DNA from: Patescibacteria group bacterium | Lineage (GTDB): Bacteria; Patescibacteriota; Patescibacteriia; JAHIZJ01 | Assembly (NCBI GenBank): GCA_028714495.1 | Contig: JAQTMH010000005.1 | Coordinates: 32,840-96,839, forward strand | Reading direction: 5' to 3' | Length of the DNA stretch: 64,000 bases | Part shown: positions 1-64,000 of the stretch, one piece after another | Layout of the letters: each line of letters starts with the position of its first letter | Numbering within the stretch: the stretch's first letter is position 1 | Notes under the pieces: generated by a model | What the model saw: only the letters and a program-made list of their open reading frames with translations | The model's database searches: none | Told to the model about the DNA's origin: nothing | Position numbers and translations under genes: made by a program

Positions 1-1046
1 GACACTTCTTCGCGGCGCGCCGGTTGGGAATAAAAGTTGAAGAATTTGGAATTGGTTTTCCGCCAAAGATTGTCGGGTTTAAAAAGAAAGGGACTATCTA
101 TTCGATTAACTGGATTCCGATAGGCGGATTTGTAAAAATAAAAGGCGAGGACGGCGGTCATTCGGCAGACAAAGATAGTTTTATTTCAAAATCGATCGCC
201 AAGCGCGCCACCGTTCTCTCGGCCGGCGTAATTATGAATGTGGTTTTGGCGATAATTCTGCTCTCGATCGGTTTTGGTATCGGCCTGCCCACCTTGATCG
301 ATGAAAACATCAAGAATTCAAATGTCCGCGATCAAAAGGTTCAAATTATCGACATCGAAAAAGGCACTCCGGCTTCTGAAACCGATCTGGCGGTCAATGA
401 CCAAATAGTTAAAATTGACGAAACAACGATTAATTCCATTGAAGATGTCAGGTCGTATAATACTGATAAAATAGGGCAAACCGTAAGAGTTACGGTAAAT
501 CGAATAAATAAGGAAATGGAATTCACGGTCGCCGTGAAAGATTTGGACAGTACTGGAGCTGGTAAATTGGGGGTAAACTTGGTCCAGGTTGGCATCGTTT
601 CATACCCCTGGTATGACGCTATCTGGCGTGGTTTTTTAACGACCTTTCAATTGCTCTGGGCTATTATCATGGCCTTTGTTTCACTGATAAAAGGATTGTT
701 TGTCGGGCAGCCCATCGGTGATTCATTAACCGGTCCGATCGGCATAGCGGTTTTAACCGGGCAAGTCGCCCAACTTGGTTTTATCTACCTCCTACAATTT
801 ACCGCTCTCTTGTCTCTTAATTTGGCGATAATTAACTTCGCGCCTTTCCCAGCCCTTGACGGCGGCCGCGTCCTGTTTTTGTTGATCGAAAAGGCCAGGA
901 AAAAGCGTATTCCGCAAAAGACTGAAGCCTTAATCCATAATCTTGGATTCACCTTGTTAATGCTATTAATCATTTTCATAACCTTTCGAGACGTAAGAAA
1001 ATTTAGTGGAGCTATCACGGGCTTTTTTAAAAACATTTTTTCGTAA
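1..1046 (+). CDS. rseP: RIP metalloprotease RseP (site-2 protease, M50), 5' end truncated by window edge
   Basis: The reading frame continues upstream of nt 1 (..HFFAARRLGIKVEEFGIGFPP matches the RseP HExxH-to-FSIGFG region). There is a PDZ-like middle segment. The C-terminal LNLAIINFAPFPALDGGR matches the M50 signature, and the protein is multi-TM. Confidence 0.8.
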   Translation, partial: HFFAARRLGIKVEEFGIGFPPKIVGFKKKGTIYSINWIPIGGFVKIKGEDGGHSADKDSFISKSIAKRATVLSAGVIMNVVLAIILLSIGFGIGLPTLIDENIKNSNVRDQKVQIIDIEKGTPASETDLAVNDQIVKIDETTINSIEDVRSYNTDKIGQTVRVTVNRINKEMEFTVAVKDLDSTGAGKLGVNLVQVGIVSYPWYDAIWRGFLTTFQLLWAIIMAFVSLIKGLFVGQPIGDSLTGPIGIAVLTGQVAQLGFIYLLQFTALLSLNLAIINFAPFPALDGGRVLFLLIEKARKKRIPQKTEALIHNLGFTLLMLLIIFITFRDVRKFSGAITGFFKNIFS

Positions 1047-1048
1047 CA

Positions 1049-2287
1049 ATGAAACAATCGGATATATTTACCAAGACATCAAACGTATTTCCAAAAGACG
1101 AGGTTTCGACGAACGCTCGCCTGCTCATTAAGGCTGGCTATATTGAAAAATTGATGGCCGGTGTTTACACCTACCTATATTTTGGCTGGCGGGTGATAAA
1201 AAAGATTGAAAATATTATTCGCGAAGAAATGGATCAGATCGGCGGTCAGGAAATATTTATGCCGGCCTTGCAACCTAAAAGCCTCTGGGATCAGACCGGC
1301 CGTTGGTCGGATTTAAGGGAAATTATGTATCAATTTGACGATCGCTCGGACCATCAAATTGGTTTGGCGACCACCCACGAAGAGGTGATAACGGATATTA
1401 TTAAGAAACATATCAAATCATATAAGGATTTGCCAAAATATATTTACCAAATTCAAAATAAATATCGAAACGAACCGAGAGCCAAATCAGGTTTGATCCG
1501 CGGACGCGAGTTTTTAATGAAAGATTTGTACAGTTTTCACGCTGACGAAAATGACTTGGATAATTATTACGAAATTGTAAAAAAGTCCTACCTGAATATT
1601 TTTAAACGATGCGGATTAAAGGTTTTTGTGATTGAAGCTTCGGGCGGCGCTTTTACCAAGAAATTTTCACACGAATTTACGGTCTTGAGCCCGGCCGGCG
1701 AGGATCGGGTGATATTATGCAGTAAATGTGATTTCGCGCAGAATCAAGAAATATCCGGGGAAAAAGAAGGCGATAAATGTCCCAAATGCTCGGCTCCATT
1801 AAAATTTGACAAGGGCATTGAAGTCGGCAATATTTTTAAATTGGGAACGCGGTTTAGTAAAGAGCAAAAAGCGTTTTTTACTGATTTAAACGGCGAGTTA
1901 AAACCCATTGTTATGGCTTCGTACGGAATTGGTTTGGGCCGCTTGATGGGAACGATAGTTGAAATCTACCATGATGAAAAAGGAATTATCTGGCCGGACG
2001 AAGTCGCCCCGTTTAAATACCACCTCCTGGTATTAGGCCAGAGCGAAAAAACCCTTGATCTGGCCAAGAGTGTTTATGATACTTGCCTAAAAAATAAGGT
2101 TGAGATACTATATGATGACCGTAAAGTCCACCCCGGGCAGAAGCTAAACGATTCTGATTTATTGGGCATTCCTAATCGTTTAGTGGTCAGCGATAAAAAC
2201 GATTCTAAAATTGAACTGAAGAAACGTTCTGAAAAATCAGTCAAGCTTTACCCAGCCCGAGAGATAATAAAAATAGCATCTTCATGA
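1049..2287 (+). CDS. proS: prolyl-tRNA synthetase (short form; INS editing domain replaced by a CxxC..CxxC zinc ribbon)
   Basis: Class IIa motif 2 (GLIRGREFLMKDLYSFH) and a C-terminal class IIa anticodon-binding domain. A CSKCDFAQ..(18)..CPKCS segment sits where bacterial INS normally lies. Confidence 0.85.
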   Translation: MKQSDIFTKTSNVFPKDEVSTNARLLIKAGYIEKLMAGVYTYLYFGWRVIKKIENIIREEMDQIGGQEIFMPALQPKSLWDQTGRWSDLREIMYQFDDRSDHQIGLATTHEEVITDIIKKHIKSYKDLPKYIYQIQNKYRNEPRAKSGLIRGREFLMKDLYSFHADENDLDNYYEIVKKSYLNIFKRCGLKVFVIEASGGAFTKKFSHEFTVLSPAGEDRVILCSKCDFAQNQEISGEKEGDKCPKCSAPLKFDKGIEVGNIFKLGTRFSKEQKAFFTDLNGELKPIVMASYGIGLGRLMGTIVEIYHDEKGIIWPDEVAPFKYHLLVLGQSEKTLDLAKSVYDTCLKNKVEILYDDRKVHPGQKLNDSDLLGIPNRLVVSDKNDSKIELKKRSEKSVKLYPAREIIKIASS

Positions 2288-3336
2288 TAAATATCTTCAA
2301 TCGATTCTTTGGAAGATTCTCCAAAGACATGGGAATAGATTTAGGAACTTCTAATACCCTCGTGTATGTCAAAGACAAGGGTATCATTATTAATGAGCCG
2401 TCGATCGTAGCCATTAATACTCGAACTGACCAGATAATCGCGGTCGGTGAGGATGCCCGAAGAATGGTCGGAAAAACACCCTCGCATATTATCGCTACCA
2501 AAGCCTTAGTTGACGGAGTAATTTCCGATTTTGAAATTACTGAACGGATGCTCAGGCATTTCATCGAAAAAGTCCATCGTGAAACTTTTACCGTAGTGCC
2601 CCGACCCAGAATTGTCATTGGCGTACCCCAGGGCATAACAGAGGTTGAAAGCAAGGCCGTGGAAGACGCAACTCTGAACGCCGGGGCCAGGCAAGTCTTC
2701 TTAATTGAAGAACCAATGGCCGCGGCTATCGGCGCCAGAATGCCTATTCAAGACGCTTCGGGAAATATGATTGTTGATATTGGAGGCGGGACAACGGAAA
2801 TCGCCGTTATTTCACTCGGCGGTGTAATAACTTGGCGCTCTCTCAGAGTTGCTGGCGACGAGCTTGACCAAAACATAATCCAGTATGCCAGAGAAAATTT
2901 CAACCTGTTAATCGGCGAACAGACAGCCGAAGCGGTAAAAATCGCCATTGCCATAGCTGGAGATATCGAGGAACCGCTGGAAACAAAAATGCGCGGTCGA
3001 GACCTAATCTCCGGTTTGCCCAGAGAAGTCTCAATTCACAGTTATCAAGTTCAGGAGGCAATCCAGCGTTCGATCCGTTTAATTGTCGAAAATATCAAGG
3101 ATACCATTGAATCTACGCCGCCTGAATTAGTCGCCGATATCTATGAACGGGGCGTTTTCTTGACTGGCGGTGGCGCGTTGCTGCGCAATCTTGATAAAAT
3201 CTTACAAAGAGAGACTCAAATTCCAGTGCATATTGCCGACGATCCATTAACTTGCGTTGTTCGTGGCGCCGGCATAGTTCTGGAGGATCTGGAGAAATTA
3301 AAAGACGTATTAACTATCTCCAGCCACGTCGAATAG
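2284..3336 (+). CDS. mreB: rod shape-determining protein MreB (actin-like ATPase)
   Basis: N-terminus FGRFSKDMGIDLGTSNTLVYVKDKGIIINEPSIVAI is typical MreB. The ATGA start/stop overlaps proS. Confidence 0.9.
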   Translation: MINIFNRFFGRFSKDMGIDLGTSNTLVYVKDKGIIINEPSIVAINTRTDQIIAVGEDARRMVGKTPSHIIATKALVDGVISDFEITERMLRHFIEKVHRETFTVVPRPRIVIGVPQGITEVESKAVEDATLNAGARQVFLIEEPMAAAIGARMPIQDASGNMIVDIGGGTTEIAVISLGGVITWRSLRVAGDELDQNIIQYARENFNLLIGEQTAEAVKIAIAIAGDIEEPLETKMRGRDLISGLPREVSIHSYQVQEAIQRSIRLIVENIKDTIESTPPELVADIYERGVFLTGGGALLRNLDKILQRETQIPVHIADDPLTCVVRGAGIVLEDLEKLKDVLTISSHVE

Positions 3337-3338
3337 CC

Positions 3339-4142
3339 ATGAAGAGACGGCTTTACATAATAACCGGGGTCATATTGGCAGTGGTAACTCTGCTCATTTT
3401 TTTTGGCTATGGCACGATTGTCAAACCATTCGGGGATTTATTTACGCTTATCTTAAGGCCGTTACAAGGTAAAAGTTTTCCGGCGGCTCAAGCCATCAAT
3501 GACTATCTAGCTCGCCATGATAAGGTTAATGATTTAGTTGCGGAAAATGAAAACATTAAAAATGATTTAGAAAAATTAAGAATTGAAAATAGCCGCCTCA
3601 GGTCAGAAATAAAAGATTTGAATATCATCCGAGACGAGCAAGAATTTTTAGACAATCAAGGCTACACCTATGTCACGGCTCGCGCCATCGGCAGGACCAG
3701 CGATAATATATTGGAAGAAATAATTATAAATGTCGGCAAAAAAGAAGGGGTGTCCGATGGTTTGGCCGTAGTTAGCAAACAAGGCTATCTAATCGGTAAA
3801 GTTGTTGAAACACGGGAAACAATCTCAAAAGTATTATTAATAACTGACAGCCGGAGTGAAATAGCCGCCGAAGTGCAGAACGAAACGGGCGCGCCCGGTT
3901 TAATCGTCAGCCACCTTGGCTTATCGCTAATAATGGATTTAATACCCCAGAATGAGATTATCCAGTCTGATCAAATGATCATTACTTCCGGACTGGAATC
4001 AAATATACCCAAAGGGCTCGTGATCGGAAGAATTGGCTCGGTGGCCCAGAATCCTGGGGACATATTTAAACAAGCCGCGGTGATCACTGACCTTGATTAT
4101 CGAAGAATCGATATTGTTTCCGTAATAATTGGTCAAAAATAG
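3339..4142 (+). CDS. mreC: rod shape-determining protein MreC
   Basis: Single N-terminal TM, a coiled-coil (NENIKNDLEKLRIENSRLRSEIKDL), then beta-rich domains. Positioned between mreB and mreD. Start chosen at MKRRLY. Confidence 0.75.
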   Translation: MKRRLYIITGVILAVVTLLIFFGYGTIVKPFGDLFTLILRPLQGKSFPAAQAINDYLARHDKVNDLVAENENIKNDLEKLRIENSRLRSEIKDLNIIRDEQEFLDNQGYTYVTARAIGRTSDNILEEIIINVGKKEGVSDGLAVVSKQGYLIGKVVETRETISKVLLITDSRSEIAAEVQNETGAPGLIVSHLGLSLIMDLIPQNEIIQSDQMIITSGLESNIPKGLVIGRIGSVAQNPGDIFKQAAVITDLDYRRIDIVSVIIGQK

Positions 4143-4144
4143 TT

Positions 4145-4672
4145 ATGTTGAAAAATATCCTGATTTTCATTATTCTGGTTCTAGTAATTTTTTTTAATGT
4201 AAGTTTTTTGTCGGAATTTACCTGGTGGCAACAAAATGTAAATTCAATTCTTATTATCGCGATGGTCCTTCTTTTAGCGATGCGCTTGCGGCAATATTTA
4301 GTTTGGATATCAATCGTTGGCCTGATCGCTGACACTTACTCGGGATTTGGCTTTGGGGCCATAACCCTGTCTCTCATTTTGACTAGTTTGATCGCCTATA
4401 TTCTGTATGTAAATTATTTTTCGCATCATACCAGCCTGGTATTGGTTATTTTGATGGCTATCCAAGTATTAACCTATGGCCTGCTCTTCGCTGCTTTTAC
4501 CCGTTTATTCTATTTCATCGGGTTTAACGCTTTTTACATCCAGATAAACTCAGAATACATATTTTTCATCGCTAGGCAGATTATCTTTTCTTGTTTCATA
4601 TTCGTTATTCTGTATGTGTTTTTTAACAGGTTGTTCAGTAATTTTAGAGAAAGGTTTATTATCAATCGTTAA
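4145..4672 (+). CDS. mreD: rod shape-determining protein MreD (polytopic membrane protein)
   Basis: Wholly hydrophobic 175-aa protein in the mreBC-mrdA context. Confidence 0.5.
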   Translation: MLKNILIFIILVLVIFFNVSFLSEFTWWQQNVNSILIIAMVLLLAMRLRQYLVWISIVGLIADTYSGFGFGAITLSLILTSLIAYILYVNYFSHHTSLVLVILMAIQVLTYGLLFAAFTRLFYFIGFNAFYIQINSEYIFFIARQIIFSCFIFVILYVFFNRLFSNFRERFIINR

Positions 4673-4677
4673 TATAT

Positions 4678-6600
4678 ATGGGTAACGATCCATTTTCAGT
4701 TTTTGGCGATTCAAACGACATAAAAAACCGGGCGATAAAGGACTATTCGTTTAACCGCACCGAGGGAGATATTTATCGGCCGGAAGACGCCGGAAGCGAA
4801 TCTCTTAGATTGCACATTTCGCCGAGTCGTCTAAATTTTTTAGTTGTATTAATGGCGCTCGGTTTAGGAACGCTGCTTTTCCGAACCGGATATCTGCAAA
4901 TTGCCCAAGGCTCGGTCTACCGACAAATGGCCGAAGAGAACAGAATAAGAATCCAGTGGGTTAAGCCTCCGCGAGGACTGATTTTTGATCGCAATGAATA
5001 TTCACTGGTAGAAAACATTCCAAATTTTATTATTCAGGCCGTCCCGGCGGATTTGCCAAAAGATGAAACAGAGCGACAAAATATTATATTTGAATTGTCT
5101 CAAACATTAAACACCGATCCGGTAAATATTAATAACGCCTTATCAAAAGAATCGTCTGAATCATATGAACCAATTACCCTTTTTGAGCACATAGATATTG
5201 AAAAAGCCATCCAATTGAAAATAAAGAGCAGCCATTTGCCTGGAATATCAGTAATCGCGGAATCGAACAGAAAATATACCGCCGGTCCGCCCTTTTCAAA
5301 TATTATCGGCTATATCGGCAAGATAACGTCAGCTGAGTTAGCGACATTTGAAGAAGATGAATATTTACGAAACGATTATACCGGCAAAGTCGGTCTAGAA
5401 AAATCTTACGAGAAGACACTTCGGGGAGTTTATGGACGCAATCATATAGAAGTGGATTCGCTCGGCAAAGTAAAAAAAATCGTCGCCTCCGAAAAAGCTG
5501 AGCCGGGACAAAATTTGATATTGTCAATTGACCATACCTATCAAGAAAAGCTTCAGGAATTACTCGATGCTCAAGTTGAAAGATTAAATAGCAATGGCGG
5601 TTCGGCCATCGCGCTTGATCCTCGAAATGGCGAGGTGCTGGCCTTAGTCAGCTCGCCAGCGTACGACAATAACTTGTTCATTGGAGAACTGACTAATGAA
5701 GAATATCAAGAATTAATTAACGATCCAAAGCAGCCTTTATTTAACCGCCCCATCAGCGGCGAGTATCCGTCTGGGTCAACCATTAAACCACTGATCGCCG
5801 GGGCTGCCTTAACCGAAGGATTGATCACTCCGAATACTCAGGTGCTGAGCACCGGCGGGATAAAAATTGACAAATGGTTTTTCCCGGATTGGAAAAGCGG
5901 CGGGCATGGTTTGACAAATGTGACGAAAGCGCTCGCTGAATCAGTGAATACTTTTTTCTACGCCATTGGCGGAGGCTATGAAAATATTACCGGCTTGGGC
6001 GTCGACAAGATAAATGACTACGCGACAAAGTTTGGATTCGGCAAACCTTTAAATATCGATTTGCCCGGTGAAGCCTCTGGCTTTTTGCCAACCAAAGAAT
6101 GGAAAGAAAGGGTTAAGGGTGAGCCTTGGTATATTGGAGATACTTATCATCTGGCGATCGGGCAGGGCGATTTATTGGTAACTCCGCTCCAAATCACAAA
6201 TTTAATCGCGACTTTTGCCAACGGCGGCACAGTCTATCAGCCACATCTGGTCAGAGCCGTCTCTGACGCCACCACCGGAGAACAAATCTATACCGAACCG
6301 ACAGTAGTCAACCAGCAGGTTATTCCAAAAAACGCTGTTAACGCGGTCAGGCAGGGATTGCGTGAAGCGGTTCTATCAGGCAGCGCCCGTTCGCTCGCTG
6401 ATTTAAGTGTATCCAGCGCCGGAAAAACAGGTTCAGCTCAATTTGCAGACAATAAAACTCACGCCTGGTTTACCGGCTTTGCCCCATATGATAATCCTGA
6501 AATCGTCATCACGGTAATGATTGAAGGCGGGGGAGAGGGCAATGCTACGGCCCTGCCCGTTGCCAAAGACTTTCTTACTTGGTATTATGGTAATCGATAG
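4678..6600 (+). CDS. mrdA: penicillin-binding protein 2 (peptidoglycan D,D-transpeptidase MrdA)
   Basis: N-terminal TM and PBP dimerisation region. Transpeptidase motifs SGSTIKP (SxxK) and AGKTGSA (KTG). Confidence 0.8.
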   Translation: MGNDPFSVFGDSNDIKNRAIKDYSFNRTEGDIYRPEDAGSESLRLHISPSRLNFLVVLMALGLGTLLFRTGYLQIAQGSVYRQMAEENRIRIQWVKPPRGLIFDRNEYSLVENIPNFIIQAVPADLPKDETERQNIIFELSQTLNTDPVNINNALSKESSESYEPITLFEHIDIEKAIQLKIKSSHLPGISVIAESNRKYTAGPPFSNIIGYIGKITSAELATFEEDEYLRNDYTGKVGLEKSYEKTLRGVYGRNHIEVDSLGKVKKIVASEKAEPGQNLILSIDHTYQEKLQELLDAQVERLNSNGGSAIALDPRNGEVLALVSSPAYDNNLFIGELTNEEYQELINDPKQPLFNRPISGEYPSGSTIKPLIAGAALTEGLITPNTQVLSTGGIKIDKWFFPDWKSGGHGLTNVTKALAESVNTFFYAIGGGYENITGLGVDKINDYATKFGFGKPLNIDLPGEASGFLPTKEWKERVKGEPWYIGDTYHLAIGQGDLLVTPLQITNLIATFANGGTVYQPHLVRAVSDATTGEQIYTEPTVVNQQVIPKNAVNAVRQGLREAVLSGSARSLADLSVSSAGKTGSAQFADNKTHAWFTGFAPYDNPEIVITVMIEGGGEGNATALPVAKDFLTWYYGNR

Positions 6601-6691
6601 TTCTGTGGATAAGTTTATTGACTCAAACTACCTAATCTATTACTTATTAAATCAATAAATAGCGCTAATTTTAACGGAGATTTTTTATATT

Positions 6692-7168
6692 ATGACGACT
6701 GACAAAGAGGCCTATATCACCCAGGAAGGATACGAAAGGCTGAAGAAGGAACTCGAAGACTTAAAGAACAACAAAAGAAAGGAAATCGCCAACCGGATCC
6801 AGGAGGCGAAAGAATTGGGTGATCTATCTGAAAACGCGGAATACGCGGAAGCTAAAAATGAACAGGCCTTTATCGAGGGCCGGGTTATTCAGCTTGAAAA
6901 TTTATTGAAAAATGTAACGATTATTGAAAGCAACAAGACGCCTCTTAATAAAAATATCGTTCAGGTCGGATCGGTTATTGAACTTAAAACAGGAAACCGC
7001 AATCAAACATATACGATCGTCGGCTCAAATGAAGCTGATCCCGAATCTGGAAAAATTTCAAATGAGTCGCCGTTGGGCCAGGCATTTCTGGGAAGAAAAA
7101 TTGGCGAGCAAGTAGAAGTGGCTATTCCCGCGGGCAAGGTTACGTATACGATAACAAATATTAAATAA
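6692..7168 (+). CDS. greA: transcription elongation factor GreA
   Basis: GDLSENAEYAEAKNEQ motif, an N-terminal coiled coil and a C-terminal FKBP-like domain. Length 158 aa. A GGAG RBS lies upstream. Confidence 0.85.
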   Translation: MTTDKEAYITQEGYERLKKELEDLKNNKRKEIANRIQEAKELGDLSENAEYAEAKNEQAFIEGRVIQLENLLKNVTIIESNKTPLNKNIVQVGSVIELKTGNRNQTYTIVGSNEADPESGKISNESPLGQAFLGRKIGEQVEVAIPAGKVTYTITNIK

Positions 7169-7231
7169 TCACCCAGTGATACATGGTAAGCATTCGGCTG
7201 GCCTGTTTTTGCATAAGTTTGATCCTAGAAT

Positions 7232-7261
7232 TTGATTTTATCGCGCAAATAGTGATATAAT
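7232..7261 (+). promoter_or_regulatory. putative sigma70-type promoter upstream of lysS (TTGATT-N18-TGaTATAAT, extended -10)
   Basis: Seen in sequence 21-50 nt upstream of the lysS ATG. This is inference only. Confidence 0.3.
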
Positions 7262-7281
7262 TTCAATGAACCAATAATGTT

Positions 7282-8760
7282 ATGAGCCGACTCGATGAAA
7301 CCAGAGACATAAGATTAGCCAAGCTCAAAAAAATAGTTGAGCTCGGTTATTGCGCTTATCCGTCTGAATCACACCGGACCCATAAAACGGCTGACGCGGT
7401 ATCGGCCTATGAAGAACTTTCGAAAAAGACAAACCCGATAACTTTAGCCGGCCGAATACGTTCAATCAGACGGCATGGCGGTTCGGCTTTTGTCGATATT
7501 AATGATTTGACCGGAACAATTCAAATATTCATAAGCCGGGCTGAGACAGGGGAAAAGGCGTATAAAGAATTCGCGGAGTTGATCGATCCGAGCGACCTGG
7601 TCGAGTTTAGCGGCACCCTATTTAAAACCAAGCAGGGGCAGATAACGTTAAACGCGAAAACCTACAACTTGCTCTCAAAAAGTTTGAGAAATATTCCAGA
7701 AGATCATTTTGGATTAAAAGACGTGGAGACCAGGCTGCGCAAAAGGTATCTTGATCTGGCCGTCAATCCGGAAACTCGGCAATTATTTATTAAGAAGTCT
7801 GTTTTTTGGCAAAGCCTGCGCCAATTAATGACGCAGCATGATTTTCTGGAAGTCGAAACGCCGGTGCTTGAAGATATCCCTGGCGGCGCCGAAGCAGAAC
7901 CGTTTATCACTCATCACCAGGCCTTGGATCGCGATTTCTTTTTGCGCATCTCTTTGGAGCTTCCATTAAAGAGACTTCTCGTCGGAGGCCTGGAAAAGGT
8001 CTTTGAGATTGGCAGGATCTTCCGCAATGAAGGAATCTCGACTGAACATCTCCAGGATTATACTCAGCTGGAATTTTATTGGGCTTACGCTGATTATAAC
8101 GATCTGATGAAATTCGTCCAAGAATTATATCGAGAAACGATTAAAAAAGTGACCGGCAGCCTGGTCATTACCAGCCGAGGCCATAAGGTTGATTGGGGCA
8201 AGCCATGGAAAACGTATGACTACTTCGATGAATTTGAAAAAAATACCGGACTTAAGCTGGAAAAAGTTACCGAGGCGCAATTAAAAATTGAAGCAAAAAA
8301 GCTCGGGCTGGCATTTGAGAAACATGCCGGACGAGGCAAACTAATCGATTTAATTTACAAAAAGAAAGTCAGGCCGAAACTAATCGATCCTGGATTCCTG
8401 GTCAATCCTCCCGTCGACATTGAACCTCTGGCTAAACGTCTGCCGAAAGAACCAGACCGGGTTCAACGCTTTCAGGTAATGGCTTACGGCACGGAACTAG
8501 GCAAGGGCTTTTCGGAATTGAATGACCCGATTGATCAGCGGGAGCGTTTTGAACAGCAGATGAAGCTTAGGGCGGCCGGAGATAAAGAAGCCCAGATGAT
8601 TGATGAAGACTATCTTGAAGCCATGGAATACGGCCTGCCCCCGGCCGCCGGTTTTGGTTTATCAGAAAGGTTGTTCTCGGTCATCATGGATGTAACCGCA
8701 CGCGAGGCGGTTCTTTTCCCGCCCATGAAAGTTGAAGATAATATAAACAACAATGAATAG
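7282..8760 (+). CDS. lysS: lysyl-tRNA synthetase, class II
   Basis: N-terminal OB anticodon-binding domain. The class II core includes FLEVETPVL and EIGRIFRNEGIS motifs. Confidence 0.9.
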   Translation: MSRLDETRDIRLAKLKKIVELGYCAYPSESHRTHKTADAVSAYEELSKKTNPITLAGRIRSIRRHGGSAFVDINDLTGTIQIFISRAETGEKAYKEFAELIDPSDLVEFSGTLFKTKQGQITLNAKTYNLLSKSLRNIPEDHFGLKDVETRLRKRYLDLAVNPETRQLFIKKSVFWQSLRQLMTQHDFLEVETPVLEDIPGGAEAEPFITHHQALDRDFFLRISLELPLKRLLVGGLEKVFEIGRIFRNEGISTEHLQDYTQLEFYWAYADYNDLMKFVQELYRETIKKVTGSLVITSRGHKVDWGKPWKTYDYFDEFEKNTGLKLEKVTEAQLKIEAKKLGLAFEKHAGRGKLIDLIYKKKVRPKLIDPGFLVNPPVDIEPLAKRLPKEPDRVQRFQVMAYGTELGKGFSELNDPIDQRERFEQQMKLRAAGDKEAQMIDEDYLEAMEYGLPPAAGFGLSERLFSVIMDVTAREAVLFPPMKVEDNINNNE

Positions 8761-9304
8761 AGAAGAGGCGTTTAAATTACTCAAAGAATATAATAAGAAT
8801 CCCAATCTGATTAAGCACGGCTTGGCGGTTGAAGCTGTGATGCGCTGGTACGCGGAAAAATTCGGCGAGGACGAGGAAAAATGGACAGTGACCGGATTGC
8901 TCCATGATTTTGATTATGAAATCCATCCCCAGGCTCCGGATCATCCGCTGAAGGGAGCCGAGATACTTCGTGAAAAGGGTTGTCCTGATGACATAATCGA
9001 AGCGATCCTTGGCCACGCTGATTATTCCGGCGTGCCCAGGCTGACAAAAATGTCAAAAACATTATTCGCTTCTGATGAACTGGCCGGATTTATCATTGCC
9101 GTAGCGCTGGTCCGCCCATCCAAAAAACTATCAGAAGTAACCCCGGAATCAGTTAAGAAGAAATTAAAAGACAAGGCCTTTGCCAGGCAGGTAAGGCGCG
9201 AGGATATTATCAAAGGCGCGGAAGAAATAGAAATTTCAATGGATGAACATATTAAAAATTGTATTTTAGCTCTTCAAGGCGTTTCCGAAGAGCTGGGACT
9301 GTAA
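8753..9304 (+). CDS. HD-domain phosphohydrolase
   Basis: H..HDFDY and GHADYS motifs. 183 aa. Confidence 0.6.
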   Translation: MNREEAFKLLKEYNKNPNLIKHGLAVEAVMRWYAEKFGEDEEKWTVTGLLHDFDYEIHPQAPDHPLKGAEILREKGCPDDIIEAILGHADYSGVPRLTKMSKTLFASDELAGFIIAVALVRPSKKLSEVTPESVKKKLKDKAFARQVRREDIIKGAEEIEISMDEHIKNCILALQGVSEELGL

Positions 9305-9319
9305 GTTTAACATCCAACA

Positions 9320-9366
9320 TTTTGAATTTTTAATTTTATCCCCGATTTAATCGGGGATTGAATTGC
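9320..9366. repeat. composite repeat: AT-rich motif (TTTTGAATTTTTAATTTTA) + GC hairpin CCCCGATTTAATCGGGG + ATTGAATT, directly upstream of the serS ATG
   Basis: A second copy lies at 63021-63067 (hairpin CCCCGACTTGATCGGGG + ATTGAATT), also ending about 8 nt before an ATG. Confidence 0.5.
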
Positions 9367-9373
9367 CCCCTCC

Positions 9374-10669
9374 ATGCTCGACATAAAATACATCAGAGAA
9401 AATCCTGATAAAGTGGCTGCGGCTCTAAAAAAGCGCGGTCGCGATGTTGATTTATCCGAAGTTATAAAATTGGACAGGGATCTTCGCAAACTTGTTACTG
9501 ACGTTGATAAGATGAGGGCTGATATGAATCGCTTGGCTCACGCGATAAGAGATGCTCAAGGTTCAGAAAGACTCAACAAAATAGGTGAAGCAACATCGTT
9601 AAAAGACAGCCTGAAAGCCTGTGAAAAGGCACTAGAGCTCGTTAGAGGCAAGTTTCAGGCCAGGATGTATAAATTACCGAATATCCCTTTTGACGATGTT
9701 CCTGTAGGGTTTAATGAGGCTGGTAATAAAATATTGCGTAAGATTAGCCAAAAAACTAAATTCTCCTTTAAACCAAAGGATTGTTTAGCCATTTCAAACG
9801 CCTTAGATATTATTGATACAGAGCGAGCGGCCAAGGTATCAGGCACTCGCTTTGGGTATTTAAAAGGACAACTGGTAAAAATACAGTTCAATTTAATCAG
9901 CTATGTTTTTAAACGCCTGACTGATGAAAAATGGTTAGCCGGCGTAATCAAAAAGGCGAAACTGGACGTGCCAGCCAAGGCTTTTATTCCAATGGTCCCG
10001 CCGGTGATGATTAGGGGAGAGGTATTTAAAGCCATGGGCAAGCTTGATCCCGGGCAAGAAGAGGAGAGGTACTATCTGCCGAAAGACAAGCTCTATCTTA
10101 TCGGCAGCGCTGAACATACGCTCGGACCGTATTTCATGGATGAAACTTTTAAGTCAACTGATTTGCCTGTCCGCTTAATCGGCTACTCAACTTGTTTTCG
10201 CCGTGAAGCCGGAAGCTATGGAAAAGATACGAAGGGAATTTTACGCGTACACCAATTTGATAAACTTGAAATGTTTTCTTTCTCAAATCCCAAGCTTTCC
10301 AGAATAGAACACAAATTTTTTCTGGCCATCCAAGAAGCCATGATGCAAGAATTAAAACTCCCGTATCAAGTTGTCCATATTTGCACCGGCGACATGGTAT
10401 CAACCGACGCTGAACAATTTGATATTGAAACCTGGCTGCCTGGGCAGAATAACGGGGCAGGGGAGTATCGTGAAACACATTCATGTTCAAACTCAACCGA
10501 TTTCCAGTCACGCCGGCTAAATATCAAATACACCGACGGCAAAAAAACCGAGTTCGTCCATACTCTTAACGGTACCGCCTTTGCCATCGGCCGAACGTTA
10601 ATCGCCCTGATCGAGAATTACCAGACAAAAGAGGGAAATATCAAATTTCCGAAGGTTTTATTAAACTAA
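9374..10669 (+). CDS. serS: seryl-tRNA synthetase
   Basis: MLDIKYIRENPDKV N-terminal coiled-coil arm and a class II core (TCFRREAGSYGKDTKGILRVHQFDKLE). Confidence 0.9.
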   Translation: MLDIKYIRENPDKVAAALKKRGRDVDLSEVIKLDRDLRKLVTDVDKMRADMNRLAHAIRDAQGSERLNKIGEATSLKDSLKACEKALELVRGKFQARMYKLPNIPFDDVPVGFNEAGNKILRKISQKTKFSFKPKDCLAISNALDIIDTERAAKVSGTRFGYLKGQLVKIQFNLISYVFKRLTDEKWLAGVIKKAKLDVPAKAFIPMVPPVMIRGEVFKAMGKLDPGQEEERYYLPKDKLYLIGSAEHTLGPYFMDETFKSTDLPVRLIGYSTCFRREAGSYGKDTKGILRVHQFDKLEMFSFSNPKLSRIEHKFFLAIQEAMMQELKLPYQVVHICTGDMVSTDAEQFDIETWLPGQNNGAGEYRETHSCSNSTDFQSRRLNIKYTDGKKTEFVHTLNGTAFAIGRTLIALIENYQTKEGNIKFPKVLLN

Positions 10670-10776
10670 CACAAGGTGTTGGTTCGTATAATATCCAGTT
10701 AAACGAAATTGAGAAATTATCGCTTTCGTCGTACCATTAAAGAAAGCTTAATAAATCAAGATCTGATCATGCTTAT

Positions 10777-11829
10777 ATGCCTATCAACGTAGCAATTATC
10801 GGAACAGGAAACTGCGCTAAAAGCCTTGTTGAGGGTGTGGCTTTCTATTCTAAAAACAAAGAGGACAAAACTGGTTTAATGAATCCGCATATTGGAAAGT
10901 ATCACCCTTCTGATATCTACTTTGTCGCTGGCTTTGATATTGATGAAAGAAAAGTAGGTAAAAAATTACACGAAGCACTCAATGCGGAACCAAACAAAAC
11001 TGTTAAAATTGCAGACGTTCCTGAATATGACGTCATAGTGCAACGTGGCCCAACCTGTGACAGCGTTATTCCTGAACTTCGAGAATATTTTATCCATGAA
11101 AGCGACGAACCCGTTGCTGACGTTGCACAGGTCCTCAAAGATTCTGGTGCTGAAATCGTCATCAACTATCTTCCGACCGGCAGCGACAAAGCTACTTATG
11201 CGTACGCGGAAGCGGCTCTAATTGCTGGCTGTAGTTTCATTAACTGTATGCCTACACCAATAGCTAAACATCCGGAGTGGCAAAAAAAATTTGACGACGC
11301 CGGGCTTGTTTTGATGGGAGATGATATTAAGAGCCAATGCGGTGCTACAATTGTTAATCGGGTTTTGCTCAATCTTTTAAAAATGCGCGGTATTCGTATT
11401 ACAAAGTCCGAACAAATAAATTATGGTGGTAACTGCGACCACTTTAATCTGCATTACAGGCCTGAAGCCAAAGAAGCATCAAAAGAATCTGCTCTAAACA
11501 GCGTACTTAATCCCGACGACGCAAAACCCTCTGCTCGCATGGTTTATACTAAAAATAACTACGACCACAAACAAGCCAAAATTAAAATGGAAGGCGAAAT
11601 GTTTGGGCACATTCCTGTTTCCATTGATCTCACACTTGAAGACGAAGATAGTCCGAACAGTGGCGGCGTCGTCAATGACGCAATTAGAGCCGCTAAATTA
11701 TTAGTAGAGAATAGAAGGCCATACCTAGCCAAAGAATTGTGCGCCTTTTTATTCAAAGCCCCACCAGCGCAGTTTCCTGACACAGAAGCATTGCAAAAGT
11801 TTAGAGAGATTATCAAATCTTTAGAGTAA
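10777..11829 (+). CDS. myo-inositol-1-phosphate synthase family protein (archaeal-type MIPS-like, NAD-binding)
   Basis: N-terminal Rossmann motif (IIGTGNCA). EDSPNSGGVVNDAIRAAKL resembles the archaeal MIPS C-terminal motif. 350 aa. Confidence 0.5.
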   Translation: MPINVAIIGTGNCAKSLVEGVAFYSKNKEDKTGLMNPHIGKYHPSDIYFVAGFDIDERKVGKKLHEALNAEPNKTVKIADVPEYDVIVQRGPTCDSVIPELREYFIHESDEPVADVAQVLKDSGAEIVINYLPTGSDKATYAYAEAALIAGCSFINCMPTPIAKHPEWQKKFDDAGLVLMGDDIKSQCGATIVNRVLLNLLKMRGIRITKSEQINYGGNCDHFNLHYRPEAKEASKESALNSVLNPDDAKPSARMVYTKNNYDHKQAKIKMEGEMFGHIPVSIDLTLEDEDSPNSGGVVNDAIRAAKLLVENRRPYLAKELCAFLFKAPPAQFPDTEALQKFREIIKSLE

Positions 11830-11845
11830 CGACCGCGCCAATTTC

Positions 11846-11917
11846 TCAACATCGTTTAACAGCGTCTATCCGCCATCCGCCCTGGGCGGACAGGCGCATG
11901 AGACGCAAACGTTGTGC
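11846..11917 (+). repeat. structured repeat copy A (attC-like: ACAAC/GTTGT and GCGTCT/AGACGC box pairs flanking the CCGCCCtgGGCGG hairpin)
   Basis: The same about-65-nt element recurs at 12452, 13061 and 13455. This copy ends about 25 nt before the ATG of the next ORF. Confidence 0.6.
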
Positions 11918-11943
11918 GAAATTCCATTTTTACTAATAAAACT

Positions 11944-12441
11944 ATGCTCATAGGATTAGCTGGGTTGCCGGCGTCCGGTAAGACCTCGATTGCAAAACAA
12001 CTTGAGAAATATGGGTTTCAAAACCTTTCAAGGGATCATTTTATCTCCTCGTTATTTAATCCCGTCCACTATAGCTCGCGCAAGCAAAAAGATATCGCAT
12101 ACAAAGCCATGATGCTTGTCGCCGAATATCACTTGAGAAGCAACCGTAAGGTTGTCCTCGATTGTCCATCGTTTAGTCAAAGGTGGGCCATCAAACTTGC
12201 GCAGGAAACCGCACGAAAGACGAGATCGAAATTTAAACTCATCTTTCTTACCTGCCCCGATCATACAGCGGTACACAGAATCCGCTCATCAAAAAATCAC
12301 ACCGCAACTGACCGGACACCGGCACTCTACTTCAACGTAAAAAAACGTTTCCAACCTCTCACTGTGCGACATGCTGTTATACGGACAGATCGGGCGATCA
12401 AGGACACGATGATCGATATTATCCAGTATTTGAAAAAGTAA
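11944..12441 (+). CDS. small P-loop NTPase / nucleotide-kinase-like protein
   Basis: Walker A GLPASGKTS at the N-terminus. 166 aa. Start assumed at the ATG (MLIGLAG), because the ORF-track start is a GTG that lies inside repeat A. Confidence 0.5.
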   Translation: MLIGLAGLPASGKTSIAKQLEKYGFQNLSRDHFISSLFNPVHYSSRKQKDIAYKAMMLVAEYHLRSNRKVVLDCPSFSQRWAIKLAQETARKTRSKFKLIFLTCPDHTAVHRIRSSKNHTATDRTPALYFNVKKRFQPLTVRHAVIRTDRAIKDTMIDIIQYLKK

Positions 12442-12451
12442 AAATGAAACT

Positions 12452-12519
12452 TCGCACAACAGCATCTATACGCCATCCCGTCGGATGACGGGGCAGCGTA
12501 TGAGACGCAAACGTTGTAC
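12452..12519 (+). repeat. structured repeat copy B (ACAAC..GCATCT..[CCCGTCggatGACGGG]..AGACGC..GTTGT)
   Basis: Outer and inner inverted boxes and a central GC hairpin, as in copy A. Followed about 20 nt later by the ATG of the HD hydrolase. Confidence 0.6.
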
Positions 12520-12537
12520 GAAATTGTCACACACACT

Positions 12538-13050
12538 ATGATTACAGCAGATGAATTTAAAAAATTAATAGATTTTGCCTTTGAGGCCTATCAGATAAAC
12601 AATACATCTGGCCAAGAATATAGGCAAAATGGAAAAGTGCCTTATATCATACATCCGCTTTGGTGTGCTTCAATGCTAATTACCGACACTAGAATTCCCT
12701 ATGAGGAACGAGAAAAAGGCTTTAAAGCACTTGTATTGCATGATGTACTTGAAGACACGAGCATGCAATTTCCAGACTGGGTTGAGCCAGATGTTAAAGA
12801 GATTGTAAAGGAATTAACTTTTGAAACTTCTGACCATGCTTTGGCTTCTATTCAGTCCAAGTCAATTAATATAAAACTCCTCATGCTAGTTGACGGCTTG
12901 TCTAGTATGTATGAGGAGCATGTCTGGCCTCAAAGGCGAAATAAATGGAAGGCCATGATGGAGATTGTAGTTAAAGAAGTTGAGGAACACTATGGAAACA
13001 TTCGAGTTGTTCAGTTGGCGAAATCCATAATTGAAAATACTAATTGGTAG
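12538..13050 (+). CDS. stand-alone RelA/SpoT-type HD domain, small alarmone ((p)ppGpp) hydrolase-like
   Basis: GKVPYIIHPLWCASMLI and ALVLHDVLEDT match the SpoT/Mesh1 HD signature. About 170 aa. Confidence 0.6.
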   Translation: MITADEFKKLIDFAFEAYQINNTSGQEYRQNGKVPYIIHPLWCASMLITDTRIPYEEREKGFKALVLHDVLEDTSMQFPDWVEPDVKEIVKELTFETSDHALASIQSKSINIKLLMLVDGLSSMYEEHVWPQRRNKWKAMMEIVVKEVEEHYGNIRVVQLAKSIIENTNW

Positions 13051-13060
13051 TGTGTTTGTG

Positions 13061-13156
13061 ACAACATCGTACAACAGCGTCTATCCGCCATTCCCTGCCT
13101 AGGCAGGCAGGCGCTAGCGCTCCACGCCGCATACGCCGAAACGTTAGATGAGACGA
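13061..13156 (+). repeat. structured repeat copy C (rearranged 3' boxes; central CCCTGCCtagGCAGG hairpin)
   Basis: Shares CAACATCGT..ACAACAGCGTCTATCCGCCAT with copy A. It lies upstream of the Cys-rich peptide ORF. Confidence 0.5.
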
Positions 13157-13207
13157 TGACCAAATAAAAAATATCATTAAAAAAACAAAAGAAGGAGGTG
13201 ATAAACA

Positions 13208-13357
13208 ATGTGTGAATGGTGTAATACTACAGTGTACTGTGGCTGTCCTAAACCCGAAGACAGCATTACAAAATGTGGGTGCGAAAAAGGTGTAAACTGC
13301 GCTGTCTGTGGCCACAGTCCAAGAAAGGAAGAGAAAGAAAAACCTGAAGAAAAGTAA
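13208..13357 (+). CDS. cysteine-rich 49-aa peptide (8 Cys + 1 His; metallothionein-like or zinc-ribbon-like), not in the ORF track
   Basis: Translation: MCEWCNTTVYCGCPKPEDSITKCGCEKGVNCAVCGHSPRKEEKEKPEEK. Strong SD AAGGAGGTG 7 nt upstream. Below the 60-aa ORF-track cutoff. Confidence 0.5.
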   Translation: MCEWCNTTVYCGCPKPEDSITKCGCEKGVNCAVCGHSPRKEEKEKPEEK

Positions 13358-13454
13358 ACCCGCGAGATTGAAGTTATGGCATAACCTACTGGTGTGGTTG
13401 TAATTCTTTTGCTTAACCAAATCAGTCCATCATTACCAGATAGGCCGCGCAATT

Positions 13455-13518
13455 CTACCGCCTCCATTCCGTCGCAACTCCCGCCAGAGGCGGGCAGGTC
13501 GGCTAGCCCGAAACGTGT
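13455..13518 (+). repeat. structured repeat copy D (degenerate; CCCGCCagaGGCGGG hairpin, ..GAAACGT tail)
   Basis: CTACCGCCTCCATTCC..hairpin..CAGGTCGGC..GAAACGT parallels copies A and C. Confidence 0.4.
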
Positions 13519-13575
13519 TATCGGAAATATCAACTACTACATTATTAACTTTATAAATTTAATTTTTTATTAACT

Positions 13576-13743
13576 ATGATAAACAAATACGGTAATTTAA
13601 TAGCTGCAATAAGTTTTTTTATCGCGGCTATTTGTATGTTTATTTCAGATGCGCACAGTAAAGCTATCTTTACAGCGATGTTTGGTGTGCTTGGGATAGT
13701 AAATATGGTTATCTTTGCAACTAACAAAAAGAAATAATACAAA
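13576..13743 (+). CDS. small two-TM membrane peptide (55 aa)
   Basis: MINKYGNLIAAISFFIAAICMFISDAHSKAIFTAMFGVLGIVNMVIFATNKKK. Two hydrophobic helices and a lysine tail. No clear RBS. Preferred over the overlapping minus-strand ORFs. Confidence 0.25.
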
Positions 13744-13883
13744 AAAACCGTAGTTTGGTGGTCGATCAATGGATGTCGAACATTGTAAAATTAATACTAA
13801 ACCGGCTATCAATGCCGATAAAATGGGCAAAAACTTCAGATACAAATAAACGTTAGCTGAAATAATAAAAATTAATATAAAAT

Positions 13884-14249
13884 ATGGAAAAAAATATTAG
13901 CAAGGGTTTGTTCTGGACGCCAAGAATTCTAGCAATGATATTCATCCTCTTTTTAGCCTTGATGTCGCTGGATGTTTTTGGGCCGGGGCAAGGTTTTTGG
14001 CAAACAACTGAAGCTCTTTTTACGCATAATTTGCCCGCTCTCGTTTTGCTTGCGGTCTTACTAATATCTTGGAAATATGAAATTGTCGGCGGGGTCGGTT
14101 TTATTCTGGCTGGATTAGTTTACATCGCCTTGCTAATGAGAAGCCCGTTTGAATGGTATAAGCTGTCCTGGGCCATGCAAATTGCCGGAGTTGCTTTTCT
14201 GACAGGAGCATTATTTCTCGCGGGTTGGTTTAAAAAAAGACACAAATAA
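13884..14249 (+). CDS. hypothetical four-TM membrane protein
   Basis: 121 aa, four hydrophobic segments, no recognisable motif. Confidence 0.45.
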   Translation: MEKNISKGLFWTPRILAMIFILFLALMSLDVFGPGQGFWQTTEALFTHNLPALVLLAVLLISWKYEIVGGVGFILAGLVYIALLMRSPFEWYKLSWAMQIAGVAFLTGALFLAGWFKKRHK

Positions 14250-14317
14250 TTATTACATGCGATAATACGGGCTAGCCGGTTCCGTGAAAGAGATGAAATT
14301 TATTTTACAAAATTGAA

Positions 14318-14344
14318 GAGCCCCTTGATGTGATCGCGGGGCTC
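14318..14344 (-). terminator. hairpin GAGCCCC(N13)GGGGCTC downstream of the 14354..14683 gene
   Basis: 7-bp GC stem seen in sequence, followed by a weak U-rich tract on the minus strand. Confidence 0.3.
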
Positions 14345-14353
14345 GGCTGAGGG

Positions 14354-14683
14354 TTAGGCAGACGGTACGGGTTCGATGATCTCAAACACTCCATGGCGAT
14401 GAGTCGTCACATACAGAGCCTTGAACCTGCGGGATCGGTGGTTTTTCTCGAAGTAGCTGCCCTCGATTTCCCACGAATCCCCGTTGCGATTGGCGCGACG
14501 ACAGCCAATGACCATAGCCTCGATCCGGCCGTCGAAGACGGGTTCCGGAATGTTCACGGCTTCTGCGCTAGCATCGACCGTGAACCAAACAGTATGTTGG
14601 TGCTTCCGGTCGTCTGCGAATAGCGCGGTCATGAGGTCGAACTTCGACGGTCCGCCACTGATCGAAATCACTGGGTTAGCCAT
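14354..14683 (-). CDS. hypothetical protein, GC-rich (about 57% GC) relative to surroundings
   Basis: 109-aa ORF with a strong SD (AAAGGAGGGG) before the ATG. Its composition stands out from the 40% GC background. Confidence 0.45.
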   Translation of the reverse strand: MANPVISISGGPSKFDLMTALFADDRKHQHTVWFTVDASAEAVNIPEPVFDGRIEAMVIGCRRANRNGDSWEIEGSYFEKNHRSRRFKALYVTTHRHGVFEIIEPVPSA

Positions 14684-14955
14684 ACAGTAACCCCCTCCTT
14701 TTAAAGGAGCTGCTCCTGAACAGGGCAGGAGCTCCCTCTGATCCAGTCATGCGACCAGACGACCTACCCATACGGATAGGAATTATCGAACCAAAGGACT
14801 ATAGTTCAGTTTGAAGAAAATGTCAAGGTGTGTACAATAATCAGAAATTTCGCCTCTTTCGCTTCACCCAAATTGCTTCTTCATTCCGGCGGTACTTCGA
14901 TCCGATCGATATTGTTCCGCCTATAGAATACTAGTTATTAAGATAATTTACCGAT

Positions 14956-14984
14956 TTAACAAAACCTTCATTTTCCGGTATAAT
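14956..14984 (+). promoter_or_regulatory. putative promoter TTAACA-N17-TATAAT upstream of alr
   Basis: Seen in sequence about 30 nt upstream of the alr start. Inference. Confidence 0.3.
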
Positions 14985-15013
14985 TTACGGGAAAGTTTTA
15001 TTATTAGTTTAAT

Positions 15014-16150
15014 ATGGACAACAAACTACTTTCCTGGATTGAAATAGATAAATCCGCGCTTCTAAATAATTTAACCGCTTTTAAAAAATTAGTCGGCTCA
15101 AAAGTCGAAGTAATGCCGATTATTAAAAGCAATGCCTACGGTCATGGCTTAATTGAGGTTGCGAAGATTTTCGCTCCAAAGAGCAATTGGCTGGGGGTTG
15201 TTAACCTTGATGAAGCGTTATTACTTAGAAAAAACAGAATTAATAACAAGATTTTTGTTTTGAGCTATTTTGATGAGAAAAAATTATCATCGGCAGCCGG
15301 CAAAAATATAGTTTTCCCGGTATATACTCTTGAAATGGCTAAAATGATTTCCCTGGCTGGATTAAAGGCGAGAAAACGAATACCAGTTCACATAAAAATC
15401 GACGTAGGCACTTCCAGGATTGGAGTTTTGTCAAACGAAGCAGTTAACTTTGCCAAAAAAATTAAGAAATTGCCAGGCTTGGAAATCCAAGGCGCTTTTT
15501 CACATTTGGCTGATTCTGAAAATTTCGACCAAAGCTATACCAACAAACAAATTAAAACTTTTCAAGAAGCCATTCGTACGCTTGAAGAAAATGGTTTCAA
15601 TTTGCGCTACAAACATCTGGCTTGTTCAGCCTCAACGATCATTAACCCGCGATCGCGATTTGACCTGGTACGCGTTGGAATTGGCCTTTATGGCCTCTGG
15701 CCCTCAAAAGGCGCTAAAGACCTGTTTAAACGGCATTTAAACGGCTTTAAATTGATTCCAGCGCTATCTTGGCACACCAAAGTAATACAAATCAAATCCA
15801 TACCCGAGAGAACCAATATCGGTTATGGCTGTACGTATAAAACCAAAAGGCTTACTAAGCTGGCTATTCTGCCTATTGGCTATTGGGATGGCTATGATAG
15901 AAAATTATCAAATAAAGGCGAGGTCTTAATAAGTGGCAAGCGAGCTAAAATTCTTGGCAGAGTTTGTATGAATATGATGATGATAGACGCAACTGACATA
16001 CCAGGTGTCAGAGCAGGGGATAGGGCAATGTTAATCGGCGGGCAAGGCAGAGAATATATCAGCGCTGAAGAGCTTGCTGAAAAAGCCGAAACGATTAATT
16101 ATGAAATTGTAACGCGGATCAACCCGCTTATTCCGAGAATCGTGGTATAA
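15014..16150 (+). CDS. alr: alanine racemase (PLP-dependent)
   Basis: PIIKSNAYGHG carries the PLP-lysine motif. 378 aa with a TIM-barrel plus beta-domain layout. Confidence 0.85.
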   Translation: MDNKLLSWIEIDKSALLNNLTAFKKLVGSKVEVMPIIKSNAYGHGLIEVAKIFAPKSNWLGVVNLDEALLLRKNRINNKIFVLSYFDEKKLSSAAGKNIVFPVYTLEMAKMISLAGLKARKRIPVHIKIDVGTSRIGVLSNEAVNFAKKIKKLPGLEIQGAFSHLADSENFDQSYTNKQIKTFQEAIRTLEENGFNLRYKHLACSASTIINPRSRFDLVRVGIGLYGLWPSKGAKDLFKRHLNGFKLIPALSWHTKVIQIKSIPERTNIGYGCTYKTKRLTKLAILPIGYWDGYDRKLSNKGEVLISGKRAKILGRVCMNMMMIDATDIPGVRAGDRAMLIGGQGREYISAEELAEKAETINYEIVTRINPLIPRIVV

Positions 16151-16187
16151 TCATTTTCCTAAATTTTTACATTTTGAAATATTAATT

Positions 16188-17357
16188 TTGAATTATTTTG
16201 CGACACTTATGGTCGAAAGAAAAAAAATAACCGTAGGCGTAATTTTCGGGGGACAGTCTGGGGAGCATGAGGTTTCTTTGGTTTCGGCAAATTCCGTGAT
16301 AAATTCCCTGGATCGAAAAAAATATCAGGTCATACCAATCGGTATAACAAAAAGCGGGCATTGGCTGATGGGACCAGACGCCTTGAAATTCTTACGAACA
16401 GGTCAGGGTGTCAATTTTCATCATGAAAGCATCATTCCTGAAAGTAACCAACAGGCGCTAGTTCCTATTAAAAAATCAATAAGTAAGCTGTCCCAAACAC
16501 AAAAGGGCATTTACCAAGGCAGGCTAGATGTCGTATTTCCCGTGCTTCATGGGCCATACGGCGAAGATGGAACTATCCAGGGGCTGTTTGAGCTGTCTGA
16601 CATACCTTATGTTGGCGCCGGGGTTCTAGCCTCGGCTTGCGGCATGGACAAGGTGGTAATGAAAGCTCTATTTCGTCAATCAGGCATACCCACGCCTAAA
16701 TATATCGGCGTTATCCGACACGATTTTGAGAAACATAAATCACAAATTATTAAAGAGATTGAAAAACACATTGGCTATCCAAACTTTATCAAACCAGCCA
16801 ATCTTGGTTCAAGCGTGGGCATATCAAAGTCCAAAAATCGCGCGGGCTTGGCTAGGGGAATCAGACAGGCTTTCAAATACGACCGCAAGGTGATTATTGA
16901 AGAGGCGATTACGGGGCGAGAAATTGAATGTTCGGTCATGGGCCATAACGAGCCGATTGCTTCTTTGCCCGGGGAGGTAAAGTCAAATCGCGAGTTTTAT
17001 GATTACCAAGCCAAATATATTGATGGATTATCGGAGATTATACTGCCCGCTCCATTGACGAATCGGCAGGTTAAACTTATTCGCGATCTCGCTATCCAGG
17101 CTTTTAGATCAATTGATTGCTCGGGTTTGGCCCGGATAGATTTTTTCCTCGAAAATAAAACAGGCAGAATTCTGGTCAACGAGATAAATACCATGCCCGG
17201 TTTTACCGATATCAGCATGTATCCAAAGCTCTGGGAAATCACCGGTTTGCCGTATCCAAGGCTCTTAGATAAATTGATTGAACTAGCGATATTTCGTCAT
17301 CGTGAGAAGTCGTTAATCAAAAAATCGTTTAAGCCGTCTAAAAACTGGTATGTTTAA
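16188..17357 (+). CDS. ddl: D-alanine--D-alanine ligase
   Basis: [16 protein letters not shown]-terminal motif and an ATP-grasp core. Follows alr. Confidence 0.85.
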
Positions 17358-17362
17358 AGAGT

Positions 17363-18412
17363 ATGCAGGATAACTGGGAATCCAATAGGAGATTTATTAC
17401 CAAAAAGCTGGTTTACCGCAATCCATATTTTCCGCGTGAATCAGCTCCTGATCGCCGCAAAAGGCACCGCAAACTCTGGACTTTTTTGGGTTTGATAATA
17501 TTTGGGGCAGTCGTTTATTTTTTGATATTCTCGTCTTTATTTCGGATCAAGAATATTCAAGTTACCGGAGGGACAGATGATCGAATTTCTAGCATCAGAA
17601 GTTTAACTAATGATTACCTAGACCATAAGACTCTGGGCATATTTCCACGGGACAACTGGTTGATTATATCAACGTCTAACCTCAAAAGTGCGTTAGAGCA
17701 GGAGATAGTCAAAAAAATCAGTCTGGAGTATCTAAAAGTTACCAAACGCTTTCCCAGATCCCTGATAATCGATTTTAAAGAACGGACCGCCCAACTCATT
17801 GTCCAGTCCAATAGCCGGTCATACCTGGTTGATAATCAGGGAGTTGTCGTTAGTGAACAATTTCTTACCGAAGAAGTAAAAACCCAAGATCAAAATAACG
17901 TCAACGCGACGGAACAAACCAAGTCGCCATATCCGATTATCCGGCATGGGAAAAAGGAAACAATTTCTATCGGCCAGCAAATATTTCCATCAGCCTTGGC
18001 CCAGGCCATTCTCGAAGTGAATCAATTGTTTACTGACCGCTTTGAAGATCTGCTGATTGATCACTTTGAGACCATTTATCGCGAATGCGTGAAAATTGAA
18101 CCCACAAAACCGACAAATACAAATAAAAACGCCAACAGCAACGCGAATACCAACGAGAATGCAAATACGGAGATAAATGAAAATACCAATGCTTCAATTG
18201 ACGATAGTGAAGATGAAGAGTGCGTTGATCAGCCAATAACCGAATTCAGCCTGGTAACGCCAGATGGCTTAATCATTTATTTTAGTAGTACGCTTTCAGT
18301 TGTTGAACAAATAAACTCCTTATCCATGAGTTTGAATGATAAACTAAAAAATATGGTCAAGGATCTAAAATATATCGATCTTCGCTATATACCCAGGGTA
18401 TACTATAAATGA
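17363..18412 (+). CDS. ftsQ: cell division protein FtsQ/DivIB (POTRA domain) with an Asn/Thr-rich low-complexity insert
   Basis: Cytoplasmic basic N-terminus, one TM, then a POTRA-like IKNIQVTG segment. Located downstream of ddl. Contains the insert NTNKNANSNANTNENANTEINENTNAS. Confidence 0.6.
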   Translation: MQDNWESNRRFITKKLVYRNPYFPRESAPDRRKRHRKLWTFLGLIIFGAVVYFLIFSSLFRIKNIQVTGGTDDRISSIRSLTNDYLDHKTLGIFPRDNWLIISTSNLKSALEQEIVKKISLEYLKVTKRFPRSLIIDFKERTAQLIVQSNSRSYLVDNQGVVVSEQFLTEEVKTQDQNNVNATEQTKSPYPIIRHGKKETISIGQQIFPSALAQAILEVNQLFTDRFEDLLIDHFETIYRECVKIEPTKPTNTNKNANSNANTNENANTEINENTNASIDDSEDEECVDQPITEFSLVTPDGLIIYFSSTLSVVEQINSLSMSLNDKLKNMVKDLKYIDLRYIPRVYYK

Positions 18413-18515
18413 GCTAATTAACGATAAATAACACCTGGCGCCTCAAATTGTATATTGTGCGACCCATCAATCATTGGTCCAGAGCATTCCCCTAACTGTA
18501 GTAATCGTTGCCTAA

Positions 18516-18546
18516 ACATAAAACAGACCCTTGCCAGGCCTGTTTT
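18516..18546. terminator. possible bidirectional terminator between convergent ftsQ and the M23 peptidase gene
   Basis: AAAACAGACCcttgccaGGCCTGTTTTT: an imperfect stem flanked by A and T runs. Confidence 0.3.
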
Positions 18547-18552
18547 TAATTC

Positions 18553-19935
18553 CTATGGGAGATAATCGATTGGGTTTACCGGAATGCCGTTTGCCCTCAC
18601 TTCAAAATGCAGATGCGGGCCAGTTGTTAATCTACCGGCGCCAGGCGTACCTGGCATGCCACCGCTATTTCCTATAACCTGGCCTCTGGTAACAAAAGAC
18701 TCTTCTTCAACGTCTATCGAGCTTAGATGGCCATAAACAGTTGAAATGTCATTAGCGTGGATAATCATAACATAGCTATAGCCTAGACCAGCGTCTTTGG
18801 CCCGGGCCACGTAGCCTGAAGCCGCGGCTTTTACCGGTGTCCCCTGCTTGGCCCGAATATCTATTGCCGGATGTTCAAACAGACGCCGGAAAATATAGGT
18901 CGGATCATGGAAATAGGCCGTAATCCCGCCCAGGGGGCTAACCGGCCAAGAAAGTGTGGCGTTGGTATCGGCGGACAGAAGATCCTCGCCTTCGAGCTTT
19001 TGTCGAATGGTGTCTTCGATCAGTCCAATCTCCGAATTTACGGATACCTGTTCGCTTTTTACGGCTTCCAGCAATTCCTGGTATTGGGCTTCGCTTTCTT
19101 TAGTATCGGTTAAAAGTTGATCTTTGTAAGTTTTTTGGCCTTCTAATTCTTCTTTCTCAGCTTTCAGGCTATTTTTCTTTTCCTCAAGCTCTGTTTCTTT
19201 GGATTCTAAGTCGGTTTGGACGCCCTCCAATTGTTGCTTCAATACTTTGACTTCGTCGAGAGATTTTTTTATATAGCCTTCAGTTTCTTCAAGATAATTC
19301 AGCTGATTAAAAAATTTCGAAAATTTGTTTTCCTTAATTAGAATCTCGAGAAGATTTTTATTCTGGTAAGTATTTAGCTTTCTGATCAATTGAGCCAATC
19401 GTGTTTTTTGATCATTAATCTGATCCTCACGCTCGTCAATCTTGTTTTTTACTTCTCTGATTTGCAAACGAAGAGTGTCAATTTCAGTTTCGGTAATTTG
19501 GACTTCAACTTCTGTTTCCTTGAGCTGATCCTCGAGCGATGATACTTGGCTTGACAGTGTCAGGGCCTCTTGCTGTTTAATCGCCAAGTTTTTCCGATAG
19601 GTTTCATGTTCAGCCTGAAGCGCCTCCAATTGTTTTTTTCTCTCCTCAATCTGCAAATTGAGGTCTAAGACGTCTTTTTCCAATGCTTGTTTATCTGCTT
19701 CGTCATCGGTTGGCGTTGTCTCATTATTTGGTTGGCTCTCCCCGGCTGGCTGATCATTGGTGTTTGCCGGCTGATTAGTTATTGGACCGTTGTTGGTGTT
19801 CTCGTTCGAGTTTGTCGTTTCAGCCTGGGTTAGCTTTGTCCCCAGAACAACTCCGATCGCAATAACAATAAAAATTGCCAGGACGTAGCCTATGGTATTT
19901 TTGTGGGTTTTATTCATAATTAAGAATTCTACCAT
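18553..19935 (-). CDS. M23 family peptidoglycan DD-metalloendopeptidase with N-terminal coiled coil (EnvC/NlpD-like)
   Basis: C-terminal HLHFEVRANGIPVNP and GHLSS..GNSG fit the M23 (LytM) motif pattern. Long coiled-coil region and an N-terminal TM. Confidence 0.75.
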   Translation of the reverse strand: MVEFLIMNKTHKNTIGYVLAIFIVIAIGVVLGTKLTQAETTNSNENTNNGPITNQPANTNDQPAGESQPNNETTPTDDEADKQALEKDVLDLNLQIEERKKQLEALQAEHETYRKNLAIKQQEALTLSSQVSSLEDQLKETEVEVQITETEIDTLRLQIREVKNKIDEREDQINDQKTRLAQLIRKLNTYQNKNLLEILIKENKFSKFFNQLNYLEETEGYIKKSLDEVKVLKQQLEGVQTDLESKETELEEKKNSLKAEKEELEGQKTYKDQLLTDTKESEAQYQELLEAVKSEQVSVNSEIGLIEDTIRQKLEGEDLLSADTNATLSWPVSPLGGITAYFHDPTYIFRRLFEHPAIDIRAKQGTPVKAAASGYVARAKDAGLGYSYVMIIHANDISTVYGHLSSIDVEEESFVTRGQVIGNSGGMPGTPGAGRLTTGPHLHFEVRANGIPVNPIDYLP

Positions 19936-19961
19936 ATTTTAGGCGGTTTGGCAAATTCCAA

Positions 19962-21437
19962 TTAAATATTTTCAAGTTTATTGATGGCGATATCAATTCT
20001 TTTCAATGACTCGGATTTTCCCAAAACTCCCGCGATATCAAAAACGTCGGGTGAAGCCGTAGCGCCAGACAGCGCTACCCGAAACGGCCAAAGCAAATTT
20101 CCAGTTTTTAATTTTTTGTCTTTGATTATTTTCAAAAATTTACCTTTTAACGACTCACTGGTAAATTCAGGCTCCCCTACTCCCAGAGCGACATCGCGAC
20201 AAGTCTTCAAATTTTTAAGCGTCTCTGGCTCTTTTGATTTCTTGGGAATCAGTATTTTTGTATCATAGTCAATGGGTTTTGCGATAAATTGGGTTAGTGA
20301 TACTGAATCAGCCAAGGTAACCATGCGATCTTGGACCAGGGAGACGACTTTTTTTAAATATTCCTTGTCCGTATTTTTCCAGGAAGCTTTTTGAAAATAG
20401 GCCAGACATAAATCAGACAATTTATCCAGGGACAGACTTCTGATGTATTTGCCGTTCAGATAATTCAATTTTTCCACGTTAAAGATCGCTCCTGATTTAT
20501 TCACTTTATCAAGCGAGAATTCGTTGACTAGCTCATTAAGACTAAACACTTCTTGTTCAGTTTTCGGATTCCAGCCGAGCAGCGCGATAAAATTTATCAA
20601 GGCTTCAGCCAGATAGCCTAAATCACGATATTCTAAAGATGAAACGGCTCCGTCGCGCTTACTCAATTTCCCGCCCTGGGGACTCATAATTAACGGCAGA
20701 TGGGCGAACTCCGGCAAATCCCAGCCAAATGACTGATAGAGAAACACATGCTTAGGCGTACTGGGGAGCCACTCCTCTGCTCTGATGACATGGCTTATTT
20801 TCATCAAATGGTCATCTACGACATTGGCCAGCTGGTATGTCGGAAAACCATCGGATTTGATTATTACCGAATCATCGATATAACGGTAAGAAAACTCAAC
20901 CTGGCCCCGGATTAAATCATTTATTATTACAATACCGTCATCTGGCATTTTCAATCTGATAACGTGGGGCTCTTTAGCTGCCAGGCGTTTGGCGATATCG
21001 TCTTCAGACAAATCCCGACAATGCCGATCATAGCGCGGAGCAATTTTTTGCGCGGCTTGCTGTTCTTTCAGTTCGGCTAATCTTTCGGCGGTGCAAAAAC
21101 AATAATAGGCCTTGTCTTTTTTTATCAGCTCATCGGCGTGATTTTGATATATCTTAAGCCTTTCAGATTGAACGTATGGGCCAAAACCACCTGCCTTGTC
21201 CGGTCCCTCGTCGTAATCAAGTCCGGCCCATTTTAAAGCCTCGACAATATTGTCAACGCTACCTTTGACATACCGGTTTTGGTCAGTGTCCTCGATTCTT
21301 AAAATAAAATCCCCGTCATTTTTTCTGGCGAATAGCCAATTAAACAGGGCTGTCCTCAAACCGCCGATGTGCAAAAAACCCGTTGGACTCGGGGCAAAGC
21401 GGACTCTGACATTTGTCTTTTTATTCATGGTTTTCAT
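19962..21437 (-). CDS. gltX: glutamyl-tRNA synthetase
   Basis: RFAPSPTGFLHIGG (HIGH motif) and KLSKR (KMSKS motif). Confidence 0.9.
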   Translation of the reverse strand: MKTMNKKTNVRVRFAPSPTGFLHIGGLRTALFNWLFARKNDGDFILRIEDTDQNRYVKGSVDNIVEALKWAGLDYDEGPDKAGGFGPYVQSERLKIYQNHADELIKKDKAYYCFCTAERLAELKEQQAAQKIAPRYDRHCRDLSEDDIAKRLAAKEPHVIRLKMPDDGIVIINDLIRGQVEFSYRYIDDSVIIKSDGFPTYQLANVVDDHLMKISHVIRAEEWLPSTPKHVFLYQSFGWDLPEFAHLPLIMSPQGGKLSKRDGAVSSLEYRDLGYLAEALINFIALLGWNPKTEQEVFSLNELVNEFSLDKVNKSGAIFNVEKLNYLNGKYIRSLSLDKLSDLCLAYFQKASWKNTDKEYLKKVVSLVQDRMVTLADSVSLTQFIAKPIDYDTKILIPKKSKEPETLKNLKTCRDVALGVGEPEFTSESLKGKFLKIIKDKKLKTGNLLWPFRVALSGATASPDVFDIAGVLGKSESLKRIDIAINKLENI

Positions 21438-22182
21438 GATATCGGTTTCTTCTTGAGAATAGTACTTTAAGCGTAAAAATCAAGGTCGCGTTAATAATCC
21501 GGCTGATCCTCCAGGGCTGTCGAATCAAACGGACCAGCCACTCCAAGCCGATAATCCGTAATAACCTGGGCGCTCTTTTTACTTTGCCCGATAAATAGTC
21601 AAAAGCGCCGCCCACGCCCGCCGCTATTTTTATCGTGGTAAATTTCGGCTGATTATAATAGATCCATTTTTCCTGTTTGGGCGCGCCGAAAGCGACCAGG
21701 AGGATGTCTGGTTTTTTACGATTTAGGCGTTTAACTATTTCATCATCAGAGCGTTTTTTGCCAAAAATCGTGTTTTCATTTTCAGCGCCGACAATTTTTA
21801 ATTTTGAATAACGGATTTTAAGTTTTTCCGCGGTCTTGCCGGCTACTCCGTTTCCCCCACCCAGTAGAAAAATGGCCGCTCCCTCGGCTTCGGCTAAACG
21901 GCATAATTCTTCAACCAACGCGACTCCGGTAATTCTGCGCTTAATCGGCGTGCCGAGATACCAGCCAGCGAATTTTAGTCCGATCCCGTCTGGAATTGCC
22001 AGGGCGGCTTTATTGATAATTGTTTTGAATTCCTGGTCGTGAGTCGCCTGAACGCAAAATTCCGGATTGGGAGTCACGATTTGGCGGGGTTCGGGTCCAG
22101 ACAAAAACCGCTCCAGCTTTTCTCTGAGCTGGTCGAGTGTTAAACTTGTTATTTTTACGCCGAGAATATTTACTTCAATCAT
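21421..22182 (-). CDS. WecB/TagA/CpsF-family glycosyltransferase (N-acetylmannosaminyltransferase-like)
   Basis: 253 aa. The N-terminal ILGVKI..LTLDQ pattern is typical of the TagA/WecG family. Confidence 0.7.
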   Translation of the reverse strand: MIEVNILGVKITSLTLDQLREKLERFLSGPEPRQIVTPNPEFCVQATHDQEFKTIINKAALAIPDGIGLKFAGWYLGTPIKRRITGVALVEELCRLAEAEGAAIFLLGGGNGVAGKTAEKLKIRYSKLKIVGAENENTIFGKKRSDDEIVKRLNRKKPDILLVAFGAPKQEKWIYYNQPKFTTIKIAAGVGGAFDYLSGKVKRAPRLLRIIGLEWLVRLIRQPWRISRIINATLIFTLKVLFSRRNRYHENHE

Positions 22183-22720
22183 TTTTTAAATTAACGCTCC
22201 CCAGTATTTTATAGGCGGACCCCGAAGCCGACAAGACGCTTCGCATCAAAGCGACTGATTCAGCCGTAAAACTTGCCGCGATATTTCTCATTTTCGGGAT
22301 GGCTGTATTTCTATCTGTTTTTAGGCGAGCTAGAGTAAGGTGAGGGGAAAAATCACGGTTATCCGATTTCCCTAAATTTTCGTTTTCGCATTGGCGGCTT
22401 ATTTCGTTCCACAGCCGGGACAATCCGGGATTGTCCTTTAATCTGGCAACTATTAAATATGGGCGGTCATCAGGAAACATGGCTATCTCATCAACTTCCA
22501 GAAGCATCTTAGGTTGGCGGGGAACGACCTTTTCCAGAATCTTAATGGCTTTTTCTATTTCAAGGTCATTCAAATCGCCGAGCCAACGCAAAGTCAAATG
22601 CCATTTTTCCCGCGGCTCCCAGGCTAGCCGCTGATAACATTCTGGCCCATCTTTAAGAATCGCGTAAATGGATTTTTTAAACCCCTCATCCGGCAATACC
22701 GCGTAAAACGCTCTGGTCAT
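22175..22720 (-). CDS. thpR: RNA 2',3'-cyclic phosphodiesterase (2'-5' RNA ligase LigT/ThpR, 2H family)
   Basis: Two H-x-T-x motifs (HLTLRWLG and HLTLARL). Confidence 0.75.
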   Translation of the reverse strand: MTRAFYAVLPDEGFKKSIYAILKDGPECYQRLAWEPREKWHLTLRWLGDLNDLEIEKAIKILEKVVPRQPKMLLEVDEIAMFPDDRPYLIVARLKDNPGLSRLWNEISRQCENENLGKSDNRDFSPHLTLARLKTDRNTAIPKMRNIAASFTAESVALMRSVLSASGSAYKILGSVNLKND

Positions 22721-22786
22721 CGTTTGGCCTGAAAATTACATAATCTGCTCTTGAATTATATCACAAAATCGGTTATAATTTAACCA

Positions 22787-23803
22787 ATGCGAGAAGCTAT
22801 TTTATATAAAAAACTTGCTAACGGCGCGGTCAAATGCGAGGTTTGCTGTCATCAGTGCGTAATCGCCGATAAAAAGCGCGGGATTTGTTCGGTCAGAGAA
22901 AATAGGAACGGCGTTCTTTACGCTTTAAACTACGGCCTAGCGATAACCTCAGCTGTCGACCCGATTGAGAAAAAGCCCTTCTTTCACTTTTTCCCTGGTA
23001 CCACGGCTTTTTCTTTTGCCACGCTAGGCTGCAACTTCCGCTGTGATAATTGCCAGAATTGGCAAATCTCCCAGGGCTCAAAGTTGGGAAATAACTCAAT
23101 CGCCGGTGAATTACTATCGCCTGAAATCATCGTCAAACAAGCCCAGGCCAGCAATTGTTCCAGCGTAGCCTACACCTACACCGAACCGACGATTTTCATC
23201 GAGTACGCCCTTGAGACGATGAAACTGGCCAGACGCGCCGGGCTGAAAAACGTCTGGGTGTCAAACGGTTTTTTTTCAGAGGCCTCTTTTATAAAGATAT
23301 TACCCTACCTTGACGCGATCAATATAGATTTGAAATTCTTTGATGACCGGAAATACCAGCAGTACTGCGGCGGCCGACTCCAGCCAATTCTAGACAATAT
23401 TGTCAGATCGAAAAAAGCTGGCGTCTGGACCGAAATAACCACCCTGGCTATTCCGTCTTTGAGCGACGATGATGCGATGTTCCAGAATATAGCCAAGTTT
23501 ATCAAAGAAAAAGTCGGGGCTGATGTCCCTTGGCACATTTCAGTTTTCGCTCCGGAAATTTCATATAAACTTCAAGAATTTAACGTTACTCCGGTTAAAA
23601 CACTTGAACGAGCGGCCAGCCTTGCTCAAAAAGCCGGATTGAAGCATGTTTATGCCGGCAATACGCCAGGTAATAATTTAGAAAATACCTATTGCGCGAA
23701 TTGCCACACCCTCTTGATCAAACGATTGGGCTATCAGATAAAACGTTTTGATAATCACGGCGTATGCTATAATTGTAAAACCCCTATAGATATTATTGAA
23801 TAA
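22787..23803 (+). CDS. amrS: AmmeMemoRadiSam system radical SAM enzyme
   Basis: CNFRCDNCQNW (CxxxCxxC) and N-terminal CEVCCHQCVI cysteines. PFL-activase-like, 338 aa. Confidence 0.8.
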   Translation: MREAILYKKLANGAVKCEVCCHQCVIADKKRGICSVRENRNGVLYALNYGLAITSAVDPIEKKPFFHFFPGTTAFSFATLGCNFRCDNCQNWQISQGSKLGNNSIAGELLSPEIIVKQAQASNCSSVAYTYTEPTIFIEYALETMKLARRAGLKNVWVSNGFFSEASFIKILPYLDAINIDLKFFDDRKYQQYCGGRLQPILDNIVRSKKAGVWTEITTLAIPSLSDDDAMFQNIAKFIKEKVGADVPWHISVFAPEISYKLQEFNVTPVKTLERAASLAQKAGLKHVYAGNTPGNNLENTYCANCHTLLIKRLGYQIKRFDNHGVCYNCKTPIDIIE

Positions 23804-25160
23804 TCGTCTCATGATCAAAAAAGCAACCATAATACTCAGCCTTTTGGCCCTTTTTGTCCCGCAGACAATTTTAGCCGGTAATTTTAATCCAGGTAATATC
23901 ATCTCAACCGAGGAATTGGTAAATAATTCATCGATGTCCCGCGAGCGAATCCAGAAATTTCTCGAAAATCAAATCGGCACGCTGTCCAAATACCAGGCCG
24001 AGGTTTTCGGGGTATTAAAACCCGCCTCTGACATTATCTACGACGCGGCTCAATATTACCAAATCAGCCCGAAATTTCTCATCGTGTTATTGCAAAAAGA
24101 GCAAAGCCTGGTTACTGACTCTGACCCCAGCCAAGGCCAGTACGACTGGGCCACCGGCTATGGCGTTTGCGACAGCTGCAGTAAATCCGATCCAGATATC
24201 CAAAAATTCAAGGGCTTTTTCAATCAACTCAATTGGGCGTCAAAAAGAAACCGACAGTATATCAATGAAGCCGGCCGATGGCAATTCCAAGTTGGCGGGA
24301 CCTACCTGATTGATGGGGTATTAGTGACAATGGAAAATCAAGCGACCGTTAATTTGTATACCTATACGCCCCACATTCACGGCAATGAGCTTTTTCACGA
24401 TCTCTGGCACCGCTGGTTCACTCCTCTGTACCCGGACGGCAGCCTGCTTCAGGTTTCTGGACAGCCCGGAGTCTATTTGATCAAAGATGGTAAAAAAAGG
24501 CCCTTCTGGTCAAAGTCAGCCTTCCTCGCCAGTTACAATCAGAAAAACGTTATCAAGGTTTCTCAAAGCGAACTCGACATTTATGATGACGGCAAACCGA
24601 TAAAATACGCCGAGTACAGCTTGCTTCAGGGCCCGGACGGCAATATTTATCTGATTACTGATAATCAAAAACGTTTGATTGAGTCAGAGGAGGTATTTAG
24701 AAATATCGGCTTTAATCCTGAAGAAGTAGTTGCCGTCGAACAGGCCGACCTGGATAGTTATTCAGACGGCGAGCCGGTGACCCTAAACAGTATTTATCCC
24801 ACCGGTACCTTGCTCCAATCCAAACAGACTGGCGGGGTAACTTTTGTTCAAAACGGCGTTCAGCATCCGATCTGGTCAAAAGAGATTCTGAAATCAAGTT
24901 TTCCGGGCCGGCGTCCCAGCTTGGTCGATGAATCTGAAATGATTAAATATCCCAAAGGCGATCCGGTACTTTTTCGGGATGGTGATCTGGTGACTTCACC
25001 CGGAACAAATTCCGTCTACGTTATCTCCAACGGTCAAAAACGCCCGATTGCTTCAGCCGACGCTTTTAATTCCCTGGGCTATAAATGGGCGAATATCATC
25101 AGAACCAACGATAAATCCATCTCCATCCATCCTGACGGCCCAGCCATAACGATTGAATAA
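23796..25160 (+). CDS. secreted protein with four tandem ~45-aa repeats ([VI]Y[LV]I.dG.KRPi...), putative cell-surface or glycan-binding
   Basis: Signal peptide and an internal repeat pattern seen in the sequence. It is inserted between amrS and amrB. Confidence 0.45.
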   Translation: MNNRLMIKKATIILSLLALFVPQTILAGNFNPGNIISTEELVNNSSMSRERIQKFLENQIGTLSKYQAEVFGVLKPASDIIYDAAQYYQISPKFLIVLLQKEQSLVTDSDPSQGQYDWATGYGVCDSCSKSDPDIQKFKGFFNQLNWASKRNRQYINEAGRWQFQVGGTYLIDGVLVTMENQATVNLYTYTPHIHGNELFHDLWHRWFTPLYPDGSLLQVSGQPGVYLIKDGKKRPFWSKSAFLASYNQKNVIKVSQSELDIYDDGKPIKYAEYSLLQGPDGNIYLITDNQKRLIESEEVFRNIGFNPEEVVAVEQADLDSYSDGEPVTLNSIYPTGTLLQSKQTGGVTFVQNGVQHPIWSKEILKSSFPGRRPSLVDESEMIKYPKGDPVLFRDGDLVTSPGTNSVYVISNGQKRPIASADAFNSLGYKWANIIRTNDKSISIHPDGPAITIE

Positions 25161-25162
25161 CC

Positions 25163-25966
25163 ATGGCTTTAGTTTTCAGCGCCTTGCTCCCCCACCCACC
25201 GATTTTGATTCCGACCATCGGCGGTAATTATCTTAATCAGGTTAAGAAAACTCTTAGCGCCCTGGAAAAAGTATCACTGGCCTTCCAATCTTCAAGTCCG
25301 GAAATCGTTTTTTTGATTTCCCCGCATGGCCAGATTAATCCCGACACTATCCTGATTAACGGGGCAAAGCTTTTTACCGGCACGCTAGAACAATTTGGTG
25401 ATGATACAACTCGACTAGAATTCAAGGGAAGCCCAGAGACATGCCTGAAAATCACTGACTTGGCAGATTCCAAGAATATTTCTCTCCAGACAATCGTGGA
25501 AAGCAATTTGGATCATGGCGCGATTGTCCCGCTTTATTTCTTATCTAGTAATTACAAAGAATTTAATCTGGTTCCAGTCAGCTACTCCTTGGGCGATGTT
25601 AATTCCCATCTTGAATTCGGGCGTTTGATCTACGGCCTGGCTCAAGCCAGTTCAAAAAGAATCGCGCTGATAGCTTCAGGCGATCTGTCTCATCGCCTGA
25701 CGCCTGACGCGCCGGCTGGATATAGTCCAAAAGGTCAGGAATTTGATGCCGAGTTGATAAAATTATTATCTGAAAATCGCCTGACTGAAATACCCACCAT
25801 GGATCCAAACTTTATCGACGCGGCCGGCGAATGCGGCTATCGTTCATTGCTGATTACCCTTGGCGCCCTGGAGCGGCTCAAAATTACGCCTGAGGTCCTC
25901 TCCTATGAAGGTCCATTTGGAGTCGGTTACGCGGTTGTCAACTTTGGTATTAAAGATAACGCATGA
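25163..25966 (+). CDS. amrB: AmmeMemoRadiSam system protein B-like (Memo/LigB-fold)
   Basis: Called from context with the AMMECR1 and radical SAM genes. N-terminal LLPHPP..SPHG motifs resemble the LigB/Memo superfamily. Confidence 0.5.
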   Translation: MALVFSALLPHPPILIPTIGGNYLNQVKKTLSALEKVSLAFQSSSPEIVFLISPHGQINPDTILINGAKLFTGTLEQFGDDTTRLEFKGSPETCLKITDLADSKNISLQTIVESNLDHGAIVPLYFLSSNYKEFNLVPVSYSLGDVNSHLEFGRLIYGLAQASSKRIALIASGDLSHRLTPDAPAGYSPKGQEFDAELIKLLSENRLTEIPTMDPNFIDAAGECGYRSLLITLGALERLKITPEVLSYEGPFGVGYAVVNFGIKDNA

Positions 25967-26481
25967 AGGAATACGCGGCCTTAGCTAAACAAGCGATTCA
26001 AGCATATTTGCGAGATAAAAAAGTTATCAAGTCTCCGTCATCTCTGCCCGGTGAACTGCTTAAAACCCGGGCGGCTGTTTTTGTGACCCTCCATTTCAAG
26101 GGTGATTTAAGGGGATGCATCGGCACCCTGGCTCCGGCTCAGGACAATGTTGCCCTGGAAATAATCCATAACGCGATTTCCGCCGCGGTAAATGATTTTC
26201 GCTTTCTGCCTTTAACACTGCCCGAACTCGAACAAACTGAGATATCGGTTTCAATTCTTTCCCAGCCTCAACCAACCACCATTGAAAGGCTTGATCCAAA
26301 AAAGTTTGGCGTGATTGTGAGAAGCAATTCGAAAGTCGGCGTGCTTTTACCTGATATCGAGGGCGTTGAAACCGTCGAGGAACAAATTCAAATAGCTTGT
26401 CAAAAAGCCGGCATAAAATATCCAAAAGAGCCTTTTGAGCTCTCGTGTTTTACCGTCACACTTCATAAAAGCGAACCATGA
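25963..26481 (+). CDS. amrA: AMMECR1-domain protein (AmmeMemoRadiSam system protein A)
   Basis: The RGCIG motif at the expected position (LRGCIGTL). 172 aa. Confidence 0.8.
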   Translation: MKEYAALAKQAIQAYLRDKKVIKSPSSLPGELLKTRAAVFVTLHFKGDLRGCIGTLAPAQDNVALEIIHNAISAAVNDFRFLPLTLPELEQTEISVSILSQPQPTTIERLDPKKFGVIVRSNSKVGVLLPDIEGVETVEEQIQIACQKAGIKYPKEPFELSCFTVTLHKSEP

Positions 26482-28364
26482 TTGCTAAAGTCATCCCAAG
26501 CTTGCGCCTGCCTCGCGATCTTTCGGTTTTTGATTATCTAATACCTGAAAATATTAAGACGAATATTAAAATCGGTTCAGTTGTATTAATTCCTTTCCGC
26601 AATAAAAAAGTCTACGGCCTAGTAAAAAAGCTAACCGCCCAATCGTCAGCCGGCAAGCGGGCCTTAAAACCCGTCAGCCGAGTTATTTCAAATATCACTT
26701 ACACTCCCGGTCAGCTAAAATTACTGGAGGATTTCGCGGACAGGTTTTTTGTTTCACCGGCGACGGCGCTGACTTTGTTTCTGAACACTCTGCCCCGGAA
26801 AATTGAGCCAGCTAGCGTAAACACTAAACCAAGATTAAATTTTAAAAAAGATAATGATACTATTATAAAACACGATGAACTATGGCTTTACAACGACTCG
26901 GAGTCTAAAGAATCTCTTCTTAAAAAAACCGTAAAATCATTTTTAGCGTCTGGTAAAACAGTTCTGCTGGTTGCGCCTGAAATCAGGCTGGTTAAAGACT
27001 GGGTGAAATTCTTAGCGGAATTTTCACCTATTCCGATCCACCGACAGCTTCCGCCGAAACTTTTTTGGTCTAACTATCAACTAATCCAAAATCGAACACC
27101 CGTTTTGGTAGTCGGCACCAGAACCTCGCTCTTTCTCCCCTATCAAAACCTGGGCTTAGTCGTTATCGACGAAGAGGACAATCAAAACCATCGCCAGGCC
27201 GAACAAAATCCCCGCTTTCACACTGAGCAGGTATCGGAAATTCTAAGCACCATAACCGGCTGCCGTATTATATTCATCAGCCAGGTTCCCAGGGTGACCA
27301 CCTGGTCAAAGGTAAAAGACGGCCGTTTAGTTCTTAAAGACCTGCGCTTGCCGATTAAGGCTCTCAAACCGATATTGGTTAATTTGACGGATGAACGGAA
27401 GCTGGGCAAATACACGCCCATCAGCGATATGTTTGAAGGTTTCATTAAGACCAGCTTGGCCGACCGCAAACGCCTATTCATCTTGGTCAATCGTTTGGGC
27501 GAATCAACCGGACTCGTCTGCTCTGATTGCGGCTATATTTTTTCCTGTCCCCGCTGTCAGCGTTCCTTAAGCGTCCATCATCAGTCGAAAAAAAGCCATT
27601 CCCTGGTGTGCCATTTGTGCGGCTACCGGATTGACGAACCCCTGGCGTGTCCGAAGTGCCAGGGCCCTCGCTTAAAAAGAAAGGGCTGGGGAATACAAAA
27701 ACTTGAGCAGGAAATCAAAAAGCTGGTTCCTGATTCCACTATTGGCATCATTCGAAACGCTTATTTAGATCATTACCAGGAAAAATTGCCCGACATAGCC
27801 TTAGCCACATCCGGCGCTCTGGTGCCGAACATTCTAAAAAACTTTCAAGCTTTTGGAGCGATCTCGGCTGATAGCCACTTGAGCCGTCCTGACTTTTCTT
27901 CGTCAGAAGAAACTTTTCGGCAACTATACAAAATAATTGATTTTTTCAGCCGATCTGGCGGTTCGGTCCTGGTTCAAACGCACCACCCAGATCACCCGGC
28001 CATAAAATCGGCCCTGAATCTTGAACTGGAGCGATTTTACCAGCGGGAGCTTGAAGAGCGGCGGGACTTTCATTATCCGCCGGCGGAAGTTTTGGTCCGG
28101 CTGTTAATCAAAGATAAAAATCGTGAAAAACTCATAAAAAAGACCGAGGCCTTTTACGAAAGCATCAGTAAATCTTCTCCCCTGCCGACCACGGTTGAAT
28201 TGGTCAATCCCGGTCCCGCCTTTATTGAAAAAATTCGCGGTCAATACCGCTGGCAGATTATCATAAAGTTCCCTGCCGCGAATTGGCCAGAAGTCAAAAG
28301 GGTGATAAAATTAACTGACGACGACTGGCTCGTCGACGTTGAACCATTAAATCTACTAAATTAA
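26478..28364 (+). CDS. priA: primosomal protein N' (PriA)-like helicase with CxxC zinc-binding insert
   Basis: An N-terminal 3'-DNA-binding-like region (PRDLSVFDYLIPE). Degenerate Walker A (LASGKTVLL) and DExH-like (VVIDEED). Cys4-Cys4 cluster CPRCQ..CHLCG..CPKCQ. Sits upstream of def-fmt. Confidence 0.7.
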   Translation: MIAKVIPSLRLPRDLSVFDYLIPENIKTNIKIGSVVLIPFRNKKVYGLVKKLTAQSSAGKRALKPVSRVISNITYTPGQLKLLEDFADRFFVSPATALTLFLNTLPRKIEPASVNTKPRLNFKKDNDTIIKHDELWLYNDSESKESLLKKTVKSFLASGKTVLLVAPEIRLVKDWVKFLAEFSPIPIHRQLPPKLFWSNYQLIQNRTPVLVVGTRTSLFLPYQNLGLVVIDEEDNQNHRQAEQNPRFHTEQVSEILSTITGCRIIFISQVPRVTTWSKVKDGRLVLKDLRLPIKALKPILVNLTDERKLGKYTPISDMFEGFIKTSLADRKRLFILVNRLGESTGLVCSDCGYIFSCPRCQRSLSVHHQSKKSHSLVCHLCGYRIDEPLACPKCQGPRLKRKGWGIQKLEQEIKKLVPDSTIGIIRNAYLDHYQEKLPDIALATSGALVPNILKNFQAFGAISADSHLSRPDFSSSEETFRQLYKIIDFFSRSGGSVLVQTHHPDHPAIKSALNLELERFYQRELEERRDFHYPPAEVLVRLLIKDKNREKLIKKTEAFYESISKSSPLPTTVELVNPGPAFIEKIRGQYRWQIIIKFPAANWPEVKRVIKLTDDDWLVDVEPLNLLN

Positions 28365-28832
28365 ATGAAGCGAAAAATATTAACCGAAGGCGATCCCAGG
28401 CTTAGAAAAAAATCACTGATTATATCGAATTTCAAAGATTCAACCCTTAAATCTCTGACCCAGGATTTGACCCAAACTATGTACGAAGAGGACGGAGTGG
28501 GTATCGCGGCGCCCCAAGTCGGACAAAATGTGAGGTTAATCGTCGTTTCAACCAAGGACAAACCACTGGTGCTAATTAACCCGGTAATCATAAGTAAATC
28601 CTGGCGCAAGGAGACGCTCGAAGAGGGTTGTTTAAGCGTACCAGGAGTTTATGGCCTGGTTAAGCGTTCCAAGAATATAAAAGCCACCTATCAAGACAAA
28701 AATGGCGTGAATCACGATCTAGATGCTAAGGGCCTGCTCGCCCGCGTAATTCAACATGAAGTGGATCATCTCGACGGGATACTCTTTATTGACCGCGTAA
28801 AAAATTATCGTTCGAAGAGATCAGCAAAATGA
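28365..28832 (+). CDS. def: peptide deformylase
   Basis: GIAAPQVG, EGCLSVPG and QHEVDHLDG motifs. Confidence 0.9.
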   Translation: MKRKILTEGDPRLRKKSLIISNFKDSTLKSLTQDLTQTMYEEDGVGIAAPQVGQNVRLIVVSTKDKPLVLINPVIISKSWRKETLEEGCLSVPGVYGLVKRSKNIKATYQDKNGVNHDLDAKGLLARVIQHEVDHLDGILFIDRVKNYRSKRSAK

Positions 28833-29767
28833 AGAATAATCCACGAATTATTTTCTTTGGAACGCCGGAAATTGCCGTGCCGTTTTTGGTTGCCCTGGTA
28901 AAATCAAAATTCAATATCATCGCGGTTGTCACCCAGCCAGACCGTCCAGCTGGGAGAAATAATGTTTTGACGCCGTCGCCGGTGAAAAGCATCGCCTTAT
29001 CTCACCGCCTGCCGGTTCTTCAGTTTTCCACCCTAAAATCAGTTGAAGTTTTCAATAGCCTCAAATCTCTAAAACCGGATTTGTTCATAGTTATGGCTTT
29101 CGGTTTATTATTTCCCCAAAAAATTCTCGATCTCACTCCCCTAGGTTGTTTGAATATTCATCCATCCCTTTTGCCAAAATATCGCGGAGCCAGTCCGATT
29201 CAGTCGCAGATTTTGTCCGGAGAAAAATTGTCCGGTTTGACCATAATGAAAATGGACGCCGGGCTTGATAGCGGCCCCGTGCTTGAAATCATGGAATTCC
29301 CGCTCGATAATTTTGAGACTTCGATTACTCTGACTCAAAAAATTACTAAACTCGGACCTGATTTTCTTATTGAAACCTTAAAAAATTATTTAGACGGGAA
29401 AATCATAGCTCGGCCTCAAGACAAATCACAGGCTACGATTACTAAAATCATTGAAAAAGCTGACGGTCGAATCGATTGGTCCAAGCCGGTCGAAGAGATC
29501 GAACGTCAAATTAGAGCCTATCAGCCCTGGCCCGGAAGTTATACTTTTTGGGATAATTTGAAAATCGAGATAATAAAAGCCTCGGTCGCCGATATCCCAA
29601 CAACCGAAAAATCAGGCACGGTGATTCAAAAAGACGCTGATGTTTACATAGCAACCGGCAAAAATATTCTGCGCATCGAAGAATTAAAACCAGCCTCGAA
29701 AAAAACCATGGCCGTCGTAGATTTTGTCCGGGGCCATCCTAATTTTATTGGCTCAAGTTTAACTTAA
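28829..29767 (+). CDS. fmt: methionyl-tRNA formyltransferase
   Basis: IIFFGTPE N-terminus and HPSLLPKYRGASPIQ motif. Overlaps def in the typical way. Confidence 0.9.
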   Translation: MKNNPRIIFFGTPEIAVPFLVALVKSKFNIIAVVTQPDRPAGRNNVLTPSPVKSIALSHRLPVLQFSTLKSVEVFNSLKSLKPDLFIVMAFGLLFPQKILDLTPLGCLNIHPSLLPKYRGASPIQSQILSGEKLSGLTIMKMDAGLDSGPVLEIMEFPLDNFETSITLTQKITKLGPDFLIETLKNYLDGKIIARPQDKSQATITKIIEKADGRIDWSKPVEEIERQIRAYQPWPGSYTFWDNLKIEIIKASVADIPTTEKSGTVIQKDADVYIATGKNILRIEELKPASKKTMAVVDFVRGHPNFIGSSLT

Positions 29768-31252
29768 TTATCTGCGAAACTTTTCCGTTACTCTAAAGCC
29801 TAGGTACTTCCCCAGCATCAGCCTGGTCTGAGCCTCTGTCGCCGGCAATGAACCAAAGGCAATCATGCAGAACGGAAACAGCAGCCACTGTAAAACCATT
29901 ATCAAAATCTTGGGCGAGCGCATCTTTATCCCTTTGTGCGGCAGAAAATACACGCTTAAGGCGGCGCTCACGAATAATCCAACCATCGCTCCGCCCATCA
30001 GATATTTAAGAACTTGCGGAGCGTTTTGACCGATAATGCTGGTCTGGACCTCGATCGAGCTCAGCCGTAGAGGCAAATAACCCAGCACGAAGATGATGAC
30101 CGGAGCGGTTGCCCAGGAATACATGCCCTCGGTTAAATTCCATAAATATCTGAATTTCGTTAAAAACGGAATCTTTTTATTTTTGGAGAAGTTCCAGATC
30201 AAATAGGGAAAATGCTCCACGCCCCAAGCCCAGCGTCGCTGCTGTTTGTAAAGATTTTCAAAGCCCTTCCAAATATTTTTACCGGCCACGGCATCCATCG
30301 ATATCGGCAAATGCAGTGATTTTACCCGATAATCGCCGTCGTAGTGCAGAAGACCCTGGAGGAAGATTCTCGAATCCTCGGTGACAATGTCATTTTGCCA
30401 GAAACCGACATCGACCAGGGTTTTAAAGCTCATGCTGTGCGAGGAAAATGTGAATAATCTTTCCGGCCGCAGTTGCTCGCTCATCAGCCAAAAAGTTGTG
30501 CTGTTTGAAACTACGCGCATTATCGCCGGTACATTCCAAATATTGTTATTAAACAATGGCACGGGCTGATAGCTATAATGAGTCGGGTTTGGCGTGGTCA
30601 AATAATGATAGGTTACGTAACTGAAATATTGCCGGTGAGCGCAGCTGTCCACGTCAAACGAGGAAACAATGATATTTTCATAAGGAATCCCGATTTCATC
30701 AACTACCTTTTGGGCAATATGGCCGCCCCAGGCCGTGTTTGATCCTTTGCCCGGCACCTCTCCAGGTAAATCTTTCGGATGAAGCGAAACAATAAAACGC
30801 AAGAATTTATCGCTGAATTCTCTTTTTAAAATTTCAGCGTTTTTTAAGGCCTCTTCCCTATCTCGTTCCTCAATACAAAAAACCACTAGGATACGTTCAT
30901 GCGGATAATCAACATCGGCTAGGCTTTGAAAACTCATGCGCAAAACTTCCAGTGGTTCCTTATAAGTAGGCATGAAAATTAAATGATAGATCTTTTCATA
31001 ACCTTTGATATTTTCAATTTTTTGACGCCAGTTTATTTTCGAATCTCTTCGGAAATTCCTAAATGATAAAATGATATAAATTATTAAATAAACGACTCTA
31101 ATCAGCCAGTACAAATCGAAAACCACAATAAAATAAACCGCCCAGAGCGGCTTGATGAATATTAATAAGATGATGCCAATGAATGTCAGCCAGATGGCGC
31201 TGCCGGGAATTATCTCGAGAATCCGATATTTGACGTAATCAGAAAGCCTCAT
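29768..31252 (-). CDS. membrane-bound processive family-2 glycosyltransferase (cellulose/chitin-synthase-like)
   Basis: N-terminal TM helices, a GT2 core, and the QQRRWAWG (QxxRW) motif followed by C-terminal TMs. Confidence 0.7.
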   Translation of the reverse strand: MRLSDYVKYRILEIIPGSAIWLTFIGIILLIFIKPLWAVYFIVVFDLYWLIRVVYLIIYIILSFRNFRRDSKINWRQKIENIKGYEKIYHLIFMPTYKEPLEVLRMSFQSLADVDYPHERILVVFCIEERDREEALKNAEILKREFSDKFLRFIVSLHPKDLPGEVPGKGSNTAWGGHIAQKVVDEIGIPYENIIVSSFDVDSCAHRQYFSYVTYHYLTTPNPTHYSYQPVPLFNNNIWNVPAIMRVVSNSTTFWLMSEQLRPERLFTFSSHSMSFKTLVDVGFWQNDIVTEDSRIFLQGLLHYDGDYRVKSLHLPISMDAVAGKNIWKGFENLYKQQRRWAWGVEHFPYLIWNFSKNKKIPFLTKFRYLWNLTEGMYSWATAPVIIFVLGYLPLRLSSIEVQTSIIGQNAPQVLKYLMGGAMVGLFVSAALSVYFLPHKGIKMRSPKILIMVLQWLLFPFCMIAFGSLPATEAQTRLMLGKYLGFRVTEKFRR

Positions 31253-31264
31253 GGAATGTTTGTC

Positions 31265-32491
31265 TTATTCGTATCTTAGGGCTTCGATCGGATTTTTTCG
31301 AGCGGCTTTTGTCGCCGGCGCGATGCCAAAGATAATACCGACCGCGACGGAAAATCCCATCGCAATAATTATCGACTGGACATTCACGATAATGGATAAA
31401 TCGAACTGTTTTTTTACCACGAAACTGACGACGGCCGCTAGACCAACTCCGACTATGCCGCCCAGTAACGATAAGATCACTGATTCCGTCAAAAATTGCG
31501 TTAAGATATGACTGCCTGAAGCGCCGACCGCTTTCCGTAAGCCTATTTCACGCGTTCTTTCCATGACGGCAACCAGCATGATATTCATTATTCCGATACC
31601 GCCGACCAGGAGTGAAATAGAAGCCAGGCCAACGATTGCCTTCGTAATTAAGCCGAGCACGTTATCAACGACCTTTAATAAATCATTCTGAGTAAAAACC
31701 GTCGTATCGTCGGCACCATGGAGCTCTTGAAGCTTAGCCTGTACCTCTTTTGCCACCACCTTAACATCCGCGTTGTCACTCGCCTTTAAACCAATTCGAA
31801 ATATTTGAGTATTTGGATTTATGCTTTTGGCGGTCTTGAAAGGAATGGCAACTAATCCAATGGACGTATTGCCACCGCCCATTAGCGAATTTGTTTGAGC
31901 CGTTTCCACCGTCCCAACAACCGTAAAATCAACCTTACTGATTGTTACCGTCTTGCCCAAAACGTTTACCGCTTCCTCATTCGGGAAAAGCGCTGCGCAA
32001 GCGTCTTTCCCCAATACTACTGTTTTTGCGTATTGATCATTTTCCGACTGGGTAAAGAGACGCCCGGCTGTCAAATTATATGTCTTAGTAAATTCAAAAA
32101 AGCTTGGTTCGATTGCGAGCACCATCGCGCCTTGAGCCTGATTATTGCCAGCTGACGGCACGGCCGTCATGATTCCGATCGGCGTGACTCCTACAATATC
32201 CGGTAATTTCTTCAAGGCCGTTAGGTCGGCCTCTGTTAACGTTGACGCGCCGATCGCCGCGCTGGGATTGAATCCACCCTGGCTGTTTTGAACTTTGCCT
32301 GATATTACAATCAATATATTAGAGCCAAGCTGAGTAATTTCATTCGTAATATCCTGCTTTATCCCCTGCCCTAAACCGATAAGCACGATGATCTGCATGA
32401 CTCCGATAATGATTCCCAGCATAGTTAAAAAAGATCGCATCTTGCTTACTTTTAGACTGACTAGGGCCATTTTGATATTCGAGAATATCAT
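31265..32491 (-). CDS. ABC transporter permease, MacB/FtsX family
   Basis: N-terminal TM, a large periplasmic domain and C-terminal FtsX-like TMs. Coupled to the ATPase at 32488. Confidence 0.75.
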   Translation of the reverse strand: MIFSNIKMALVSLKVSKMRSFLTMLGIIIGVMQIIVLIGLGQGIKQDITNEITQLGSNILIVISGKVQNSQGGFNPSAAIGASTLTEADLTALKKLPDIVGVTPIGIMTAVPSAGNNQAQGAMVLAIEPSFFEFTKTYNLTAGRLFTQSENDQYAKTVVLGKDACAALFPNEEAVNVLGKTVTISKVDFTVVGTVETAQTNSLMGGGNTSIGLVAIPFKTAKSINPNTQIFRIGLKASDNADVKVVAKEVQAKLQELHGADDTTVFTQNDLLKVVDNVLGLITKAIVGLASISLLVGGIGIMNIMLVAVMERTREIGLRKAVGASGSHILTQFLTESVILSLLGGIVGVGLAAVVSFVVKKQFDLSIIVNVQSIIIAMGFSVAVGIIFGIAPATKAARKNPIEALRYE

Positions 32492-33192
32492 GATTTTTGC
32501 CCTCCTTCGGTCAAGACGCCGTCAGCCATGAAAAAATGCCGCTGGGCAAAATCCGCGATATTCTGATCGTGAGTCACCAGCAAGATTGTCCGACCCTGGC
32601 GGTTTAGCTCGGCTAGGGCCTCCATGATTTCGCGGCCTGACTTCGAATCCAGATTTCCAGTCGGCTCGTCCGCCAAAATAATGCTGGGATTGTTCGCCAG
32701 CGCCCGGGCAATTGCCACGCGCTGTTTTTCTCCGCCGGACAGCTTGGTCGGCAAGTAATTGCGACGCTGGGTTAATTTAACCAGGCCAAGCAGTTCGTCA
32801 ACCCTATCCTTTTGTTTATTGGACTGAACGCGGCTATACATCAGCGGCATCTGAACATTTTGGAAAACTGACAATCTGGGCAATAGGTTGAAGGTCTGAA
32901 AAATAAAGCCTATTTCCTTGCGCCGGATAGCTGGCAGACGCGACTTGCCCAGCGAGGTTATCTCGACTCCGTTTAATTGATAACTGCCTGTATCAGCCAC
33001 GTCTAAAATACCGATTATATTGAGCAGGGTTGATTTACCCGATCCTGACGGACCCATGATTGAAATAAACTCGCCGGGTTCAACGCTAAACGACACGTTT
33101 TTCAGGGCCTGAAAGGCTGTTGGCGTGTCTTGATTGTATGATTTATTGATGTTTTCCAGTCTAAGTATTGGCATAAATATTTGATGTCCCAA
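32488..33192 (-). CDS. ABC transporter ATP-binding protein (MacB/LolD-like)
   Basis: Walker A GPSGSGKST, signature LSGGEKQRVAIARAL, Walker B ILLADEPT. Confidence 0.85.
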   Translation of the reverse strand: MGHQIFMPILRLENINKSYNQDTPTAFQALKNVSFSVEPGEFISIMGPSGSGKSTLLNIIGILDVADTGSYQLNGVEITSLGKSRLPAIRRKEIGFIFQTFNLLPRLSVFQNVQMPLMYSRVQSNKQKDRVDELLGLVKLTQRRNYLPTKLSGGEKQRVAIARALANNPSIILADEPTGNLDSKSGREIMEALAELNRQGRTILLVTHDQNIADFAQRHFFMADGVLTEGGQKS

Positions 33193-33253
33193 GTATCTAG
33201 CTTAGCAAAAAAATAGCCAATCTTCAAGTAAAAGATTTTTTGCCGATTTCGTA

Positions 33254-33670
33254 CTACTGGTCATGAAAATGATATGACTCGTTGAGCCAGCCAATAAGCT
33301 CACGGTCAATTTCTTTTTTACTCTTTATTTCCAGAAAGTAGAGGTAACGATTGGCTGACATGCGCAAGGTCTTCCAGAAACGCCGGCTTTTGAGGGGATT
33401 GGCAACGCGGAAATCAATTCGAATCCGGTCTTTCATGGCCCAGGCCGCGCCAAAGGTATAGCTGCTGACCAAATGAATGCAGCACGGCAAAGATTCAATC
33501 TTCACCGAACCAATGGCCGTTGTAATCCGTTTTTTCAAATGGCCAAAAAGTTCCTTGGCCAGCAGTTTATCTTTAAAGTGCTTGGCCAGCGGATAAATAA
33601 CGCATGAATGCTGCTGGTTTTTCTTGGCGAACTCCCGGTGACACCTGGAACATTGCCACGACTTGGACAT
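33254..33670 (-). CDS. hypothetical protein with N-terminal CxxC..H..C motif
   Basis: 138 aa with CSRC..HSC near the N-terminus. No family recognised. Confidence 0.4.
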   Translation of the reverse strand: MSKSWQCSRCHREFAKKNQQHSCVIYPLAKHFKDKLLAKELFGHLKKRITTAIGSVKIESLPCCIHLVSSYTFGAAWAMKDRIRIDFRVANPLKSRRFWKTLRMSANRYLYFLEIKSKKEIDRELIGWLNESYHFHDQ

Positions 33671-34041
33671 AGAATATTAATTAGTTATTAATGTTTCTTG
33701 CCTTAATTTATCAATCACATGTCTTTTTAATCATATCTCAGTTTTCCCCTATGGGCAAACCAGCTAAATCAAAAAACCCTTTATGAGAGGGTTCCAATTA
33801 ACTGCTGACGAGCGCCGCGTGCGATCCGATTAGCCGCTCTTTGATTTGGGCTGGACGCTTCCGCGTTACATAACTCTATTCGGCAAAACTGATACTGCTT
33901 GGGTTTTTAGCGCTTAGTGAATTACTTCGCGACACCGCTAATTCGCGCGTGCCTGTATGACTTTCTGAAGTGCGAGAAAACCTGCGAATACTTGAAAAGG
34001 TATGATAGCATGGATTAGAAAGCGTGTCAAGCGCCGCCCGG

Positions 34042-34530
34042 CTAGCCTGGTTCAAACGCTTCGTCAATGTTGTTTTGAGAATATATATTATGCCAGATTG
34101 TTTCTGGTCGCGAGAAAAAGCCAAGTATCGGAATCAGATATTCGACGTATTGTCGGCAAGATCTTTCGTCTCGCCACTCATAGATACCAGCATAGTTTTT
34201 AGTTTTTTGATCAACCAGCCAGAGCTTAATCCGAAAGCCCGCCAGTCCAGACCAAAAAGGCGTTGTGATGATGCAAATACGCTGAAATAGCCAATGCCAG
34301 ACCTTGTTTGAACCAATCCACTTCAAACGAAATCCTACAACCAAATGGACGGGCTTTTCGTTGCCCGGATTTATCTTTACGGTTTCTCTAAAAACAGAGA
34401 ATTTCCCCGCTGCTCCAAGATTATATGTTTTACCTAATCGATTGCTTCGTAACCGCAATGAAGTTATCCAAAGATATGGAAATCGTAGAAAAGAAGAAAT
34501 CGCAAGCCAGAATCTGTTTGGGGCCGTCAT
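34042..34530 (-). CDS. hypothetical Trp-rich protein
   Basis: Longest ORF in an otherwise unassigned 0.9 kb stretch. Start moved to an internal Met to avoid overlapping the flavodoxin gene. Confidence 0.3.
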   Translation of the reverse strand: MTAPNRFWLAISSFLRFPYLWITSLRLRSNRLGKTYNLGAAGKFSVFRETVKINPGNEKPVHLVVGFRLKWIGSNKVWHWLFQRICIITTPFWSGLAGFRIKLWLVDQKTKNYAGIYEWRDERSCRQYVEYLIPILGFFSRPETIWHNIYSQNNIDEAFEPG

Positions 34531-34534
34531 GTAT

Positions 34535-34969
34535 TCAAACTCTAAGGCATAAACCACTGCCCCACTCTTTCGCTCTCTCGACCTCCCCATCTTTTAACGG
34601 CCCCTCCTTACCCAAAACGATAAAACGCATTTTTCCGACAGCCTTGCAACCGACTTGCGCAAGCTTCTTAGAGATCCTCCCAGCTCCATCTCCCGCGTAC
34701 CACTTTTTCAAACCAGTATCAAAAGCCGCGGTTTTTAAACCGGGTACGTTGGCTGATTTTATTACGTCAAACACTTTCCCAAATCCCGGCGCGTAATTCC
34801 AGGCAATGGTTGGCGATCCCACAAAAGCAAAATCAACGTCTTTAAGCATTTCGGCGGTTAGTTCATCGGCTTTAACAAGACGGGATTCTGGACCGGTTGC
34901 CTCGACAATCGCTTCAGCGATCTTTTTAGTGTTGCCGAAAGTCGACGTATACACAATAAGCTTACTCAT
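34535..34969 (-). CDS. flavodoxin-family protein
   Basis: MSKLIVYTSTFGNTKKIAEAI matches the flavodoxin FMN-loop N-terminus. 144 aa. Confidence 0.6.
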   Translation of the reverse strand: MSKLIVYTSTFGNTKKIAEAIVEATGPESRLVKADELTAEMLKDVDFAFVGSPTIAWNYAPGFGKVFDVIKSANVPGLKTAAFDTGLKKWYAGDGAGRISKKLAQVGCKAVGKMRFIVLGKEGPLKDGEVERAKEWGSGLCLRV

Positions 34970-34974
34970 CTCGA

Positions 34975-37602
34975 TTAATCCTTAATAATTATTTTACCCT
35001 TATCGGCATCTATTATAACCTTTTTTCCCGAAGTAATCTTGCCTGAAACCATTTCCAGGGCGAGCGGGTCGAGAATCCTCTGTTGAATTATCCTTTTAAG
35101 CGGACGCGCGCCAAAAGTCGGCTCATAGCCTTCTTGGGCCAGGAGTTTTTTCGCCTGTTCGGTTATCTTGATTATCACCTTTTTCACTTTCAACCGCGCG
35201 ATCACTTTATCCATTTGAAGCTCGACAATCTTTAGAATATGTTCCTGCTTCAAGCTGTGGAATATAATGGTTTCATCGACGCGATTTAGAAATTCGGGCT
35301 TGAAATGGCTTTTCAGCATTTCCTTAATCTTTTGTCGCATCAGGGTTTCCGGATCATCGCCTTTTATCTTATCCGCGAAACCCAGACCTCCCCGGGTAGC
35401 CAAATCGAGAATAACGTCAGAGCCGATGTTCGACGTCATGATGATAACCGTGTTTTTGAAATTAACCACTCGGCCCTTGGCATCAGTCATCCGCCCGTCA
35501 TCCATTATCTGCAGCAGCATATTAAAAACGTCCGGGTGGGCTTTTTCTATTTCATCGAAGAGGATAACTGAGTATGGCCGGCGGCGCACCATTTCCGTCA
35601 GTTGCCCGCCTTCTTCATATCCGACATAGCCTGGCGGCGAACCGATGATTTTCGAGACCGAATGCCGCTCCATGTATTCCGACATATCCAGACGGATCAT
35701 CGCGTCCTCGTCATTGAACATGAATTCAGCCAGCGCCCGCGCCAATTCTGTTTTACCCACGCCGGTCGGACCGAGAAAAATAAATGAGCCGATTGGCCGA
35801 TTCTCTTCTGAAATCCCAGCGCGCGAACGCCTAACCGCGTTAGCCACGGCCATGATCGCCTCTTCCTGTCCGACCACCCGCTTAGCCAGTTCTGTTTCCA
35901 TCCGGGCGAGTTTATGCGACTCGCTTTCAAGCATTTTAGAAACCGGGATTCCAGTCCAGCGCGAAACCACCTCGGCGATATCTTCTTCGCATACCTCCTC
36001 TTTCAATATCGATTCCTGCTTTTGCAATTTTTGCAGTTTAGCCTCGGCTTGCTTCATCTTTTTTTCCAATTCGGGAATCCGGCCGTAGCGTATCTCAGCC
36101 ACGCGATCTAGCTCGCTTTTCCTCTCGGCCATTTCCGACTCGCCGCGGAGTTTTTCAATCATCGATTTTGACTGGCGAATTTCAGCAATTATGCCTCTTT
36201 CCGCCTGCCATTGAATTTCCAGTTTATCGGCGTCCTCCTTTATCGCCGCCCGCTCTTTTTTTAAAAGTTTAAGCCGCTCTTTTGAATCAGTGTCCGTCTC
36301 TTTTGACAAGGCCTTTTTCTCGATATCAAGCTGGAGCAATTTTCGTTTGAGCTTATCCAGCTCCTCCGGCATCGAATCAATTTCCAGACGCAAAGCCGAA
36401 GTCGCTTCATCAATCAAATCAACGGCCTTGTCAGGTAAAAACCTATCAGAGATATAGCGCGCCGACAGCTCGACCGCCGCTACAATAGCCGGATCAGTTA
36501 TTCTGACGCCATGGTGTACCTCGTATTTCTCCTTTAAGCCGCGTAAAATCGCTACCGCGTCTGGTATTGACGGCTCAGCGACATAAACGGGCTGGAAACG
36601 CCTTTCCAGGGCGGCATCGCGTTCTATATGCTTCTGGTACTCTTTCAGCGTTGTAGCGCCAATTGCATGCAAATCACCGCGTGCCAAAGCGGGCTTAAGC
36701 ATGTTAGAGGCGTCAATCGCGCCTTCAGCACCACCGGCTCCCACGATTGTGTGTAATTCGTCTATAAAGAGAATAATTCCGCCCTCAGCGGCTTTTATTT
36801 CCTTAAGCACCGCTTTCAGACGGTCTTCAAACTCACCTCGGAATTTCGATCCCGCCACTAATGAACCCATATCCAGGGCTACCACCTCCTTGTTTTTTAA
36901 TCCTTCTGGCACGTCTCCCGAAACAATCCTTTGGGCCAGGCCTTCGACTATCGCCGTCTTTCCGGTTCCTGGTTCGCCGATCAAAACTGGATTGTTCTTT
37001 GTCCGCCTCGAGAGTACCTGCATCAGCCGGCGGATTTCGTCATTTCGGCCGATTACCGGGTCAAGCTTTTTCAGCCGTGCCAGCTGGGTCAAATTCGTGC
37101 TGTATTTTTCCAGGGCTTGATATTTGCTCTCCGGATCTTGGTCGGTTATTCTCTGCGTGCCCCGAACGTCCTTCAATACTTTTAAAACATTGTCGTGCTC
37201 TATCCCGTTTTTTAGCAATAACTCACCCGCTCGTTTATCCGCCTCAAGAATTGCCATGAACATATGTTCAGTGCCAACATATTCATCTTTTAATTTCTCC
37301 GCTTCTCTGAGCGCCTGGTCAAGAACGTTTTTAAAATCCTGGGTAATAAAAACCTGGGCGATGCCGCCAGATGGCAAGGACACCCTTGGTAATTTGTCGA
37401 TCTCGCCAAAGATATCCGTTTCCAGCTTTCCCGTATCGATGCCGAGTTTGCGCAATATCGGGGGCACGACTCCATCAGCTTGGGAGACCAGCGAAGCCAG
37501 TAAATGGTAGGTGTCTATCTGCTGCTGCTTCTTTTCCGAAGCGATCCGCTCGGCGCGTTGAATCGCCTCCTGAGCTTTTAAAGTAAAGTTATTTGGATTC
37601 AT
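34975..37602 (-). CDS. clpB: ATP-dependent chaperone ClpB (class I AAA+ disaggregase)
   Basis: Clp N domain, two AAA+ modules (GEPGTGKT and GPTGVGKT) and the middle coiled-coil. 875 aa. Confidence 0.9.
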
Positions 37603-37644
37603 TTTATTCTCTTAGATTATGATAATTTCATTGTAAAACCAAAA

Positions 37645-37671
37645 TTAGCACTTGTCAAGTGAGAGTGCTAA
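37645..37671. promoter_or_regulatory. CIRCE (HrcA operator) TTAGCACTt-N9-GAGTGCTAA, 45 nt upstream of clpB
   Basis: 26 of 27 positions match the consensus TTAGCACTC-N9-GAGTGCTAA, as read directly in the sequence. Confidence 0.75.
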
Positions 37672-37692
37672 TCAGCAAAAAGAAAAGGAGGG

Positions 37693-37947
37693 CTATCTTC
37701 TAGCCGCTCCCCGACCCCGATGACCATTGAATACGCCCCTGGCCCGACGCACCGCCGAGCGATACTGGCCTGGCGAAACTCTCGCGCCGCCGCGATTCAG
37801 TCGCCTGCGATCATGCTTGCCTCGCCCAATCACTCTCAGTTGGCCACCTTCTTGAAGAATGAACATCAGCGAACGGTCTTCGACTTGGATCACCACTTGT
37901 CTCGCTTCCCCTTGTCCGTCTCTATCTACGGATTCGATTCTGGCCAT
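37693..37947 (-). CDS. hypothetical small protein with Arg-rich C-terminal tail, in a GC-rich patch
   Basis: Good SD (AAAGGGAGGG) before the ATG. Local GC about 58%. Confidence 0.35.
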   Translation of the reverse strand: MARIESVDRDGQGEARQVVIQVEDRSLMFILQEGGQLRVIGRGKHDRRRLNRGGARVSPGQYRSAVRRARGVFNGHRGRGAARR

Positions 37948-38019
37948 GATCCCTCCCTTTGTTAGAAGCCCGGATATCGAATAAAGCAGTTTCTCTCAAA
38001 TATTATTTTATGTCAATAC

Positions 38020-39246
38020 CTATTGCTCGAAACCCCACCGAATCAATTCCTCAACCTCAGCCGCGCTTCGAGACCTGGTGCTTGAACCCAGGATAATGGC
38101 GGTAATTTCCTTATTCTGCTGATTCCTCGCCCGGCTCATCAGGCAATATCCGGCTTCGTCGAGATAACCGGTTTTCCCGCCAATCAGGTACAAATCCGAG
38201 TTAACCAGCAAGTTGGTGTTCTTTATTGTATGAACCCGTCCGGTGTTTTTCATGGTAAAGGTATAGGTCCGGGTAGTGGTAATCTGCGAGAGCGTAAATG
38301 AACGCAGTAACTGGTCTGATAGTTTAATCAAATCGCGAACTGTTGAAGTATTTCCAAGGTCTAAGCCGGTCGGTTCTGTGTATTTTGTATTTGTCATGCC
38401 TAATTCCCGCGCCTTATGGTTCATCTCATCAACAAACTCTTCGGTTGTCAGTCCGGTTGAACGAGCCAGGGCTTTGGCCGTATTATTCGCTGAGCCAACC
38501 AAAGTTGTATACAGCAAATCTTTGACGGTTAAAGTTTCGCCGGCTTGAACGTATAATTTCGCGCCGATAGCGTCGTCTTCGGGTTTCATCTCCACCACTT
38601 TGTCAAAACCCGGATTGTGGTCGAGCCAGACCAGCGCAGTCATCATTTTTGTCAGGCTGGCCATAGGCCTGATCGCGTCAGCATTGCCTTCGAAGAGCAC
38701 CCGGCCGGTTGCTTTATCCACGACAATTCCCGCAACTGAAGTAATTACCGGAGTCTCACTATCATCAGCCAAAACCGCCACTTGGGCAAAAGGAAAGGGC
38801 AAACGCGTTTTTACAGTCTCGGTTTTGGCGTCAAATTTAGCCGGCACTTTATGCCACTGGCCGGTTTGCCGGCTGTAAAAATAAAATTCCGGGTCATTCG
38901 CGGCTGAAGCATCATAGCCAGCCGTTAGGCCAACCGGATTAGTCAATATTTTCGGTTCAGCCACTTTAATATCGTACTGAAATATTTCACTAACCAGTTT
39001 TTTCCCGTCGGGTATTTGAAATTCGTCAGTCGAAAGCCTACGTAAATTCACCCAGGCTGGTTCAGCCAGCGTCTGCGGATATATGCCAACGCGCAAATCC
39101 TGACTATCCAGCGAAACGGTATATCCCTTTTCGATGGTCGGCTGGTCCAGATGCACCCACTGGTCAGTCAAAATTTCGGCTTTAGCCGGGACGATAAAGC
39201 CGATTATCCCGATTGAAATTAAAATGCCAACGCAATATTTCTTCAT
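38020..39246 (-). CDS. D-alanyl-D-alanine carboxypeptidase (S11, PBP5-like) with N-terminal extra domain
   Basis: SLTK (SxxK), SAN(N) and KTG motifs. Signal peptide. Confidence 0.75.
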   Translation of the reverse strand: MKKYCVGILISIGIIGFIVPAKAEILTDQWVHLDQPTIEKGYTVSLDSQDLRVGIYPQTLAEPAWVNLRRLSTDEFQIPDGKKLVSEIFQYDIKVAEPKILTNPVGLTAGYDASAANDPEFYFYSRQTGQWHKVPAKFDAKTETVKTRLPFPFAQVAVLADDSETPVITSVAGIVVDKATGRVLFEGNADAIRPMASLTKMMTALVWLDHNPGFDKVVEMKPEDDAIGAKLYVQAGETLTVKDLLYTTLVGSANNTAKALARSTGLTTEEFVDEMNHKARELGMTNTKYTEPTGLDLGNTSTVRDLIKLSDQLLRSFTLSQITTTRTYTFTMKNTGRVHTIKNTNLLVNSDLYLIGGKTGYLDEAGYCLMSRARNQQNKEITAIILGSSTRSRSAAEVEELIRWGFEQ

Positions 39247-39326
39247 ATATTTATTTTAACGCTAATTACTAAACAAAACAACCCTTTCTAGATTAGGGTT
39301 GTTTTTGCCGTTGACTTATATATTTT

Positions 39327-40448
39327 CTATAAAAGGCTATACAGCTTTTCCGTTTGCCGGGCGATGGTATGCCAATTAAAATGTTGCAGCACAACCTGGC
39401 GAGCGTGTTTGCCTATTTTTTTCATCTCTTCTGGCCGTTTCAAAAGTTCGGTCAGTTTGATCTGCAAATCCTTGACGTTTTTATTCTTAAAAACATAACC
39501 GATGACTTCCTTATTCACCCGCAAGACCTCAAGGTTTTCAGGAATATTGCTGGCCAATGAGCAACGTCCGAAACCAGCCGCTTCCAGCAAGGCCAGGGGC
39601 AACCCCTCGATTTCAGAGGGCAGGACAAAAAGGTAGGCATTTGAATACAACTCGGCTAACGTTTTTCCACTTTGGAAACCAGTGAATACAATACGCGGAT
39701 CTCCGGCGGCTAATTCCTTTAATTTTTTTACATAGCCGTCAGTATGGGCTGAGTCTCCGGCAATAACCAGGCGCTTTCTGGTGTTCAACCGGCGGTAGGC
39801 CTCAATCAAATAATGAATTCCCTTTGGCGGGATGAGTCGAGCGACTGTGAGAATATATTGATCGGTCATCAAGCCGAATTGCTTGGTAATCACCCGGGCT
39901 TTTTTTGAACGGGTAAATTCTCCCGAGATGCCGTTCGGAATATAGATTGTTTTCTTACCGTATGTTTTAAAACAATATTTCTGTAAAGGCCTCGAAATTG
40001 CGATTGTTTGGTGGGGAAAAGTCACGCAAGCCCATTCACCCAGTCTCAGGACTAAACGGGCAAACCAGCCCCATTTTTGATGCCTACGTTCGATACTGTG
40101 GAAGGTTCCGATCACTTTTACGCTCGGCCGGAATATCCTCGGTAATATTGAGAGTAATGACGGCCCCCCGCTGTGATAGTGTATTATGTCATAATCCTGA
40201 AACATCGCGTGCACCGTGGCAAAAAACGTGTGGCTGATAGCGTCGAAATGCTTTGTCGGCAGACTAGGCAATGAAACCAAACTCACTCCGCGATAATTCT
40301 TTTTTCGGGAGCTGGTATAATTAGGCCGCGTATAGACGGTTACTTTATGTCCGCGTTTCGCCAAACGAACTGCCAATTCTTCAACATGACGTTCAACTCC
40401 GCCATATAGCGCCGGTATTCCTTTTTGGCCAATCATCGCGATTTTCAT
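39327..40448 (-). CDS. glycosyltransferase family 4 (GT-B, retaining)
   Basis: C-terminal EIEGLPLALLEAAGFG motif and N-terminal GGVERHV. Confidence 0.75.
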   Translation of the reverse strand: MKIAMIGQKGIPALYGGVERHVEELAVRLAKRGHKVTVYTRPNYTSSRKKNYRGVSLVSLPSLPTKHFDAISHTFFATVHAMFQDYDIIHYHSGGPSLLSILPRIFRPSVKVIGTFHSIERRHQKWGWFARLVLRLGEWACVTFPHQTIAISRPLQKYCFKTYGKKTIYIPNGISGEFTRSKKARVITKQFGLMTDQYILTVARLIPPKGIHYLIEAYRRLNTRKRLVIAGDSAHTDGYVKKLKELAAGDPRIVFTGFQSGKTLAELYSNAYLFVLPSEIEGLPLALLEAAGFGRCSLASNIPENLEVLRVNKEVIGYVFKNKNVKDLQIKLTELLKRPEEMKKIGKHARQVVLQHFNWHTIARQTEKLYSLL

Positions 40449-40565
40449 GGGCTTATAGATTGGTTATTTAGTAACAGGGCAGCTTAACAGATTTATTTAT
40501 TGCTGTCAAGGATAACCAAAAAACTGCTAGAATATTTTTCTGACAGAGTATTTATATTTTTTTCT

Positions 40566-42038
40566 TTATTCTATAACCAGAGTTTTGCCTTGGCTCAAGG
40601 CCTCAGCCAGAGCCGTTGTCACTGCTGGATATGTTTTTGTTACGCTTTCTTTATTGTAGCTGCCTGATAAATTTGATTCACCTAGCAGTGTTACGTATTT
40701 GCCTATATCCGTCTGATTCGGCTTAAGAGCCAATTCAAAGCTGGCTGAAATTGTCGTTTCGTTAGCTGGCAATATTCCAACAGTCCAGCTAATTATCCTG
40801 CTGGCCTTGTCATAGCTGATATTTTGACCGAAAGAAACCGTACTGTTACCACCCCAGTCAATCGCTTCTGGAAGTACTGCTTTAATAACCAGATTTGAAT
40901 ATTCCTGGTTGTTGTTTCGAATGACCCAGAAAATCCGATAACCGGTTGTTTGCCCGACTTTGGGCGGCAAGGGTCCATAACCGAACTGGGCTCCTGAGGA
41001 ACTATAATAATGTGCTTCAGCGGCAAACTCCAGCTCTTTGACTATATTATCATCAGGTACTATTAGATCTTCAACGCTGGGCGGCTTGGCAATTTTGATA
41101 ACAGCTGTTTCACTGGCTTGAGCAATCCAATTATTATCAATTTTTATCGATACCTCGGCCTTAAAATTTATTTCCTTATCTTTGTTAACCAGGCTTTTAC
41201 CGTCGAGACTCAGCTCCCATTTTCCCTGGACCGGAAAATCCTTTATTATCCAGCTATTTTTTTCCTCGGGTAATTTATTTGATTCGACCAACGTGTATTC
41301 CGCGGGAAATGAAATGATGACTTTTGATTCTGGGATGATAATTTGTCCGGTATTTTCCACGGTCAAAATATTTTGATAAATATCTCCGCTTTCAGCTTCA
41401 GGCAGAGTTTGCCAACTGGCCTTTAAAACCGAACCCGACACTAAATACTCTCGGCGCGCGGTCATGTTCAAAGTTTCTTCCCCGCTTCGGTATTGAACCA
41501 GGGCTTTGACCATCTGCTTTTCTCCAGGCGATGTTATGATCTGCCCTGACAGTGAAATTTCTATCGAATCCCGACCGGCGATTGATCCAATATTCCAATA
41601 ATTATTTTCCTTATTTCCGGCTGCCGGACTAGCCGACTGGAAAATAAATCCCCCGGGATAGGCTAAATCAACAGCCAGGTCTTTTATGGTGCTGTCACCG
41701 GGATTTGTCAGTTTAAGTTTTAAATCTATTATTTCACCGCTTTTAATTGTATCCGCTGATTTGAAATTAATTTCCAGGCTGGGCGCTGGCAATAATTCAC
41801 TCCGAGTGAAATAGTATATGTTAAGACCAATCAGAAAAAATATTATCAATGCCATGGCCGTATCGAAAATTAAATGTCTCGGCCTTCCGGTATAGCGATT
41901 ATGGTATTTGTTGGCTAAGGGTGGCACAAAAATATTTAGGGTCTGGATAAATATTTGCCGGCCGGTTTTTTCTTTTGTTCGGGTAACGATTTCCCCTCGC
42001 ACTGGTACTATTTCTCTCTTTGATTTGTCAAAAGCCAT
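40566..42038 (-). CDS. hypothetical membrane-anchored surface protein (large beta-rich ectodomain)
   Basis: Cytoplasmic N-terminus, a single TM (LIFDTAMALIIFFLIGLNIYYF) and a 420-aa extracytoplasmic region. Confidence 0.45.
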   Translation of the reverse strand: MAFDKSKREIVPVRGEIVTRTKEKTGRQIFIQTLNIFVPPLANKYHNRYTGRPRHLIFDTAMALIIFFLIGLNIYYFTRSELLPAPSLEINFKSADTIKSGEIIDLKLKLTNPGDSTIKDLAVDLAYPGGFIFQSASPAAGNKENNYWNIGSIAGRDSIEISLSGQIITSPGEKQMVKALVQYRSGEETLNMTARREYLVSGSVLKASWQTLPEAESGDIYQNILTVENTGQIIIPESKVIISFPAEYTLVESNKLPEEKNSWIIKDFPVQGKWELSLDGKSLVNKDKEINFKAEVSIKIDNNWIAQASETAVIKIAKPPSVEDLIVPDDNIVKELEFAAEAHYYSSSGAQFGYGPLPPKVGQTTGYRIFWVIRNNNQEYSNLVIKAVLPEAIDWGGNSTVSFGQNISYDKASRIISWTVGILPANETTISASFELALKPNQTDIGKYVTLLGESNLSGSYNKESVTKTYPAVTTALAEALSQGKTLVIE

Positions 42039-42047
42039 ATAATTAAA

Positions 42048-44105
42048 TTAATAAACAATTTGAGAAGAAGCCAAAATTTCATCTTGACCGTCTTGATTAA
42101 TGTCATTAACGGTTACCAGAATTCCGTTGCGCCAGGTTTTATCAAAGGCGAAAAAGCCTGGAGTTATAGCCTTCCCTTTGTCGTTGAATATTCTGATGTG
42201 GGGACCTCCTCCTGGCCCCGCGCCTGTGACAATTTCGTCTTTCCCGTCGTTATTTATATCGCCCGAAGCCACGCTAACTCCTCCGCGGAATTTCTGATCA
42301 TAGGCGAAAAAGCTGGATATAAGTTTCCCTTCGCCGTTAAAGACTCTGACGTGCGGTCCTCCATGATATCCGGCGCCAGCGATTATCTCGTCTTTTCCGT
42401 CACCATCAATGTCGCCAAGCGCTATATTTACTCCGCCGCGAAAATTCTTAGCGTAGGCAAAAAACCCGGGATTTCTTAATTTTCCCGAAGCATCGAATAT
42501 CCTTATTTGCGGCCCGCCACCCTGGGCCGTTCCGGTAACAATTTCCAAGAGACCGTCGCCATTGAGATCGCCGGCAGCCAGATTGACATTGCGGTTATAA
42601 TTCGCGCCATAGGGATTAAATTCCGCAGTCAAAAATCCTTGGCTGTTATATATTTGCACTTTATTGCCCCGGCCAATCACGGTTTCATTGGCTTGGTCGC
42701 CGTTTAAGTCTTTTTTTATGATTCCGACACCGCCTGGATATTCACTGGTATAGGTAAAAAATCCCTGCCGCAGTGTTTGGCCTGAACCGGCAAAGGCCTT
42801 GGCAAAGGCGCCGTTGATGTATTGCCCGCTGGCAATTTGAAATTGCCTCTTCAAGAGGATAATTCCGTCATGACCCGAGAGCGTTACGGATGACACAACC
42901 TCTCCGGAATTAACCGGTGACTGCGTCCCCAATAATTTTTCATAACCTTCCCCCAAATCAACAGTTTGTTTGCTGCTGGTTGAATTTACTAAAACAATAC
43001 CGTTTTCGAAATCCCTGCGCCAGACTCCCTCAGCCACCCCGGATGATTTCGGGGAAGTTGTATTTGAAGCTTCAGTCACGGGATCGCCCAAATAGACGTC
43101 GTATTCGTCATACCACCAGGTGTCAGAATGCCGTAGGGCTCCGTAATCAAAGCTGGCAAAGCCGTTGTCTAAAAGCGTGCTAGTTAGAATATACCGCAAA
43201 GAACGGTAATCATCGGCTGTCCCGGTCGAAGATTTTCCGTTAATAATAACAACCTGCGGCGATTTCCCCTGATTCATAAAGTCGAAATATTTATGCATTG
43301 CTCCGGACCAGCCGCCGTCCAGGGCTGAAGGAAATTCTTCGATAAATCTTCCGTTGAGCGAATCGTAATATTCACCTCCTCCATTACCAACGATAATCGC
43401 GTCTTGGCCCTCATAGCTTCTAGAGATCTCCAGCATTTCAGTCATGCCGTCGTGCCAGGCCTGATTAAGCTGATCCGCAGTTTCAGCCACGCCGTCACGA
43501 TTTAAATCTAGATTGCCGCTATTCAGCCAAGCAACGTCATTCCAGACATTATCGTAAAATATCCCGTCCCAAAAACCAGTTGACATCACTTTATCATGCA
43601 TGAACCGCGGCAAATATGAAAGCCACTGTTCGCCATTGCTCAAAGGGGCGGTATTAGTTACGTTCAGCATCTTTGTGCCTGGCCAAAAAGTCACATTTCC
43701 ACCCTGACTATCAAATAGCCACCAGCCGTCTGATATCCCACTGCCCAATTGGCAGAGTGGGTGCTGGGCATCCGTAATTGTCATATGGCTATCCGGAAAT
43801 TCTTGTGACAAAACATAAGCCAAAATAATGATGTCCGGATTTAGCTCCCGCATCAATCTCAAGCTGTCTGGACTCGTGTATTGCAGCTCAATACCCAGAA
43901 CAACAGCATCCCAACGTGATAAGCTTCGAGCTTCTTCGGTGGATAAATTTGAGGTGTGATATACATTGGCCAGCCTGGGAAAATCGGCTGAAATTGTCCG
44001 CGCCGCCGTTGTCTTCGGCTTGAAACACAACAGCACCAGTAAAACCATAAAGGCCAATTGCGAAATTACCAATAATTTATTTCTTTTCTGAAATAAGAAT
44101 TTCAT
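42048..44105 (-). CDS. secreted protein: N-terminal TIM-barrel glycoside-hydrolase-like domain + C-terminal FG-GAP/VCBS beta-propeller repeats
   Basis: Five repeats of the D.NGDG.DEI..G...GGGP.[IV]R[IV]F type. The N-terminal domain shares FPRLANVY and FWPGTK with the product of 45456..46661. Confidence 0.5.
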   Translation of the reverse strand: MKFLFQKRNKLLVISQLAFMVLLVLLCFKPKTTAARTISADFPRLANVYHTSNLSTEEARSLSRWDAVVLGIELQYTSPDSLRLMRELNPDIIILAYVLSQEFPDSHMTITDAQHPLCQLGSGISDGWWLFDSQGGNVTFWPGTKMLNVTNTAPLSNGEQWLSYLPRFMHDKVMSTGFWDGIFYDNVWNDVAWLNSGNLDLNRDGVAETADQLNQAWHDGMTEMLEISRSYEGQDAIIVGNGGGEYYDSLNGRFIEEFPSALDGGWSGAMHKYFDFMNQGKSPQVVIINGKSSTGTADDYRSLRYILTSTLLDNGFASFDYGALRHSDTWWYDEYDVYLGDPVTEASNTTSPKSSGVAEGVWRRDFENGIVLVNSTSSKQTVDLGEGYEKLLGTQSPVNSGEVVSSVTLSGHDGIILLKRQFQIASGQYINGAFAKAFAGSGQTLRQGFFTYTSEYPGGVGIIKKDLNGDQANETVIGRGNKVQIYNSQGFLTAEFNPYGANYNRNVNLAAGDLNGDGLLEIVTGTAQGGGPQIRIFDASGKLRNPGFFAYAKNFRGGVNIALGDIDGDGKDEIIAGAGYHGGPHVRVFNGEGKLISSFFAYDQKFRGGVSVASGDINNDGKDEIVTGAGPGGGPHIRIFNDKGKAITPGFFAFDKTWRNGILVTVNDINQDGQDEILASSQIVY

Positions 44106-45297
44106 AATATCGCATCAGTTTTTGATAATAAATTTCCGGGCTGAACCGCTGAACGAACTTATAACCGGCCTCACCCATTTTCAGAGCCTGATTTTTATCT
44201 AAATACATCAGCTCAATCTTGCGTCGCAAATCCTCGACTGAACCTGCCTCGACTAAGAACCCGGTTTCGCCGTCGCGGATCAATTCGGGTATACCGCCAA
44301 GGCGCGTCCCAATCACCGGCTTTTTGTATGAATAAGCCTCTAATATTACCAGGGGGCAATTTTCATACCACTGGGCCGGCAAAACCGTGGCTCGCGATTC
44401 GCCAATTAACCGCCCAAGCTCTGAGCCGGTGGCGAACCCAGAAAATTCAACATTTGAAATATTTTCTTTTTTGGCCTTTTCTTTCAAAAGCTTCTCCTCG
44501 GGACCGCTGCCAACGATTTTTAGCTTAACGGGTAAATCCTTGACGGCGTCCAGCAATAGGCTGACGCCTTTTTCCTCTGACAATCGGCCATAGTAGAGGA
44601 GGTAATCTCCGGTTTCATACGCGGGATGGTTTTCCAGCTTGATAAAATTTGCCAGATGATTGATTTCGATCACCGGCAGATCCCACTCGCGCACCTTTTT
44701 TATCAAAAATTGGCTTGGGCTGATGAATAAATCCACGTTGTCCTCATAGATCCGTAGCATCTTATGAAAATACATTTCAAAAGCCGCCAAGAATGAGGCC
44801 ACGTAAGAATTTTTTACGCAACGATGAAAAGCGCAGGCAAAATAGTTATAGCCCTTGCTCCGCTCGCAAATCTGGCCGTGGCTGTACATGGAATAATGCG
44901 GGCAGAGCAACTTGTAATCGTGAAGCGTCTGGACTACCGGAATATTCCGACGTTTTAATACGGACAAAATTGATGGTGAAATTTGATGATAAATATTGTG
45001 AATATGGCAAATATCAGGTCTTTCTTCCTTGATTAATCGGCCCAGTTTTCGGCGGGCCTCAAATGAATAAAACATCCGAGCGGCCGTCCTCAAACCCTGC
45101 CAGTCCCAGCGAACTTTTTCGAAATCAACCTTTGAAACAAAGTATTTGGAATAAGGCGAGGGCAAATTATTTTCGTGCTGCATCGAGAAGACCACGACTT
45201 GGTGGCCGTGCCTTTCCAGCATTTCCTTCAAATCAAAAAATTGCTTTTCCGCTCCGCCCTTCAGGAAGTAAAATTTATTGATCAGCAATACCTTCAT
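44077..45297 (-). CDS. glycosyltransferase family 4
   Basis: MKVLLINKFYFLKGGAEKQ N-terminus and a GT4 C-terminal E..LEA motif. Confidence 0.75.
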   Translation of the reverse strand: MKVLLINKFYFLKGGAEKQFFDLKEMLERHGHQVVVFSMQHENNLPSPYSKYFVSKVDFEKVRWDWQGLRTAARMFYSFEARRKLGRLIKEERPDICHIHNIYHQISPSILSVLKRRNIPVVQTLHDYKLLCPHYSMYSHGQICERSKGYNYFACAFHRCVKNSYVASFLAAFEMYFHKMLRIYEDNVDLFISPSQFLIKKVREWDLPVIEINHLANFIKLENHPAYETGDYLLYYGRLSEEKGVSLLLDAVKDLPVKLKIVGSGPEEKLLKEKAKKENISNVEFSGFATGSELGRLIGESRATVLPAQWYENCPLVILEAYSYKKPVIGTRLGGIPELIRDGETGFLVEAGSVEDLRRKIELMYLDKNQALKMGEAGYKFVQRFSPEIYYQKLMRYYEILISEKK

Positions 45298-45455
45298 ATC
45301 TATATCTTAACATTTGTTTAACAAAAGAGTATAGCAGATAATTTGGCCTTTGTCAATCCGTATCATATCAACGCTTGACATATCGGGTAGATAGTGTATA
45401 TTTATACGTTCGGTAGCTGTCAGCAAATTCAAAACCTATAAAGGGAGAGTGGCCA

Positions 45456-46661
45456 ATGAGAAAGATGTGTTGGTTGGTTTGCCTGTTCGCCGGCATCATG
45501 TTGGTTTCTACGGGTTGCGCTCCTGGACCCAGGGTCCTGACGAGACAATACCCAAGGCTGGCCAACATTTACCTGACGAACTCTCTGACCGATGAGCAGG
45601 CTCGAGCCCTAGCCCGTTACGATCTGGTGGTGCTGGGACTCGAAAACCAGCACAACAATCCGAAGCCGCTTCAGCTGATCCGCCAGACTAACCCCGACTG
45701 CCGCCTGATCGCCTACGTCTCGACTAACGAGTTTCCTGAAGGAAGCTACGCGAAGAACGAGGATGCCAAAGGTCCTTGGCATGATCTGAGAACGCGTTTC
45801 CGGGAACGCCACTTTCTTTGCGCACCCAACGGCGAGTATGCGTCCTTCTGGCCGGGCACCAAGCCCTACAACTTCACCCTGCCGGAAATCGCCGACACGC
45901 TCGTGAACTTCGTCAGCGAGGAATTCGATTGGCGCATTTGGAATGGGGTTTTCTGGGACAATGTCTGGTCGGATGTCTCCTGGTACAATAACGGCCAGGT
46001 CGACGCCGACCTTGACGGAAAACCCGACAACATGACCGTGTTCAACTCACGATGGATTTACAACCTGAACCGTCTTATGGGTCTGAGCCGCTATCGTCTC
46101 GGCCCCGAACGTCTCGTCGTCGCCAACGAGAGCCTAGACAACATGGGCCAGTGGCTGATTAACGGCCGGCTGTTCGAGGGTTTTCCTAATACCCTCGGCG
46201 ACAGATCGGCCGAAGGTCTTGAGCATCTGCTTGACCTCTACAAGAAGTTCTCGCGCGACACCTGTTCACCCTCCCTGACCATCGTTCACACCGAGGCCAA
46301 TCCAACTGATAGCACCGCGGTTCTCTTCGGCCTGACATTCGCGCTTCTCAGTGATGGCTACTTCGCCGTCGACCACGGCCCGAATCAATCGGATATCCCA
46401 GGTGATACCGGATGGCACGACCGTCTCTGGTGGTATGACGAATACTACCAAGACATCGGATTGCCGCTGGAGGATTCCTACTGTCAGGGATCGCATGTCT
46501 GGACGCGCGAATTCCAGAAAGCAGTGGTTATCTGGAATCCCAATTACTTCGCAATCGACGCGAAGTTCTCGCTCCTTGACGGCAGCTCTATCGCTGTCAC
46601 CGTCGCACAACGTACGGGTCTGATCTACAAAAAGTCACTTATGCCCGGTTCACGCCAGTGA
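45456..46661 (+). CDS. lipoprotein paralog of the TIM-barrel GH-like domain of 42048..44105; high GC (about 56%), likely horizontally acquired
   Basis: Lipobox signal (MLVSTGC). YPRLANIYLT and FWPGTK conserved with the neighbouring gene. GC3-rich codons in an AT-rich genome. Strong SD AAGGGAG. Confidence 0.55.
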   Translation: MRKMCWLVCLFAGIMLVSTGCAPGPRVLTRQYPRLANIYLTNSLTDEQARALARYDLVVLGLENQHNNPKPLQLIRQTNPDCRLIAYVSTNEFPEGSYAKNEDAKGPWHDLRTRFRERHFLCAPNGEYASFWPGTKPYNFTLPEIADTLVNFVSEEFDWRIWNGVFWDNVWSDVSWYNNGQVDADLDGKPDNMTVFNSRWIYNLNRLMGLSRYRLGPERLVVANESLDNMGQWLINGRLFEGFPNTLGDRSAEGLEHLLDLYKKFSRDTCSPSLTIVHTEANPTDSTAVLFGLTFALLSDGYFAVDHGPNQSDIPGDTGWHDRLWWYDEYYQDIGLPLEDSYCQGSHVWTREFQKAVVIWNPNYFAIDAKFSLLDGSSIAVTVAQRTGLIYKKSLMPGSRQ

Positions 46662-46750
46662 GCCGGGTTTTCTTATTACCGAAGAATTGACAAAAAATGT
46701 CTCTTTATAGTACCATACTCAGATTAATGATTTTGAGGTACAATATCCTT

Positions 46751-47956
46751 ATGCGAATAGCCTTTCTTGCCCACAGCTTTCCCTACCCCGCGGAAAAGGA
46801 CGGGCACACCTTAATTCTCTATCATTTACTCAAGGAACTCTCCCAAAGGCATAAGATTACCTTGTTTTGTTTTGGCGATAAAAATGATCGGATCAACATA
46901 AAGTGTCTCACTGAATTTGGTGTTTGCGTAAGAATAATTGAGCGGCCAAAACGTTCCTTGTTCCTCTATTACCTCTCAAAAATTTCCAGAAAAATGGCTT
47001 GGTTTCAGTATCGTCTATTCACCAATGAGATGGTAAAAGAGGTTGAGACAATTGATAATTGCCCGGATTTTGATTTGGTCTGCGTCCATTCTCCCTTTGT
47101 CTCCGCCTATCTCCAATATTTCAAGCATAAACCCGTGGTGTTTACCTACATCGACGCCCTCTCATCTTGGTACCAGCAATTCGCCTCAGTGACCGCTAAC
47201 CCGCTAAAAAAAGTACACTATCTGTTTGAGGGCCATAAGGCCAGTCATTTGGAACGTGAACTATCAAAAAAGATGTTTGATACAATCGTCGTCTCAGAAA
47301 TTGATAAAAAAATAATTTCCTGTCTTTCTCCAGAAGCGCCAATATCAGTTATCCCAAACGGGGTTGATCTTGATTATTACCGGCCCAGCCTCACCCCGCC
47401 GGATCCAAACGTGATAATTTTCACTGGGACAATGGATTATCCGCCCAATGCCAGAGCGGTCCTCGATTTTTATAATGAGGTCTGGCCCCTTTTGATTAAG
47501 GAACGTCCTGAATTGCGCTGGCTGATTGTTGGCAAAAATCCCACGCTGGATGTTTTCGAGCTGCAGTCGAAAGACGAAAATATCAAGGTTACCGGTTACG
47601 TCAAGGATATCCGTCCATGTCTCTGGCGTTCGGCAGTTTACGTGTCACCGCTTTCCTTGGGCACCGGCTTTAAGAATAAAATCATCGAAGCCATGGCTTG
47701 CGGAAAGGCCATAGTTGCCAGTCCGACCAGTCTTTCAGGCTTAACCGCTGAACATGGAAAACACCTCCTCATTGCCAACACCCCCCAGGAATATCGAGAG
47801 CATATTATAGCTCTTCTGGCTAAACCCGACCGGCGGCAGAAACTGGAAATCGCCGCTCGAAAACTCGCCGAACTATTCAGCTGGTCCCAAACCGCCCGAC
47901 AGTATGAAGAGGTCTTTACCCGGGTTTTATCGCGTCACCATGACTCAAAAAAATAA
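46751..47956 (+). CDS. glycosyltransferase family 4
   Basis: MRIAFLAHSFPYP N-terminus and GFKNKIIEAMACGKAIVAS at the C-terminus. Confidence 0.75.
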   Translation: MRIAFLAHSFPYPAEKDGHTLILYHLLKELSQRHKITLFCFGDKNDRINIKCLTEFGVCVRIIERPKRSLFLYYLSKISRKMAWFQYRLFTNEMVKEVETIDNCPDFDLVCVHSPFVSAYLQYFKHKPVVFTYIDALSSWYQQFASVTANPLKKVHYLFEGHKASHLERELSKKMFDTIVVSEIDKKIISCLSPEAPISVIPNGVDLDYYRPSLTPPDPNVIIFTGTMDYPPNARAVLDFYNEVWPLLIKERPELRWLIVGKNPTLDVFELQSKDENIKVTGYVKDIRPCLWRSAVYVSPLSLGTGFKNKIIEAMACGKAIVASPTSLSGLTAEHGKHLLIANTPQEYREHIIALLAKPDRRQKLEIAARKLAELFSWSQTARQYEEVFTRVLSRHHDSKK

Positions 47957-49310
47957 CTCTTGGCCTTTAATTATCTTCTCGGCGTTGGTGCTGGTGCCAC
48001 TTCTCTATTTTTTGATTTTTACTAATCCCAGCTGGATTCAAATCGCCCAAATCGCCGTCCTGATCGTAATCCTGCCAATTTTCTTTTGGTATGAAGAGCT
48101 GGGCTTTTTCGCCTTGATAGTGCTTCGACCCGCCCTTGATGTTTTCAGCGAAAACGTCCTGGTTAAGATTGGCCAGTTTCCCTTAAACCTCTCGTCGGTT
48201 GTCAGCTTGATTACCATTGGCTGGGCAGCCTGGTATTTCCTGCGCCATCGGGTCAAAATCTGGAAGCAGCCCCTATTCTGGCCGTTCGCTATTTTCGCCC
48301 TGCTGGGTGTTATTTCTTTTGTCTATACCGAGTCCCTAAGCGCTACCCTGAGGGAAGTCTTGCGCCTGGGCAGCATTCTCTTTTTATTCCTTATGGCTGG
48401 CAATATTCTCGACAGCCGAGAAAAATTTCAGCGCCTAATCAAATCAATCGGCCTTTCTCTGATTATTCCGCTGCTGGTCGGAACTTATCAGCTATTCAGC
48501 AATACGGGCCTGAGCTTTGCCGGAGTAAATAACCGGATCTATGGCACTTTCGGCCATCCCAACGCCCTGGCTTTTTACCTGGTTTTATCGCTCGGTTTGT
48601 TTATTTCCTACTATTTTCAAGAAAAGACCAAAAAATCAAAGTGGTTCCTGGCCGGCCTGGGCATGATGTTTCTTTTTTTACTCCTGACTTATACTCGCGG
48701 CGCCTGGATTGGCTTTCTTATTTTTTTAATGATTCTGGGTTTTATGCGCTTCCGAAAAATCGTCATCGCCCTTGTCATAGCCGCGATTTTATTGATCACC
48801 ACCGGACCAATAATCGACCACTTTACTTTCAATCAATATAATTTTTCTTTTACCTCTATCCCGGTTATTAAACGGTTGACTGACGAAACATCTGATGAGA
48901 GTTCGATTGACTGGCGGCTGAAAGTCTGGAGCGATATGAGCCGCAAAATTACCGAGCGTCCTCTTTTCGGCTATGGCCTGGGCGCGTTTCCGGTCATCCG
49001 GGAGCAATCGGTCAAAGGCTTTTTTGAAAGCACCGAGGCTCATAACGATTACCTGCGCCTGGCTATTGAACTTGGGTTTGTCGGCTTGTTTTTCTATGTA
49101 CTGCTCCTGGGAAAATTACTATATAATTTAGTTCGTAATTATCGAGTGAGCCATGATTTATCACAGAAATCCTGGATTTTGGGCGGGATTGCTTTAACCA
49201 TAGCTTTTGCCGCGATGAGCTTTTTTGATAATCTTTTACAAGGTACGGCTGTTATGTGGGCTTTTTGGTCTACTATGGCCGTGATCCAGAAATTACCATC
49301 ATTGAAATAG
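47940..49310 (+). CDS. O-antigen ligase/polymerase family membrane protein (Wzy_C domain)
   Basis: About 11 TM helices. An YTRGAWIGF loop typical of Wzy_C/WaaL. Confidence 0.7.
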   Translation: MTQKNNSWPLIIFSALVLVPLLYFLIFTNPSWIQIAQIAVLIVILPIFFWYEELGFFALIVLRPALDVFSENVLVKIGQFPLNLSSVVSLITIGWAAWYFLRHRVKIWKQPLFWPFAIFALLGVISFVYTESLSATLREVLRLGSILFLFLMAGNILDSREKFQRLIKSIGLSLIIPLLVGTYQLFSNTGLSFAGVNNRIYGTFGHPNALAFYLVLSLGLFISYYFQEKTKKSKWFLAGLGMMFLFLLLTYTRGAWIGFLIFLMILGFMRFRKIVIALVIAAILLITTGPIIDHFTFNQYNFSFTSIPVIKRLTDETSDESSIDWRLKVWSDMSRKITERPLFGYGLGAFPVIREQSVKGFFESTEAHNDYLRLAIELGFVGLFFYVLLLGKLLYNLVRNYRVSHDLSQKSWILGGIALTIAFAAMSFFDNLLQGTAVMWAFWSTMAVIQKLPSLK

Positions 49311-49345
49311 CCTATTTTCATTTTTTTGGCAATATCGAAAACAGA

Positions 49346-49470
49346 AATTAAAAATGTAAAATTCAAAATGAAAAATTATTGTATCCCGCCTTTCGACTCC
49401 GCTCGAGGCGGGCTATTTGTCATTGCCTAAAGATAAAATAGGTAATGCATTTTGAATTTCTTCAAAAGAC
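49346..49470. mobile_element. MITE-like mini-element: 23-mer AATTAAAAATGTAAAATTCAAAA + CCCGCC(N18)GGCGGG hairpin + degenerate inverted copy of the 23-mer
   Basis: The 23-mer is identical to 61758-61780, and its reverse complement is at 62206-62228. Confidence 0.4.
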
Positions 49471-49771
49471 CAAACTTAAGTTCTGGTTGAGAAGGCTTTA
49501 GCCTGGGTGGGAATTACTTGTCCTTAACCTTGATATTAATAAAACTCCCAGAGCCACTGTGCTCTGGAATTGAATAACGTTTTTAATGGTAATAAGGGCC
49601 TTACCCGCCTACGGTTAGTATTTAATTTAGCCTTTTATTCATTGCTCCATCCGACTATTACCAACTAGGTAATATCAGGGGCCTACGGCGGGTTATTTGC
49701 AGCGGTTACGATATGGTGAATACTGAATAGATTATCTTTGTTGGCGATATGATTGTTTTGTGGAAGCAAAT

Positions 49772-49816
49772 AAAAAAAGAGCCCGTTCGTTTCGAGATGA
49801 AACTACTAGGGCTCTT
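49772..49816 (-). terminator. intrinsic terminator of the GC-island operon (AAGAGCCC..[GTTTCgagatGAAAC]..GGGCTCTT + U7 on the minus strand)
   Basis: Stem and T-tract seen directly in the sequence, 27 nt downstream of the stop of 49843..50319. Confidence 0.55.
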
Positions 49817-49842
49817 CGAAAGAGCTGCTGAACTCGGCCTCG

Positions 49843-50319
49843 CTACTTCGGCGGATCCTGCCAAGTGGTGGCTTTGCCATCCGCCGGCAGCCTCACCTTG
49901 TACCCACCGTAGCACCAGGGCCATCCAGTCTTTCCGTTGGCGCCCCGGCAGTGCAGATACAGAGTCAGGTTCTTGTCGCAGGAACCGATGGCGTAGGTGA
50001 CCTCGCTTGCCGAATCCGGAACGTTGACAAGCTCGGGATCACCCATCAAACAATTGTCCCCTGACAACGAGACGGTGTAGGGTCCGGTGCCCGGGCCATC
50101 GTCCCACTGAACCTGCGTCGGGAATTGGACATGGGCCGTGAACAGGTACATCCCGCCGCCGATGTAGCTGACCTTGAAGTTGGGGTTGTCGATCACGACC
50201 ACGGTATCCGTGGGCGCGGACGCAGGCGTGACCGCCGACGGCGTGATCTGTGCCATCGCCGGAGCAATGCAGAAAGCCATCACTGCCAGCGTCAGCAACA
50301 GAACCAGGGTCTTTCTCAT
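49843..50319 (-). CDS. secreted hypothetical protein (GC-rich island)
   Basis: Start placed at MRKTLVLLLTLAVMAFCIAPAMA (signal peptide), with SD AAAGGGAGGAAGG upstream. GC about 58%. Confidence 0.5.
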   Translation of the reverse strand: MRKTLVLLLTLAVMAFCIAPAMAQITPSAVTPASAPTDTVVVIDNPNFKVSYIGGGMYLFTAHVQFPTQVQWDDGPGTGPYTVSLSGDNCLMGDPELVNVPDSASEVTYAIGSCDKNLTLYLHCRGANGKTGWPWCYGGYKVRLPADGKATTWQDPPK

Positions 50320-50380
50320 CTTTCCTTCCTCCCTTTCGTTTTTGGTGGTTGGCGATCTGATACAGTTCCGAAACGTGGTT

Positions 50381-51250
50381 CTAGTTCCCGCCGATGATGA
50401 TGCCGTAGCGCCGCTCATCGCCGGGACGGAGGTTGACTACCTGTCCGTCCGACGTGACGCGATATTCGAACACGAACCATCCGCCGCCGAGGTCCCGGAG
50501 GTTCTTCAGCTCCGTGGCAGCGGAGAAGTTCCCGACCGGACCGACGAATACGCCGGAGCGCAACTCGTCACCATTCGTCTTCTGCAAGCGGATCAGCGCC
50601 AATGAGTTCTTGCGAACCCTCATGGTTGTCGTCCAAGTGCTGTCAGCGAATTGCATCGGGTGGGTCGTGTACTGGAAAGTTGTCCACGTTCCCCACCAGT
50701 ACACCGGTCTGTCGGGGTTGGCAGGCCAGTCCAGGTTCGGGTCGTTGAAAGCCGTACCCGTGTACCAGACCTGGGCGCCCATGATGGAGTCCACGACGCC
50801 GGGATTGACCATGACTTGGCCATTCTCGACGTACAGTTGGAACTCACGCAAGATGGACCATTCGGTACCACGAGACGACAGCAACTGCTGGTCGTTGACG
50901 GCAACATCCAGCAGCCGGTTCATCCGATCCTCCCCGTCCATGTACCAGAAGCCGACGGTGAATCTCTCGGTTCCCCAGACCGACCTCGAGTAGGTACCCG
51001 TGACGTGTCCCTCTGAGAATGTCCCGAACAAGTGGAGCGTGTCAGGATTGGCGCTCGAGACGACATCGCCTGTGATGTACACCGGCCATCCGTCTTGTGC
51101 TCCCATCGGAGCCGTCGCGTTGAGCGTCAAGCTGACAGTCTCCTGGTCGGAAAGCCCGGGAGCGGCGAAATCCCAGCTGTCGCGCGAGCACCCGGCGCAA
51201 ATCGCCAGGACACCGATCACCAGCCATAGCCATCCGTGCATACGACTCAT
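50381..51250 (-). CDS. hypothetical lipoprotein (GC-rich island)
   Basis: Signal plus lipobox LAICAGCS. SD GAGGAGGAG. 289 aa. Confidence 0.5.
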   Translation of the reverse strand: MSRMHGWLWLVIGVLAICAGCSRDSWDFAAPGLSDQETVSLTLNATAPMGAQDGWPVYITGDVVSSANPDTLHLFGTFSEGHVTGTYSRSVWGTERFTVGFWYMDGEDRMNRLLDVAVNDQQLLSSRGTEWSILREFQLYVENGQVMVNPGVVDSIMGAQVWYTGTAFNDPNLDWPANPDRPVYWWGTWTTFQYTTHPMQFADSTWTTTMRVRKNSLALIRLQKTNGDELRSGVFVGPVGNFSAATELKNLRDLGGGWFVFEYRVTSDGQVVNLRPGDERRYGIIIGGN

Positions 51251-51263
51251 CTTCGCTCCTCCT

Positions 51264-53114
51264 CTACCAGCCGTGGTCCAGGCCGATGCCGAACCAATGG
51301 CGGTCTGTGTGTGTGACCTCTCCGTTTGTCAGATTCCGATCGGTTGTGTCATTCATGAACTTGTACAAACCCTTGATTCGCCAGTACCGGTTAAAGCGGT
51401 ACTCGAAGCCCGCGCCAGGCCCGTTCCAGTCGAAACTCCATACCTGGCTGTCATACGACCAGGAGTCGTAAGACGCGTAGAGTACGAGCTTGTCCACTGG
51501 CTTGATGCCGATCCTTCCTTCGAAAACCCGCATCGTATCAGCGGAGAACGACAGGGTCTGGCCGTCGAAGTGACGAGCCTGCTCCTTTCGAAGCGCTCGA
51601 TCATAGGACGCCCGGAAATAGAACTTTCCAGGCTCAACAGTGTAGTTGCCGCCCAAGGAGTAGTCGAGGTTGGTACCACGCTTGTAGGTCATCTCGTAAT
51701 ACCCCAGCTGTGGAGTAATGCCGAGAATCCGACCATACCAGCCGTACCCATCGAAATACTTCGCCTTCTCCTGGGCGTGAATGAGGGTTGGCGTAACGTT
51801 GGTGTACTGTACGTACTCGCGCTGGCTTGATAGATACCAAGCTCCAGGTTCAAACCCTGTCCGCCAGAGACCTTGGAGGTCTCCGAGGATCCAGGCCCGT
51901 CCTCCGAGCCGATATTCACCGCTGACATGGTTCTTGTCCATGACAGCTTGTTCGACCCGGATGACAGTTGACATGTCGCAGAAGGGTCCCCAGCCATCAT
52001 AGCCGGAGATCCTCGGCAGCCACTCAAGGCCGCCGAAAACCGAGTGTTGATACGCATCATCCCTCACGTCCGCGTAGGCCAAACGGTAGTCCAGCCACCA
52101 CACTCCGCCCTGCACGAAATTGTGCGAAGTTTCAGGTGGAGCAGTGATCGGCGTAGCAACTGTCTGCGTAGGCGGAGCTGCGGTGCTGACTGGCGGAGGT
52201 TGCTGAATAGTGACGTCAGTCGAACCTTCATAGGAAAGAGGCACACGAACGAAGGCTCCGTTTTGGCAGTCGACGAACTGATACAGATAGTACCGGTAAT
52301 CGCCGAGGTCAACGGGATCATACTGCAGTGCTACCAGCCGATCAATCGGTTTGTGGTTCTTCGCGTCCTTCCAGTAGCAGACGGTTCTTCCCCAGGACTT
52401 CACGTCCTTTGAGAAACGCCCGCCGAAGATGAGCGCGTCGAGAACCAGCGGTTTGGATTCAGTGGAATACATCCAAACTGAATCCGGTTGGTTACCCCCG
52501 ATAATCGACTCCCACTGCGCGCGGACTTGTTCCGGTACGTTCATGAGCCGAAGTTGATCCTTCAGCTCGATTCCAGCCGGGTCACCGTTGGCGAAGTTCC
52601 ACGTGCGGAGCACATCAGATGGCTGCGCCATGAAAATCTTCGCGTCTGCTTTGGGTTTCCTACCAGTCGCCTGGTTGAAGCGCTTGATGTCCTCTTCGGA
52701 CACCCCAGCCTCTTTGGCGATCTCTTGCCAGCTTTCTCCCTTTTTGACGACTCTGGTAGGCGGCAGCTGAATCGGTTCCGGCTGCTTTTCCGTGCGTCTG
52801 ATATCGAGTTTGGTGTCCTGCACCGGGATCCATTCAGACCCCTTACAATACGCCAGTACCCGATATTCCACCCAGAAAGCGTCTCCACCCACCTGTTCAA
52901 CCGCGAAGTTGCCGTCTTTCGGCACCTGGATCCGTGTGATCCGTGAGTCAACAAGCTGTCCCACCTCAACCATGTTGCCGCCACCGGGCATGGTTACGTT
53001 GGCAAGATTGACAACCTTGCCATAAGGGGGCTGCTCGCACTGCGCGAAGACTGCGGAGCCGGTCGTCAATACGACCAGCGCGACCAAAACCGCCAGAACC
53101 GTATACCAACGCAT
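51264..53114 (-). CDS. secreted LysM-domain protein with C-terminal outer-membrane-type beta-barrel (GC-rich island)
   Basis: Signal peptide, a LysM-like segment (ESWQEIAKEAGVSEEDIKRF), and a C-terminal ~270 aa of amphipathic beta strands ending ..FGIGLDHGW. SD AAAGGAGGAT. Confidence 0.5.
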   Translation of the reverse strand: MRWYTVLAVLVALVVLTTGSAVFAQCEQPPYGKVVNLANVTMPGGGNMVEVGQLVDSRITRIQVPKDGNFAVEQVGGDAFWVEYRVLAYCKGSEWIPVQDTKLDIRRTEKQPEPIQLPPTRVVKKGESWQEIAKEAGVSEEDIKRFNQATGRKPKADAKIFMAQPSDVLRTWNFANGDPAGIELKDQLRLMNVPEQVRAQWESIIGGNQPDSVWMYSTESKPLVLDALIFGGRFSKDVKSWGRTVCYWKDAKNHKPIDRLVALQYDPVDLGDYRYYLYQFVDCQNGAFVRVPLSYEGSTDVTIQQPPPVSTAAPPTQTVATPITAPPETSHNFVQGGVWWLDYRLAYADVRDDAYQHSVFGGLEWLPRISGYDGWGPFCDMSTVIRVEQAVMDKNHVSGEYRLGGRAWILGDLQGLWRTGFEPGAWYLSSQREYVQYTNVTPTLIHAQEKAKYFDGYGWYGRILGITPQLGYYEMTYKRGTNLDYSLGGNYTVEPGKFYFRASYDRALRKEQARHFDGQTLSFSADTMRVFEGRIGIKPVDKLVLYASYDSWSYDSQVWSFDWNGPGAGFEYRFNRYWRIKGLYKFMNDTTDRNLTNGEVTHTDRHWFGIGLDHGW

Positions 53115-53262
53115 CGGATCCTCCTTTGGGTCTCCCCGTGTATCTTGTGATTCAAAACTACCTATTCAGTTGTCAGTGAGCCATCTATTGAGCCAAAGGC
53201 TCTAAAGTCCTGTGAGTGTTAGCTTCAACTGGACTTATAAAGCCTTCGGCCAGAATATTTAA

Positions 53263-54174
53263 TTATTCAAAATTACGGAATTCCTCTTCAGGTTCATTCC
53301 ACTTTTTTGGAGGTTGTCCTGGTTCTGGAATATCCTTGACATGGTCATAGAGTGTTTTTATCCGTCTATCTTGAAAATGTTCCTCCGGGTGGTTTTTTTC
53401 TCTGTTGACGGCGCCGACTTCTTCTATCTTGTTTTGTTTTGGATAATAACTTTCGAAAACAAATTCATTTTTCTTCTTGATAACCGGCTGCCGTTCGTCA
53501 ATCTCTTTTGTTATCTCGGATTTTTCTTCTTTCAACCCGCCCGTGCTTTTCACTTTTTTCAATTCGGGAGATGCCTTGGTCATTGATCTGAGAATATGAT
53601 AACCGCTCGAACCAACAAATCCAATAATAAATCCCGCAGCCAGATTTAAGGGAATGTTCGGCCGAACCGGATTATTGCTGGTCAATGGGTAGTCAACAAT
53701 CTTGAGGATTATCGAATTACCGCCGCCCAGATATTCCACGCCATTTTCCGACAGCACCATGGCTAAGGCCTTGGCCACGCTGTTTGCTTTATTCTTATCC
53801 TGATTATAAACCGAGATTTTTACCAAGCCGACTTCGGGCATTACCCTTGTTTCAATCTGATGTTTCCATTGCTCACGCTTCTTCGCTTCATCACCGTTGA
53901 GGATAGTGTCTTTTGACAAATAACCTGAGCTGGCCACTTTATCATAAAACGAAGTCGTATAAATAACTCGGGCCAGCGAATTGCTCAGTCTTTCAGCCGA
54001 CTTAGCCGCGGAGTAAGCATCCAAGTTTTGTGATTTTTCGATCACCATTAAAGAGAAAGTTGAGCCATACTCAAATGGCTGAATAAACGTGAAGATTACG
54101 CTAATAGCCAAAGCTAATAGTGTAATTAGACCGATTGATTTCCAATTTTCCTTAATCTTAGCGAAATAATTCAT
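53263..54174 (-). CDS. polysaccharide co-polymerase / chain-length determinant (Wzz-like)
   Basis: An N-terminal TM, a periplasmic domain and a second TM (LNLAAGFIIGFVGSSGY), with a charged C-terminal tail. Confidence 0.6.
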   Translation of the reverse strand: MNYFAKIKENWKSIGLITLLALAISVIFTFIQPFEYGSTFSLMVIEKSQNLDAYSAAKSAERLSNSLARVIYTTSFYDKVASSGYLSKDTILNGDEAKKREQWKHQIETRVMPEVGLVKISVYNQDKNKANSVAKALAMVLSENGVEYLGGGNSIILKIVDYPLTSNNPVRPNIPLNLAAGFIIGFVGSSGYHILRSMTKASPELKKVKSTGGLKEEKSEITKEIDERQPVIKKKNEFVFESYYPKQNKIEEVGAVNREKNHPEEHFQDRRIKTLYDHVKDIPEPGQPPKKWNEPEEEFRNFE

Positions 54175-54332
54175 ATTAATTGCTATTCTTTAAATTAATA
54201 ATATACGTTTTATGTGCATTGCCTGTAAAACGAATAAAATTAACATAGATTAACAACCTTGTCAAGGGGATAACAAAAGAACAGACTGACCGAGTCTGTT
54301 TAATTTAGATTAAAACGCGATTTTAGACAATA

Positions 54333-54485
54333 TCAGGTAAAAAGCTCAACTATATTATCCATAAGAAGCAAAACAACAAACATGATCAAAATTAATAATC
54401 CTAGGCAGCTTATACCGATAAAAAATAAAATACGACTGATAAATAATTTCTTTTCAATTTCTTGTTCATTTTGTTTATCAATCAT
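54333..54485 (-). CDS. small single-TM protein (50 aa) translationally coupled to the AMP phosphorylase gene; not in the ORF track
   Basis: TGA-AC-ATG junction with the deoA-like gene. Translation: MIDKQNEQEIEKKLFISRILFFIGISCLGLLILIMFVVLLLMDNIVELFT. Confidence 0.3.
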   Translation of the reverse strand: MIDKQNEQEIEKKLFISRILFFIGISCLGLLILIMFVVLLLMDNIVELFT

Positions 54486-54487
54486 GT

Positions 54488-55981
54488 TCAGGCGATATCA
54501 AAAATTTTTATTTTGCTGATGGCCGCTTCAGCCAATCTCATCCTTTCGCGGCTCTGGGCGTAAAGGGTATAGGTGGGATCGCCCTCTTTAACAATGCCTC
54601 CGATCCTTTGATGAAGATGCAGACCGGCTAATTTTTCTTCGGGCGCTCCCAGAAGTCGGGCGATCTCATCGATGGCCATATCGTTGACTTTAACGATTCT
54701 GCCATCCTTTTGAGCAAAGCACCGATGTTTGATCGCTCCCATAGTCAGATCATCCGCCTTAATCCTCGGGTTGCCGCCCTGCAACTTGATAATGCTTTGC
54801 ATCTTTTTCCAGGCCTGGCCTGAATCAAGAATTGCCTGGGCGCGAGAGCGACCCTGGCCACGTTTTACTTTGCCGCAGAGTTCAAGAAGTTCGCCGGCTA
54901 AGAGTACCGATTTTTTTTCGAGATCCCGCGGTCTTAGGGGGTGGCGTTGGAGAACTCTCAAAACATCCCTGGCTTCGAGCGCCGGTCCGACTCCCCGGCC
55001 GATCGGTTCAAGCGCTTCCGACATTCTAACCTTTAGCTTCATGCCAAACCTTCTTCCAAGATATAAAAATTTTCGTTCAATCTCCCAAGCCAGTTTTATA
55101 TTCGGTATCTTGGTATTCGGACCAACCGGCATATCGATCACGAGGTATTTAATACCCATGGCAACCTTCTTGGCCATAATACTGACAATCATCTTGTTGT
55201 ACGGCTCAATGCCCAATGGGTGCGAGGCTCGAATAATTCGGTCATCCGCCGGCGCAATATTTAATTCGCCGCCCCAAAGCAAACAACAGTTATTCTTTTT
55301 CACGAATTTTTTAATATTTTCCACGGAATGCTCAACCGGCGCCAGCACTTCCATCGTATCCGCTGTACCAGCCGGCGAGGTTACGGCTCTCGAAGAAGTT
55401 TTTGGAATAATTAAGCCAGTCGCCGCCACAATCGGCACCAGTACCATTGAAGTCCGGTTGCCGGCCAAACCGCCGACCGAATGCTTGTCCACGACCTTGC
55501 CGGGAAAATAAATAGTATTTCCGGTTTCAGCCATAGCCTTGGTCAAAAAATAAAGTTCTTCGTCAGAATAATGCCGGGCAAAACTACTGGCCACGAAATA
55601 GCTAATTTCACTCCGACCCAGTCGGCGATCAACAATGTCTTTGATGATTGAATAAATTTCTTTATATGACAATTCATGGCCGAGTAATTTCTTGATTATC
55701 GCTTTAATCGAGGCCGGCCTAGACAAAACCTTGACCTGGACTATTTGCCCCTTTTTCAAAGGATAGTCTTCCCAAATTTCCCGAAACAGACCAATTTCAC
55801 CGGGTTTGACCCTAGAGCTAGTGAAATCAGCCTCGGCAATCAGTTTATGTTTGCCCCATCTAATTTCCAGATCGTCATTAGGCTGAATCCCCAAATTTTT
55901 CGCTTCTTTATCCCGCAAAACAGCCACGTAAGCTCCCTCAGCAACAAAATCCAATTGTTTGCTTTTTAAGAAAAATGGCAT
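54488..55981 (-). CDS. AMP phosphorylase (archaeal-type thymidine-phosphorylase-family DeoA)
   Basis: The thymidine-phosphorylase core (SSRAVTSPAGTADTMEVL) with an archaeal AMPpase-type N-terminal extension. 497 aa. Adjacent to RuBisCO. Confidence 0.8.
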   Translation of the reverse strand: MPFFLKSKQLDFVAEGAYVAVLRDKEAKNLGIQPNDDLEIRWGKHKLIAEADFTSSRVKPGEIGLFREIWEDYPLKKGQIVQVKVLSRPASIKAIIKKLLGHELSYKEIYSIIKDIVDRRLGRSEISYFVASSFARHYSDEELYFLTKAMAETGNTIYFPGKVVDKHSVGGLAGNRTSMVLVPIVAATGLIIPKTSSRAVTSPAGTADTMEVLAPVEHSVENIKKFVKKNNCCLLWGGELNIAPADDRIIRASHPLGIEPYNKMIVSIMAKKVAMGIKYLVIDMPVGPNTKIPNIKLAWEIERKFLYLGRRFGMKLKVRMSEALEPIGRGVGPALEARDVLRVLQRHPLRPRDLEKKSVLLAGELLELCGKVKRGQGRSRAQAILDSGQAWKKMQSIIKLQGGNPRIKADDLTMGAIKHRCFAQKDGRIVKVNDMAIDEIARLLGAPEEKLAGLHLHQRIGGIVKEGDPTYTLYAQSRERMRLAEAAISKIKIFDIA

Positions 55982-55985
55982 TTTA

Positions 55986-57239
55986 TTATTTCCAGTGTTT
56001 TAGAGCTGCCTTTAGGACCGGGCTATCCTCAGCCTGTTTGTTGATCGGCGTGCCTTTGACCGCTGCTAGGACCGCTTCTTTTACTGCCTGGGCTCCGGCT
56101 AGAGTTCCGTTCGGATGGCCGTGTATTCCACCGCCAAAGTTTACTATCACATCCGGTCCGGTAATTTTATAAAGCCGTGCGATTAATCCCGGGTGAAGTC
56201 CGCCTGAAGCGATCGGCATTACTTTTTTAATCCGGCCCCAGGGCTTTTTTAAAAACGAATTGATTGCCACGGTCTCTTCGACTGAACCTGCCATTTTCCC
56301 GACCACGGTGCCAGTATGAAGCTGGTCAATGCCCGCCAGCCGCGCCAGCTTCGCGATAACCAGCATTGAAATTCCGCGCTCCGGATCGCGGGTAATCGCT
56401 GAATGCATTGCCCGGTGGCCATGGAGAATCAAACCGAGCTTGGCTTGGCGCAAAGCCTGCAAGCCAGAAAAGCCGATCGTCATGATATCAACCATGGCGC
56501 AATTGCCACCCTGGCTCTTGATATACTTTGCCCGGCGGATCATTTCGTCAGCCGGCGCCGTGATATTAAACGCGCAGATTTTCATTTCGCCGGTTTCTCG
56601 CTCAGCCCGGCGAGCCAGCCTTAGGGTTTCTCTGACTCTGTTTGTAAATGGATTGAACTTCAAGTCAGTTAAATTTTCATCGTCTTTGACCAAGTCGGCT
56701 CCGCCTTTGAAGCAGAGGTAGGCAAATCGAGCGTGCGCTCTCCAGCTCAAACCGATTTTCGGCTTCATAATCGCTCCGATTAAAGGCCGGCCCGGTATTT
56801 TTATTTTTCGGCGTACGCCCGCTATACCAAAGGCTGGTCCGGCAAAGGAATTGATATAAACAAGGGGCAGATCCAAATCTACCAGCCGCAATTTTGAAAC
56901 CACCTTCATGCTGAAAATATTTCCAGACACGCTCGACAAAAGCTGAGGTATGTTTCCTGGTTCAAAGAGCTCAATGGGATAAGCGATTCTAGCTAAATTT
57001 TTTTTAGTATTCAGGCCAATAACCTTAGCCGAAAGTCTTTTAAAAACCGACTCGCTCAACGTTCCAACTTCGGTCCAGGTGCCAATTGATGACTCGCCAG
57101 CCACAATCTGGGCGATTTCCTTTAAAGGCAACTTCGATTCAATTCGAAAAGTTGCCACCAGGTGGCTCTTTAAGTCAAGCCGCCGATTCAGCGCTAAATA
57201 ATTTGATTTGGGGCGGGCATTTTTCATTGTAAAATCCAC
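55986..57239 (-). CDS. rbcL: ribulose-1,5-bisphosphate carboxylase large subunit, form II/III
   Basis: GAIMKPKIGLS and GGADLVKDDENL active-site motifs. 417 aa. Confidence 0.9.
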   Translation of the reverse strand: MDFTMKNARPKSNYLALNRRLDLKSHLVATFRIESKLPLKEIAQIVAGESSIGTWTEVGTLSESVFKRLSAKVIGLNTKKNLARIAYPIELFEPGNIPQLLSSVSGNIFSMKVVSKLRLVDLDLPLVYINSFAGPAFGIAGVRRKIKIPGRPLIGAIMKPKIGLSWRAHARFAYLCFKGGADLVKDDENLTDLKFNPFTNRVRETLRLARRAERETGEMKICAFNITAPADEMIRRAKYIKSQGGNCAMVDIMTIGFSGLQALRQAKLGLILHGHRAMHSAITRDPERGISMLVIAKLARLAGIDQLHTGTVVGKMAGSVEETVAINSFLKKPWGRIKKVMPIASGGLHPGLIARLYKITGPDVIVNFGGGIHGHPNGTLAGAQAVKEAVLAAVKGTPINKQAEDSPVLKAALKHWK

Positions 57240-58156
57240 GGGTAGTACTTTTTTGCGTATTGTCTCACTTGCCTTGGCTCGATCAAACCAAATTCAGTCA
57301 CTAAATAAGTTATTTGATTGGCCGGTACTTTATCAAAGGCGAAATTCAGAATTTCCAGGCCAGCTGGCGCGCCAGCCCAAACCTCCTTAGCCGGCCGTTT
57401 CTCTATTTTCACCGGTATCTGGCCGACGCATTTCAATAGGCTGGCCACGATGTAAACTGGCACATGATTGACGCTGGCCGAGAGGGTTAAGCCAAAGCTG
57501 CCTATTTTATTTAACACTGAACCGTCGGGCATAATCGCGTCTGCCCCGATGACAACCGAATTCATCATTAAATCGCGTCCTGACGCGGGACTGATCAAAA
57601 ATGGTCCAGCGCTATCGACAATCATAGTGACTGGAATTCCCTTGGTCCGAAGCGCCTTGGCGGTAATTCGTCCCTGAAAAAGTGGCCGGGTTTCAGAAGT
57701 GTACACGTGGAATTTCTTTTTTCTGTGCGTCTCAATCAGAAGCTGTTCAGTTGTCGAAGAATGGCAATGGGTAAAAATCCTATCCCCGCTTTTAATGATT
57801 GCCCGCCCCAAAAGGCTGATTCGACTCTGAGTTTGCGCCAGCAGTTTAATGAATTCCTGGGCGCTTTTTTTCAGAATAAAAACCGAGGGCTGCTGGTTGA
57901 TCCTCTTCCAGACAAATAATAGTCCGTTTCTAGTCAGAGGTTCGGTCGGACGACTGTGCTGAAGGAGATAAGCCATCGCTACCTTCATTTCGTGTTTCCA
58001 GTTTTGCGATTTTTTTATCTTTAGGTTCGAACCAAACCGTACATAGGCTTCAAGCGTAGCTCGGGCGACAGCGGTGGCGCCTTGAATTTTTATGCTCTGG
58101 ATGTCCCGGATAACGCCGTTAAAAGAGTTGTAATGCATAATTTTAAAATTATTCAA
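57224..58156 (-). CDS. ribose-1,5-bisphosphate isomerase (e2b2 / eIF-2B-like family)
   Basis: 310 aa eIF-2B alpha/beta/delta-like protein immediately upstream of rbcL. Forms the canonical AMP-salvage trio. Confidence 0.75.
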   Translation of the reverse strand: MNNFKIMHYNSFNGVIRDIQSIKIQGATAVARATLEAYVRFGSNLKIKKSQNWKHEMKVAMAYLLQHSRPTEPLTRNGLLFVWKRINQQPSVFILKKSAQEFIKLLAQTQSRISLLGRAIIKSGDRIFTHCHSSTTEQLLIETHRKKKFHVYTSETRPLFQGRITAKALRTKGIPVTMIVDSAGPFLISPASGRDLMMNSVVIGADAIMPDGSVLNKIGSFGLTLSASVNHVPVYIVASLLKCVGQIPVKIEKRPAKEVWAGAPAGLEILNFAFDKVPANQITYLVTEFGLIEPRQVRQYAKKYYPWILQ

Positions 58157-58209
58157 TTAAAAAAACTCACCAAACGCCTGAAGGTTACCGCCTTTTAAGT
58201 ATAACCGGT

Positions 58210-58578
58210 CTATTTTGGTAAATACCTCTTAATTTTATTGACCAAATCCGCCAGCTTGACATTGGCTTTGACATAGTAGTCTTTGGCGCCTAAATCTTTA
58301 GCCTTTTTTATCTCGGTTTTCTCGCCAAAATTTGAGAGAACAATAATGGGCAGATTCTTCCAAGTCTTGTCTTTTTTGATCTCATCGAGAACCGCGTAGC
58401 CGTTTTTCTTGGGCATCAATAGATCTAATAATACAACCTCCGGTTTAAAAGACCTTATTTTTTCCAGCCCCATTTCACCGTCCATTGCCGTCTCGACCTC
58501 ATAGCCGCTTTTCCTAAGCTTGTCGCTTAAGGCCTGTGAAAGGAATGCTTCATCTTCGACAACAAGTACTTTTGCCAT
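58210..58578 (-). CDS. stand-alone response-regulator receiver protein (CheY-like)
   Basis: VLVVEDE..LLDLLMP..K receiver motifs. 122 aa, no output domain. Confidence 0.8.
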   Translation of the reverse strand: MAKVLVVEDEAFLSQALSDKLRKSGYEVETAMDGEMGLEKIRSFKPEVVLLDLLMPKKNGYAVLDEIKKDKTWKNLPIIVLSNFGEKTEIKKAKDLGAKDYYVKANVKLADLVNKIKRYLPK

Positions 58579-58580
58579 GG

Positions 58581-58958
58581 CTACTTCTTGGTATATTCGT
58601 GGATCTTGGTTTTTATCTCTTCTAGATTGGTCTTAGTTTTGACCAAATATTCCGCCACTCCGAAATCCCTTGCCTTTTTGATATACGAGGAATCGTCTAA
58701 ATTGCTCAGGATTAACACTGGTATTTCTTTGGTCGTGGGATCGGCCTTCAACTTTTCTAAGACCTCAAATCCGCTCATCTTCGGCATGATTAAATCAAGT
58801 AGAATAATGTTCGGCTTCTTGGTTTTAGCGAATTCTACGCCGTCATTACCGTTTCTGGCCAATTCAATAATAAAATCGTTTTTTTCCAGCTTGGTTTTTA
58901 GCGCTTTGCTAATTATATCCTCGTCCTCAACAACGAGTACGGTTATTTTGTTGTTCAT
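58581..58958 (-). CDS. stand-alone response-regulator receiver protein (CheY-like)
   Basis: VLVVEDEDIIS..LLDLIMP motifs. 125 aa. Confidence 0.8.
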   Translation of the reverse strand: MNNKITVLVVEDEDIISKALKTKLEKNDFIIELARNGNDGVEFAKTKKPNIILLDLIMPKMSGFEVLEKLKADPTTKEIPVLILSNLDDSSYIKKARDFGVAEYLVKTKTNLEEIKTKIHEYTKK

Positions 58959-58962
58959 ATTA

Positions 58963-61389
58963 TTAAATTAATGTCTTTTCGCCTTCCCGCCTGGTGCTTC
59001 CGGCGATTGGCAAGGTAAAGAAGAAATTGGTGCCCCTGCCTTCTTCCGATTTAAACCAGATCTTACCGCCTGAGGCTTCGACCACCGATTTCGCGACATA
59101 GAGCCCCAAGCCAGTTCCTTCGGTCTGCAGAGTAATGACATTATCAGCCCGGAAAAACTTTTTAAAGACTTTTGACTGCTGGGATTTTGGAATGCCGACG
59201 CCCGTGTCAAAAACTTCAAAAGTCAAAAACTTCGCATCCCGACTGACCCGAACTCCCAATTTGCCTCCCTCAGGCGTATACTTAACGGCATTTGAGATTA
59301 GATTCTGAAATACCTGTCGGATCAACTTTGGATCAATCTTTATTTGGGGAGTACCGCCAGATAATTTTTCAAATACCGTCTTCTGTTTTTTCTGTTTGAT
59401 TATATGAGCCAGTTCAAAAATCACGCTTTCGATCATGCCATCGATATCGGTCAGTATCGGCTCTATGGCAATTGTGCCAGATTCGATGCGCGAGACATTC
59501 AAGAGGTCGTTGACCAGAGCGATCATTCGCTCGTTGGACTTGGTAATATGATCGATATATTCAGACTGCTCCTTATTTAGCTTTCCCGCGTCACCATCCA
59601 TGAGCATCTCGAGAAACCATTTCGAGGCCGACAATGGCGTGCGCAACTGATGCGAGGCGACAGACACGAACTCTGATTTCATCTTATCAATCTCTTGTTC
59701 CTTTGTCACGTCCTTAATAACTACCACGCCACCGTGAATTTCACCGCTGGGATCTTTTAAGGGTGTCGCGGTAATAGTCACGGGTATCCCTTTTTTCTTT
59801 TTGGTTACGACGGCGAATTCCCCGGTTCCGGTAGCCACTACGTTACCGGTCTCGATCGCCTTGATAATCGGATTTACATCCTTGTTTTTATCGGTCAGCT
59901 TGATGTATTTTAGATTAATAATCGCGTCTAAATCTTTTCCAATTATTTCCGGGATCCGATAGTCAAGCAAGTCGCTGGCCGCTTCGTTGCAAGCGATAAA
60001 CTCTTTATCTTTATTCAAAGCCAATACGCCATCACCGACATTCTGTAAAATTGATTCAGATTTGTTTTTTTCATCTTCAATCGAATGTCTGGCAATTTCC
60101 AGATCCCTTACCTTTTGGCGTAATTCTTGAGTTCGTTCGGCTACCAGCGCCTCCAATTTTGTATAGTACTCGTGAAGTTTGTCCTTCATGTTGATAAAAC
60201 TATGCGTCAAGTCGCCAATCTCGTCTTCTCTTTCCGGCGGCTGGATATCGATATCCAGATTACCATGACTTAGCCGGTTAGCGTTAATCGCCAGTTCCTT
60301 CAACGGCCGAGTGATAGATTTAACCAGAAATCTTGTGATAAAGTAGATCAGCACAAACATACCCACGCCAATAATCAAAAATCTTAGACGGATTGAACCG
60401 ATGCTGCTGGTGACTTCTGATTCAGGTATGCCCCTGGCGATGCTCCCGATTACTTCATTCTCAAAATTTCTGATCGGCTGATAAGCCACTAGGTACCATT
60501 CATCGAGTTCAAACGCTCTACCGGAAAAATCTTTTTGGGTTATATAAACAGTATTAACTATTTCTTCGGAAGCCAATGTTCCAATCGCCCGCTTGTTAAT
60601 ATTCTGATATTGCTGCGTAGTGGCGGCCCGGGCATCATAGAGATACAGCGACGCGATACCCCTGCCTCGCTGGACCAAACGATCGAGTATTTCATTATTA
60701 TTATTCAAGAGAACTCCCCCAATGATCGCACCGACAACCTCACCGTCATTGATTATCACAGTGCCCGCCGCCATCACCAAACCATCATGTTCATCTTCCT
60801 GGGTTCGCCATCCTTGTTTTGACTTTTCCGTGGGTATTCTATTTATCAAAGCTTTTTTAGCCAACTCCTCAGAATGGGCTTGCATTTCTTCCTGGGTGAT
60901 TATTTCAACCGATTTGCCAGTGGTTTTATTCTTAATTACATTTTCTACATAACCCTTGAGTGATATTTTCTGTCCAACTTTAATATTTTCACTACCGACT
61001 AAGATGTTTCCTTTTGAATCTACAATATCAACAAAACTCAATCCTTGGGCTTCCTGAGTATTTTTTATTTGTTTCTTAAGAGCGACATACTCGGATAATT
61101 CCTCTAATTTTGAAATGTCTTTTTCAGCAGCTAACGTATTCACTGTTTGGACAAAATCTTGGCCTCGGGCTAATGATTCAACGTCAGTTAGAATTTGATC
61201 ATGACTCTCACTGAACACAATTGAAAATGTCTCAAGCGTGGCATTAACGCGTTCCTGTACTTCCGTTTTCAGACTGCCAGTAAAAGTCGAAATTATCATG
61301 TAAACAAAAATTGCGATTACGCAACCGGCAATCGCCACCATGTAATAGAGAAAACGCGTGTTTAAACTCGAAGAGAAAAATTTCGCCAT
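58963..61389 (-). CDS. sensor histidine kinase (TM - periplasmic sensor - TM - HAMP - PAS - HisKA - HATPase)
   Basis: H-box SHQLRTPL, N-box NLISNAVKYT and G-boxes DTGVGI and GTGLGL. Two TMs bracket a ~300-aa extracytoplasmic domain. Confidence 0.85.
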   Translation of the reverse strand: MAKFFSSSLNTRFLYYMVAIAGCVIAIFVYMIISTFTGSLKTEVQERVNATLETFSIVFSESHDQILTDVESLARGQDFVQTVNTLAAEKDISKLEELSEYVALKKQIKNTQEAQGLSFVDIVDSKGNILVGSENIKVGQKISLKGYVENVIKNKTTGKSVEIITQEEMQAHSEELAKKALINRIPTEKSKQGWRTQEDEHDGLVMAAGTVIINDGEVVGAIIGGVLLNNNNEILDRLVQRGRGIASLYLYDARAATTQQYQNINKRAIGTLASEEIVNTVYITQKDFSGRAFELDEWYLVAYQPIRNFENEVIGSIARGIPESEVTSSIGSIRLRFLIIGVGMFVLIYFITRFLVKSITRPLKELAINANRLSHGNLDIDIQPPEREDEIGDLTHSFINMKDKLHEYYTKLEALVAERTQELRQKVRDLEIARHSIEDEKNKSESILQNVGDGVLALNKDKEFIACNEAASDLLDYRIPEIIGKDLDAIINLKYIKLTDKNKDVNPIIKAIETGNVVATGTGEFAVVTKKKKGIPVTITATPLKDPSGEIHGGVVVIKDVTKEQEIDKMKSEFVSVASHQLRTPLSASKWFLEMLMDGDAGKLNKEQSEYIDHITKSNERMIALVNDLLNVSRIESGTIAIEPILTDIDGMIESVIFELAHIIKQKKQKTVFEKLSGGTPQIKIDPKLIRQVFQNLISNAVKYTPEGGKLGVRVSRDAKFLTFEVFDTGVGIPKSQQSKVFKKFFRADNVITLQTEGTGLGLYVAKSVVEASGGKIWFKSEEGRGTNFFFTLPIAGSTRREGEKTLI

Positions 61390-61396
61390 GCCAATC

Positions 61397-61555
61397 CTTT
61401 TTTATAAACCCAGTTTGGTAATAATCCGGTTTAACACGTTGGGCCGGTAATCAAATGGCTGATGTTCTCTTAATTCCGGCATAATAAAAACCCACTCGGC
61501 CGGCTGGGTGGGATATCTGACAATAAATTTTTTTGCCTGCTTTATTTTTGTTTTC
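61397..61555 (-). CDS. possible 52-aa ORF immediately upstream of the kinase gene (not in ORF track)
   Basis: Translation: MKTKIKQAKKFIVRYPTQPAEWVFIMPELREHQPFDYRPNVLNRIITKLGL. Its stop is 5 nt from the kinase start. Weak support. Confidence 0.2.
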
Positions 61556-61757
61556 ATGTTTTAATTATAGCATAGTTAATGAATTTTGTCCAGCAAAAAC
61601 AGAATAATCAAAAATTTATAAAGAATTTTGACATTGTGGATAACCTCCTCTTGACGTTCGGTTTTTGTTCGGGTAGGATATAAATATCGAGATATTCACA
61701 ACCTTGAATGAGTAATAAAGCGGTTTGTGATTGATAACAAAATGTGGAATAATTCAA

Positions 61758-62228
61758 AATTAAAAATGTAAAATTCAAAAGGAAGGAAGACGACAGGGAG
61801 AAATGAAGGGCATTTTATGGCTGTCGTCACTATTCATCAACGCACCTTAAAATTTAGTATTACTATTACTCGTTTCCTTCATAAGATTATCGCCACACCA
61901 AAATCGCACATCATCAGAAATCAGCTCATGCGATCAGGGTGTTCAATCGGCGCCAATATTGTCGAAGCGCAACATAGCGTCACCAAGAAGGAGTTTCAAC
62001 GCTTTATAAGTATCGCCTTACGTTCTGCTAGAGAGACCGAATACTGGCTGAATATATTAAAGGAGCTCGAAAACAATCATCAACCGTTTATCAACAATAT
62101 TCTCCGAGAAAATGATGAAATTTCTAAAATTATCGCAGCCATAATTCTTAAATCAAAGGATGGGACTTAAATTTTGCGTTTTGAATCCTTAATATTATAC
62201 ATTAATTTTGAATTTTACATTTTTAATT
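61758..62228. mobile_element. 471-bp unit bounded by perfect 23-bp inverted repeats (AATTAAAAATGTAAAATTCAAAA / TTTTGAATTTTACATTTTTAATT) carrying a four-helix-bundle protein gene
   Basis: IRs seen at 61758-61780 and 62206-62228. A further copy is at 49346-49368. Confidence 0.5.
61817..62170 (+). CDS. four-helix-bundle protein (TIGR02436 / 23S rRNA intervening-sequence protein family)
   Basis: HQRTLKFSI..RNQLMRSGCSIGANIVEAQ..SARETEYWL is the characteristic pattern. 117 aa. Confidence 0.75.
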   Translation: MAVVTIHQRTLKFSITITRFLHKIIATPKSHIIRNQLMRSGCSIGANIVEAQHSVTKKEFQRFISIALRSARETEYWLNILKELENNHQPFINNILRENDEISKIIAAIILKSKDGT

Positions 62229-62294
62229 CTTTAAAAGATCTACCATAATTTTGCATTTTTAATTTTAAATTTTTAATTCTTAATTGACATTCAT

Positions 62295-62951
62295 ATGGTT
62301 GAACGCCTTACTAAAAAACAAAAAGAAATTCTTGACTTTGTAATCGAGTTTATAAAGGTAAGCGGCTATTCACCGAGTTATCGGGAAATTGCCGACCATC
62401 TCGGTCTGTCCTCCCCTGCCACCATCCATGAACATATCCGAGGACTTGAAGACAAGGGCTATCTCAAGGCCCAAGAGGGCCGGGCTCGCTCGCTTGAACC
62501 AACCCGGGCAACGCGTTTCAAAAAAGCGCTTGAATTACCCCTCGCTGGTTTGATTACAGCCGGAGAGCCGATTGAGGCTGTTCAAGAAAATGAGACAATT
62601 ACCGTTCCGGCGGAAATTGTTCGCGATGAAAATTCTTATGTCCTGAAGGTTAAGGGTGAATCAATGATCGAGGATGGAATACTGGACGGCGATTATGTAA
62701 TTGTTGAACGCAATTTCTATCCGCGAAATGGCGATGTAGTCGTAGCTCTACTGGACAATACCTATGCCACGCTTAAACGTTATTACCGTGAAAGGTCGCG
62801 CATCCGCCTTCAGCCAGCCAATTCAAAGATGAAGCCGATTTATTCCAAGAATCCGGCGATTCAGGGAATTGTCCGTGCCATTTTCCGCAAGTTTGAAACT
62901 GATTGGCAGAACTATAAAACCTACACTAGAGGTTTTCAGACGGTAAAGTAG
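62295..62951 (+). CDS. lexA: LexA repressor (S24 peptidase)
   Basis: N-terminal winged HTH (SYREIADHLGLSSPATIHEHI) and the C-terminal Ser/Lys dyad region (VKGESMIEDGI..ATLKRY). Confidence 0.85.
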   Translation: MVERLTKKQKEILDFVIEFIKVSGYSPSYREIADHLGLSSPATIHEHIRGLEDKGYLKAQEGRARSLEPTRATRFKKALELPLAGLITAGEPIEAVQENETITVPAEIVRDENSYVLKVKGESMIEDGILDGDYVIVERNFYPRNGDVVVALLDNTYATLKRYYRERSRIRLQPANSKMKPIYSKNPAIQGIVRAIFRKFETDWQNYKTYTRGFQTVK

Positions 62952-62960
62952 AACAAAGGT

Positions 62961-63067
62961 AATGTAAAATTAAAAATTAAGAATTAAAAATGATGGTAAT
63001 CCGCCGCAGGCGGATACAATAATTTTAAATTTTACATTTTGTCCCCGACTTGATCGGGGATTGAATT
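62961..63067. repeat. mini inverted-repeat element (AATGTAAAATTAAAAATT .. TCCGCCgcaGGCGGA hairpin .. AATTTTAAATTTTACATT) followed by the CCCCGACTTGATCGGGG + ATTGAATT hairpin
   Basis: 18-bp IR with one mismatch. Second copy of the composite hairpin seen at 9340-9364. Ends 8 nt before the ATG of 63075. Confidence 0.45.
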
Positions 63068-63074
63068 CCGATTT

Positions 63075-63329
63075 ATGACTCACTACGAGAAGGTTAATGA
63101 ACCCATTAATGTCATTGCCTCGTTCGCGGGCAATAAAGTGATCCCGCATGCTTTTACCTGGGGACAGCATCGCTATACCATAAAAAAGCTCAACCTGGTG
63201 CACCTAGAACGGGTGGGCCGAGATCTAATTTATTATTTCTCGGTTTCGGACAAAGCCAATACCTTTAAGCTGGCTTTTAATCCGAGCGAGCTCAAATGGC
63301 GTTTGGAGGAATTGTACACGGAGGGGTAA
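63075..63329 (+). CDS. hypothetical 84-aa protein downstream of lexA
   Basis: ORF only, no recognisable motif. Confidence 0.35.
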   Translation: MTHYEKVNEPINVIASFAGNKVIPHAFTWGQHRYTIKKLNLVHLERVGRDLIYYFSVSDKANTFKLAFNPSELKWRLEELYTEG

Positions 63330-63384
63330 ATATGCTATAAAAAAACCCGATCCCTTTGTCTGGGTTCGGGCCCAATGAGCATTG

Positions 63385-63942
63385 TTATTGAATCTGATTA
63401 GCTTCCCCTTCCTCCCACCGGTAGATCTGCCAGTAACTCTCGGCCGTGTTGGGTGGCCGTCGACTCCGGACATAGAGAGTAACGACCTTGAAAAGAATGG
63501 CTCGGGTTAGCTGACCGCTTCCGGTTCGAACGCCATCAACTGTTTTGGGTTCGGGATAGTAAGAAACCTCTGTCTTGCACATCAGGCCATCAATCCGCCA
63601 GCCGTCAGCGATTGCGACCACGGTGGATGAATCGCTCCGCCACATTCGAAAATCAAACCCAGCAAACTTCGGTCCGCCCACCATGGCTTCAAGGAGAATC
63701 TTTCGAGTGGTTTCCAGCCAATCGGTTCGGCTGTTTGAAGGAGGATTTGGACCAGGCCCGGTATACAGCTGCACGAAATCCGGAGCAAGTAGGTCTTCAA
63801 GCTCCCCTATGCCGTTCCCATTCATCGCCTGATTGAGGCAGTCGATAACTACCTGGGCTGAATCTCCGTAACACTCTGCCCAGCCCGTGCTTGGAAAGAG
63901 CAGAGTCGTAAGTGCTGCTGAAAGAACCAACCACCTTTTCAT
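63385..63942 (-). CDS. secreted hypothetical protein (signal peptide; GC about 52%)
   Basis: Start placed at MKRWLVLSAALTTLLFPSTGWA, with SD GGGAGGAT upstream. GC elevated over the background. Confidence 0.4.
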   Translation of the reverse strand: MKRWLVLSAALTTLLFPSTGWAECYGDSAQVVIDCLNQAMNGNGIGELEDLLAPDFVQLYTGPGPNPPSNSRTDWLETTRKILLEAMVGGPKFAGFDFRMWRSDSSTVVAIADGWRIDGLMCKTEVSYYPEPKTVDGVRTGSGQLTRAILFKVVTLYVRSRRPPNTAESYWQIYRWEEGEANQIQ

Positions 63943-64000
63943 TGAATCCTCCCGTTTTTCTTCTTTTTCCCACTCCCTCACTAAGGACACGTTCGCCACA

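Follow-up and report, generated by a model that had tools for sequence, protein, structure and literature searches.

Small gene modules bounded by inverted Xer-type arms are known from Acinetobacter plasmids, where such pdif modules carry one to few accessory genes and shuffle between replicons; the pdif sites are 28-bp duplex XerC/XerD sites of alternating orientation and have no hairpin core. Integron integrases are defined by an additional, IntI-specific domain around patch III (PMC9668308). The gain of the I2 helix in a Xer-like ancestor is thought to have enabled the recombination of folded single strands (PMC7790495; PMC4792948), and a scenario with an intermediate between Xer/dif (ss-IMEX) systems and integrons has been put forward (PMC7790495). 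Xer-related simple tyrosine recombinases of candidate phyla form the 'Cand' subgroup and are presumed to substitute for Xer (Smyshlyaev et al. 2021, PMC8138268). Here we compare with these systems a locus in a 64-kb stretch of DNA from a CPR bacterium (the window). To judge from the sequence, positions 10683-13863, inserted directly after serS, very likely form an integron-like array of five mobile cassettes with one gene each and with sites of a recombination type. Overall, this is an integron-like cassette array, neither a canonical integron nor an RNA leader, and arrays of this kind probably belong to an integron-like system for gene capture that is widespread in CPR. Full-text literature searches gave no published description of integron-like arrays in CPR.

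The first-pass annotation of the region had reported four copies of a structured repeat, the two best with paired outer and inner boxes. Array-like sites in the window were confirmed, and the box layout was reproduced in c1 and c2, which are near-identical, full elements (Table 1). Both have outer boxes ACAAC/GTTGT and inner boxes GCRTCT/AGACGC around a central, GC-rich hairpin, with one spacer of 1 nt and the other of 4 nt. The two-part box pattern had 2 matches in the window with 0.00 expected by chance, the half-patterns 3 and 2 matches with 0.00-0.01 expected. The two covariance models of the site, R1 and R2, scored c1 with 78.9 and 72.7 bits and c2 with 79.9 and 70.4 bits, respectively. 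Folded as single-stranded DNA, the two sites gave z-scores of -3.4 to -7.0 (c1, -4.7 for the + strand and -5.1 for the - strand; c2, -3.4 and -7.0). A single bulged G separates the helix halves in c1 and c2; the bulge is present in some sites of related arrays and missing in many others. By these features c1 and c2 look functional.

The remaining two copies did not stand as intact elements, and of the four copies c1 and c2 alone had a significant fold. In the composite c3 the L' segment ATGAGACG is displaced and now follows AAAC-GTTAG. The scores of c3 were low with 30.5 bits (R1) and 40.8 bits (R2) compared to 70-80 bits for c1 and c2, and its fold was not significant (z of -0.56). Neither R1 nor R2 detected c4, the fold of which was no better than that of shuffles (z of 0.01); its remnant ..AAAC..GTTATCGGAAAT is a typical 3' arm. 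The R' heptamers of c1 (GTTGTGC) and c2 (GTTGTAC) deviate from GTTRRRY, and only that of c3 (GTTAGAT) fits. A fifth site, c5, and the hairpin-less attI-like site had both been overlooked. The fold of c5 had a z of -1.55. Its remnant 5' arm CCGATAA (about 13815-13821) is complementary to the 3' arm of c4, and a search downstream of c5 for a complementary 5' arm found none. An array at another locus (L107) terminates with the same arm as c5. The array thus probably ends with c5, which would have kept the right arm that attI had originally. Given the damage to c3, c4 and c5, the distal cassettes can probably no longer move.

The attI-like site begins 14 nt past the stop codon of serS. The array therefore starts about 1.1 kb upstream of position 11846, where its start had been placed before. 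The site fits the consensus TTCGYATAWNAAC-NA|GTT-RNN-CGAAAT of related loci, in which a conserved, hairpin-less attI-like site lies 93-143 nt from the start codon of a recombinase gene. Its appearance is that of a dif-type site with inverted arms, TTCG..AAC-NN-GTT..CGAA. In the window, 16 of 18 positions in the arm of the attI-like site can pair with the 5' arm of c1, the best match across the whole window. The attI arm of another array (L011) is likewise complementary to the 5' arm of its first site, as was the case in 13 of 21 loci (p < 0.005 each). An attI next to a divergently oriented recombinase is a property of the related loci, while the window holds the attI-like site only.

Table 1. 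Features of the putative cassette array and its right flank; positions refer to the window.
Feature	Position	Strand	Remarks
attI-like insertion site, no hairpin	10683..10709	+	TTCGTATAATATCCA|GTTAAACGAAAT, GTT at 10698
Cassette 1 ORF, myo-inositol-1-phosphate synthase family, 350 aa	10777..11829	+	Pfam PF01658
Site c1, intact	11848..11922	+	AAC 11858-11860; GTT 11911-11913
Cassette 2 ORF, P-loop kinase (AAA_33)	11944..12441	+	Pfam
Site c2, intact	12448..12524	+	AAC 12458-12460; GTT 12513-12515
Cassette 3 ORF, 170 aa, HD-type	12538..13050	+	weak PDB matches
Site c3, composite	13063..13154	+	5' half identical to c1, 3' half rearranged
Cassette 4 ORF, Cys-rich 49-aa peptide	13208..13357	+	strong Shine-Dalgarno sequence; common to L097
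Site c4, decayed	13455..13528	+	GC hairpin, AAAC 13511-13514, 3' arm GTTATCGGAAAT 13517-13528
Cassette 5 ORF, 53-aa hydrophobic peptide (membrane peptide)	13576..13737	+	between c4 and c5
Site c5, decayed	13812..13863 (approx.)	+	remnant 5' arm, AAAC-GTTAGCTGAAAT 13848-13863, hairpin absent
DUF7670 membrane protein	13884..14249	+	Pfam PF24709

The ORFs of the window had been assigned unrelated functions, and this held for the genes that follow the site copies. The kinase is of the AAA_33 type, and the Cys-rich ORF is present. An exact look-up of the kinase protein under two alternative start codons showed that it is not on record. The hydrolase call for cassette 3, originally to SAH, stands with an empty Pfam result and a weak likeness to Rel/SpoT hydrolase domains and Mesh1 (7oiw, the Rel hydrolase domain, E of 7e-5; Mesh1, 3nqw, E of 1.6e-3), and the product is probably a small alarmone hydrolase. 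Complementary arms flank cassette 1 at 10698 and 11843-11860. The arms of cassette 2 (11911-11934 and 12437-12460) are 92% complementary over 24 nt, those of cassette 3 (12513-12536 and 13052-13075) 88%. The DUF7670 gene is kept at ordinary genomic divergence in a close relative (L097, see below) and is probably a native flank rather than a cassette. A tRNA-linked island was considered as well and rejected, as ARAGORN found no tRNA in the window.

A pattern scan found the site in 14 CPR loci. R1 and R2 together yielded 124 non-overlapping sites in 95 loci, mostly as arrays of the same orientation in CPR/Patescibacteria; 32 arrays have at least two sites, and the maximum is 8 per locus. All loci are from MAGs or metagenome contigs, and some genomes have several arrays, e.g. 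L004 and L008 on one contig. The sites are a large structured family in CPR genomes, with sequence and structure conserved over distant CPR lineages. Their layout is 5' arm..AAC-A-L''-variable hairpin-L'-NNAC-GTT..3' arm. The R box is built from both arms, ..ACATCG-NNY-AAC and GTT-RNN-CGAAAT, which are 12-24 nt long, and the R stem keeps a conserved 2-nt mismatch. The unpaired spacer is asymmetric with A (1 nt) on one side and NNAC (4 nt) on the other. The L-box helix shows strong covariation with free sequence, while the terminal hairpin is variable; 95% of the helix cells are paired, and the covariation score was 0.453, whereas shuffles reached 0.122 and slid controls no more than 0.09. In 107 of 119 sites the fold is more stable on the strand antisense to the ORFs, and on the sense strand the core helix has 19 A.C versus 5 G.T. 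AAC is present in 122 and GTT in 109 of the 124 sites. Thus the earlier proposal of attC-like sites between unrelated one-gene cassettes is supported, but they are not canonical attC sites, with RYYYAAC fitting in 30 (24%) and GTTRRRY in 26 (21%) of the 124.

The cassette bodies between the sites (n = 73) have a median length of 836 nt and a median coding fraction of 0.84, and in 68 of them the ORF is co-oriented with the site. Their functions across loci are of a heterogeneous accessory kind and comprise GNAT proteins, methyltransferases, NUDIX, DNA methylases, AbiEii, Fic and radical SAM proteins, and toxins. A site's 3' arm finds its complement in the 5' arm of the following site, on the other side of the gene, and not in the 5' arm of the site itself. 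In the window 24/30 and 22/30 positions matched across the gene versus 11-13/30 within the same site. Among the pattern-derived loci, 19 of 27 consecutive pairs scored 12-15/16, whereas the own-arm mean was 8.1 (p = 2e-5). Independent, recombinase-derived loci gave 28 of 48 pairs with at least 12/16 compared to 3.2% of random pairs (p = 5e-15). Each cassette hence carries its own pair of complementary arms, and pairing of arms across the gene is a hallmark of integron cassettes.

Comparison of related genomes, suggested earlier as a check on the cassette reading, showed gene content swapped at site boundaries. L097 shares the serS-alr locus with the window, its SerRS is 98% and its flanks are 94-95% identical. 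The flank homology stops at 10682, positions 10683-13063 including cassette 1 are replaced by unrelated cassettes, and c3 is 100% identical from its AAC onwards. A 159-aa cassette of L097 recurs in L011, an unrelated array, with 79% nucleotide identity and with compensatory changes in the arms (GTTAAACG/CGTTTAAC versus GTTAAGTG/CACTTAAC). Near-identical genomes thus differ in the cassettes they carry, and unrelated arrays can share a cassette. In two cross-genome cassette pairs the arms were kept, but neither neighbouring core was; a hairpin core does not stay with either of its adjacent ORFs. Relatives with SerRS 65-69% identical (L098-L104) keep the serS-alr synteny, have no detectable sites and are uninformative on turnover. 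An extra 84-aa gene in L104 compared to L102 was discarded as a gene-calling difference because the DNA is identical. Concerning the point of crossover, both the junctions at attI and the ends of arrays suggest the GTT side, whereas the breakpoint between the window and L097 maps exactly to the AAC side of c3. Most evidence favors the GTT side, but the indications from array ends, cassette pairs across genomes, the strain breakpoint, spacer geometry and strand stability are in conflict.

The first-pass annotation had stated that the window holds no integrase, and neither a motif regex nor tblastn with the recombinase query P0001 found a tyrosine recombinase in the 64 kb. None was present in about 7 kb past the right end of the window, nor on the two contigs of 3 kb and 9 kb obtained by look-ups at both window ends. 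As a cluster of sites with no recombinase in the window it fits an integrase-less CALIN in part, but the sites are not canonical attC, and the cluster opens with a conserved attI-like site directly after serS. At related loci the arrays adjoin a specific Xer-like ('Cand'-type) tyrosine recombinase of 270-290 aa together with the conserved attI. Of 79 sites placed relative to the recombinase gene, 65 lie upstream on the opposite strand, i.e. in arrays divergent from the gene. The strand of the gene itself has 12 sites downstream and 2 upstream, and none lies downstream on the opposite strand; two more recombinase look-ups showed the identical layout. The best match of the recombinase among solved structures was VchIntIA, with XerA nearly equal. 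It aligns to residues 5-174 and 241-317 of VchIntIA, so about 40 residues of the IntI-specific domain are missing, and it scored 223 bits in two stretches with TIGR02249, under the cutoff of 265. The enzyme is very probably a member of the 'Cand' family, which is Xer-like and has two domains, an assignment made independently of the profiles of that subgroup. Among recombinase loci whose upstream flank spans 3 kb or more, an array was undetectable in about half, and the family may have another, Xer-like role. A 395-aa recombinase at L007 was set aside as array integrase, being XerC/D-like, at the distal end and convergent with the array. GC skew in the window flips sign at about 17-18 kb, which is roughly 7 kb away from the attI-like site; around 27 recombinase loci the skew did not consistently mark a terminus.

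A repeated 5'-leader or regulatory RNA structure had been named as the alternative before; it would be a cis-acting RNA, such as a leader, riboswitch or attenuator, within the 5' UTR of each gene that follows a site. Each intact copy does end 20-45 nt ahead of a start codon, and the stem-loop is conserved and covaries. Yet Rfam was blank at gathering thresholds for the whole window and at E <= 10 for 11.7-13.7 kb, the downstream genes are functionally unrelated, and both a terminator and a Shine-Dalgarno-sequestering platform are absent. Moreover, arm pairing spans the genes instead of joining the two arms of one site, position and orientation are fixed relative to recombinase and attI, gene content is swapped at the sites between strains, and it is the antisense strand that folds more stably, with A.C prevailing over G.T in the sense core. 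We rejected the leader on account of the Rfam result, the cross-gene arms, the association with a recombinase and the strain turnover, and give it hardly any credence. Passive intergenic palindromes with no role in mobility, be they REP/BIME-like elements or mRNA-stabilising or terminator hairpins, appear just as far-fetched. As seen here, such elements would be palindromic, lie between genes and have many copies in one genome, and the decayed c3 to c5 show that copies persist without an intact structure. However, no T-run follows the hairpins, the elements are conserved in sequence and structure over distant CPR lineages and strictly oriented relative to recombinase and attI, and the arm pairs are cassette-specific with compensatory changes.

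Closer to the data are two readings based on recombination. In the one, Xer/dif-type modules would recombine as duplex DNA, each site would consist of two inverted dif-like half-sites with the hairpin as a by-product, and the housekeeping dimer resolvase would act on IMEX-like or pdif-module-like cassettes piled up at dif. It draws on a Xer-like recombinase that has no IntI-specific domain, resembles XerA almost as much as IntI and belongs to enzymes filed as Xer substitutes of candidate phyla (PMC8138268), on the dif-type look of attI, on the inverted arms that flank each gene as in pdif modules, and on the flip of GC skew a few kb from the array. We nevertheless consider it improbable. L box and terminal hairpin covary with free sequence, which argues for selection on an intrastrand fold and not on a duplex binding site; the asymmetric spacers and the R-stem mismatch are retained, fold stability differs systematically between the strands, some genomes have several arrays, and GC skew at recombinase-linked arrays has no consistent terminus pattern. 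In the other reading the window would be a canonical integron remnant (CALIN) with ordinary attC sites and a standard IntI, including the additional domain, encoded elsewhere. The near-invariant AAC and GTT triplets, the R-L-hairpin-L-R layout of attC, co-oriented single-ORF cassettes, arm complementarity that follows integron logic and VchIntIA as the best solved match all agree with it. Still, it is very unlikely, because the recombinase next to the arrays lacks the IntI-specific residues and stays below the TIGR02249 cutoff, most sites deviate from the heptamers, the spacer lengths are 1 and 4 nt and the bulged base is not universal. Furthermore, the CPR model found nothing in a Vibrio superintegron segment; a narrow Vibrio attC model from 12 sites was blank on the window and the CPR arrays at E <= 10, which is weak evidence.

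For the integron-like array we propose that a simple, double-strand-type attI-like site serves as array head and that the attC-like sites separate the cassettes. A recombinase encoded elsewhere in the genome would excise cassettes as circles, in which the two arms would pair and complete the R stem. The circles would then be re-inserted at attI by site-specific recombination at or beside the AAC/GTT triplets, with the folded hairpin mimicking the duplex attI. The inner 3' strand of the hairpin, CTTCGCAT..AAAC-GTT, is similar to TTCGCAT..AAC-NA-GTT on the top strand of attI, and mimicry of this kind would parallel integron attC sites and the attP of CTX phage.

That CPR carry a widespread, integron-like gene-capture platform which uses a Xer-type recombinase without the I2 insertion, an attI of its own and folded sites of its own, either as an intermediate between Xer/dif systems and integrons or as an independent invention, is in our estimate an evenly balanced proposition. 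If true, the I2 helix would not be required for cassette recombination at hairpin sites, and the platform would be a major path by which the small, streamlined CPR genomes gain and lose genes. To our knowledge, no natural system without the IntI-specific domain has so far been available for comparison; a Xer-like enzyme without I2 next to attI and hairpin cassettes makes the evolutionary scenario directly testable. Integron finders probably miss the CPR arrays because they require the IntI-specific domain and the canonical attC model. CPR proteins now annotated as 'XerD' or 'integron integrase' could be placed in a defined context, and cassettes with methylases, toxins, acetyltransferases or inositol-phosphate synthase would be recognised as mobile.

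The likeness to integrons comprises arrays of compact, mostly co-oriented, single-ORF cassettes, imperfect-hairpin sites with AAC/GTT triplets, R box, unpaired spacer, L box and variable terminus, and the rule that the arm past GTT belongs to the cassette whose other end bears the complementary arm. A simple attI beside a divergent tyrosine recombinase gene (in CPR at the related loci), cassette content that varies among close relatives, arrays that also occur away from any recombinase gene, and similar accessory genes such as GNAT, toxins and methylases are further common traits. In contrast to integrons, the CPR recombinase has only 270-290 aa and no IntI-specific additional domain, the R-box arms are long with a conserved mismatch, and the spacers of 1 and 4 nt give the ORF-sense strand the geometry of the canonical bottom strand. 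The L box in CPR is a perfect covarying helix with an extrahelical base in some sites only, the hairpin cores are not stably tied to either neighbouring ORF, and the covariance models of the two site types failed to cross-detect, the Vibrio model being narrow. The definition of a CALIN does not require an attI-like site, whereas the cluster here opens with one.

With CTX-phi and the IMEXs the CPR system shares a Xer-type recombinase without the IntI-specific domain, its presumed action on a dif-mimicking hairpin and insertions at one simple site that lead to tandem arrays. However, IMEXs are phages or genomic islands instead of single-gene cassettes and rely on XerC and XerD of the host at the dif of the terminus, whereas the CPR recombinase is a single enzyme with its gene beside attI, where GC skew is not consistently that of a terminus. 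Like the CPR cassettes, pdif modules are small, arm-bounded gene modules dependent on a Xer-like enzyme, yet they have no dedicated adjacent recombinase, attI or directional array. Finally, the description of the 'Cand' subgroup (PMC8138268) contains no associated sites or cassettes, whereas here about half of the recombinase genes with sufficient flank adjoin arrays and an attI.

The first-pass annotation had described four copies of a structured repeat in successive spacers of the window. The element is genuine: a two-part pattern derived from the copies c1 and c2 gave exactly two matches in a scan of the 64-kb window versus 0.00 expected, the half-patterns gave three (5' half) and two (3' half) matches versus 0.00-0.01 expected, and every match fell within 11.8-13.1 kb. 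As single-stranded DNA c1 and c2 folded with z values of -3.4 to -7.0 relative to shuffled sequence. The outer boxes ACAAC/GTTGT, the inner boxes GCRTCT/AGACGC and their asymmetric spacers had been described correctly. Yet, only c1 and c2 are complete, the third and fourth copies being rearranged (c3) and a remnant (c4), and two members of the array, an attI-like site and the decayed site c5, had been overlooked. Three of the five full sites are damaged; c4 matched neither of the covariance models R1 and R2 introduced below. The whole 64 kb contained neither a tRNA gene nor an Rfam family at the gathering threshold, and for the repeats Rfam had no family even at E <= 10.

Coordinates of the array members and other features in the window
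Feature	Position	Remarks
attI-like site	10683-10709	hairpin-less; 14 nt past the serS stop codon
Ino1-like gene	10777-11829	inositol-phosphate synthase
c1	11848-11922	complete site
c2	12448-12524	complete site
c3	13063-13154	5' half that of c1, 3' half rearranged; fold not significant
Block identical to L097	13073-13650	ends inside the 53-aa ORF; surrounding DNA differs by ~3-6%
c4		remnant: GC hairpin and ..AAAC..GTTATCGGAAAT
c5	ends 13863	decayed site
109-aa ORF	14354-14683	minus strand, GC-rich; no Pfam match; conserved in L097
GC-rich island	49843-53114	GC 0.56-0.59 vs ~0.44 elsewhere; minus-strand ORFs of 191, 289 and 616 aa
LexA homologue	62295-62951	

A scan with the pattern, covering one genome per species, found 14 loci. 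The label is Kerfeldbacteria, Gracilibacteria, Patescibacteria or plain 'bacterium' in ten of the records and 'uncultured Gammaproteobacteria' in the remaining four. MAGs with the latter label (L003, L006, L009, L012) carry near-identical sites and multi-site arrays; either they are mislabelled CPR bins or the system extends beyond CPR. Covariance model R1, built from the pattern-scan sites, and its second-round successor R2, both with rough E-values, gave 124 non-overlapping sites from 95 sources, which form 32 arrays of at least two sites, with at most eight per locus and nearly always in uniform orientation. All related sequences are metagenomic. The consensus site reads (T/A)ACATC-N4-AAC, A, L'' (6 nt)-AT-NNN.., a variable loop of 10-139 nt, ..NNN-AT-L', (A/G)(A/G)AC, GTT-RNNN-GAAAT. 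In the L box pairing is kept while the sequence varies freely, e.g. GCGTCT/AGACGC, CGGCAT/ATGCCG, AAGAGT/ACTCTT and CGGTCT/AGACCG, and 95% of the helix cells in the alignment are paired. The covariation score was 0.453 (shuffles, 0.122; slid controls, no more than 0.09), an estimate leaning somewhat towards structure because the alignment was fitted to the model. In six loci (L021, L034, L062, L066, L068, L082) the 5' arm reads CTCACCCTCG..AAC or CGTCGGGGCG..AAC instead of ACATC and pairs with its partner over only ~9 nt; this class may be a sub-type of the site. Two separate arrays, L004 and L008, lie on one Kerfeldbacteria contig (CAVSWO010000002.1, 822,872 bp), each with a paralogous P-loop ATPase cassette (MIYLIGGPPKCGKTT..), and neither 8-kb locus contains a recombinase.

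The sequence following GTT complements not the 5' arm of its own site but that of the next site beyond the intervening gene. In the window such inverted-repeat pairs across genes are 24 nt long with 92% and 88% complementarity, and 30-nt arms matched at 24/30 and 22/30 across a gene versus 11-13/30 in other pairings. Of 27 consecutive arm pairs in the pattern-derived loci (n = 14), 19 scored 12-15/16, with an own-site mean of 8.1/16 (p = 2e-5). While that set was ascertained by a strict pattern, loci collected via the recombinase (see below) are independent of it; there 28 of 48 pairs reached at least 12/16, compared to 3.2% of random pairs and 3 of 78 own-site pairs (p = 5e-15). The pairs keep a 2-nt mismatch, GAAAT opposite ACATC. 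Such a pattern arises when site-specific recombination takes place within each site, and it is the classical signature of integron cassettes.

No other match in the window is as good as that of the attI-like arm with the 5' arm of c1 (16/18); therefore the inositol-phosphate synthase gene is the first cassette. The order is attI, Ino1-like, c1, P-loop kinase, c2, HD/alarmone-hydrolase-like, c3, Cys-rich peptide, c4, 53-aa peptide, c5. Nothing downstream in the window complements the 3' arm of c5 (GTTAGCTGAAAT), and the last site of the array in locus L107 bears the same arm. This arm probably belonged to attI originally, on its right side; the DUF7670 gene beyond would then probably be native flank. 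The 109-aa ORF may be native flank or a cassette in inverted orientation. The window array has no recombinase linked to it. The GC-rich island, whose ORFs gave a marginal LysM hit as their sole Pfam match (20.6 bits, cutoff 20.9), may be foreign DNA.

A recombinase was found in L011, a Patescibacteria MAG, where a minus-strand gene for a tyrosine recombinase of 272 aa is followed rightward on the plus strand by a lone GTT-arm site and three full sites. The protein passes NF040815 ('XerA / integron integrase') with 239 bits (cutoff 220) and is below the cutoff of TIGR02249 (223 vs 265 bits). Among solved structures the Vibrio integron integrase 2a3v matched it best, archaeal XerA structures scoring nearly as high. 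The recombinase aligns in two pieces with residues 5-174 and 241-317 of VchIntIA and therefore lacks about 40 residues of the IntI-specific domain. More than 7,500 relatives were found at E < 1e-20; those listed have 185-360 aa, mostly 270-290 aa, and source names mostly of Patescibacteria lineages. In 80 metagenomic loci fetched around relatives of 38-61% identity, 65 R2 sites were located upstream of the recombinase on the opposite strand, 12 downstream on the same strand, two upstream on the same strand and none downstream on the opposite strand; for the narrower R1 hits the upstream/opposite-strand excess had a binomial p of 1e-14. Where the upstream flank was 3 kb or longer, 16 of 32 loci carried an array upstream on the opposite strand, and two more recombinases retrieved by exact-sequence look-up showed an identical layout.

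At 93-143 nt from the recombinase start codon we found a conserved hairpin-less site, TTCGYATAWNAAC-NA-GTT-RNN-CGAAAT. Of 21 loci, 13 have a GTT arm here that pairs at 14-16 of 18 positions with the 5' arm of the first full site, a score equalled in these loci by none of 200 shuffles (p < 0.005). By position and logic this site is attI. The attI-like site of the window (10683-10709) is of this same kind. In seven loci (L057, L048, L053, L061, L062, L066, L032) a second direct copy of the left-arm motif (TTCGYATAAYATACAA) lies in the stretch from the recombinase start to GTT, preceding attI by ~45 nt, and recalls the accessory integrase-binding repeats of the integron attI1. Canonical integron integrases are often LexA-controlled; the LexA homologue of the window has a Y-family polymerase (IMS) two genes after it, just past the window (L106, 1908-3128).

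The first-pass annotation had proposed comparing related genomes for reshuffled ORFs, and such replacement was indeed seen in L097, the serS-alr locus of a near relative (SerRS 98% identical, flanks 94-95% identical in nucleotides). The window itself belongs to a Patescibacteria MAG. In L097 10683-13063 of the window is swapped for unrelated DNA with its own attI arm, three sites of its own and two called ORFs of 245 and 159 aa, while the distal part from c3 through the 109-aa gene is common to both. The two sequences agree again precisely from the AAC of c3, at 100% over 578 nt and thereafter at the genomic level, which points to a recent exchange that had the site as one of its ends. A second polymorphic spot is an extra 1.6 kb in L097 (12278-13870 vs window 14851-14929; ORFs of 177 and 80 aa) between the minus-strand 109-aa gene and alr, with no recognisable site at either boundary. 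The 159-aa cassette recurs in an unrelated array, L011, at 79% nucleotide identity, and its arm pair shows compensatory changes. Cassette bodies (n = 73) had a median length of 836 nt and a median coding density of 0.84, and in 68 of them the longest ORF was co-oriented with the site. The products are heterogeneous and accessory: methyltransferases, GNAT, NUDIX, radical SAM, DNA methylases, AbiEii, Fic, hydrolases and glutaminase. The first cassette of L107, next to attI (6358-9880, minus strand, ~3.5 kb), encodes a complete restriction-modification pair (an N6/N4 methylase with an MvaI/BcnI-type endonuclease) as well as an AAA ATPase. Thus cassettes are not always single-gene and can carry defence systems.

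The observations cover the sites as a structured family, the logic of their arms, their linkage to recombinase and attI, and the replacement and recurrence of cassettes. Beyond these we propose that each cassette would leave as a circle, its two arms completing a long R stem, and would insert at attI, recombination using a folded single strand. The ORF-antisense strand had the more stable fold in 107 of 119 sites (p = 1e-17), and the core helix of the sense strand contained 19 A.C versus five G.T pairs; both favour a bottom-strand DNA fold over a sense-strand RNA. A crossover on the GTT side, as in integrons, is indicated by attI junctions and array ends, one on the AAC side by the L097 breakpoint and by spacer geometry, the sense-strand spacers having the canonical bottom-strand geometry. 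The hairpin cores are co-inherited with neither neighbouring ORF. Speculatively, either strand might be usable once the strand-selection device of I2 and extrahelical bases is missing.

A leader RNA, the alternative of the first-pass annotation, or a riboswitch is contradicted by the arm logic, the linkage to recombinase and attI, the re-read window array and the cassette turnover, and the same findings contradict passive REP-like palindromes. The serious rival is a mechanistic one, double-stranded Xer/dif-type modules at the chromosomal dif, against which hairpin covariation and strand asymmetry argue. GC-skew data do not lean for or against attI being dif. In the window the skew flips from positive (1 to ~17 kb) to negative (~18 to 64 kb), with a cumulative maximum at ~17-18 kb, ~7 kb away from the attI-like site; the flip point could be a replication terminus.

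The CPR arrays are integrons in function and layout, yet they fall outside the canonical definition. Like integrons they have attI beside a divergent tyrosine recombinase, structured AAC/GTT sites, cassette-specific arms and cassette turnover, and to this extent the earlier reading as attC-like sites holds. A canonical integron is contradicted: the recombinase is without the IntI-specific domain, the defining feature of an integron integrase (PMC9668308), canonical heptamers fit just 21-24% of the sites, and the spacers are 1 and 4 nt. A bulged base occurs in some sites but not in all. Our site model had zero matches in a Vibrio superintegron segment, as had a narrow Vibrio-attC model in the window and the CPR arrays. 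The recombinase family is probably that known as the 'Cand' subgroup of Xer-related recombinases, which have been taken for replacements of Xer (PMC8138268). We found no prior description of integron-like CPR arrays in the literature searched; subscription journals were mostly outside its scope, and earlier publication is possible. The inner 3' strand of the folded site, CTTCGCAT-L'-AAAC-GTT.., resembles the attI top strand, (C)TTCGCAT-..AAC-NA-GTT... This likeness of a folded site to a duplex attI recalls the CTX phage, whose attP mimics dif, and also the published scenario of I2 acquisition by a Xer-like ancestor that single-stranded elements exploited (PMC7790495).

Follow-up and report, generated by a model that had tools for sequence, protein, structure and literature searches.

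A conserved Cys8His mini-protein gene in an integron-like cassette array of a deep-branching Patescibacteria lineage

The described systems closest to the locus analysed here fall on two sides, that of the protein and that of the DNA around its gene. On the protein side stand the bacterial metallothioneins (family 14, of the SmtA/BmtA type, and Cu-metallothioneins of the MymT type), the small multi-knuckle zinc modules (zinc ribbons; the Cys-rich domain of DnaJ, which is a nested two-Zn module; and HVO_2753, an archaeal CPxCG zinc-finger micro-protein), and the SCIFF peptides, with six Cys in forty-five residues. In the beta domains of metallothioneins a three-metal M3Cys9 cluster uses 9 ligands. 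On the DNA side stand integrons and their cassettes: clusters of attC sites that lack an integron integrase are termed CALINs (Cury et al. 2016; IntegronFinder 2.0, PMC9024848), and integron integrases are themselves defined by an IntI-specific additional domain (Messier & Roy 2001, cited in PMC9668308), which is also stressed as defining in the archaeal integron paper. A search for integrons in Patescibacteria found nothing in the searchable literature, and NCBI already names the Patescibacteria recombinases found with the site family described here "recombinase/integron integrase".

We analysed a 64-kb stretch of Patescibacteria DNA (the window, in what follows) in which a 49-aa Cys-rich ORF lies among repeats between serS and alr (Table 1). 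The host belongs to a deep-branching, uncultured lineage of Patescibacteria: the best match of the window serS among GTDB species representatives is 51% identical, and the window carries a RuBisCO/IF-2B pair, common in CPR genomes. We consider it reasonably probable, though well short of certain, that the ORF encodes a small cytoplasmic metal-binding mini-protein of a rare family, whose gene moves horizontally and stands here in an integron-like array.

The translation of the ORF is MCEWCNTTVYCGCPKPEDSITKCGCEKGVNCAVCGHSPRKEEKEKPEEK. Its motifs, C2xxC5, C11xC13, C23xC25 and C31xxC34-G-H36, give residues 1-36 a total of 8 Cys and 1 His, exactly as a preliminary description of this DNA had given them. 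With a Cys fraction of 16.3% the peptide ranks first among the 352 ORFs of at least 40 aa in the six frames of the window (8.1% in the runner-up), and it packs 4 CxxC/CxC motifs into 49 residues. An independent gene caller predicts the same 49-aa gene in the public assembly. The Shine-Dalgarno sequence, 7 nt upstream of the start, had been counted among the best of the window and bears this out: the 9-mer AAGGAGGTG at 13192-13200 leaves a 7-nt spacer to the ATG, and the full 11-nt match (AAGGAGGTGAT) is the sole anti-SD-complement match of 10 nt or more on either strand of the 64 kb. At 32 of the 52 host gene starts inspected an SD match of at least 4 nt is absent, so the SD of the peptide gene is both strong and atypical for the host genome, and it looks foreign to it. 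Translation from this SD would be efficient. Since a promoter and terminator scan of 10600-15100 gave no enrichment over shuffles and no convincing promoter for the peptide gene, transcription would come by read-through from upstream. Met1 is generally removed when the second residue is small, and its removal here would leave an N-terminal Cys.

Table 1. Features of the peptide gene and the surrounding array (positions in the window; arrows mark junctions).
Feature	Position	Strand	Details
attI-like junction, GTTCGTATAATATCCA↓GTT	10682..10700	+	13 nt after serS stop; array start
Cassette c1, myo-inositol-1-phosphate-synthase-like gene	10699-11911	+	ended by attC-like site 1
attC-like site 1	11846..11922	+	80.5 bits; bottom-strand fold z = -5.5; 32-nt end pairing
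Cassette c2, AAA_33 kinase-like gene	11912-12513	+	ended by attC-like site 2
attC-like site 2	12446..12524	+	74.1 bits; fold z = -6.0
Cassette c3, 170/178-aa ORF	12514..13143	+	28-nt end pairing; ended by site 13061-13154
attC-like site 3, intact, directly upstream of the peptide ORF	13061..13154	+	59.1 bits, E 4e-14, strand-specific
Site 3, R''-like GTACAAC	13069-13075		
Site 3, hairpin body	13076-13142		
Site 3, R'-like GTTAGAT	13143-13149		
Peptide unit, G↓TT to G↓TT, 374 nt, single ORF	13144..13517	+	right boundary approximate
Shine-Dalgarno AAGGAGGTGAT	13192..13202	+	11-nt anti-SD-complement match, end 5 nt before ATG
Cys8His mini-protein ORF, 49 aa	13208..13357	+	span includes stop; translation, homologs, public gene call
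Cys-rich core, residues 1-38; Lys/Glu-rich tail, residues 39-49	within 13208..13357	+	
Degenerate site downstream of peptide: hairpin CCCGCCAGAGGCGGG, GGCTAGCC palindrome, CGAAAC-GT-GTTATCGGAAAT	13440..13519	+	
Hairpin-less junction, R''-like AAAACTTCAGATACA and AAAC↓GTTAGCTGAAAT	13830..13863	+	12.5 bits, 44 model positions deleted

We conducted an exhaustive phmmer (HMMER) scan of 1.84 billion representative proteins and found four true relatives of the peptide, 53-110 aa long: P0002 (71 aa, E 1.7e-9), P0003 (53 aa, E 1.3e-6), P0004 (110 aa, E 7.9e-6) and P0006 (54 aa, E 4.8e-4). Two more matches were discarded as spurious, one being a repeat protein and the other having a single CxxCG knuckle in common with the peptide. 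A profile version of the search in a 5.8-billion-cluster collection gave only 4 proteins, and a word-index search with the single peptide found only the peptide itself. The family has five members in the representative library (~15 billion predicted proteins overall), a number on which conservation statistics are thin; it is very rare and was previously unannotated. Across the alignment, M1, C2, C5, C11, C13, P14, I20, C23, C25, G28, C31, C34, G35, H36 and P38 are invariant, V/I29 is also conserved, and positions 29-30 hold an aromatic or aliphatic residue, giving a 38-residue core of the form M-C-x2-C-x5/6-C-x-C-P-x3-D-x-I-x2-C-x-C-x2-G-x2-C-x2-C-G-H-x-P. Beyond about residue 40 the tails are unrelated among members, yet all are charged or acidic, and they are probably disordered. 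The conservation of the Cys positions in homologs, on which the claim of a genuine small Cys-rich protein had been made to depend, is thus complete: all 8 Cys, and the His with them, are kept in the 4 homologs.

The DNA of the relatives tells the same for the gene. The three compared at the DNA level lie on contigs of 64%, 35% and 69% GC, and the GC3 of the genes tracks the host (0.72, 0.24 and 0.91, against 0.36 for the window gene); among the family genes pS is saturated, at 0.74-1.09, while pN is 0.26-0.41, and the family is therefore under purifying selection. A chance ORF or non-coding spacer, with Cys codons supplied by a TG-rich hairpin, or an antisense ORF as the real gene, could be suspected from the shortness of the ORF, its place between structured repeats and the two long antisense ORFs (126 and 118 aa) that overlap it. 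The AT-rich homolog, on contig L085, has stops in every antisense frame, so the 126- and 118-aa ORFs are not the conserved feature, and the sense frame alone is open in all four homologous genes. In addition, three unrelated genomes without the repeats keep the invariant Cys and His through saturated synonymous change, the ORF lies outside the hairpin at 13061-13154, and the SD is perfect and rightly spaced; the homolog on contig L084 has AAGGAGGTG at the same place before its gene. The chance-ORF reading is effectively refuted and retains a negligible probability. On the invariant Cys/His, the contrast of pS and pN and the single open frame, we conclude that the ORF at 13208-13357 is a real, conserved gene.

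Family models give the peptide no name. Pfam-A hmmscan at E<=1 assigned 0 families to the window peptide and to P0002, P0003, P0004 and P0006, a scan of four family members against NCBIfam at E<=10 likewise gave 0 families (TIGR03973, the SCIFF model, included), and PHROGs and PADLOC held no phage or defence family for any member. The kinships that the preliminary description had proposed for checking, with family 14 bacterial metallothioneins and with small zinc ribbons, were not borne out at this level: the Pfam model of the former stays unmatched at E<=1, the peptide and its relatives match no zinc-ribbon family in Pfam at the same threshold, and HVO_2753_ZBP does not match the peptide. Going by these absent matches, the peptide appears to lie outside metallothionein family 14, SCIFF and any modelled zinc ribbon. 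Neither the peptide nor the family profile had a significant sequence match in the PDB (profile matches at E 0.2-3.8 only). An AF2 model from the 4-sequence alignment reached a pLDDT of 63.7, and Foldseek found 0 matches for it in the PDB; a model this weak speaks neither for nor against the proposed treble-clef or zinc-ribbon fold. The best of the non-significant PDB profile matches (E 0.2-0.45) all fall on the segment DTIARCNCQTGVYYC..HYP of enterovirus 2A protease, which we take to carry the CxC half of the structural CxC...CxH zinc site of that enzyme. The family has C23xC25 and C34xH36, a likeness that we keep as a lead only.

The arrangement of the ligands points to a metal. The four Cys pairs are mirror-symmetric, CxxC-(5/6)-CxC-(9)-CxC-(5)-CxxC, followed by G-H, and the last pair forms a CxxCG knuckle. 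Cys and His make up 24% of the core, and the ligand-type residues never vary while most residues between them do; the few conserved non-ligand positions (P14, I20, G28, V/I29, G35, P38) are as would be expected for a small folded knot. We read the core, from its residues, as a metal-binding mini-domain, most plausibly for Zn(II), and the peptide is best filed, on the same grounds, as a putative new small family of a known kind, the small Cys-rich metal-binding proteins. The peptide would fold around metal ions, most likely Zn(II) or another soft metal like it, bound by its eight Cys and His36, nine invariant ligands in all. They could form two tetrahedral sites, either nested (C2/C5+C31/C34 with C11/C13+C23/C25) or sequential (C2/C5/C11/C13 with C23/C25/C34/H36), or else a small thiolate-bridged cluster. 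Nine ligands equal two tetrahedral sites and one spare, an inexact fit. The protein might buffer metal, or serve as a rigid module by which the charged tail is displayed to a partner.

A more specific form of this proposal would make the peptide a metallothionein-like buffer or detoxifier, its nine ligands forming a thiolate-bridged M3-type cluster for Zn, Cd or Cu. The high Cys density, the CxC motifs typical of metallothioneins, the number of ligands and a mobile gene that stands alone in all contexts agree with it, but no Pfam bacterial metallothionein or other family matches at E<=1, metal-resistance genes are missing nearby, and the conserved P14, I20, G28, G35 and P38, together with the aromatics, are more like a folded Zn module than like classical metallothioneins; we consider it rather unlikely. 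It is a sub-case of the mini-protein reading preferred here, and a portable metal-tolerance trait would suit a cassette. An iron-sulfur mini-protein with a redox role, of a rubredoxin-like Fe(Cys)4 type or with a small Fe-S cluster, is improbable. CxxCG knuckles and C-x-C-P resemble the ligand motifs of rubredoxins and ferredoxins, but the spacing differs from CxxCxxCxxxCP, no rubredoxin, ferredoxin or other Fe-S family matches at E<=1, and redox partner genes are absent nearby.

The neighbours of the gene differ in four contexts: cassettes in the window, a Zn_ribbon_TFIIB gene on L084, pyrG-cdd on L085, and unknown neighbours in the fourth. In the other three genomes the family gene is not cassette-borne and has no repeats around it. 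Horizontal spread of the gene is the reading that best suits these sequences. The same contexts bear on a RiPP precursor (SCIFF/ranthipeptide-like or otherwise Cys-modified) whose maturase would be encoded elsewhere, a proposal that the small Cys-rich peptide itself and a radical-SAM gene in the window (22787-23803) might encourage. The preliminary description had argued from the lack of an adjacent modifying enzyme against a SCIFF-type RiPP, and the argument extends to all four contexts, none of which has a maturase, protease or exporter next to the gene, which makes a RiPP unlikely. The radical-SAM gene is 9.4 kb away amid housekeeping genes and is missing from the contigs of the homologs, the core begins at residue 2 and so leaves no leader peptide, and neither SCIFF nor any other NCBIfam family matches at E<=10; we hold the RiPP proposal to be highly improbable, and return to the preferred reading of a metal-binding mini-protein.

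We further examined the array itself. Between serS (9374-10669) and alr (15014-16150) stand same-strand ORFs of unrelated function, kept apart by a repeat ending in AAAC↓GTT. Sites 1 and 2 fold as near-perfect hairpins (z in Table 1). By an exact-pattern scan of JGI metagenomes, 11 further loci were found in which the arms are conserved as here and the loops vary. The consensus stem of 15 distinct copies has a bulged base at a constant place and true compensation between paired bases: one stem pair is C-G in six copies and A-U in six. From the 15 copies we built a covariance model, with which, rather than with IntegronFinder, the attC-like sites were called. In the window it detects just three strong sites. 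All three are on the + strand, and the same places score at most 13 bits on the - strand. Rfam finds nothing in the window. In each of the units c1-c3, 24-32 nt at the 5' end pair with the stretch just ahead of the hairpin that closes the same unit, and the pairing stops exactly at ...AAC. This is a cassette signature, the 5' R' pairing with the R'' of the unit's own site. The ORF of c3 has a weak HD-phosphohydrolase similarity (phrog_990, 1e-9), and exact-protein look-ups of neighbouring cassette proteins (121 aa and 170 aa) returned the same strain only. IS200/IS605-type ends, Xer dif modules and REP elements were considered and rejected as the identity of the repeats because each unit has a single oriented hairpin of 55-95 nt and cassette-specific end pairing, the break points fall at GTT/AAC, and the sites are associated with a tyrosine recombinase and an attI-like site.

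The start of the array is marked by a motif, GTTCGYATAA-N3-9-GTT, that has one match in the window against 0.05 expected. L090, L096, L099/100 and L103/104 each have one copy, in every case some 100-120 nt upstream of a divergent tyrosine-recombinase gene; in 95 other loci the motif does not occur. Near serS of 56 GTDB Patescibacteria loci the hairpin model found no sites, so the location at serS is not a conserved CPR feature. A Phage_integrase domain is lacking in the 30 window ORFs scanned, which include all ORFs flanking the array, and the array is not adjacent to an IntI with the extra domain, as a complete integron would be. With three strong one-strand sites within 1.3 kb and no recombinase among those 30 ORFs, the window array is CALIN-like, with an attI-like start.

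Recombinases are found in related elements. In L096 at least 4 cassettes with the same site architecture come after a 272-aa recombinase (P0008), which NCBI names [quoted passage not shown]; L101 and L103 have the same layout with 12-14 small ORFs, and each of the seven covariance-model matches in L101 falls in a gap between genes, on the strand of the array. The L096 recombinase passes the XerA/integron-integrase model and scores 223 bits with TIGR02249, against a cutoff of 265. Where VchIntIA (V. cholerae IntI) has a 66-residue region with the IntI-specific domain it has 24 residues; judged by its sequence it is not a canonical IntI, as the extra domain appears to be missing.

A sibling strain from another run of the same project (L003, serS 89% identical to that of the window) shows what varies and what stays. 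The peptide unit is 442/444 nt identical over 13064-13507, and in L003 three cassettes that differ from those of the window stand between serS and this unit, so that the identical unit is present in a different array context. The cassettes proximal to attI are thus variable and the distal peptide unit is common to both, as expected if new cassettes enter at attI. The identity between window and L003 starts right after the R'' triplet (13076): the 67-nt hairpin body is identical, but it follows unrelated ORFs in the two strains, and each R'' fits its own cassette. Break points between other contigs that share units also fall on triplets, the L097/L090 identity starting at AAAC↓GTT, and the common unit of L089/L095 running from G↓TT (A↓TT in L095) to ...ATATAAC↓, after which the hairpin bodies are unrelated. 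The identical body in window and L003, together with the L089/L095 break points, suggests, at the level of sequence, that exchange is possible at AAC↓ besides G↓TT. Two processes could give exchange at AAC↓: recombination of the other strand, or homologous recombination inside the conserved arm of 30 nt.

The peptide ORF starts 54 nt past the third intact site, whose crossover we infer to lie at G13143↓T13144. That it is encoded as one cassette of a repeat array, as had been proposed, holds for its membership in the array and for the intact upstream site, and fails to hold at the other end, where the downstream site is degenerate and the unit ends are unpaired. Beside the marks of an integron cassette in an array, namely the attI-like motif, three intact sites and a second context in L003, the peptide unit has an upstream site of 59 bits and a downstream one that our covariance model fails to detect (E<=10). 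By eye the stretch 13440-13519 looks like an attC minus its R''/L'' arm, with a GT gained before the GTT, and it folds no better than shuffles (z = +0.2). A search as far as 14350 for an R'' that would pair with the unit's 5' end gave a best score of 20, where shuffles average 16.6 and reach 25. With its degenerate downstream site and unpaired ends the peptide unit may have lost the ability to move as a single cassette. Next comes a possible 53-aa membrane ORF (13576-13737), which precedes the hairpin-less junction, and after this unit a DUF7670 gene; the junctions of these units are still more degenerate, and a junction similar to the hairpin-less one occurs in L097. The peptide unit is thus the first of a distal stretch of the array that has decayed and is probably fixed.

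The wider claim, that this is the first of a new class of mobile metal-binding micro-proteins, with a Cys8His core from residue 2, spread across phyla partly by a non-canonical integron system of Patescibacteria, we regard as unlikely as it stands. On this view the peptide might be a metallothionein with an M3 cluster, or a metal-dependent inhibitor that uses the acidic tail, and the system would have a recombinase without the IntI extra domain, acting on long cassette-specific attC-like stems with exchange possible at either R box (G↓TT or AAC↓). A sharply defined micro-protein family with invariant ligands is a clean target for synthesis, metal-binding and structural work, and the gene illustrates that ORFs below the usual length cutoff in cassette arrays can be real genes. 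The locus is also an instance of a chromosomal cassette array in an ultra-small CPR genome. The array begins at a fixed attI-like site, its content is not the same in the two sibling strains, and its site family is linked to short Xer/IntI-like recombinases without a domain that is regarded as essential to integron recombination. Should the system be active, gene flow among CPR bacteria could be studied through it, as could the way in which structure-specific recombination works without the IntI extra domain.

Compared with the known systems, the peptide is like the bacterial metallothioneins SmtA/BmtA and MymT in being very small and cytoplasmic, in having Cys and His as about a quarter of its core, in its CxC and CxxC motifs with a His among the conserved ligands, and in its stand-alone genes. 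It is unlike them in having no profile similarity, another Cys spacing, a core beginning at residue 2, conservation of Pro, Gly, Ile and aromatic residues, and a tail that is charged and probably disordered; its metal binding is putative. With the small multi-knuckle zinc modules it has in common a length of 40-60 aa, four mirror-symmetric Cys pairs, CxxCG and the possibility of two metal sites formed from knuckles 1+4 and 2+3, whereas two of its pairs are CxC and not CxxC, it has an extra invariant His, and it matches no Pfam family. SCIFF resembles it in size (about 45-50 aa) and in its many Cys, but the peptide has no TIGR03973 match, no leader peptide and no adjacent radical-SAM maturase.

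The array, for its part, differs from integrons in several respects. The L096 recombinase is without the IntI extra domain and below the TIGR02249 cutoff; the cassette ends pair over 24-32 nt, with a conserved 2-nt mismatch, instead of over a 7-nt R box; break points also fall at AAC↓, so that hairpin body and upstream ORF do not always travel together; and the 3' site of the peptide unit itself is decayed. It is like integron cassettes and CALINs in its short one-strand units, mostly with a single ORF, of unrelated functions; like attC in its imperfect hairpins with R''(..AAC)/L''/L'/R'(GTT..), a bulged base, a variable loop and compensatory changes; and like integrons in its G↓TT break points and in the different cassette content of sibling strains at a fixed chromosomal site. 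Of the two, the recombination platform is a more unusual feature than the peptide itself.

We find complete integron-like elements in Patescibacteria contigs carrying related attC-like hairpins (L096, and also L090 and L099-L104), each with an IntI/XerA-like tyrosine recombinase of 272-275 aa. The recombinase is without the IntI-specific extra domain, with 24 residues there compared with 66 in VchIntIA, and its TIGR02249 score of 223 falls below the cutoff of 265. The elements share a conserved attI-like motif (GTTCGYATAA-N3-9-GTT) at ~100-120 nt upstream of the gene for the recombinase, and the arrays run divergently, with up to ~14 small ORFs separated by attC-like hairpins. In classical integrons, the integrase is often under LexA control, and the window holds a LexA repressor gene.

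Coordinates of features in the window and in related contigs.
Feature	Contig	Position	Strand	Remarks
46-nt AT-rich repeat with embedded GC hairpin	window	9319-9364 and 63022-63067		ATTTTRAATTTT...TCCCCGAYTTRATCGGGGATTGAATT
Paired ends, first intact cassette	window	10698-10729/11829-11860
myo-Inositol-1-phosphate-synthase-like gene	window	10699-11911		350 aa; PF01658, 5.7e-20
Paired ends, second intact cassette	window	11911-11934/12437-12460
Paired ends, third intact cassette	window	12513-12536/13048-13075
Hairpin body compared between strains	window; L003	13076-13142; 2549-2615
Possible two-helix membrane peptide	window	13576-13737	+	53 aa; unit after Cys peptide
ORF at distal array end, opposite strand	window	14354-14683	-	109 aa; flanks 14300-14830
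RuBisCO large-subunit/IF-2B-family pair	window	55986-58156	-
LexA repressor gene	window	62295-62951	+
Peptide gene of AT-rich homolog and neighbours	L085	1056-1641
Complete integron-like element, Patescibacteria	L096	6366-9770

The first, attI-proximal cassette of the window is the myo-inositol-1-phosphate-synthase-like gene, an example of a fairly large metabolic gene carried as a cassette. The candidate 53-aa membrane peptide has only weak family matches, and its putative ORF lacks a Shine-Dalgarno sequence and is absent from gene calls on public assemblies. The 109-aa ORF looks like a separate foreign insertion; it is GC-rich (56% as against ~42%) and has its own near-consensus promoter (TTGACA-17-TATAGT, 14826-14798), an AAGGAGG Shine-Dalgarno sequence, no family match in Pfam, PHROGs or PADLOC and, just past its stop, a stem-loop (~14310-14337) seen by eye and not among the terminator-scan results.

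Searching PDB with the family profile of the Cys peptide returned only weak, nonsignificant matches (E 0.2-0.45), all to the stretch DTIARCNCQTGVYYC..HYP of enterovirus 2A protease, whose family counterpart is DSItkCgCekGvyCavCGHyP. The CxC in this protease segment is half of a structural zinc site of the form CxC...CxH; a CxC (23, 25) and a CxH (34, 36) likewise occur in the family. In the AT-rich contig L085, the homologous peptide gene begins 28 nt after a gene for cytidine deaminase, a zinc enzyme, both lying downstream of pyrG; given an apparent stem-loop followed by a T run at the peptide gene end (by eye), the two genes may be co-transcribed.

Elsewhere in the window, the RuBisCO large-subunit/IF-2B-family pair is typical of the CPR nucleotide-salvage pathway, and the two copies of the 46-nt repeat (87% identity), one directly upstream of serS, may serve in termination or in regulation.

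Each intact window cassette has ends that pair with one another over 24-32 nt, far longer than the 7-nt R box, with a conserved 2-nt mismatch (GAAAT opposite ACATC), and an excised circle would therefore have a much longer stem than the in-array site. For units common to two contigs, break points fall both at ...AAC|, on the side of R'', and at G|TT (L089/L095, two contigs with related hairpin sites; window versus the sibling-strain contig L003), so that a hairpin body can be inherited with its downstream ORF or with neither neighbor. Such inheritance of hairpin bodies departs from the canonical integron model, in which only the bottom strand recombines.

Follow-up and report, generated by a model that had tools for sequence, protein, structure and literature searches.

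The 401-aa gene studied here, from a tiny symbiotic-type Patescibacterium, is probably an ancient gene that passed down vertically as the stand-alone counterpart of its paralog, the GHL15 domain of the neighbouring 685-aa protein. The GC-rich codons of the 401-aa gene would not be the footprint of a donor genome. The earlier note had described a native and a foreign-composition copy of one domain, suggestive of horizontal replacement or augmentation by a xenolog. One copy is indeed host-like and the other GC3-rich, but the foreign origin is not supported. Recent transfer with donor composition is contradicted by the shared slot in relatives, the single clade, the co-divergence of both copies, a GC3 offset that tracks the host and the lack of a closer outside relative. 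As the GC-rich copy is an old resident whose odd composition is kept in every relative examined, atypical composition is not in itself evidence of gene transfer at this locus.

Two GHL15 paralogs in an envelope-glycan locus

In the window (the whole stretch of 64,000 nt that was analysed), the 401-aa and 685-aa proteins align by BLASTP with 173 bits and E 2e-52 (119/388 identities, 31%), between residues 1-361 of the former and 14-374 of the latter. The proposed sharing of a TIM-barrel-type domain by the two reading frames (45456-46661 and 42048-44105), both found at the positions given earlier, is thus confirmed, with similarity spanning 361 residues. Two of the motifs initially listed are present in both proteins, namely [FY]PRLAN[IV]Y.T (YPRLANIYLT/FPRLANVYHT) and FWPGTK, but the third, L.VLG[IL]E, reads AVVLGIE in the 685-aa protein. 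Other details needed correction: the 685-aa gene, said to be AT-rich and 2 kb away, sits at the window average (GC 0.467, GC3 0.477, versus a window GC of 0.449) and lies 1.35 kb from its paralog, with one GT4 gene inside the gap. The guess of a GHL-type family proved right, as both proteins pass the Pfam GHL15 (PF14885) cutoff of 27 bits, with scores of 55.6 and 104.7 bits.

The AF2 model of the 401-aa protein (pLDDT 83) has its best PDB matches among GH168 endo-1,3-fucanases (E 1e-14 to 1e-19, TM 0.58-0.71). This CAZy family of endo-alpha-1,3-L-fucanases (Fun168A/D/E, PbFucA; PDB 8ya6, 9jof, 9joo, 8rg5, 9nhf) corresponds to Pfam GHL15. As in GH168, the model shows a (beta/alpha)8 barrel with a small beta domain after it, in an exported protein that appears to be a lipoprotein. 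The GH168 catalytic residues D172/E243 (PMC12534559) align with D168/E241, and the adjacent Asn and Trp with N224 and W326, all four being invariant. The putative catalytic Asp/Glu pair is conserved in 183/183 relatives and corresponds to Asp185 and Glu256 in the 685-aa protein, which is itself exported, with an N-terminal anchor holding the protein and a C-terminal propeller. However, identity to the solved enzymes is only 13-18%, profile E-values are weak (1e-6 at best), and the host is a groundwater-type Patescibacterium instead of a marine degrader of algal fucoidan. Moreover, the gene is located in a glycan synthesis locus and not in a polysaccharide-utilisation locus, so its substrate is probably not a sulfated fucan.

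Both paralogs lie in a locus that is conserved among Patescibacteria and devoted to a Wzy/Wzz-type envelope glycan (Table 1), in agreement with the polysaccharide context proposed earlier. The 406-aa GT4 gene, which overlaps the 685-aa gene start by 29 nt, is a conserved neighbour in five related genomes (L004, L005, L006, L008, and L088). The order of the DUF11 and second GT4 genes is kept in L004 and L008, and that of the 419-aa GT4-type and Wzy_C genes in L006, L008, and L091. Both paralogs keep the Asp/Glu pair, and they most likely cleave or shorten a polysaccharide of the cell surface; the substrate is probably the polymer that the adjacent GT4, Wzy, and Wzz genes produce. Glycoside hydrolases such as PslG, PelA, and BcsZ are encoded inside exopolysaccharide synthesis loci and trim the cell's own polymer. 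The present locus would be analogous in context only, with an exported glycosidase-like gene amid glycosyltransferases, a Wzy-type polymerase, and a Wzz-type protein; the fold family differs from those of PslG (GH39) and BcsZ (GH8), and there are two paralogs, one of them fused to an FG-GAP propeller.

Table 1. Features of the glycan locus, with positions in the window
Feature	Position	Strand	Basis or remark
Second GT4, 373 aa	39327-40448	-	host-like composition; downstream of 685-aa gene
DUF11-domain envelope protein, 490 aa	40566-42038	-	host-like composition; downstream of 685-aa gene
685-aa protein, C-terminal FG-GAP/VCBS repeats (residues 420-685)	42048..42848	-	Pfam FG-GAP_3 and FG-GAP matches
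685-aa protein, signal anchor and GHL15 domain (residues 1-419)	42849..44105	-	BLASTP, Pfam; GC3 0.49, host-like
GT4 glycosyltransferase, 406 aa	44077..45297	-	GC3 0.528, host-like; divergent from 401-aa gene
Mirror promoter-like site of divergent GT4 gene	45356-45328	-	pattern only
Promoter-like site (TTGACA, 16 nt, TATATT) upstream of 401-aa gene	45375..45402	+	consensus scan, 11/12 matches; pattern only
Shine-Dalgarno-like AGGGAGAG, 7 nt 5' of ATG at 45456	45441..45448	+	direct sequence reading
Stand-alone GHL15/GH168-like glycosidase (putative), 401 aa	45456..46661	+	omega, model, and profile evidence
Signal peptide, lipobox-type Cys21 codon (401-aa protein)	45516-45518	+	
Putative catalytic Asp168 (401-aa protein)	45957-45959	+	
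Putative catalytic Glu241 (401-aa protein)	46176-46178	+	
Terminator-like hairpin, 11 pairs (7 G-C) and T-run, across 401-aa stop codon	46643..46678	+	pattern only
GT4-type glycosyltransferase (419 aa) and Wzy_C polymerase/ligase-type membrane protein (468 aa)	46697..49310	+	GC3 0.495/0.537, host-like; between the GC-rich patches
Second GC-rich patch, three secreted/lipoprotein genes (191, 289, 616 aa)	49843..53114	-	GC3 0.745, 0.786, 0.669
Wzz-type chain-length determinant, 303 aa	53263..54174	-	GC3 0.438, host-like; borders GC-rich trio

Composition of the stand-alone gene and its neighbourhood

Recalculation confirmed that GC content and codon usage are not uniform and that the 401-aa gene, previously put at about 56% GC, is GC3-rich (GC 0.556; GC1/2/3 of 0.560/0.420/0.689). 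The other genes have a mean GC3 of 0.470 (sd 0.047; 55 window ORFs), which places it about 4.7 sd higher. In 200-nt windows, the shift begins and stops at the CDS borders, and the spacers on either side are AT-rich (0.35-0.39). The codons TTC (0.84), TAC (0.83), and AAG (0.67) predominate, and ATA and TTA are absent. In nine of nine genomes, the shift of the stand-alone gene is strongest in two-fold codons (+0.28 C-ending, +0.23 G-ending) and smaller at four-fold sites (+0.08 and +0.04), and ATA, TTA, and CTA are avoided. GC1 is also higher in the stand-alone copy in all eight paired paralogs.

The 401-aa gene is under purifying selection (omega 0.24 against strain variant L003), and its promoter-like site and terminator-like hairpin make it look like its own transcription unit. 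An assembly artefact at its junctions was excluded, as two independent Logan assemblies (SRR22315509 and SRR22315508) match the window at 100% over both borders; a third sample carries a 96.3% variant with unchanged flanks.

The trio forming the second patch, whose 616-aa protein has a weak LysM match, has GC3-rich orthologues in six genomes (L004, L006, L007, L011, L090, and L091), and NCBI lists the exact protein as 'hypothetical protein [Patescibacteria group bacterium]'. The compositional mosaic of the locus in L091 is that of the window (high, native, native, high, high, high, native). Between these two loci, the GC-rich genes evolve fastest, with 37-46% identity versus 47-78% for the others.

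Relatives, co-divergence and GC3 offset

Most of the related Patescibacteria examined have the stand-alone copy in the equivalent slot of this envelope-glycan locus. The copy is GC-rich and at the same position in L005, L006, L008, L088, and L091, adjoins the same GC-rich trio in L007 and L090, and is more distant in L032, L041, L070, and L075. The syntenic or trio-adjacent proteins share 36-60% identity with the window copy, which is about the level of the flanking genes or lower. Phylogeny, one of the checks proposed earlier, groups all stand-alone copies in a single clade, whose two halves have bootstrap values of 88 and 97. As this neighbour-joining tree has no outgroup, its root is not fixed, and both a duplication inside Patescibacteria and a very old transfer are compatible with it. 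Stand-alone and fused copies of the same genomes co-diverge (Mantel r 0.87, exact p 0.0002).

Exhaustive HMMER searching against 1.84 billion representatives returned only 534 relatives, the nearest being clade members. It gave no homolog closer than 60%, and the homolog at that level belongs to a syntenic Patescibacteria locus. The 2.9 million viral contigs and 50,697 phage records searched contained no relative, and plasmid matches were remote only (26-29% identity to Rhodococcus plasmid genes). We found no flanking repeats of the gene and no tRNA gene or Rfam match in the 64-kb window. The searches thus pointed to no donor and no phage or plasmid origin, and revealed no sign of a mobile element.

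GC3 of the stand-alone gene exceeds the local background by 0.11-0.29 in 13 of 13 genomes, which represent fewer than 13 independent lineages because they include close relatives (L032/L075 and L007/L090), and in which short-contig backgrounds rest on two to four genes. It tracks the background with a slope of 1.05 (r 0.90) and an offset of +0.19 (sd 0.05), which is the same in hosts with GC3 of 0.33 to 0.65. The fused copy, in contrast, stays within 0.06 of the background in about 80 genomes, with a single exception.

Origin of the GC-rich codons

A recent import of the 401-aa gene from an organism of about 56-60% GC, with its donor codons kept, would account for the outlying GC3, a codon usage resembling that of a moderately GC-rich genome, the sharp borders, and the gene's own promoter-like and terminator-like sites. 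Indeed, a sharp, gene-sized anomaly in GC and codon usage is what is seen in atypical-composition islands taken as horizontal. Unlike such islands, however, the gene is position-conserved with the same offset, co-diverges with the resident paralog, follows host composition instead of a fixed donor value, and has no mobility marks. Its strain-variant divergence (3.9%) is also similar to that of the flanks (2-3%), and a recent import is scarcely credible. A single GC-rich import into the common ancestor, incompletely ameliorated, agrees with the near-equidistance of the stand-alone clade from all fused proteins (1.5-1.6 substitutions per site) and with an unrooted tree allowing an outside origin. 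Such an event is very improbable given the constant offset across hosts and the nearest outside relatives, which are Patescibacteria fused proteins, with GC-rich bacteria much farther. Furthermore, distances between stand-alone orthologues amount to 1.1 to 2.5 amino-acid substitutions per site. Synonymous sites have therefore been replaced repeatedly, and the standard amelioration model predicts that any donor signal should have disappeared. The part of the earlier idea that survives is a change in slot content over long periods, as L004 and L011 hold a different GC-rich, ASH-domain lipoprotein, so some exchange does occur. GC-rich surface-protein genes could be recombined repeatedly among Patescibacteria via the conserved flanking GT genes, as self-contained cassettes (which the 401-aa gene resembles) with a composition set by a reservoir such as phages or plasmids. 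One member (L089) adjoins Bro-N and type IIG restriction-modification genes outside the glycan locus. A cassette pool is nonetheless improbable, as co-divergence is seen at every depth sampled, an offset scaling with host composition would not arise from a shared reservoir, viral relatives are lacking and plasmid ones remote in the searches above, and no lineage with a compositionally-at-home gene was found among the relatives examined.

Selection on codons or mRNA, through high expression with preferred codons or rare GC-ending codons that pace translation or link it to tRNA state, would explain why the shift is confined to the CDS and strongest at two-fold codons, and fits with near-consensus promoter-like and Shine-Dalgarno-like sites. 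We consider it unlikely. DnaK, a standard highly expressed gene, has a GC3 within 0.05 of background or up to 0.10 below it in six of six related genomes, which argues against expression-linked codon bias. Highly expressed genes are usually slow-evolving, whereas no genes of the locus evolve faster than the GC-rich ones, and GC1 and amino-acid composition shift too, beyond synonymous choice. Under the preferred reading of vertical inheritance, the GC-rich codons would reflect a gene-specific compositional equilibrium, long kept at about +0.19 GC3 over the host background and common to the neighbouring fast-evolving secreted and lipoprotein genes. Our leading guess, a tentative one, is that the offset may stem from GC enrichment linked to recombination, acting at a conserved hot spot where surface-protein genes lie; such enrichment has been described in bacterial genes (Lassalle et al. 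2015, PMC4450053), as have conserved recombination landscapes (PMC11879095). Conversion tracts ought to ignore gene borders, but the offset respects them, with AT-rich spacers and two native genes between the patches, and it appears large in a qualitative comparison with the GC3 differences between recombining and non-recombining genes in PMC4450053. As in that enrichment, however, GC3 is raised mainly via GC-ending codons and not via those preferred in highly expressed genes, the pattern is conserved over orthologues, and fast-evolving surface genes are affected.

Two GHL15 genes of unlike composition in an envelope-glycan locus

The two ORFs singled out by the earlier note were confirmed, and recalculation bore out its contrast between a GC-rich copy (the 401-aa gene, or stand-alone GHL15; GC3 0.689) and a paralog of lower GC (the 685-aa gene, or fused copy; GC3 0.477). 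GC of the entire window is 0.449, and GC3 of its genes without four outliers averages 0.470 (sd 0.047; 55 ORFs in the window), which places the 401-aa gene about 4.7 sd high. When scanned in 200-nt windows, composition steps at the CDS borders of this gene on both sides. The similarity that the note had read from shared motifs is real, as BLASTP pairs the short protein with the first 374 residues of the long one (31% identity across 388 aligned columns; E 2e-52, which rules out chance similarity); beyond GHL15, Pfam detects additional FG-GAP repeats in the 685-aa protein. The guess at a GHL-type TIM barrel held up as well: both proteins score above the gathering threshold of Pfam GHL15 (PF14885; 55.6 bits for the 401-aa and 104.7 bits for the 685-aa protein, the curated whole-protein threshold being 27 bits) and cover profile positions 1-270 of 271.

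Both junctions of the 401-aa gene were recovered at 100% in two independent assemblies from other samples, and a third sample carries a 96.3% variant (L003) with the same flanks, so that a chimeric assembly is ruled out. Omega between the window and this strain variant is 0.24, which indicates purifying selection on the 401-aa gene. The differences between the two, which are unpolarised since the closest outgroup is only 60% identical, are balanced (21 GC-to-AT and 23 AT-to-GC). Pattern matching found a near-consensus promoter-like site and a Shine-Dalgarno-like site for the 401-aa gene, a terminator-like hairpin spanning its stop codon, and a further promoter-like site after it; judged from these sequence signals, the gene looks like a self-contained unit.

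The window belongs to the core chromosome of a Patescibacterium and has genes for MreB, MreC, PBP2, several aminoacyl-tRNA synthetases, Ddl, Alr, ClpB, PriA and LexA, and it also encodes RuBisCO together with AMP phosphorylase and ribose-1,5-bisphosphate isomerase. The locus that holds the two GHL15 genes reads GT4 (-), DUF11 protein (-), GHL15-FG-GAP (-), GT4 (-), stand-alone GHL15 (+), GT4-type transferase (+), Wzy_C protein (+), three secreted proteins (-) and Wzz (-). The genes for these three secreted proteins or lipoproteins (191, 289 and 616 aa; hereafter the trio) form a second GC-rich patch, which is separated from the 401-aa gene by the transferase and Wzy genes, both of native composition. 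Trio orthologues are likewise GC3-rich in six loci of relatives (L004, L006, L007, L011, L090 and L091). Pfam and NCBIfam returned nothing for the trio apart from LysM, weakly matched by the 616-aa protein, whose family amounts to five clusters among 5.8 billion and whose exact sequence is named 'hypothetical protein [Patescibacteria group bacterium]' at NCBI.

Features of the window and of related loci (L-numbers denote loci or contigs of relatives; positions refer to the sequence named)
Sequence	Feature	Position	Strand	Composition
Window	Peptidase_S11 D-Ala-D-Ala carboxypeptidase	38020-39246		native
Window	685-aa gene (GHL15 + FG-GAP)	42048-44105	-	GC 0.467, GC3 0.477
Window	401-aa gene (stand-alone GHL15)	45456-46661	+	GC 0.556, GC3 0.689
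Window	Non-coding gap, 532 nt	49311-49842		
Window	Second GC-rich patch: 191-, 289- and 616-aa secreted/lipoprotein genes	49843-53114	-	GC3 0.745, 0.786, 0.669
Window	AMP phosphorylase-like, RuBisCO large-subunit and IF-2B-family (ribose-1,5-bisphosphate isomerase-like) genes in a row	54488-58156	-	
Window	Cache/HAMP/PAS histidine kinase and two single-domain response regulators	58210-61389		
Window	LexA repressor gene	62295-62951		
L004	Slot with ASH-domain lipoprotein	6579-8649		GC3 ~0.77
L004	Methyltransferase, counterpart of the window's Peptidase_S11 gene	14855-15607		
L011	Slot with ASH-domain lipoprotein	7261-8622		GC3 ~0.77
L089	Region with P0010, Bro-N and type IIG restriction-modification genes	246-5520		P0010: GC3 0.625 vs 0.47-0.51
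L009	Outlier block upstream of fused GHL15	629-5606		GC3 +0.2 to +0.5
L042	Outlier block upstream of fused GHL15	191-5283		GC3 +0.2 to +0.5
L049	Outlier block upstream of fused GHL15	40-1812		GC3 +0.2 to +0.5
L078	Outlier block upstream of fused GHL15	566-5218		GC3 +0.2 to +0.5
L023	Outlier block upstream of fused GHL15	991-5187		GC3 +0.2 to +0.5
L038	Outlier block upstream of fused GHL15	61-2571		GC3 +0.2 to +0.5

Several other features of this region deserve mention. The non-coding gap separates the Wzy gene from the 191-aa gene, which converge on it and are 80-131 nt apart in relatives; it contains two terminator-like hairpins, and no ORF of note, protein remnant or Rfam family was found in it. 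The Peptidase_S11 gene sits between the last GT4 gene and ClpB, at a position held by a methyltransferase gene in L004, and thus marks a second variable slot, of native composition here. The AMP phosphorylase/RuBisCO/IF-2B row is the gene arrangement for nucleotide salvage that Patescibacteria and archaea are known to have, and it is also present in L091, immediately after Wzz.

An old resident paralog in a conserved position

In relatives, the slot of the 401-aa gene has the transferase and Wzy genes downstream of it and, on its other side, the divergently oriented GT4 gene preceding the fused gene. A stand-alone GHL15 occupies this same slot in L005 (60% identity), L006 (39%), L008 (36%), L088 and L091, while in L007 and L090 the stand-alone gene adjoins the same trio, and L032, L041, L070 and L075 have more distant stand-alone copies upstream of their fused gene. 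Conservation is most extensive in the NCBI assembly L091, where the entire window order is kept as far as RuBisCO and GC3 runs 0.594, 0.380, 0.405, 0.701, 0.661, 0.651, 0.427, 0.467 and 0.426 along the locus, with rich and native genes alternating as they do in the window, for proteins only 37-78% identical to those of the window. The stand-alone gene is missing from the slot only in L004 and L011, where another GC-rich gene, encoding an ASH-domain lipoprotein, is found instead, indicating that the slot exchanges one GC-rich gene for another. At least in L004, a methyltransferase gene of native composition stands beside the ASH-domain lipoprotein gene, and L005 combines GHL15 with a methyltransferase.

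The phylogeny of the domain agrees with this picture. In a neighbour-joining tree of 183 domains, built without an outgroup, 20 stand-alone proteins of the window type group together (bootstrap 88), their sister group is a clade of six holding the distant stand-alone copies (bootstrap 97), and no fused protein falls within the stand-alone clades. In the seven genomes with both paralogs, distances between fused copies are mirrored by those between stand-alone copies (Mantel r 0.87, exact p 0.0002). At most distances, evolution is faster in the stand-alone set than in the fused one. With a single clade and this correlation, we found no conflict between the stand-alone gene tree and the history of resident genes.

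No donor was found either. An exhaustive HMMER search of 1.84 billion representatives (534 relatives) yielded no closer homolog outside the clade: the nearest matches (60%, 46% and 42% identity) are all clade members, and the next nearest are Patescibacteria-type fused proteins. A word-indexed search and 185,579 species genomes returned nothing closer than clade members, and viral contigs and phage records contained no relative. The plasmid matches are Rhodococcus genes only, at 26-29% identity, so the resident paralog is closer than any of them. The window yielded no tRNA gene and no match to Rfam, and the flanks of the 401-aa gene, where the neighbours are glycosyltransferases, show no convincing direct or inverted repeats.

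Composition unlike that of the host is the one mark of a xenolog that was found, as tree conflict, absence in relatives (L004 and L011 apart), a donor and mobility marks were all looked for and not seen. The label of xenolog and the recent horizontal replacement proposed in the earlier note are both contradicted by the shared slot, by co-divergence and by a GC3 that tracks the host (see below), the lack of a donor speaking further against the label. On this comparative evidence, the GC-rich copy is not foreign: the 401-aa gene, a stand-alone paralog of a GHL15/GH168-like glycosidase, is old and resides in a conserved envelope-glycan locus.

Three side observations concern the distribution of the family. 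P0010, a member of the stand-alone clade, is located in L089 outside the glycan locus, beside a Bro-N gene and a type IIG restriction-modification gene, and its gene is also GC3-rich. The Rhodococcus plasmids (NZ_CP096038.1, NZ_CP113801.1 and four others) carry a distant GHL15 annotated 'putative glycoside hydrolase' and are conjugative or mobilizable, so the family does travel on plasmids in Actinobacteria. Finally, many species-representative records titled 'uncultured Gammaproteobacteria bacterium' (L008, L011, L014, L016, L017 and others) carry the Patescibacteria-type GHL15-FG-GAP locus; these titles look like placeholders rather than real taxonomy, and L004-like synteny was checked among them in L011.

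A compositional offset that follows the host

GC3 of the stand-alone gene exceeds the local background in 13 of 13 genomes, several of which are close kin (L032/L075, L007/L090), by 0.11 to 0.29 (mean 0.19, sd 0.05), and it rises with that background (0.33 to 0.65) with a slope of 1.05 (r 0.90). The fused paralog, compared in about 80 species genomes, stays within 0.06 of the background with a single exception. Donor composition should have left a fixed value and amelioration a convergence on the host; as a constant offset is observed, neither accounts for it. In addition, distances between stand-alone orthologues exceed one amino-acid substitution per site, and standard substitution theory then predicts saturated synonymous sites. 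We infer that the present composition is an equilibrium upheld by a continuing force. The GC-rich composition is thus conserved, host-tracking and common to neighbouring surface-protein genes.

The shift is unevenly spread over codons. In the window it is largest in two-fold codons (0.84 against 0.30 for TTC, 0.83 against 0.33 for TAC, 0.73 against 0.32 for ATC, and 0.67 against 0.31 for AAG), and ATA and TTA are absent from the 401-aa gene. Across nine genomes, C-ending and G-ending two-fold codons gain 0.28 and 0.23, and their four-fold counterparts 0.08 and 0.04. GC-rich genes are alike in all synonymous site classes (GC about 0.6-0.7 in the window), whereas native genes have AT-rich two-fold sites and balanced four-fold sites (0.35 and 0.55, respectively, in the window). 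The same tendency is seen more widely, with native two-fold GC of 0.17-0.36 against about 0.30-0.55 at four-fold sites in the window and in the backgrounds of L016, L027, L036, L049, L076 and L078; strong transition bias or two-fold codon selection in the bulk of the genome could produce it. First codon positions and amino-acid content shift too: when compared with the fused domain of the same genome, GC1 is higher in eight of eight stand-alone copies and FYMINK residues are fewer in seven of eight. A regional GC shift is rejected for the window, where spacers beside GC-rich genes are as AT-rich as others (0.39 vs 0.38); spacers of L004 and L007 are mixed, those near GC-rich genes being slightly richer.

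The 401-aa gene and the trio may not be alone. Among 1056 ORFs from 72 loci (predicted with a simple caller, in loci chosen for carrying a fused GHL15 gene), 69 genes, spread over 33 loci, have a GC3 more than 0.12 above the local median. They include 20 of the 36 ORFs with a lipobox-like N-terminus, 27 of the 318 with another signal-like N-terminus and 22 of the remaining 702. Outlier status recurs across genomes in several unrelated families, among them the 616-aa and 289-aa families and the MopE-type, Dicty_CTDC and DUF7151-repeat lipoproteins. In six loci, blocks of outliers lie upstream of the fused gene (see table), and several of their genes encode Cys-rich repeat proteins (Cu-binding_MopE, Dicty_CTDC, DUF7151). 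True imports may be among the outliers, one candidate being a Dicty_CTDC protein at +0.52 in L049.

Several causes may be considered for the offset. High-expression codon bias is not supported by DnaK, the GC3 of which lies within 0.05 of the background, or up to 0.10 below it, in six related genomes, while outlier genes of the DnaK-bearing loci stand 0.15-0.5 above it; no ribosomal protein or EF-Tu gene is present in the window or the loci. Highly expressed genes usually evolve slowly, and the GC-rich genes are the fastest-evolving of the locus. Both observations make expression-linked codon preference an unlikely cause. Recombination-linked GC enrichment would act on all codon positions and promote GC-ending codons outside the preferred set, a pattern reported for bacterial genes that recombine (PMC4450053); recombination landscapes are reported to be conserved across orthologues (PMC11879095), and the exchange of GC-rich genes seen in the slot of L004 and L011 would also fit. 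However, the steps in composition coincide with gene borders, the two GC-rich patches are separated by two genes of native composition, and the effect appears large in comparison with the differences reported in PMC4450053. This explanation is our leading candidate, held only tentatively. Selection on the codons or mRNA of these particular genes is possible, as is a shared cassette pool as the source of the composition.

A broader reading, which we put forward with some reserve, is that many Patescibacteria harbor a conserved within-genome mosaic, in which a set of surface genes is kept about 0.2-0.3 above the genome in GC3 by an unrecognised driver. This set would comprise fast-evolving secreted protein and lipoprotein genes around the envelope-glycan locus, including the stand-alone GHL15, the trio and several repeat-rich lipoproteins. 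On this reading, the offset persists through deep divergence and is explained neither by transfer followed by amelioration nor by ordinary expression bias. The driver might be an unusually strong recombination-linked GC bias limited to surface-protein genes, or a codon-based control of surface-protein translation.

The literature searched contained no relevant report of GC-rich surface genes in Patescibacteria and, as far as it shows, a conserved compositional mosaic is undescribed for the phylum. Transfer detection based on composition would wrongly call the 401-aa gene and its neighbours foreign in every such genome. Patescibacteria are known almost only through metagenome bins, the odd-GC segments of which are routinely suspected as contamination and trimmed, so that real surface-protein genes may be lost, and these genes encode the exposed surface of organisms living attached to other cells. 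A gene-sized GC offset that survives synonymous saturation and follows the drift of host GC needs an active cause, and a locus alternating native and GC-rich genes in many genomes offers a clean test bed for opposing biased gene conversion to selection on base composition.

Predicted activity and export of the GHL15 pair

The 401-aa enzyme adds a new member to a fold family already known (GHL15/GH168-like). An AF2 model of the short protein, computed from ten stand-alone homologues (pLDDT 83.2, pTM 0.81), shows a (beta/alpha)8 barrel, the fold that CAZy assigns to GH168, followed by a C-terminal beta domain. The top 17 Foldseek matches in the PDB are all GH168 endo-1,3-fucanases or 'GHL15 protein' (E 9e-19 to 5e-14, TM 0.58-0.71), at 13-18% identity in the structural alignments; profile matches to the solved GH168/GHL15 chains are weak (best E 1.6e-06 and 3.6e-06, the rest 0.006-0.03). 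The catalytic residues of GH168 are D172 and E243 in WfGH168_II, Y99, N101, N218 and W332 being conserved as well (PMC12534559). By sequence alignment, we mapped the catalytic pair to D168 and E241 of the short protein. In the profile alignment, D168 (FxD, in FWDNVW) faces DGVFMD/DGAFID of the GH168 chains, and E241 (FE, in NGRLFEGFP) faces MFEHY. Both residues are invariant in 183 of 183 relatives, N224 being nearly so, and the long protein has D185 and E256 in the same columns.

The N-terminus of the short protein is a putative signal peptide ending in a lipobox-like STG-C21, and MRKMCWLVCLFAGIMLVSTG-C21 matches the relaxed PROSITE-type lipobox pattern. A Cys equivalent to C21 is missing in the homologues P0004, P0005, P0009 and P0010, and present in P0002, P0006, P0007 and P0008. 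The N-terminus of the long protein is a hydrophobic anchor. Both proteins can thus be viewed as putative exported retaining glycosidases acting on surface polysaccharide, their substrate probably being the product of their own locus: the GT4/Wzy/Wzz context suggests a self-made substrate for the predicted enzyme, other than the sulfated fucan on which the endo-alpha-1,3-L-fucanases of GH168 act. With this pair, the GHL15/GH168 fold would take on a further likely role, that of handling the cell's own envelope glycan. Consistent differences separate the two paralog groups at a few positions, N91, H278 and A304 of the stand-alone proteins being replaced by Q/E, N and S, respectively, in the fused ones, which would fit enzymes differing in the details of their substrates.
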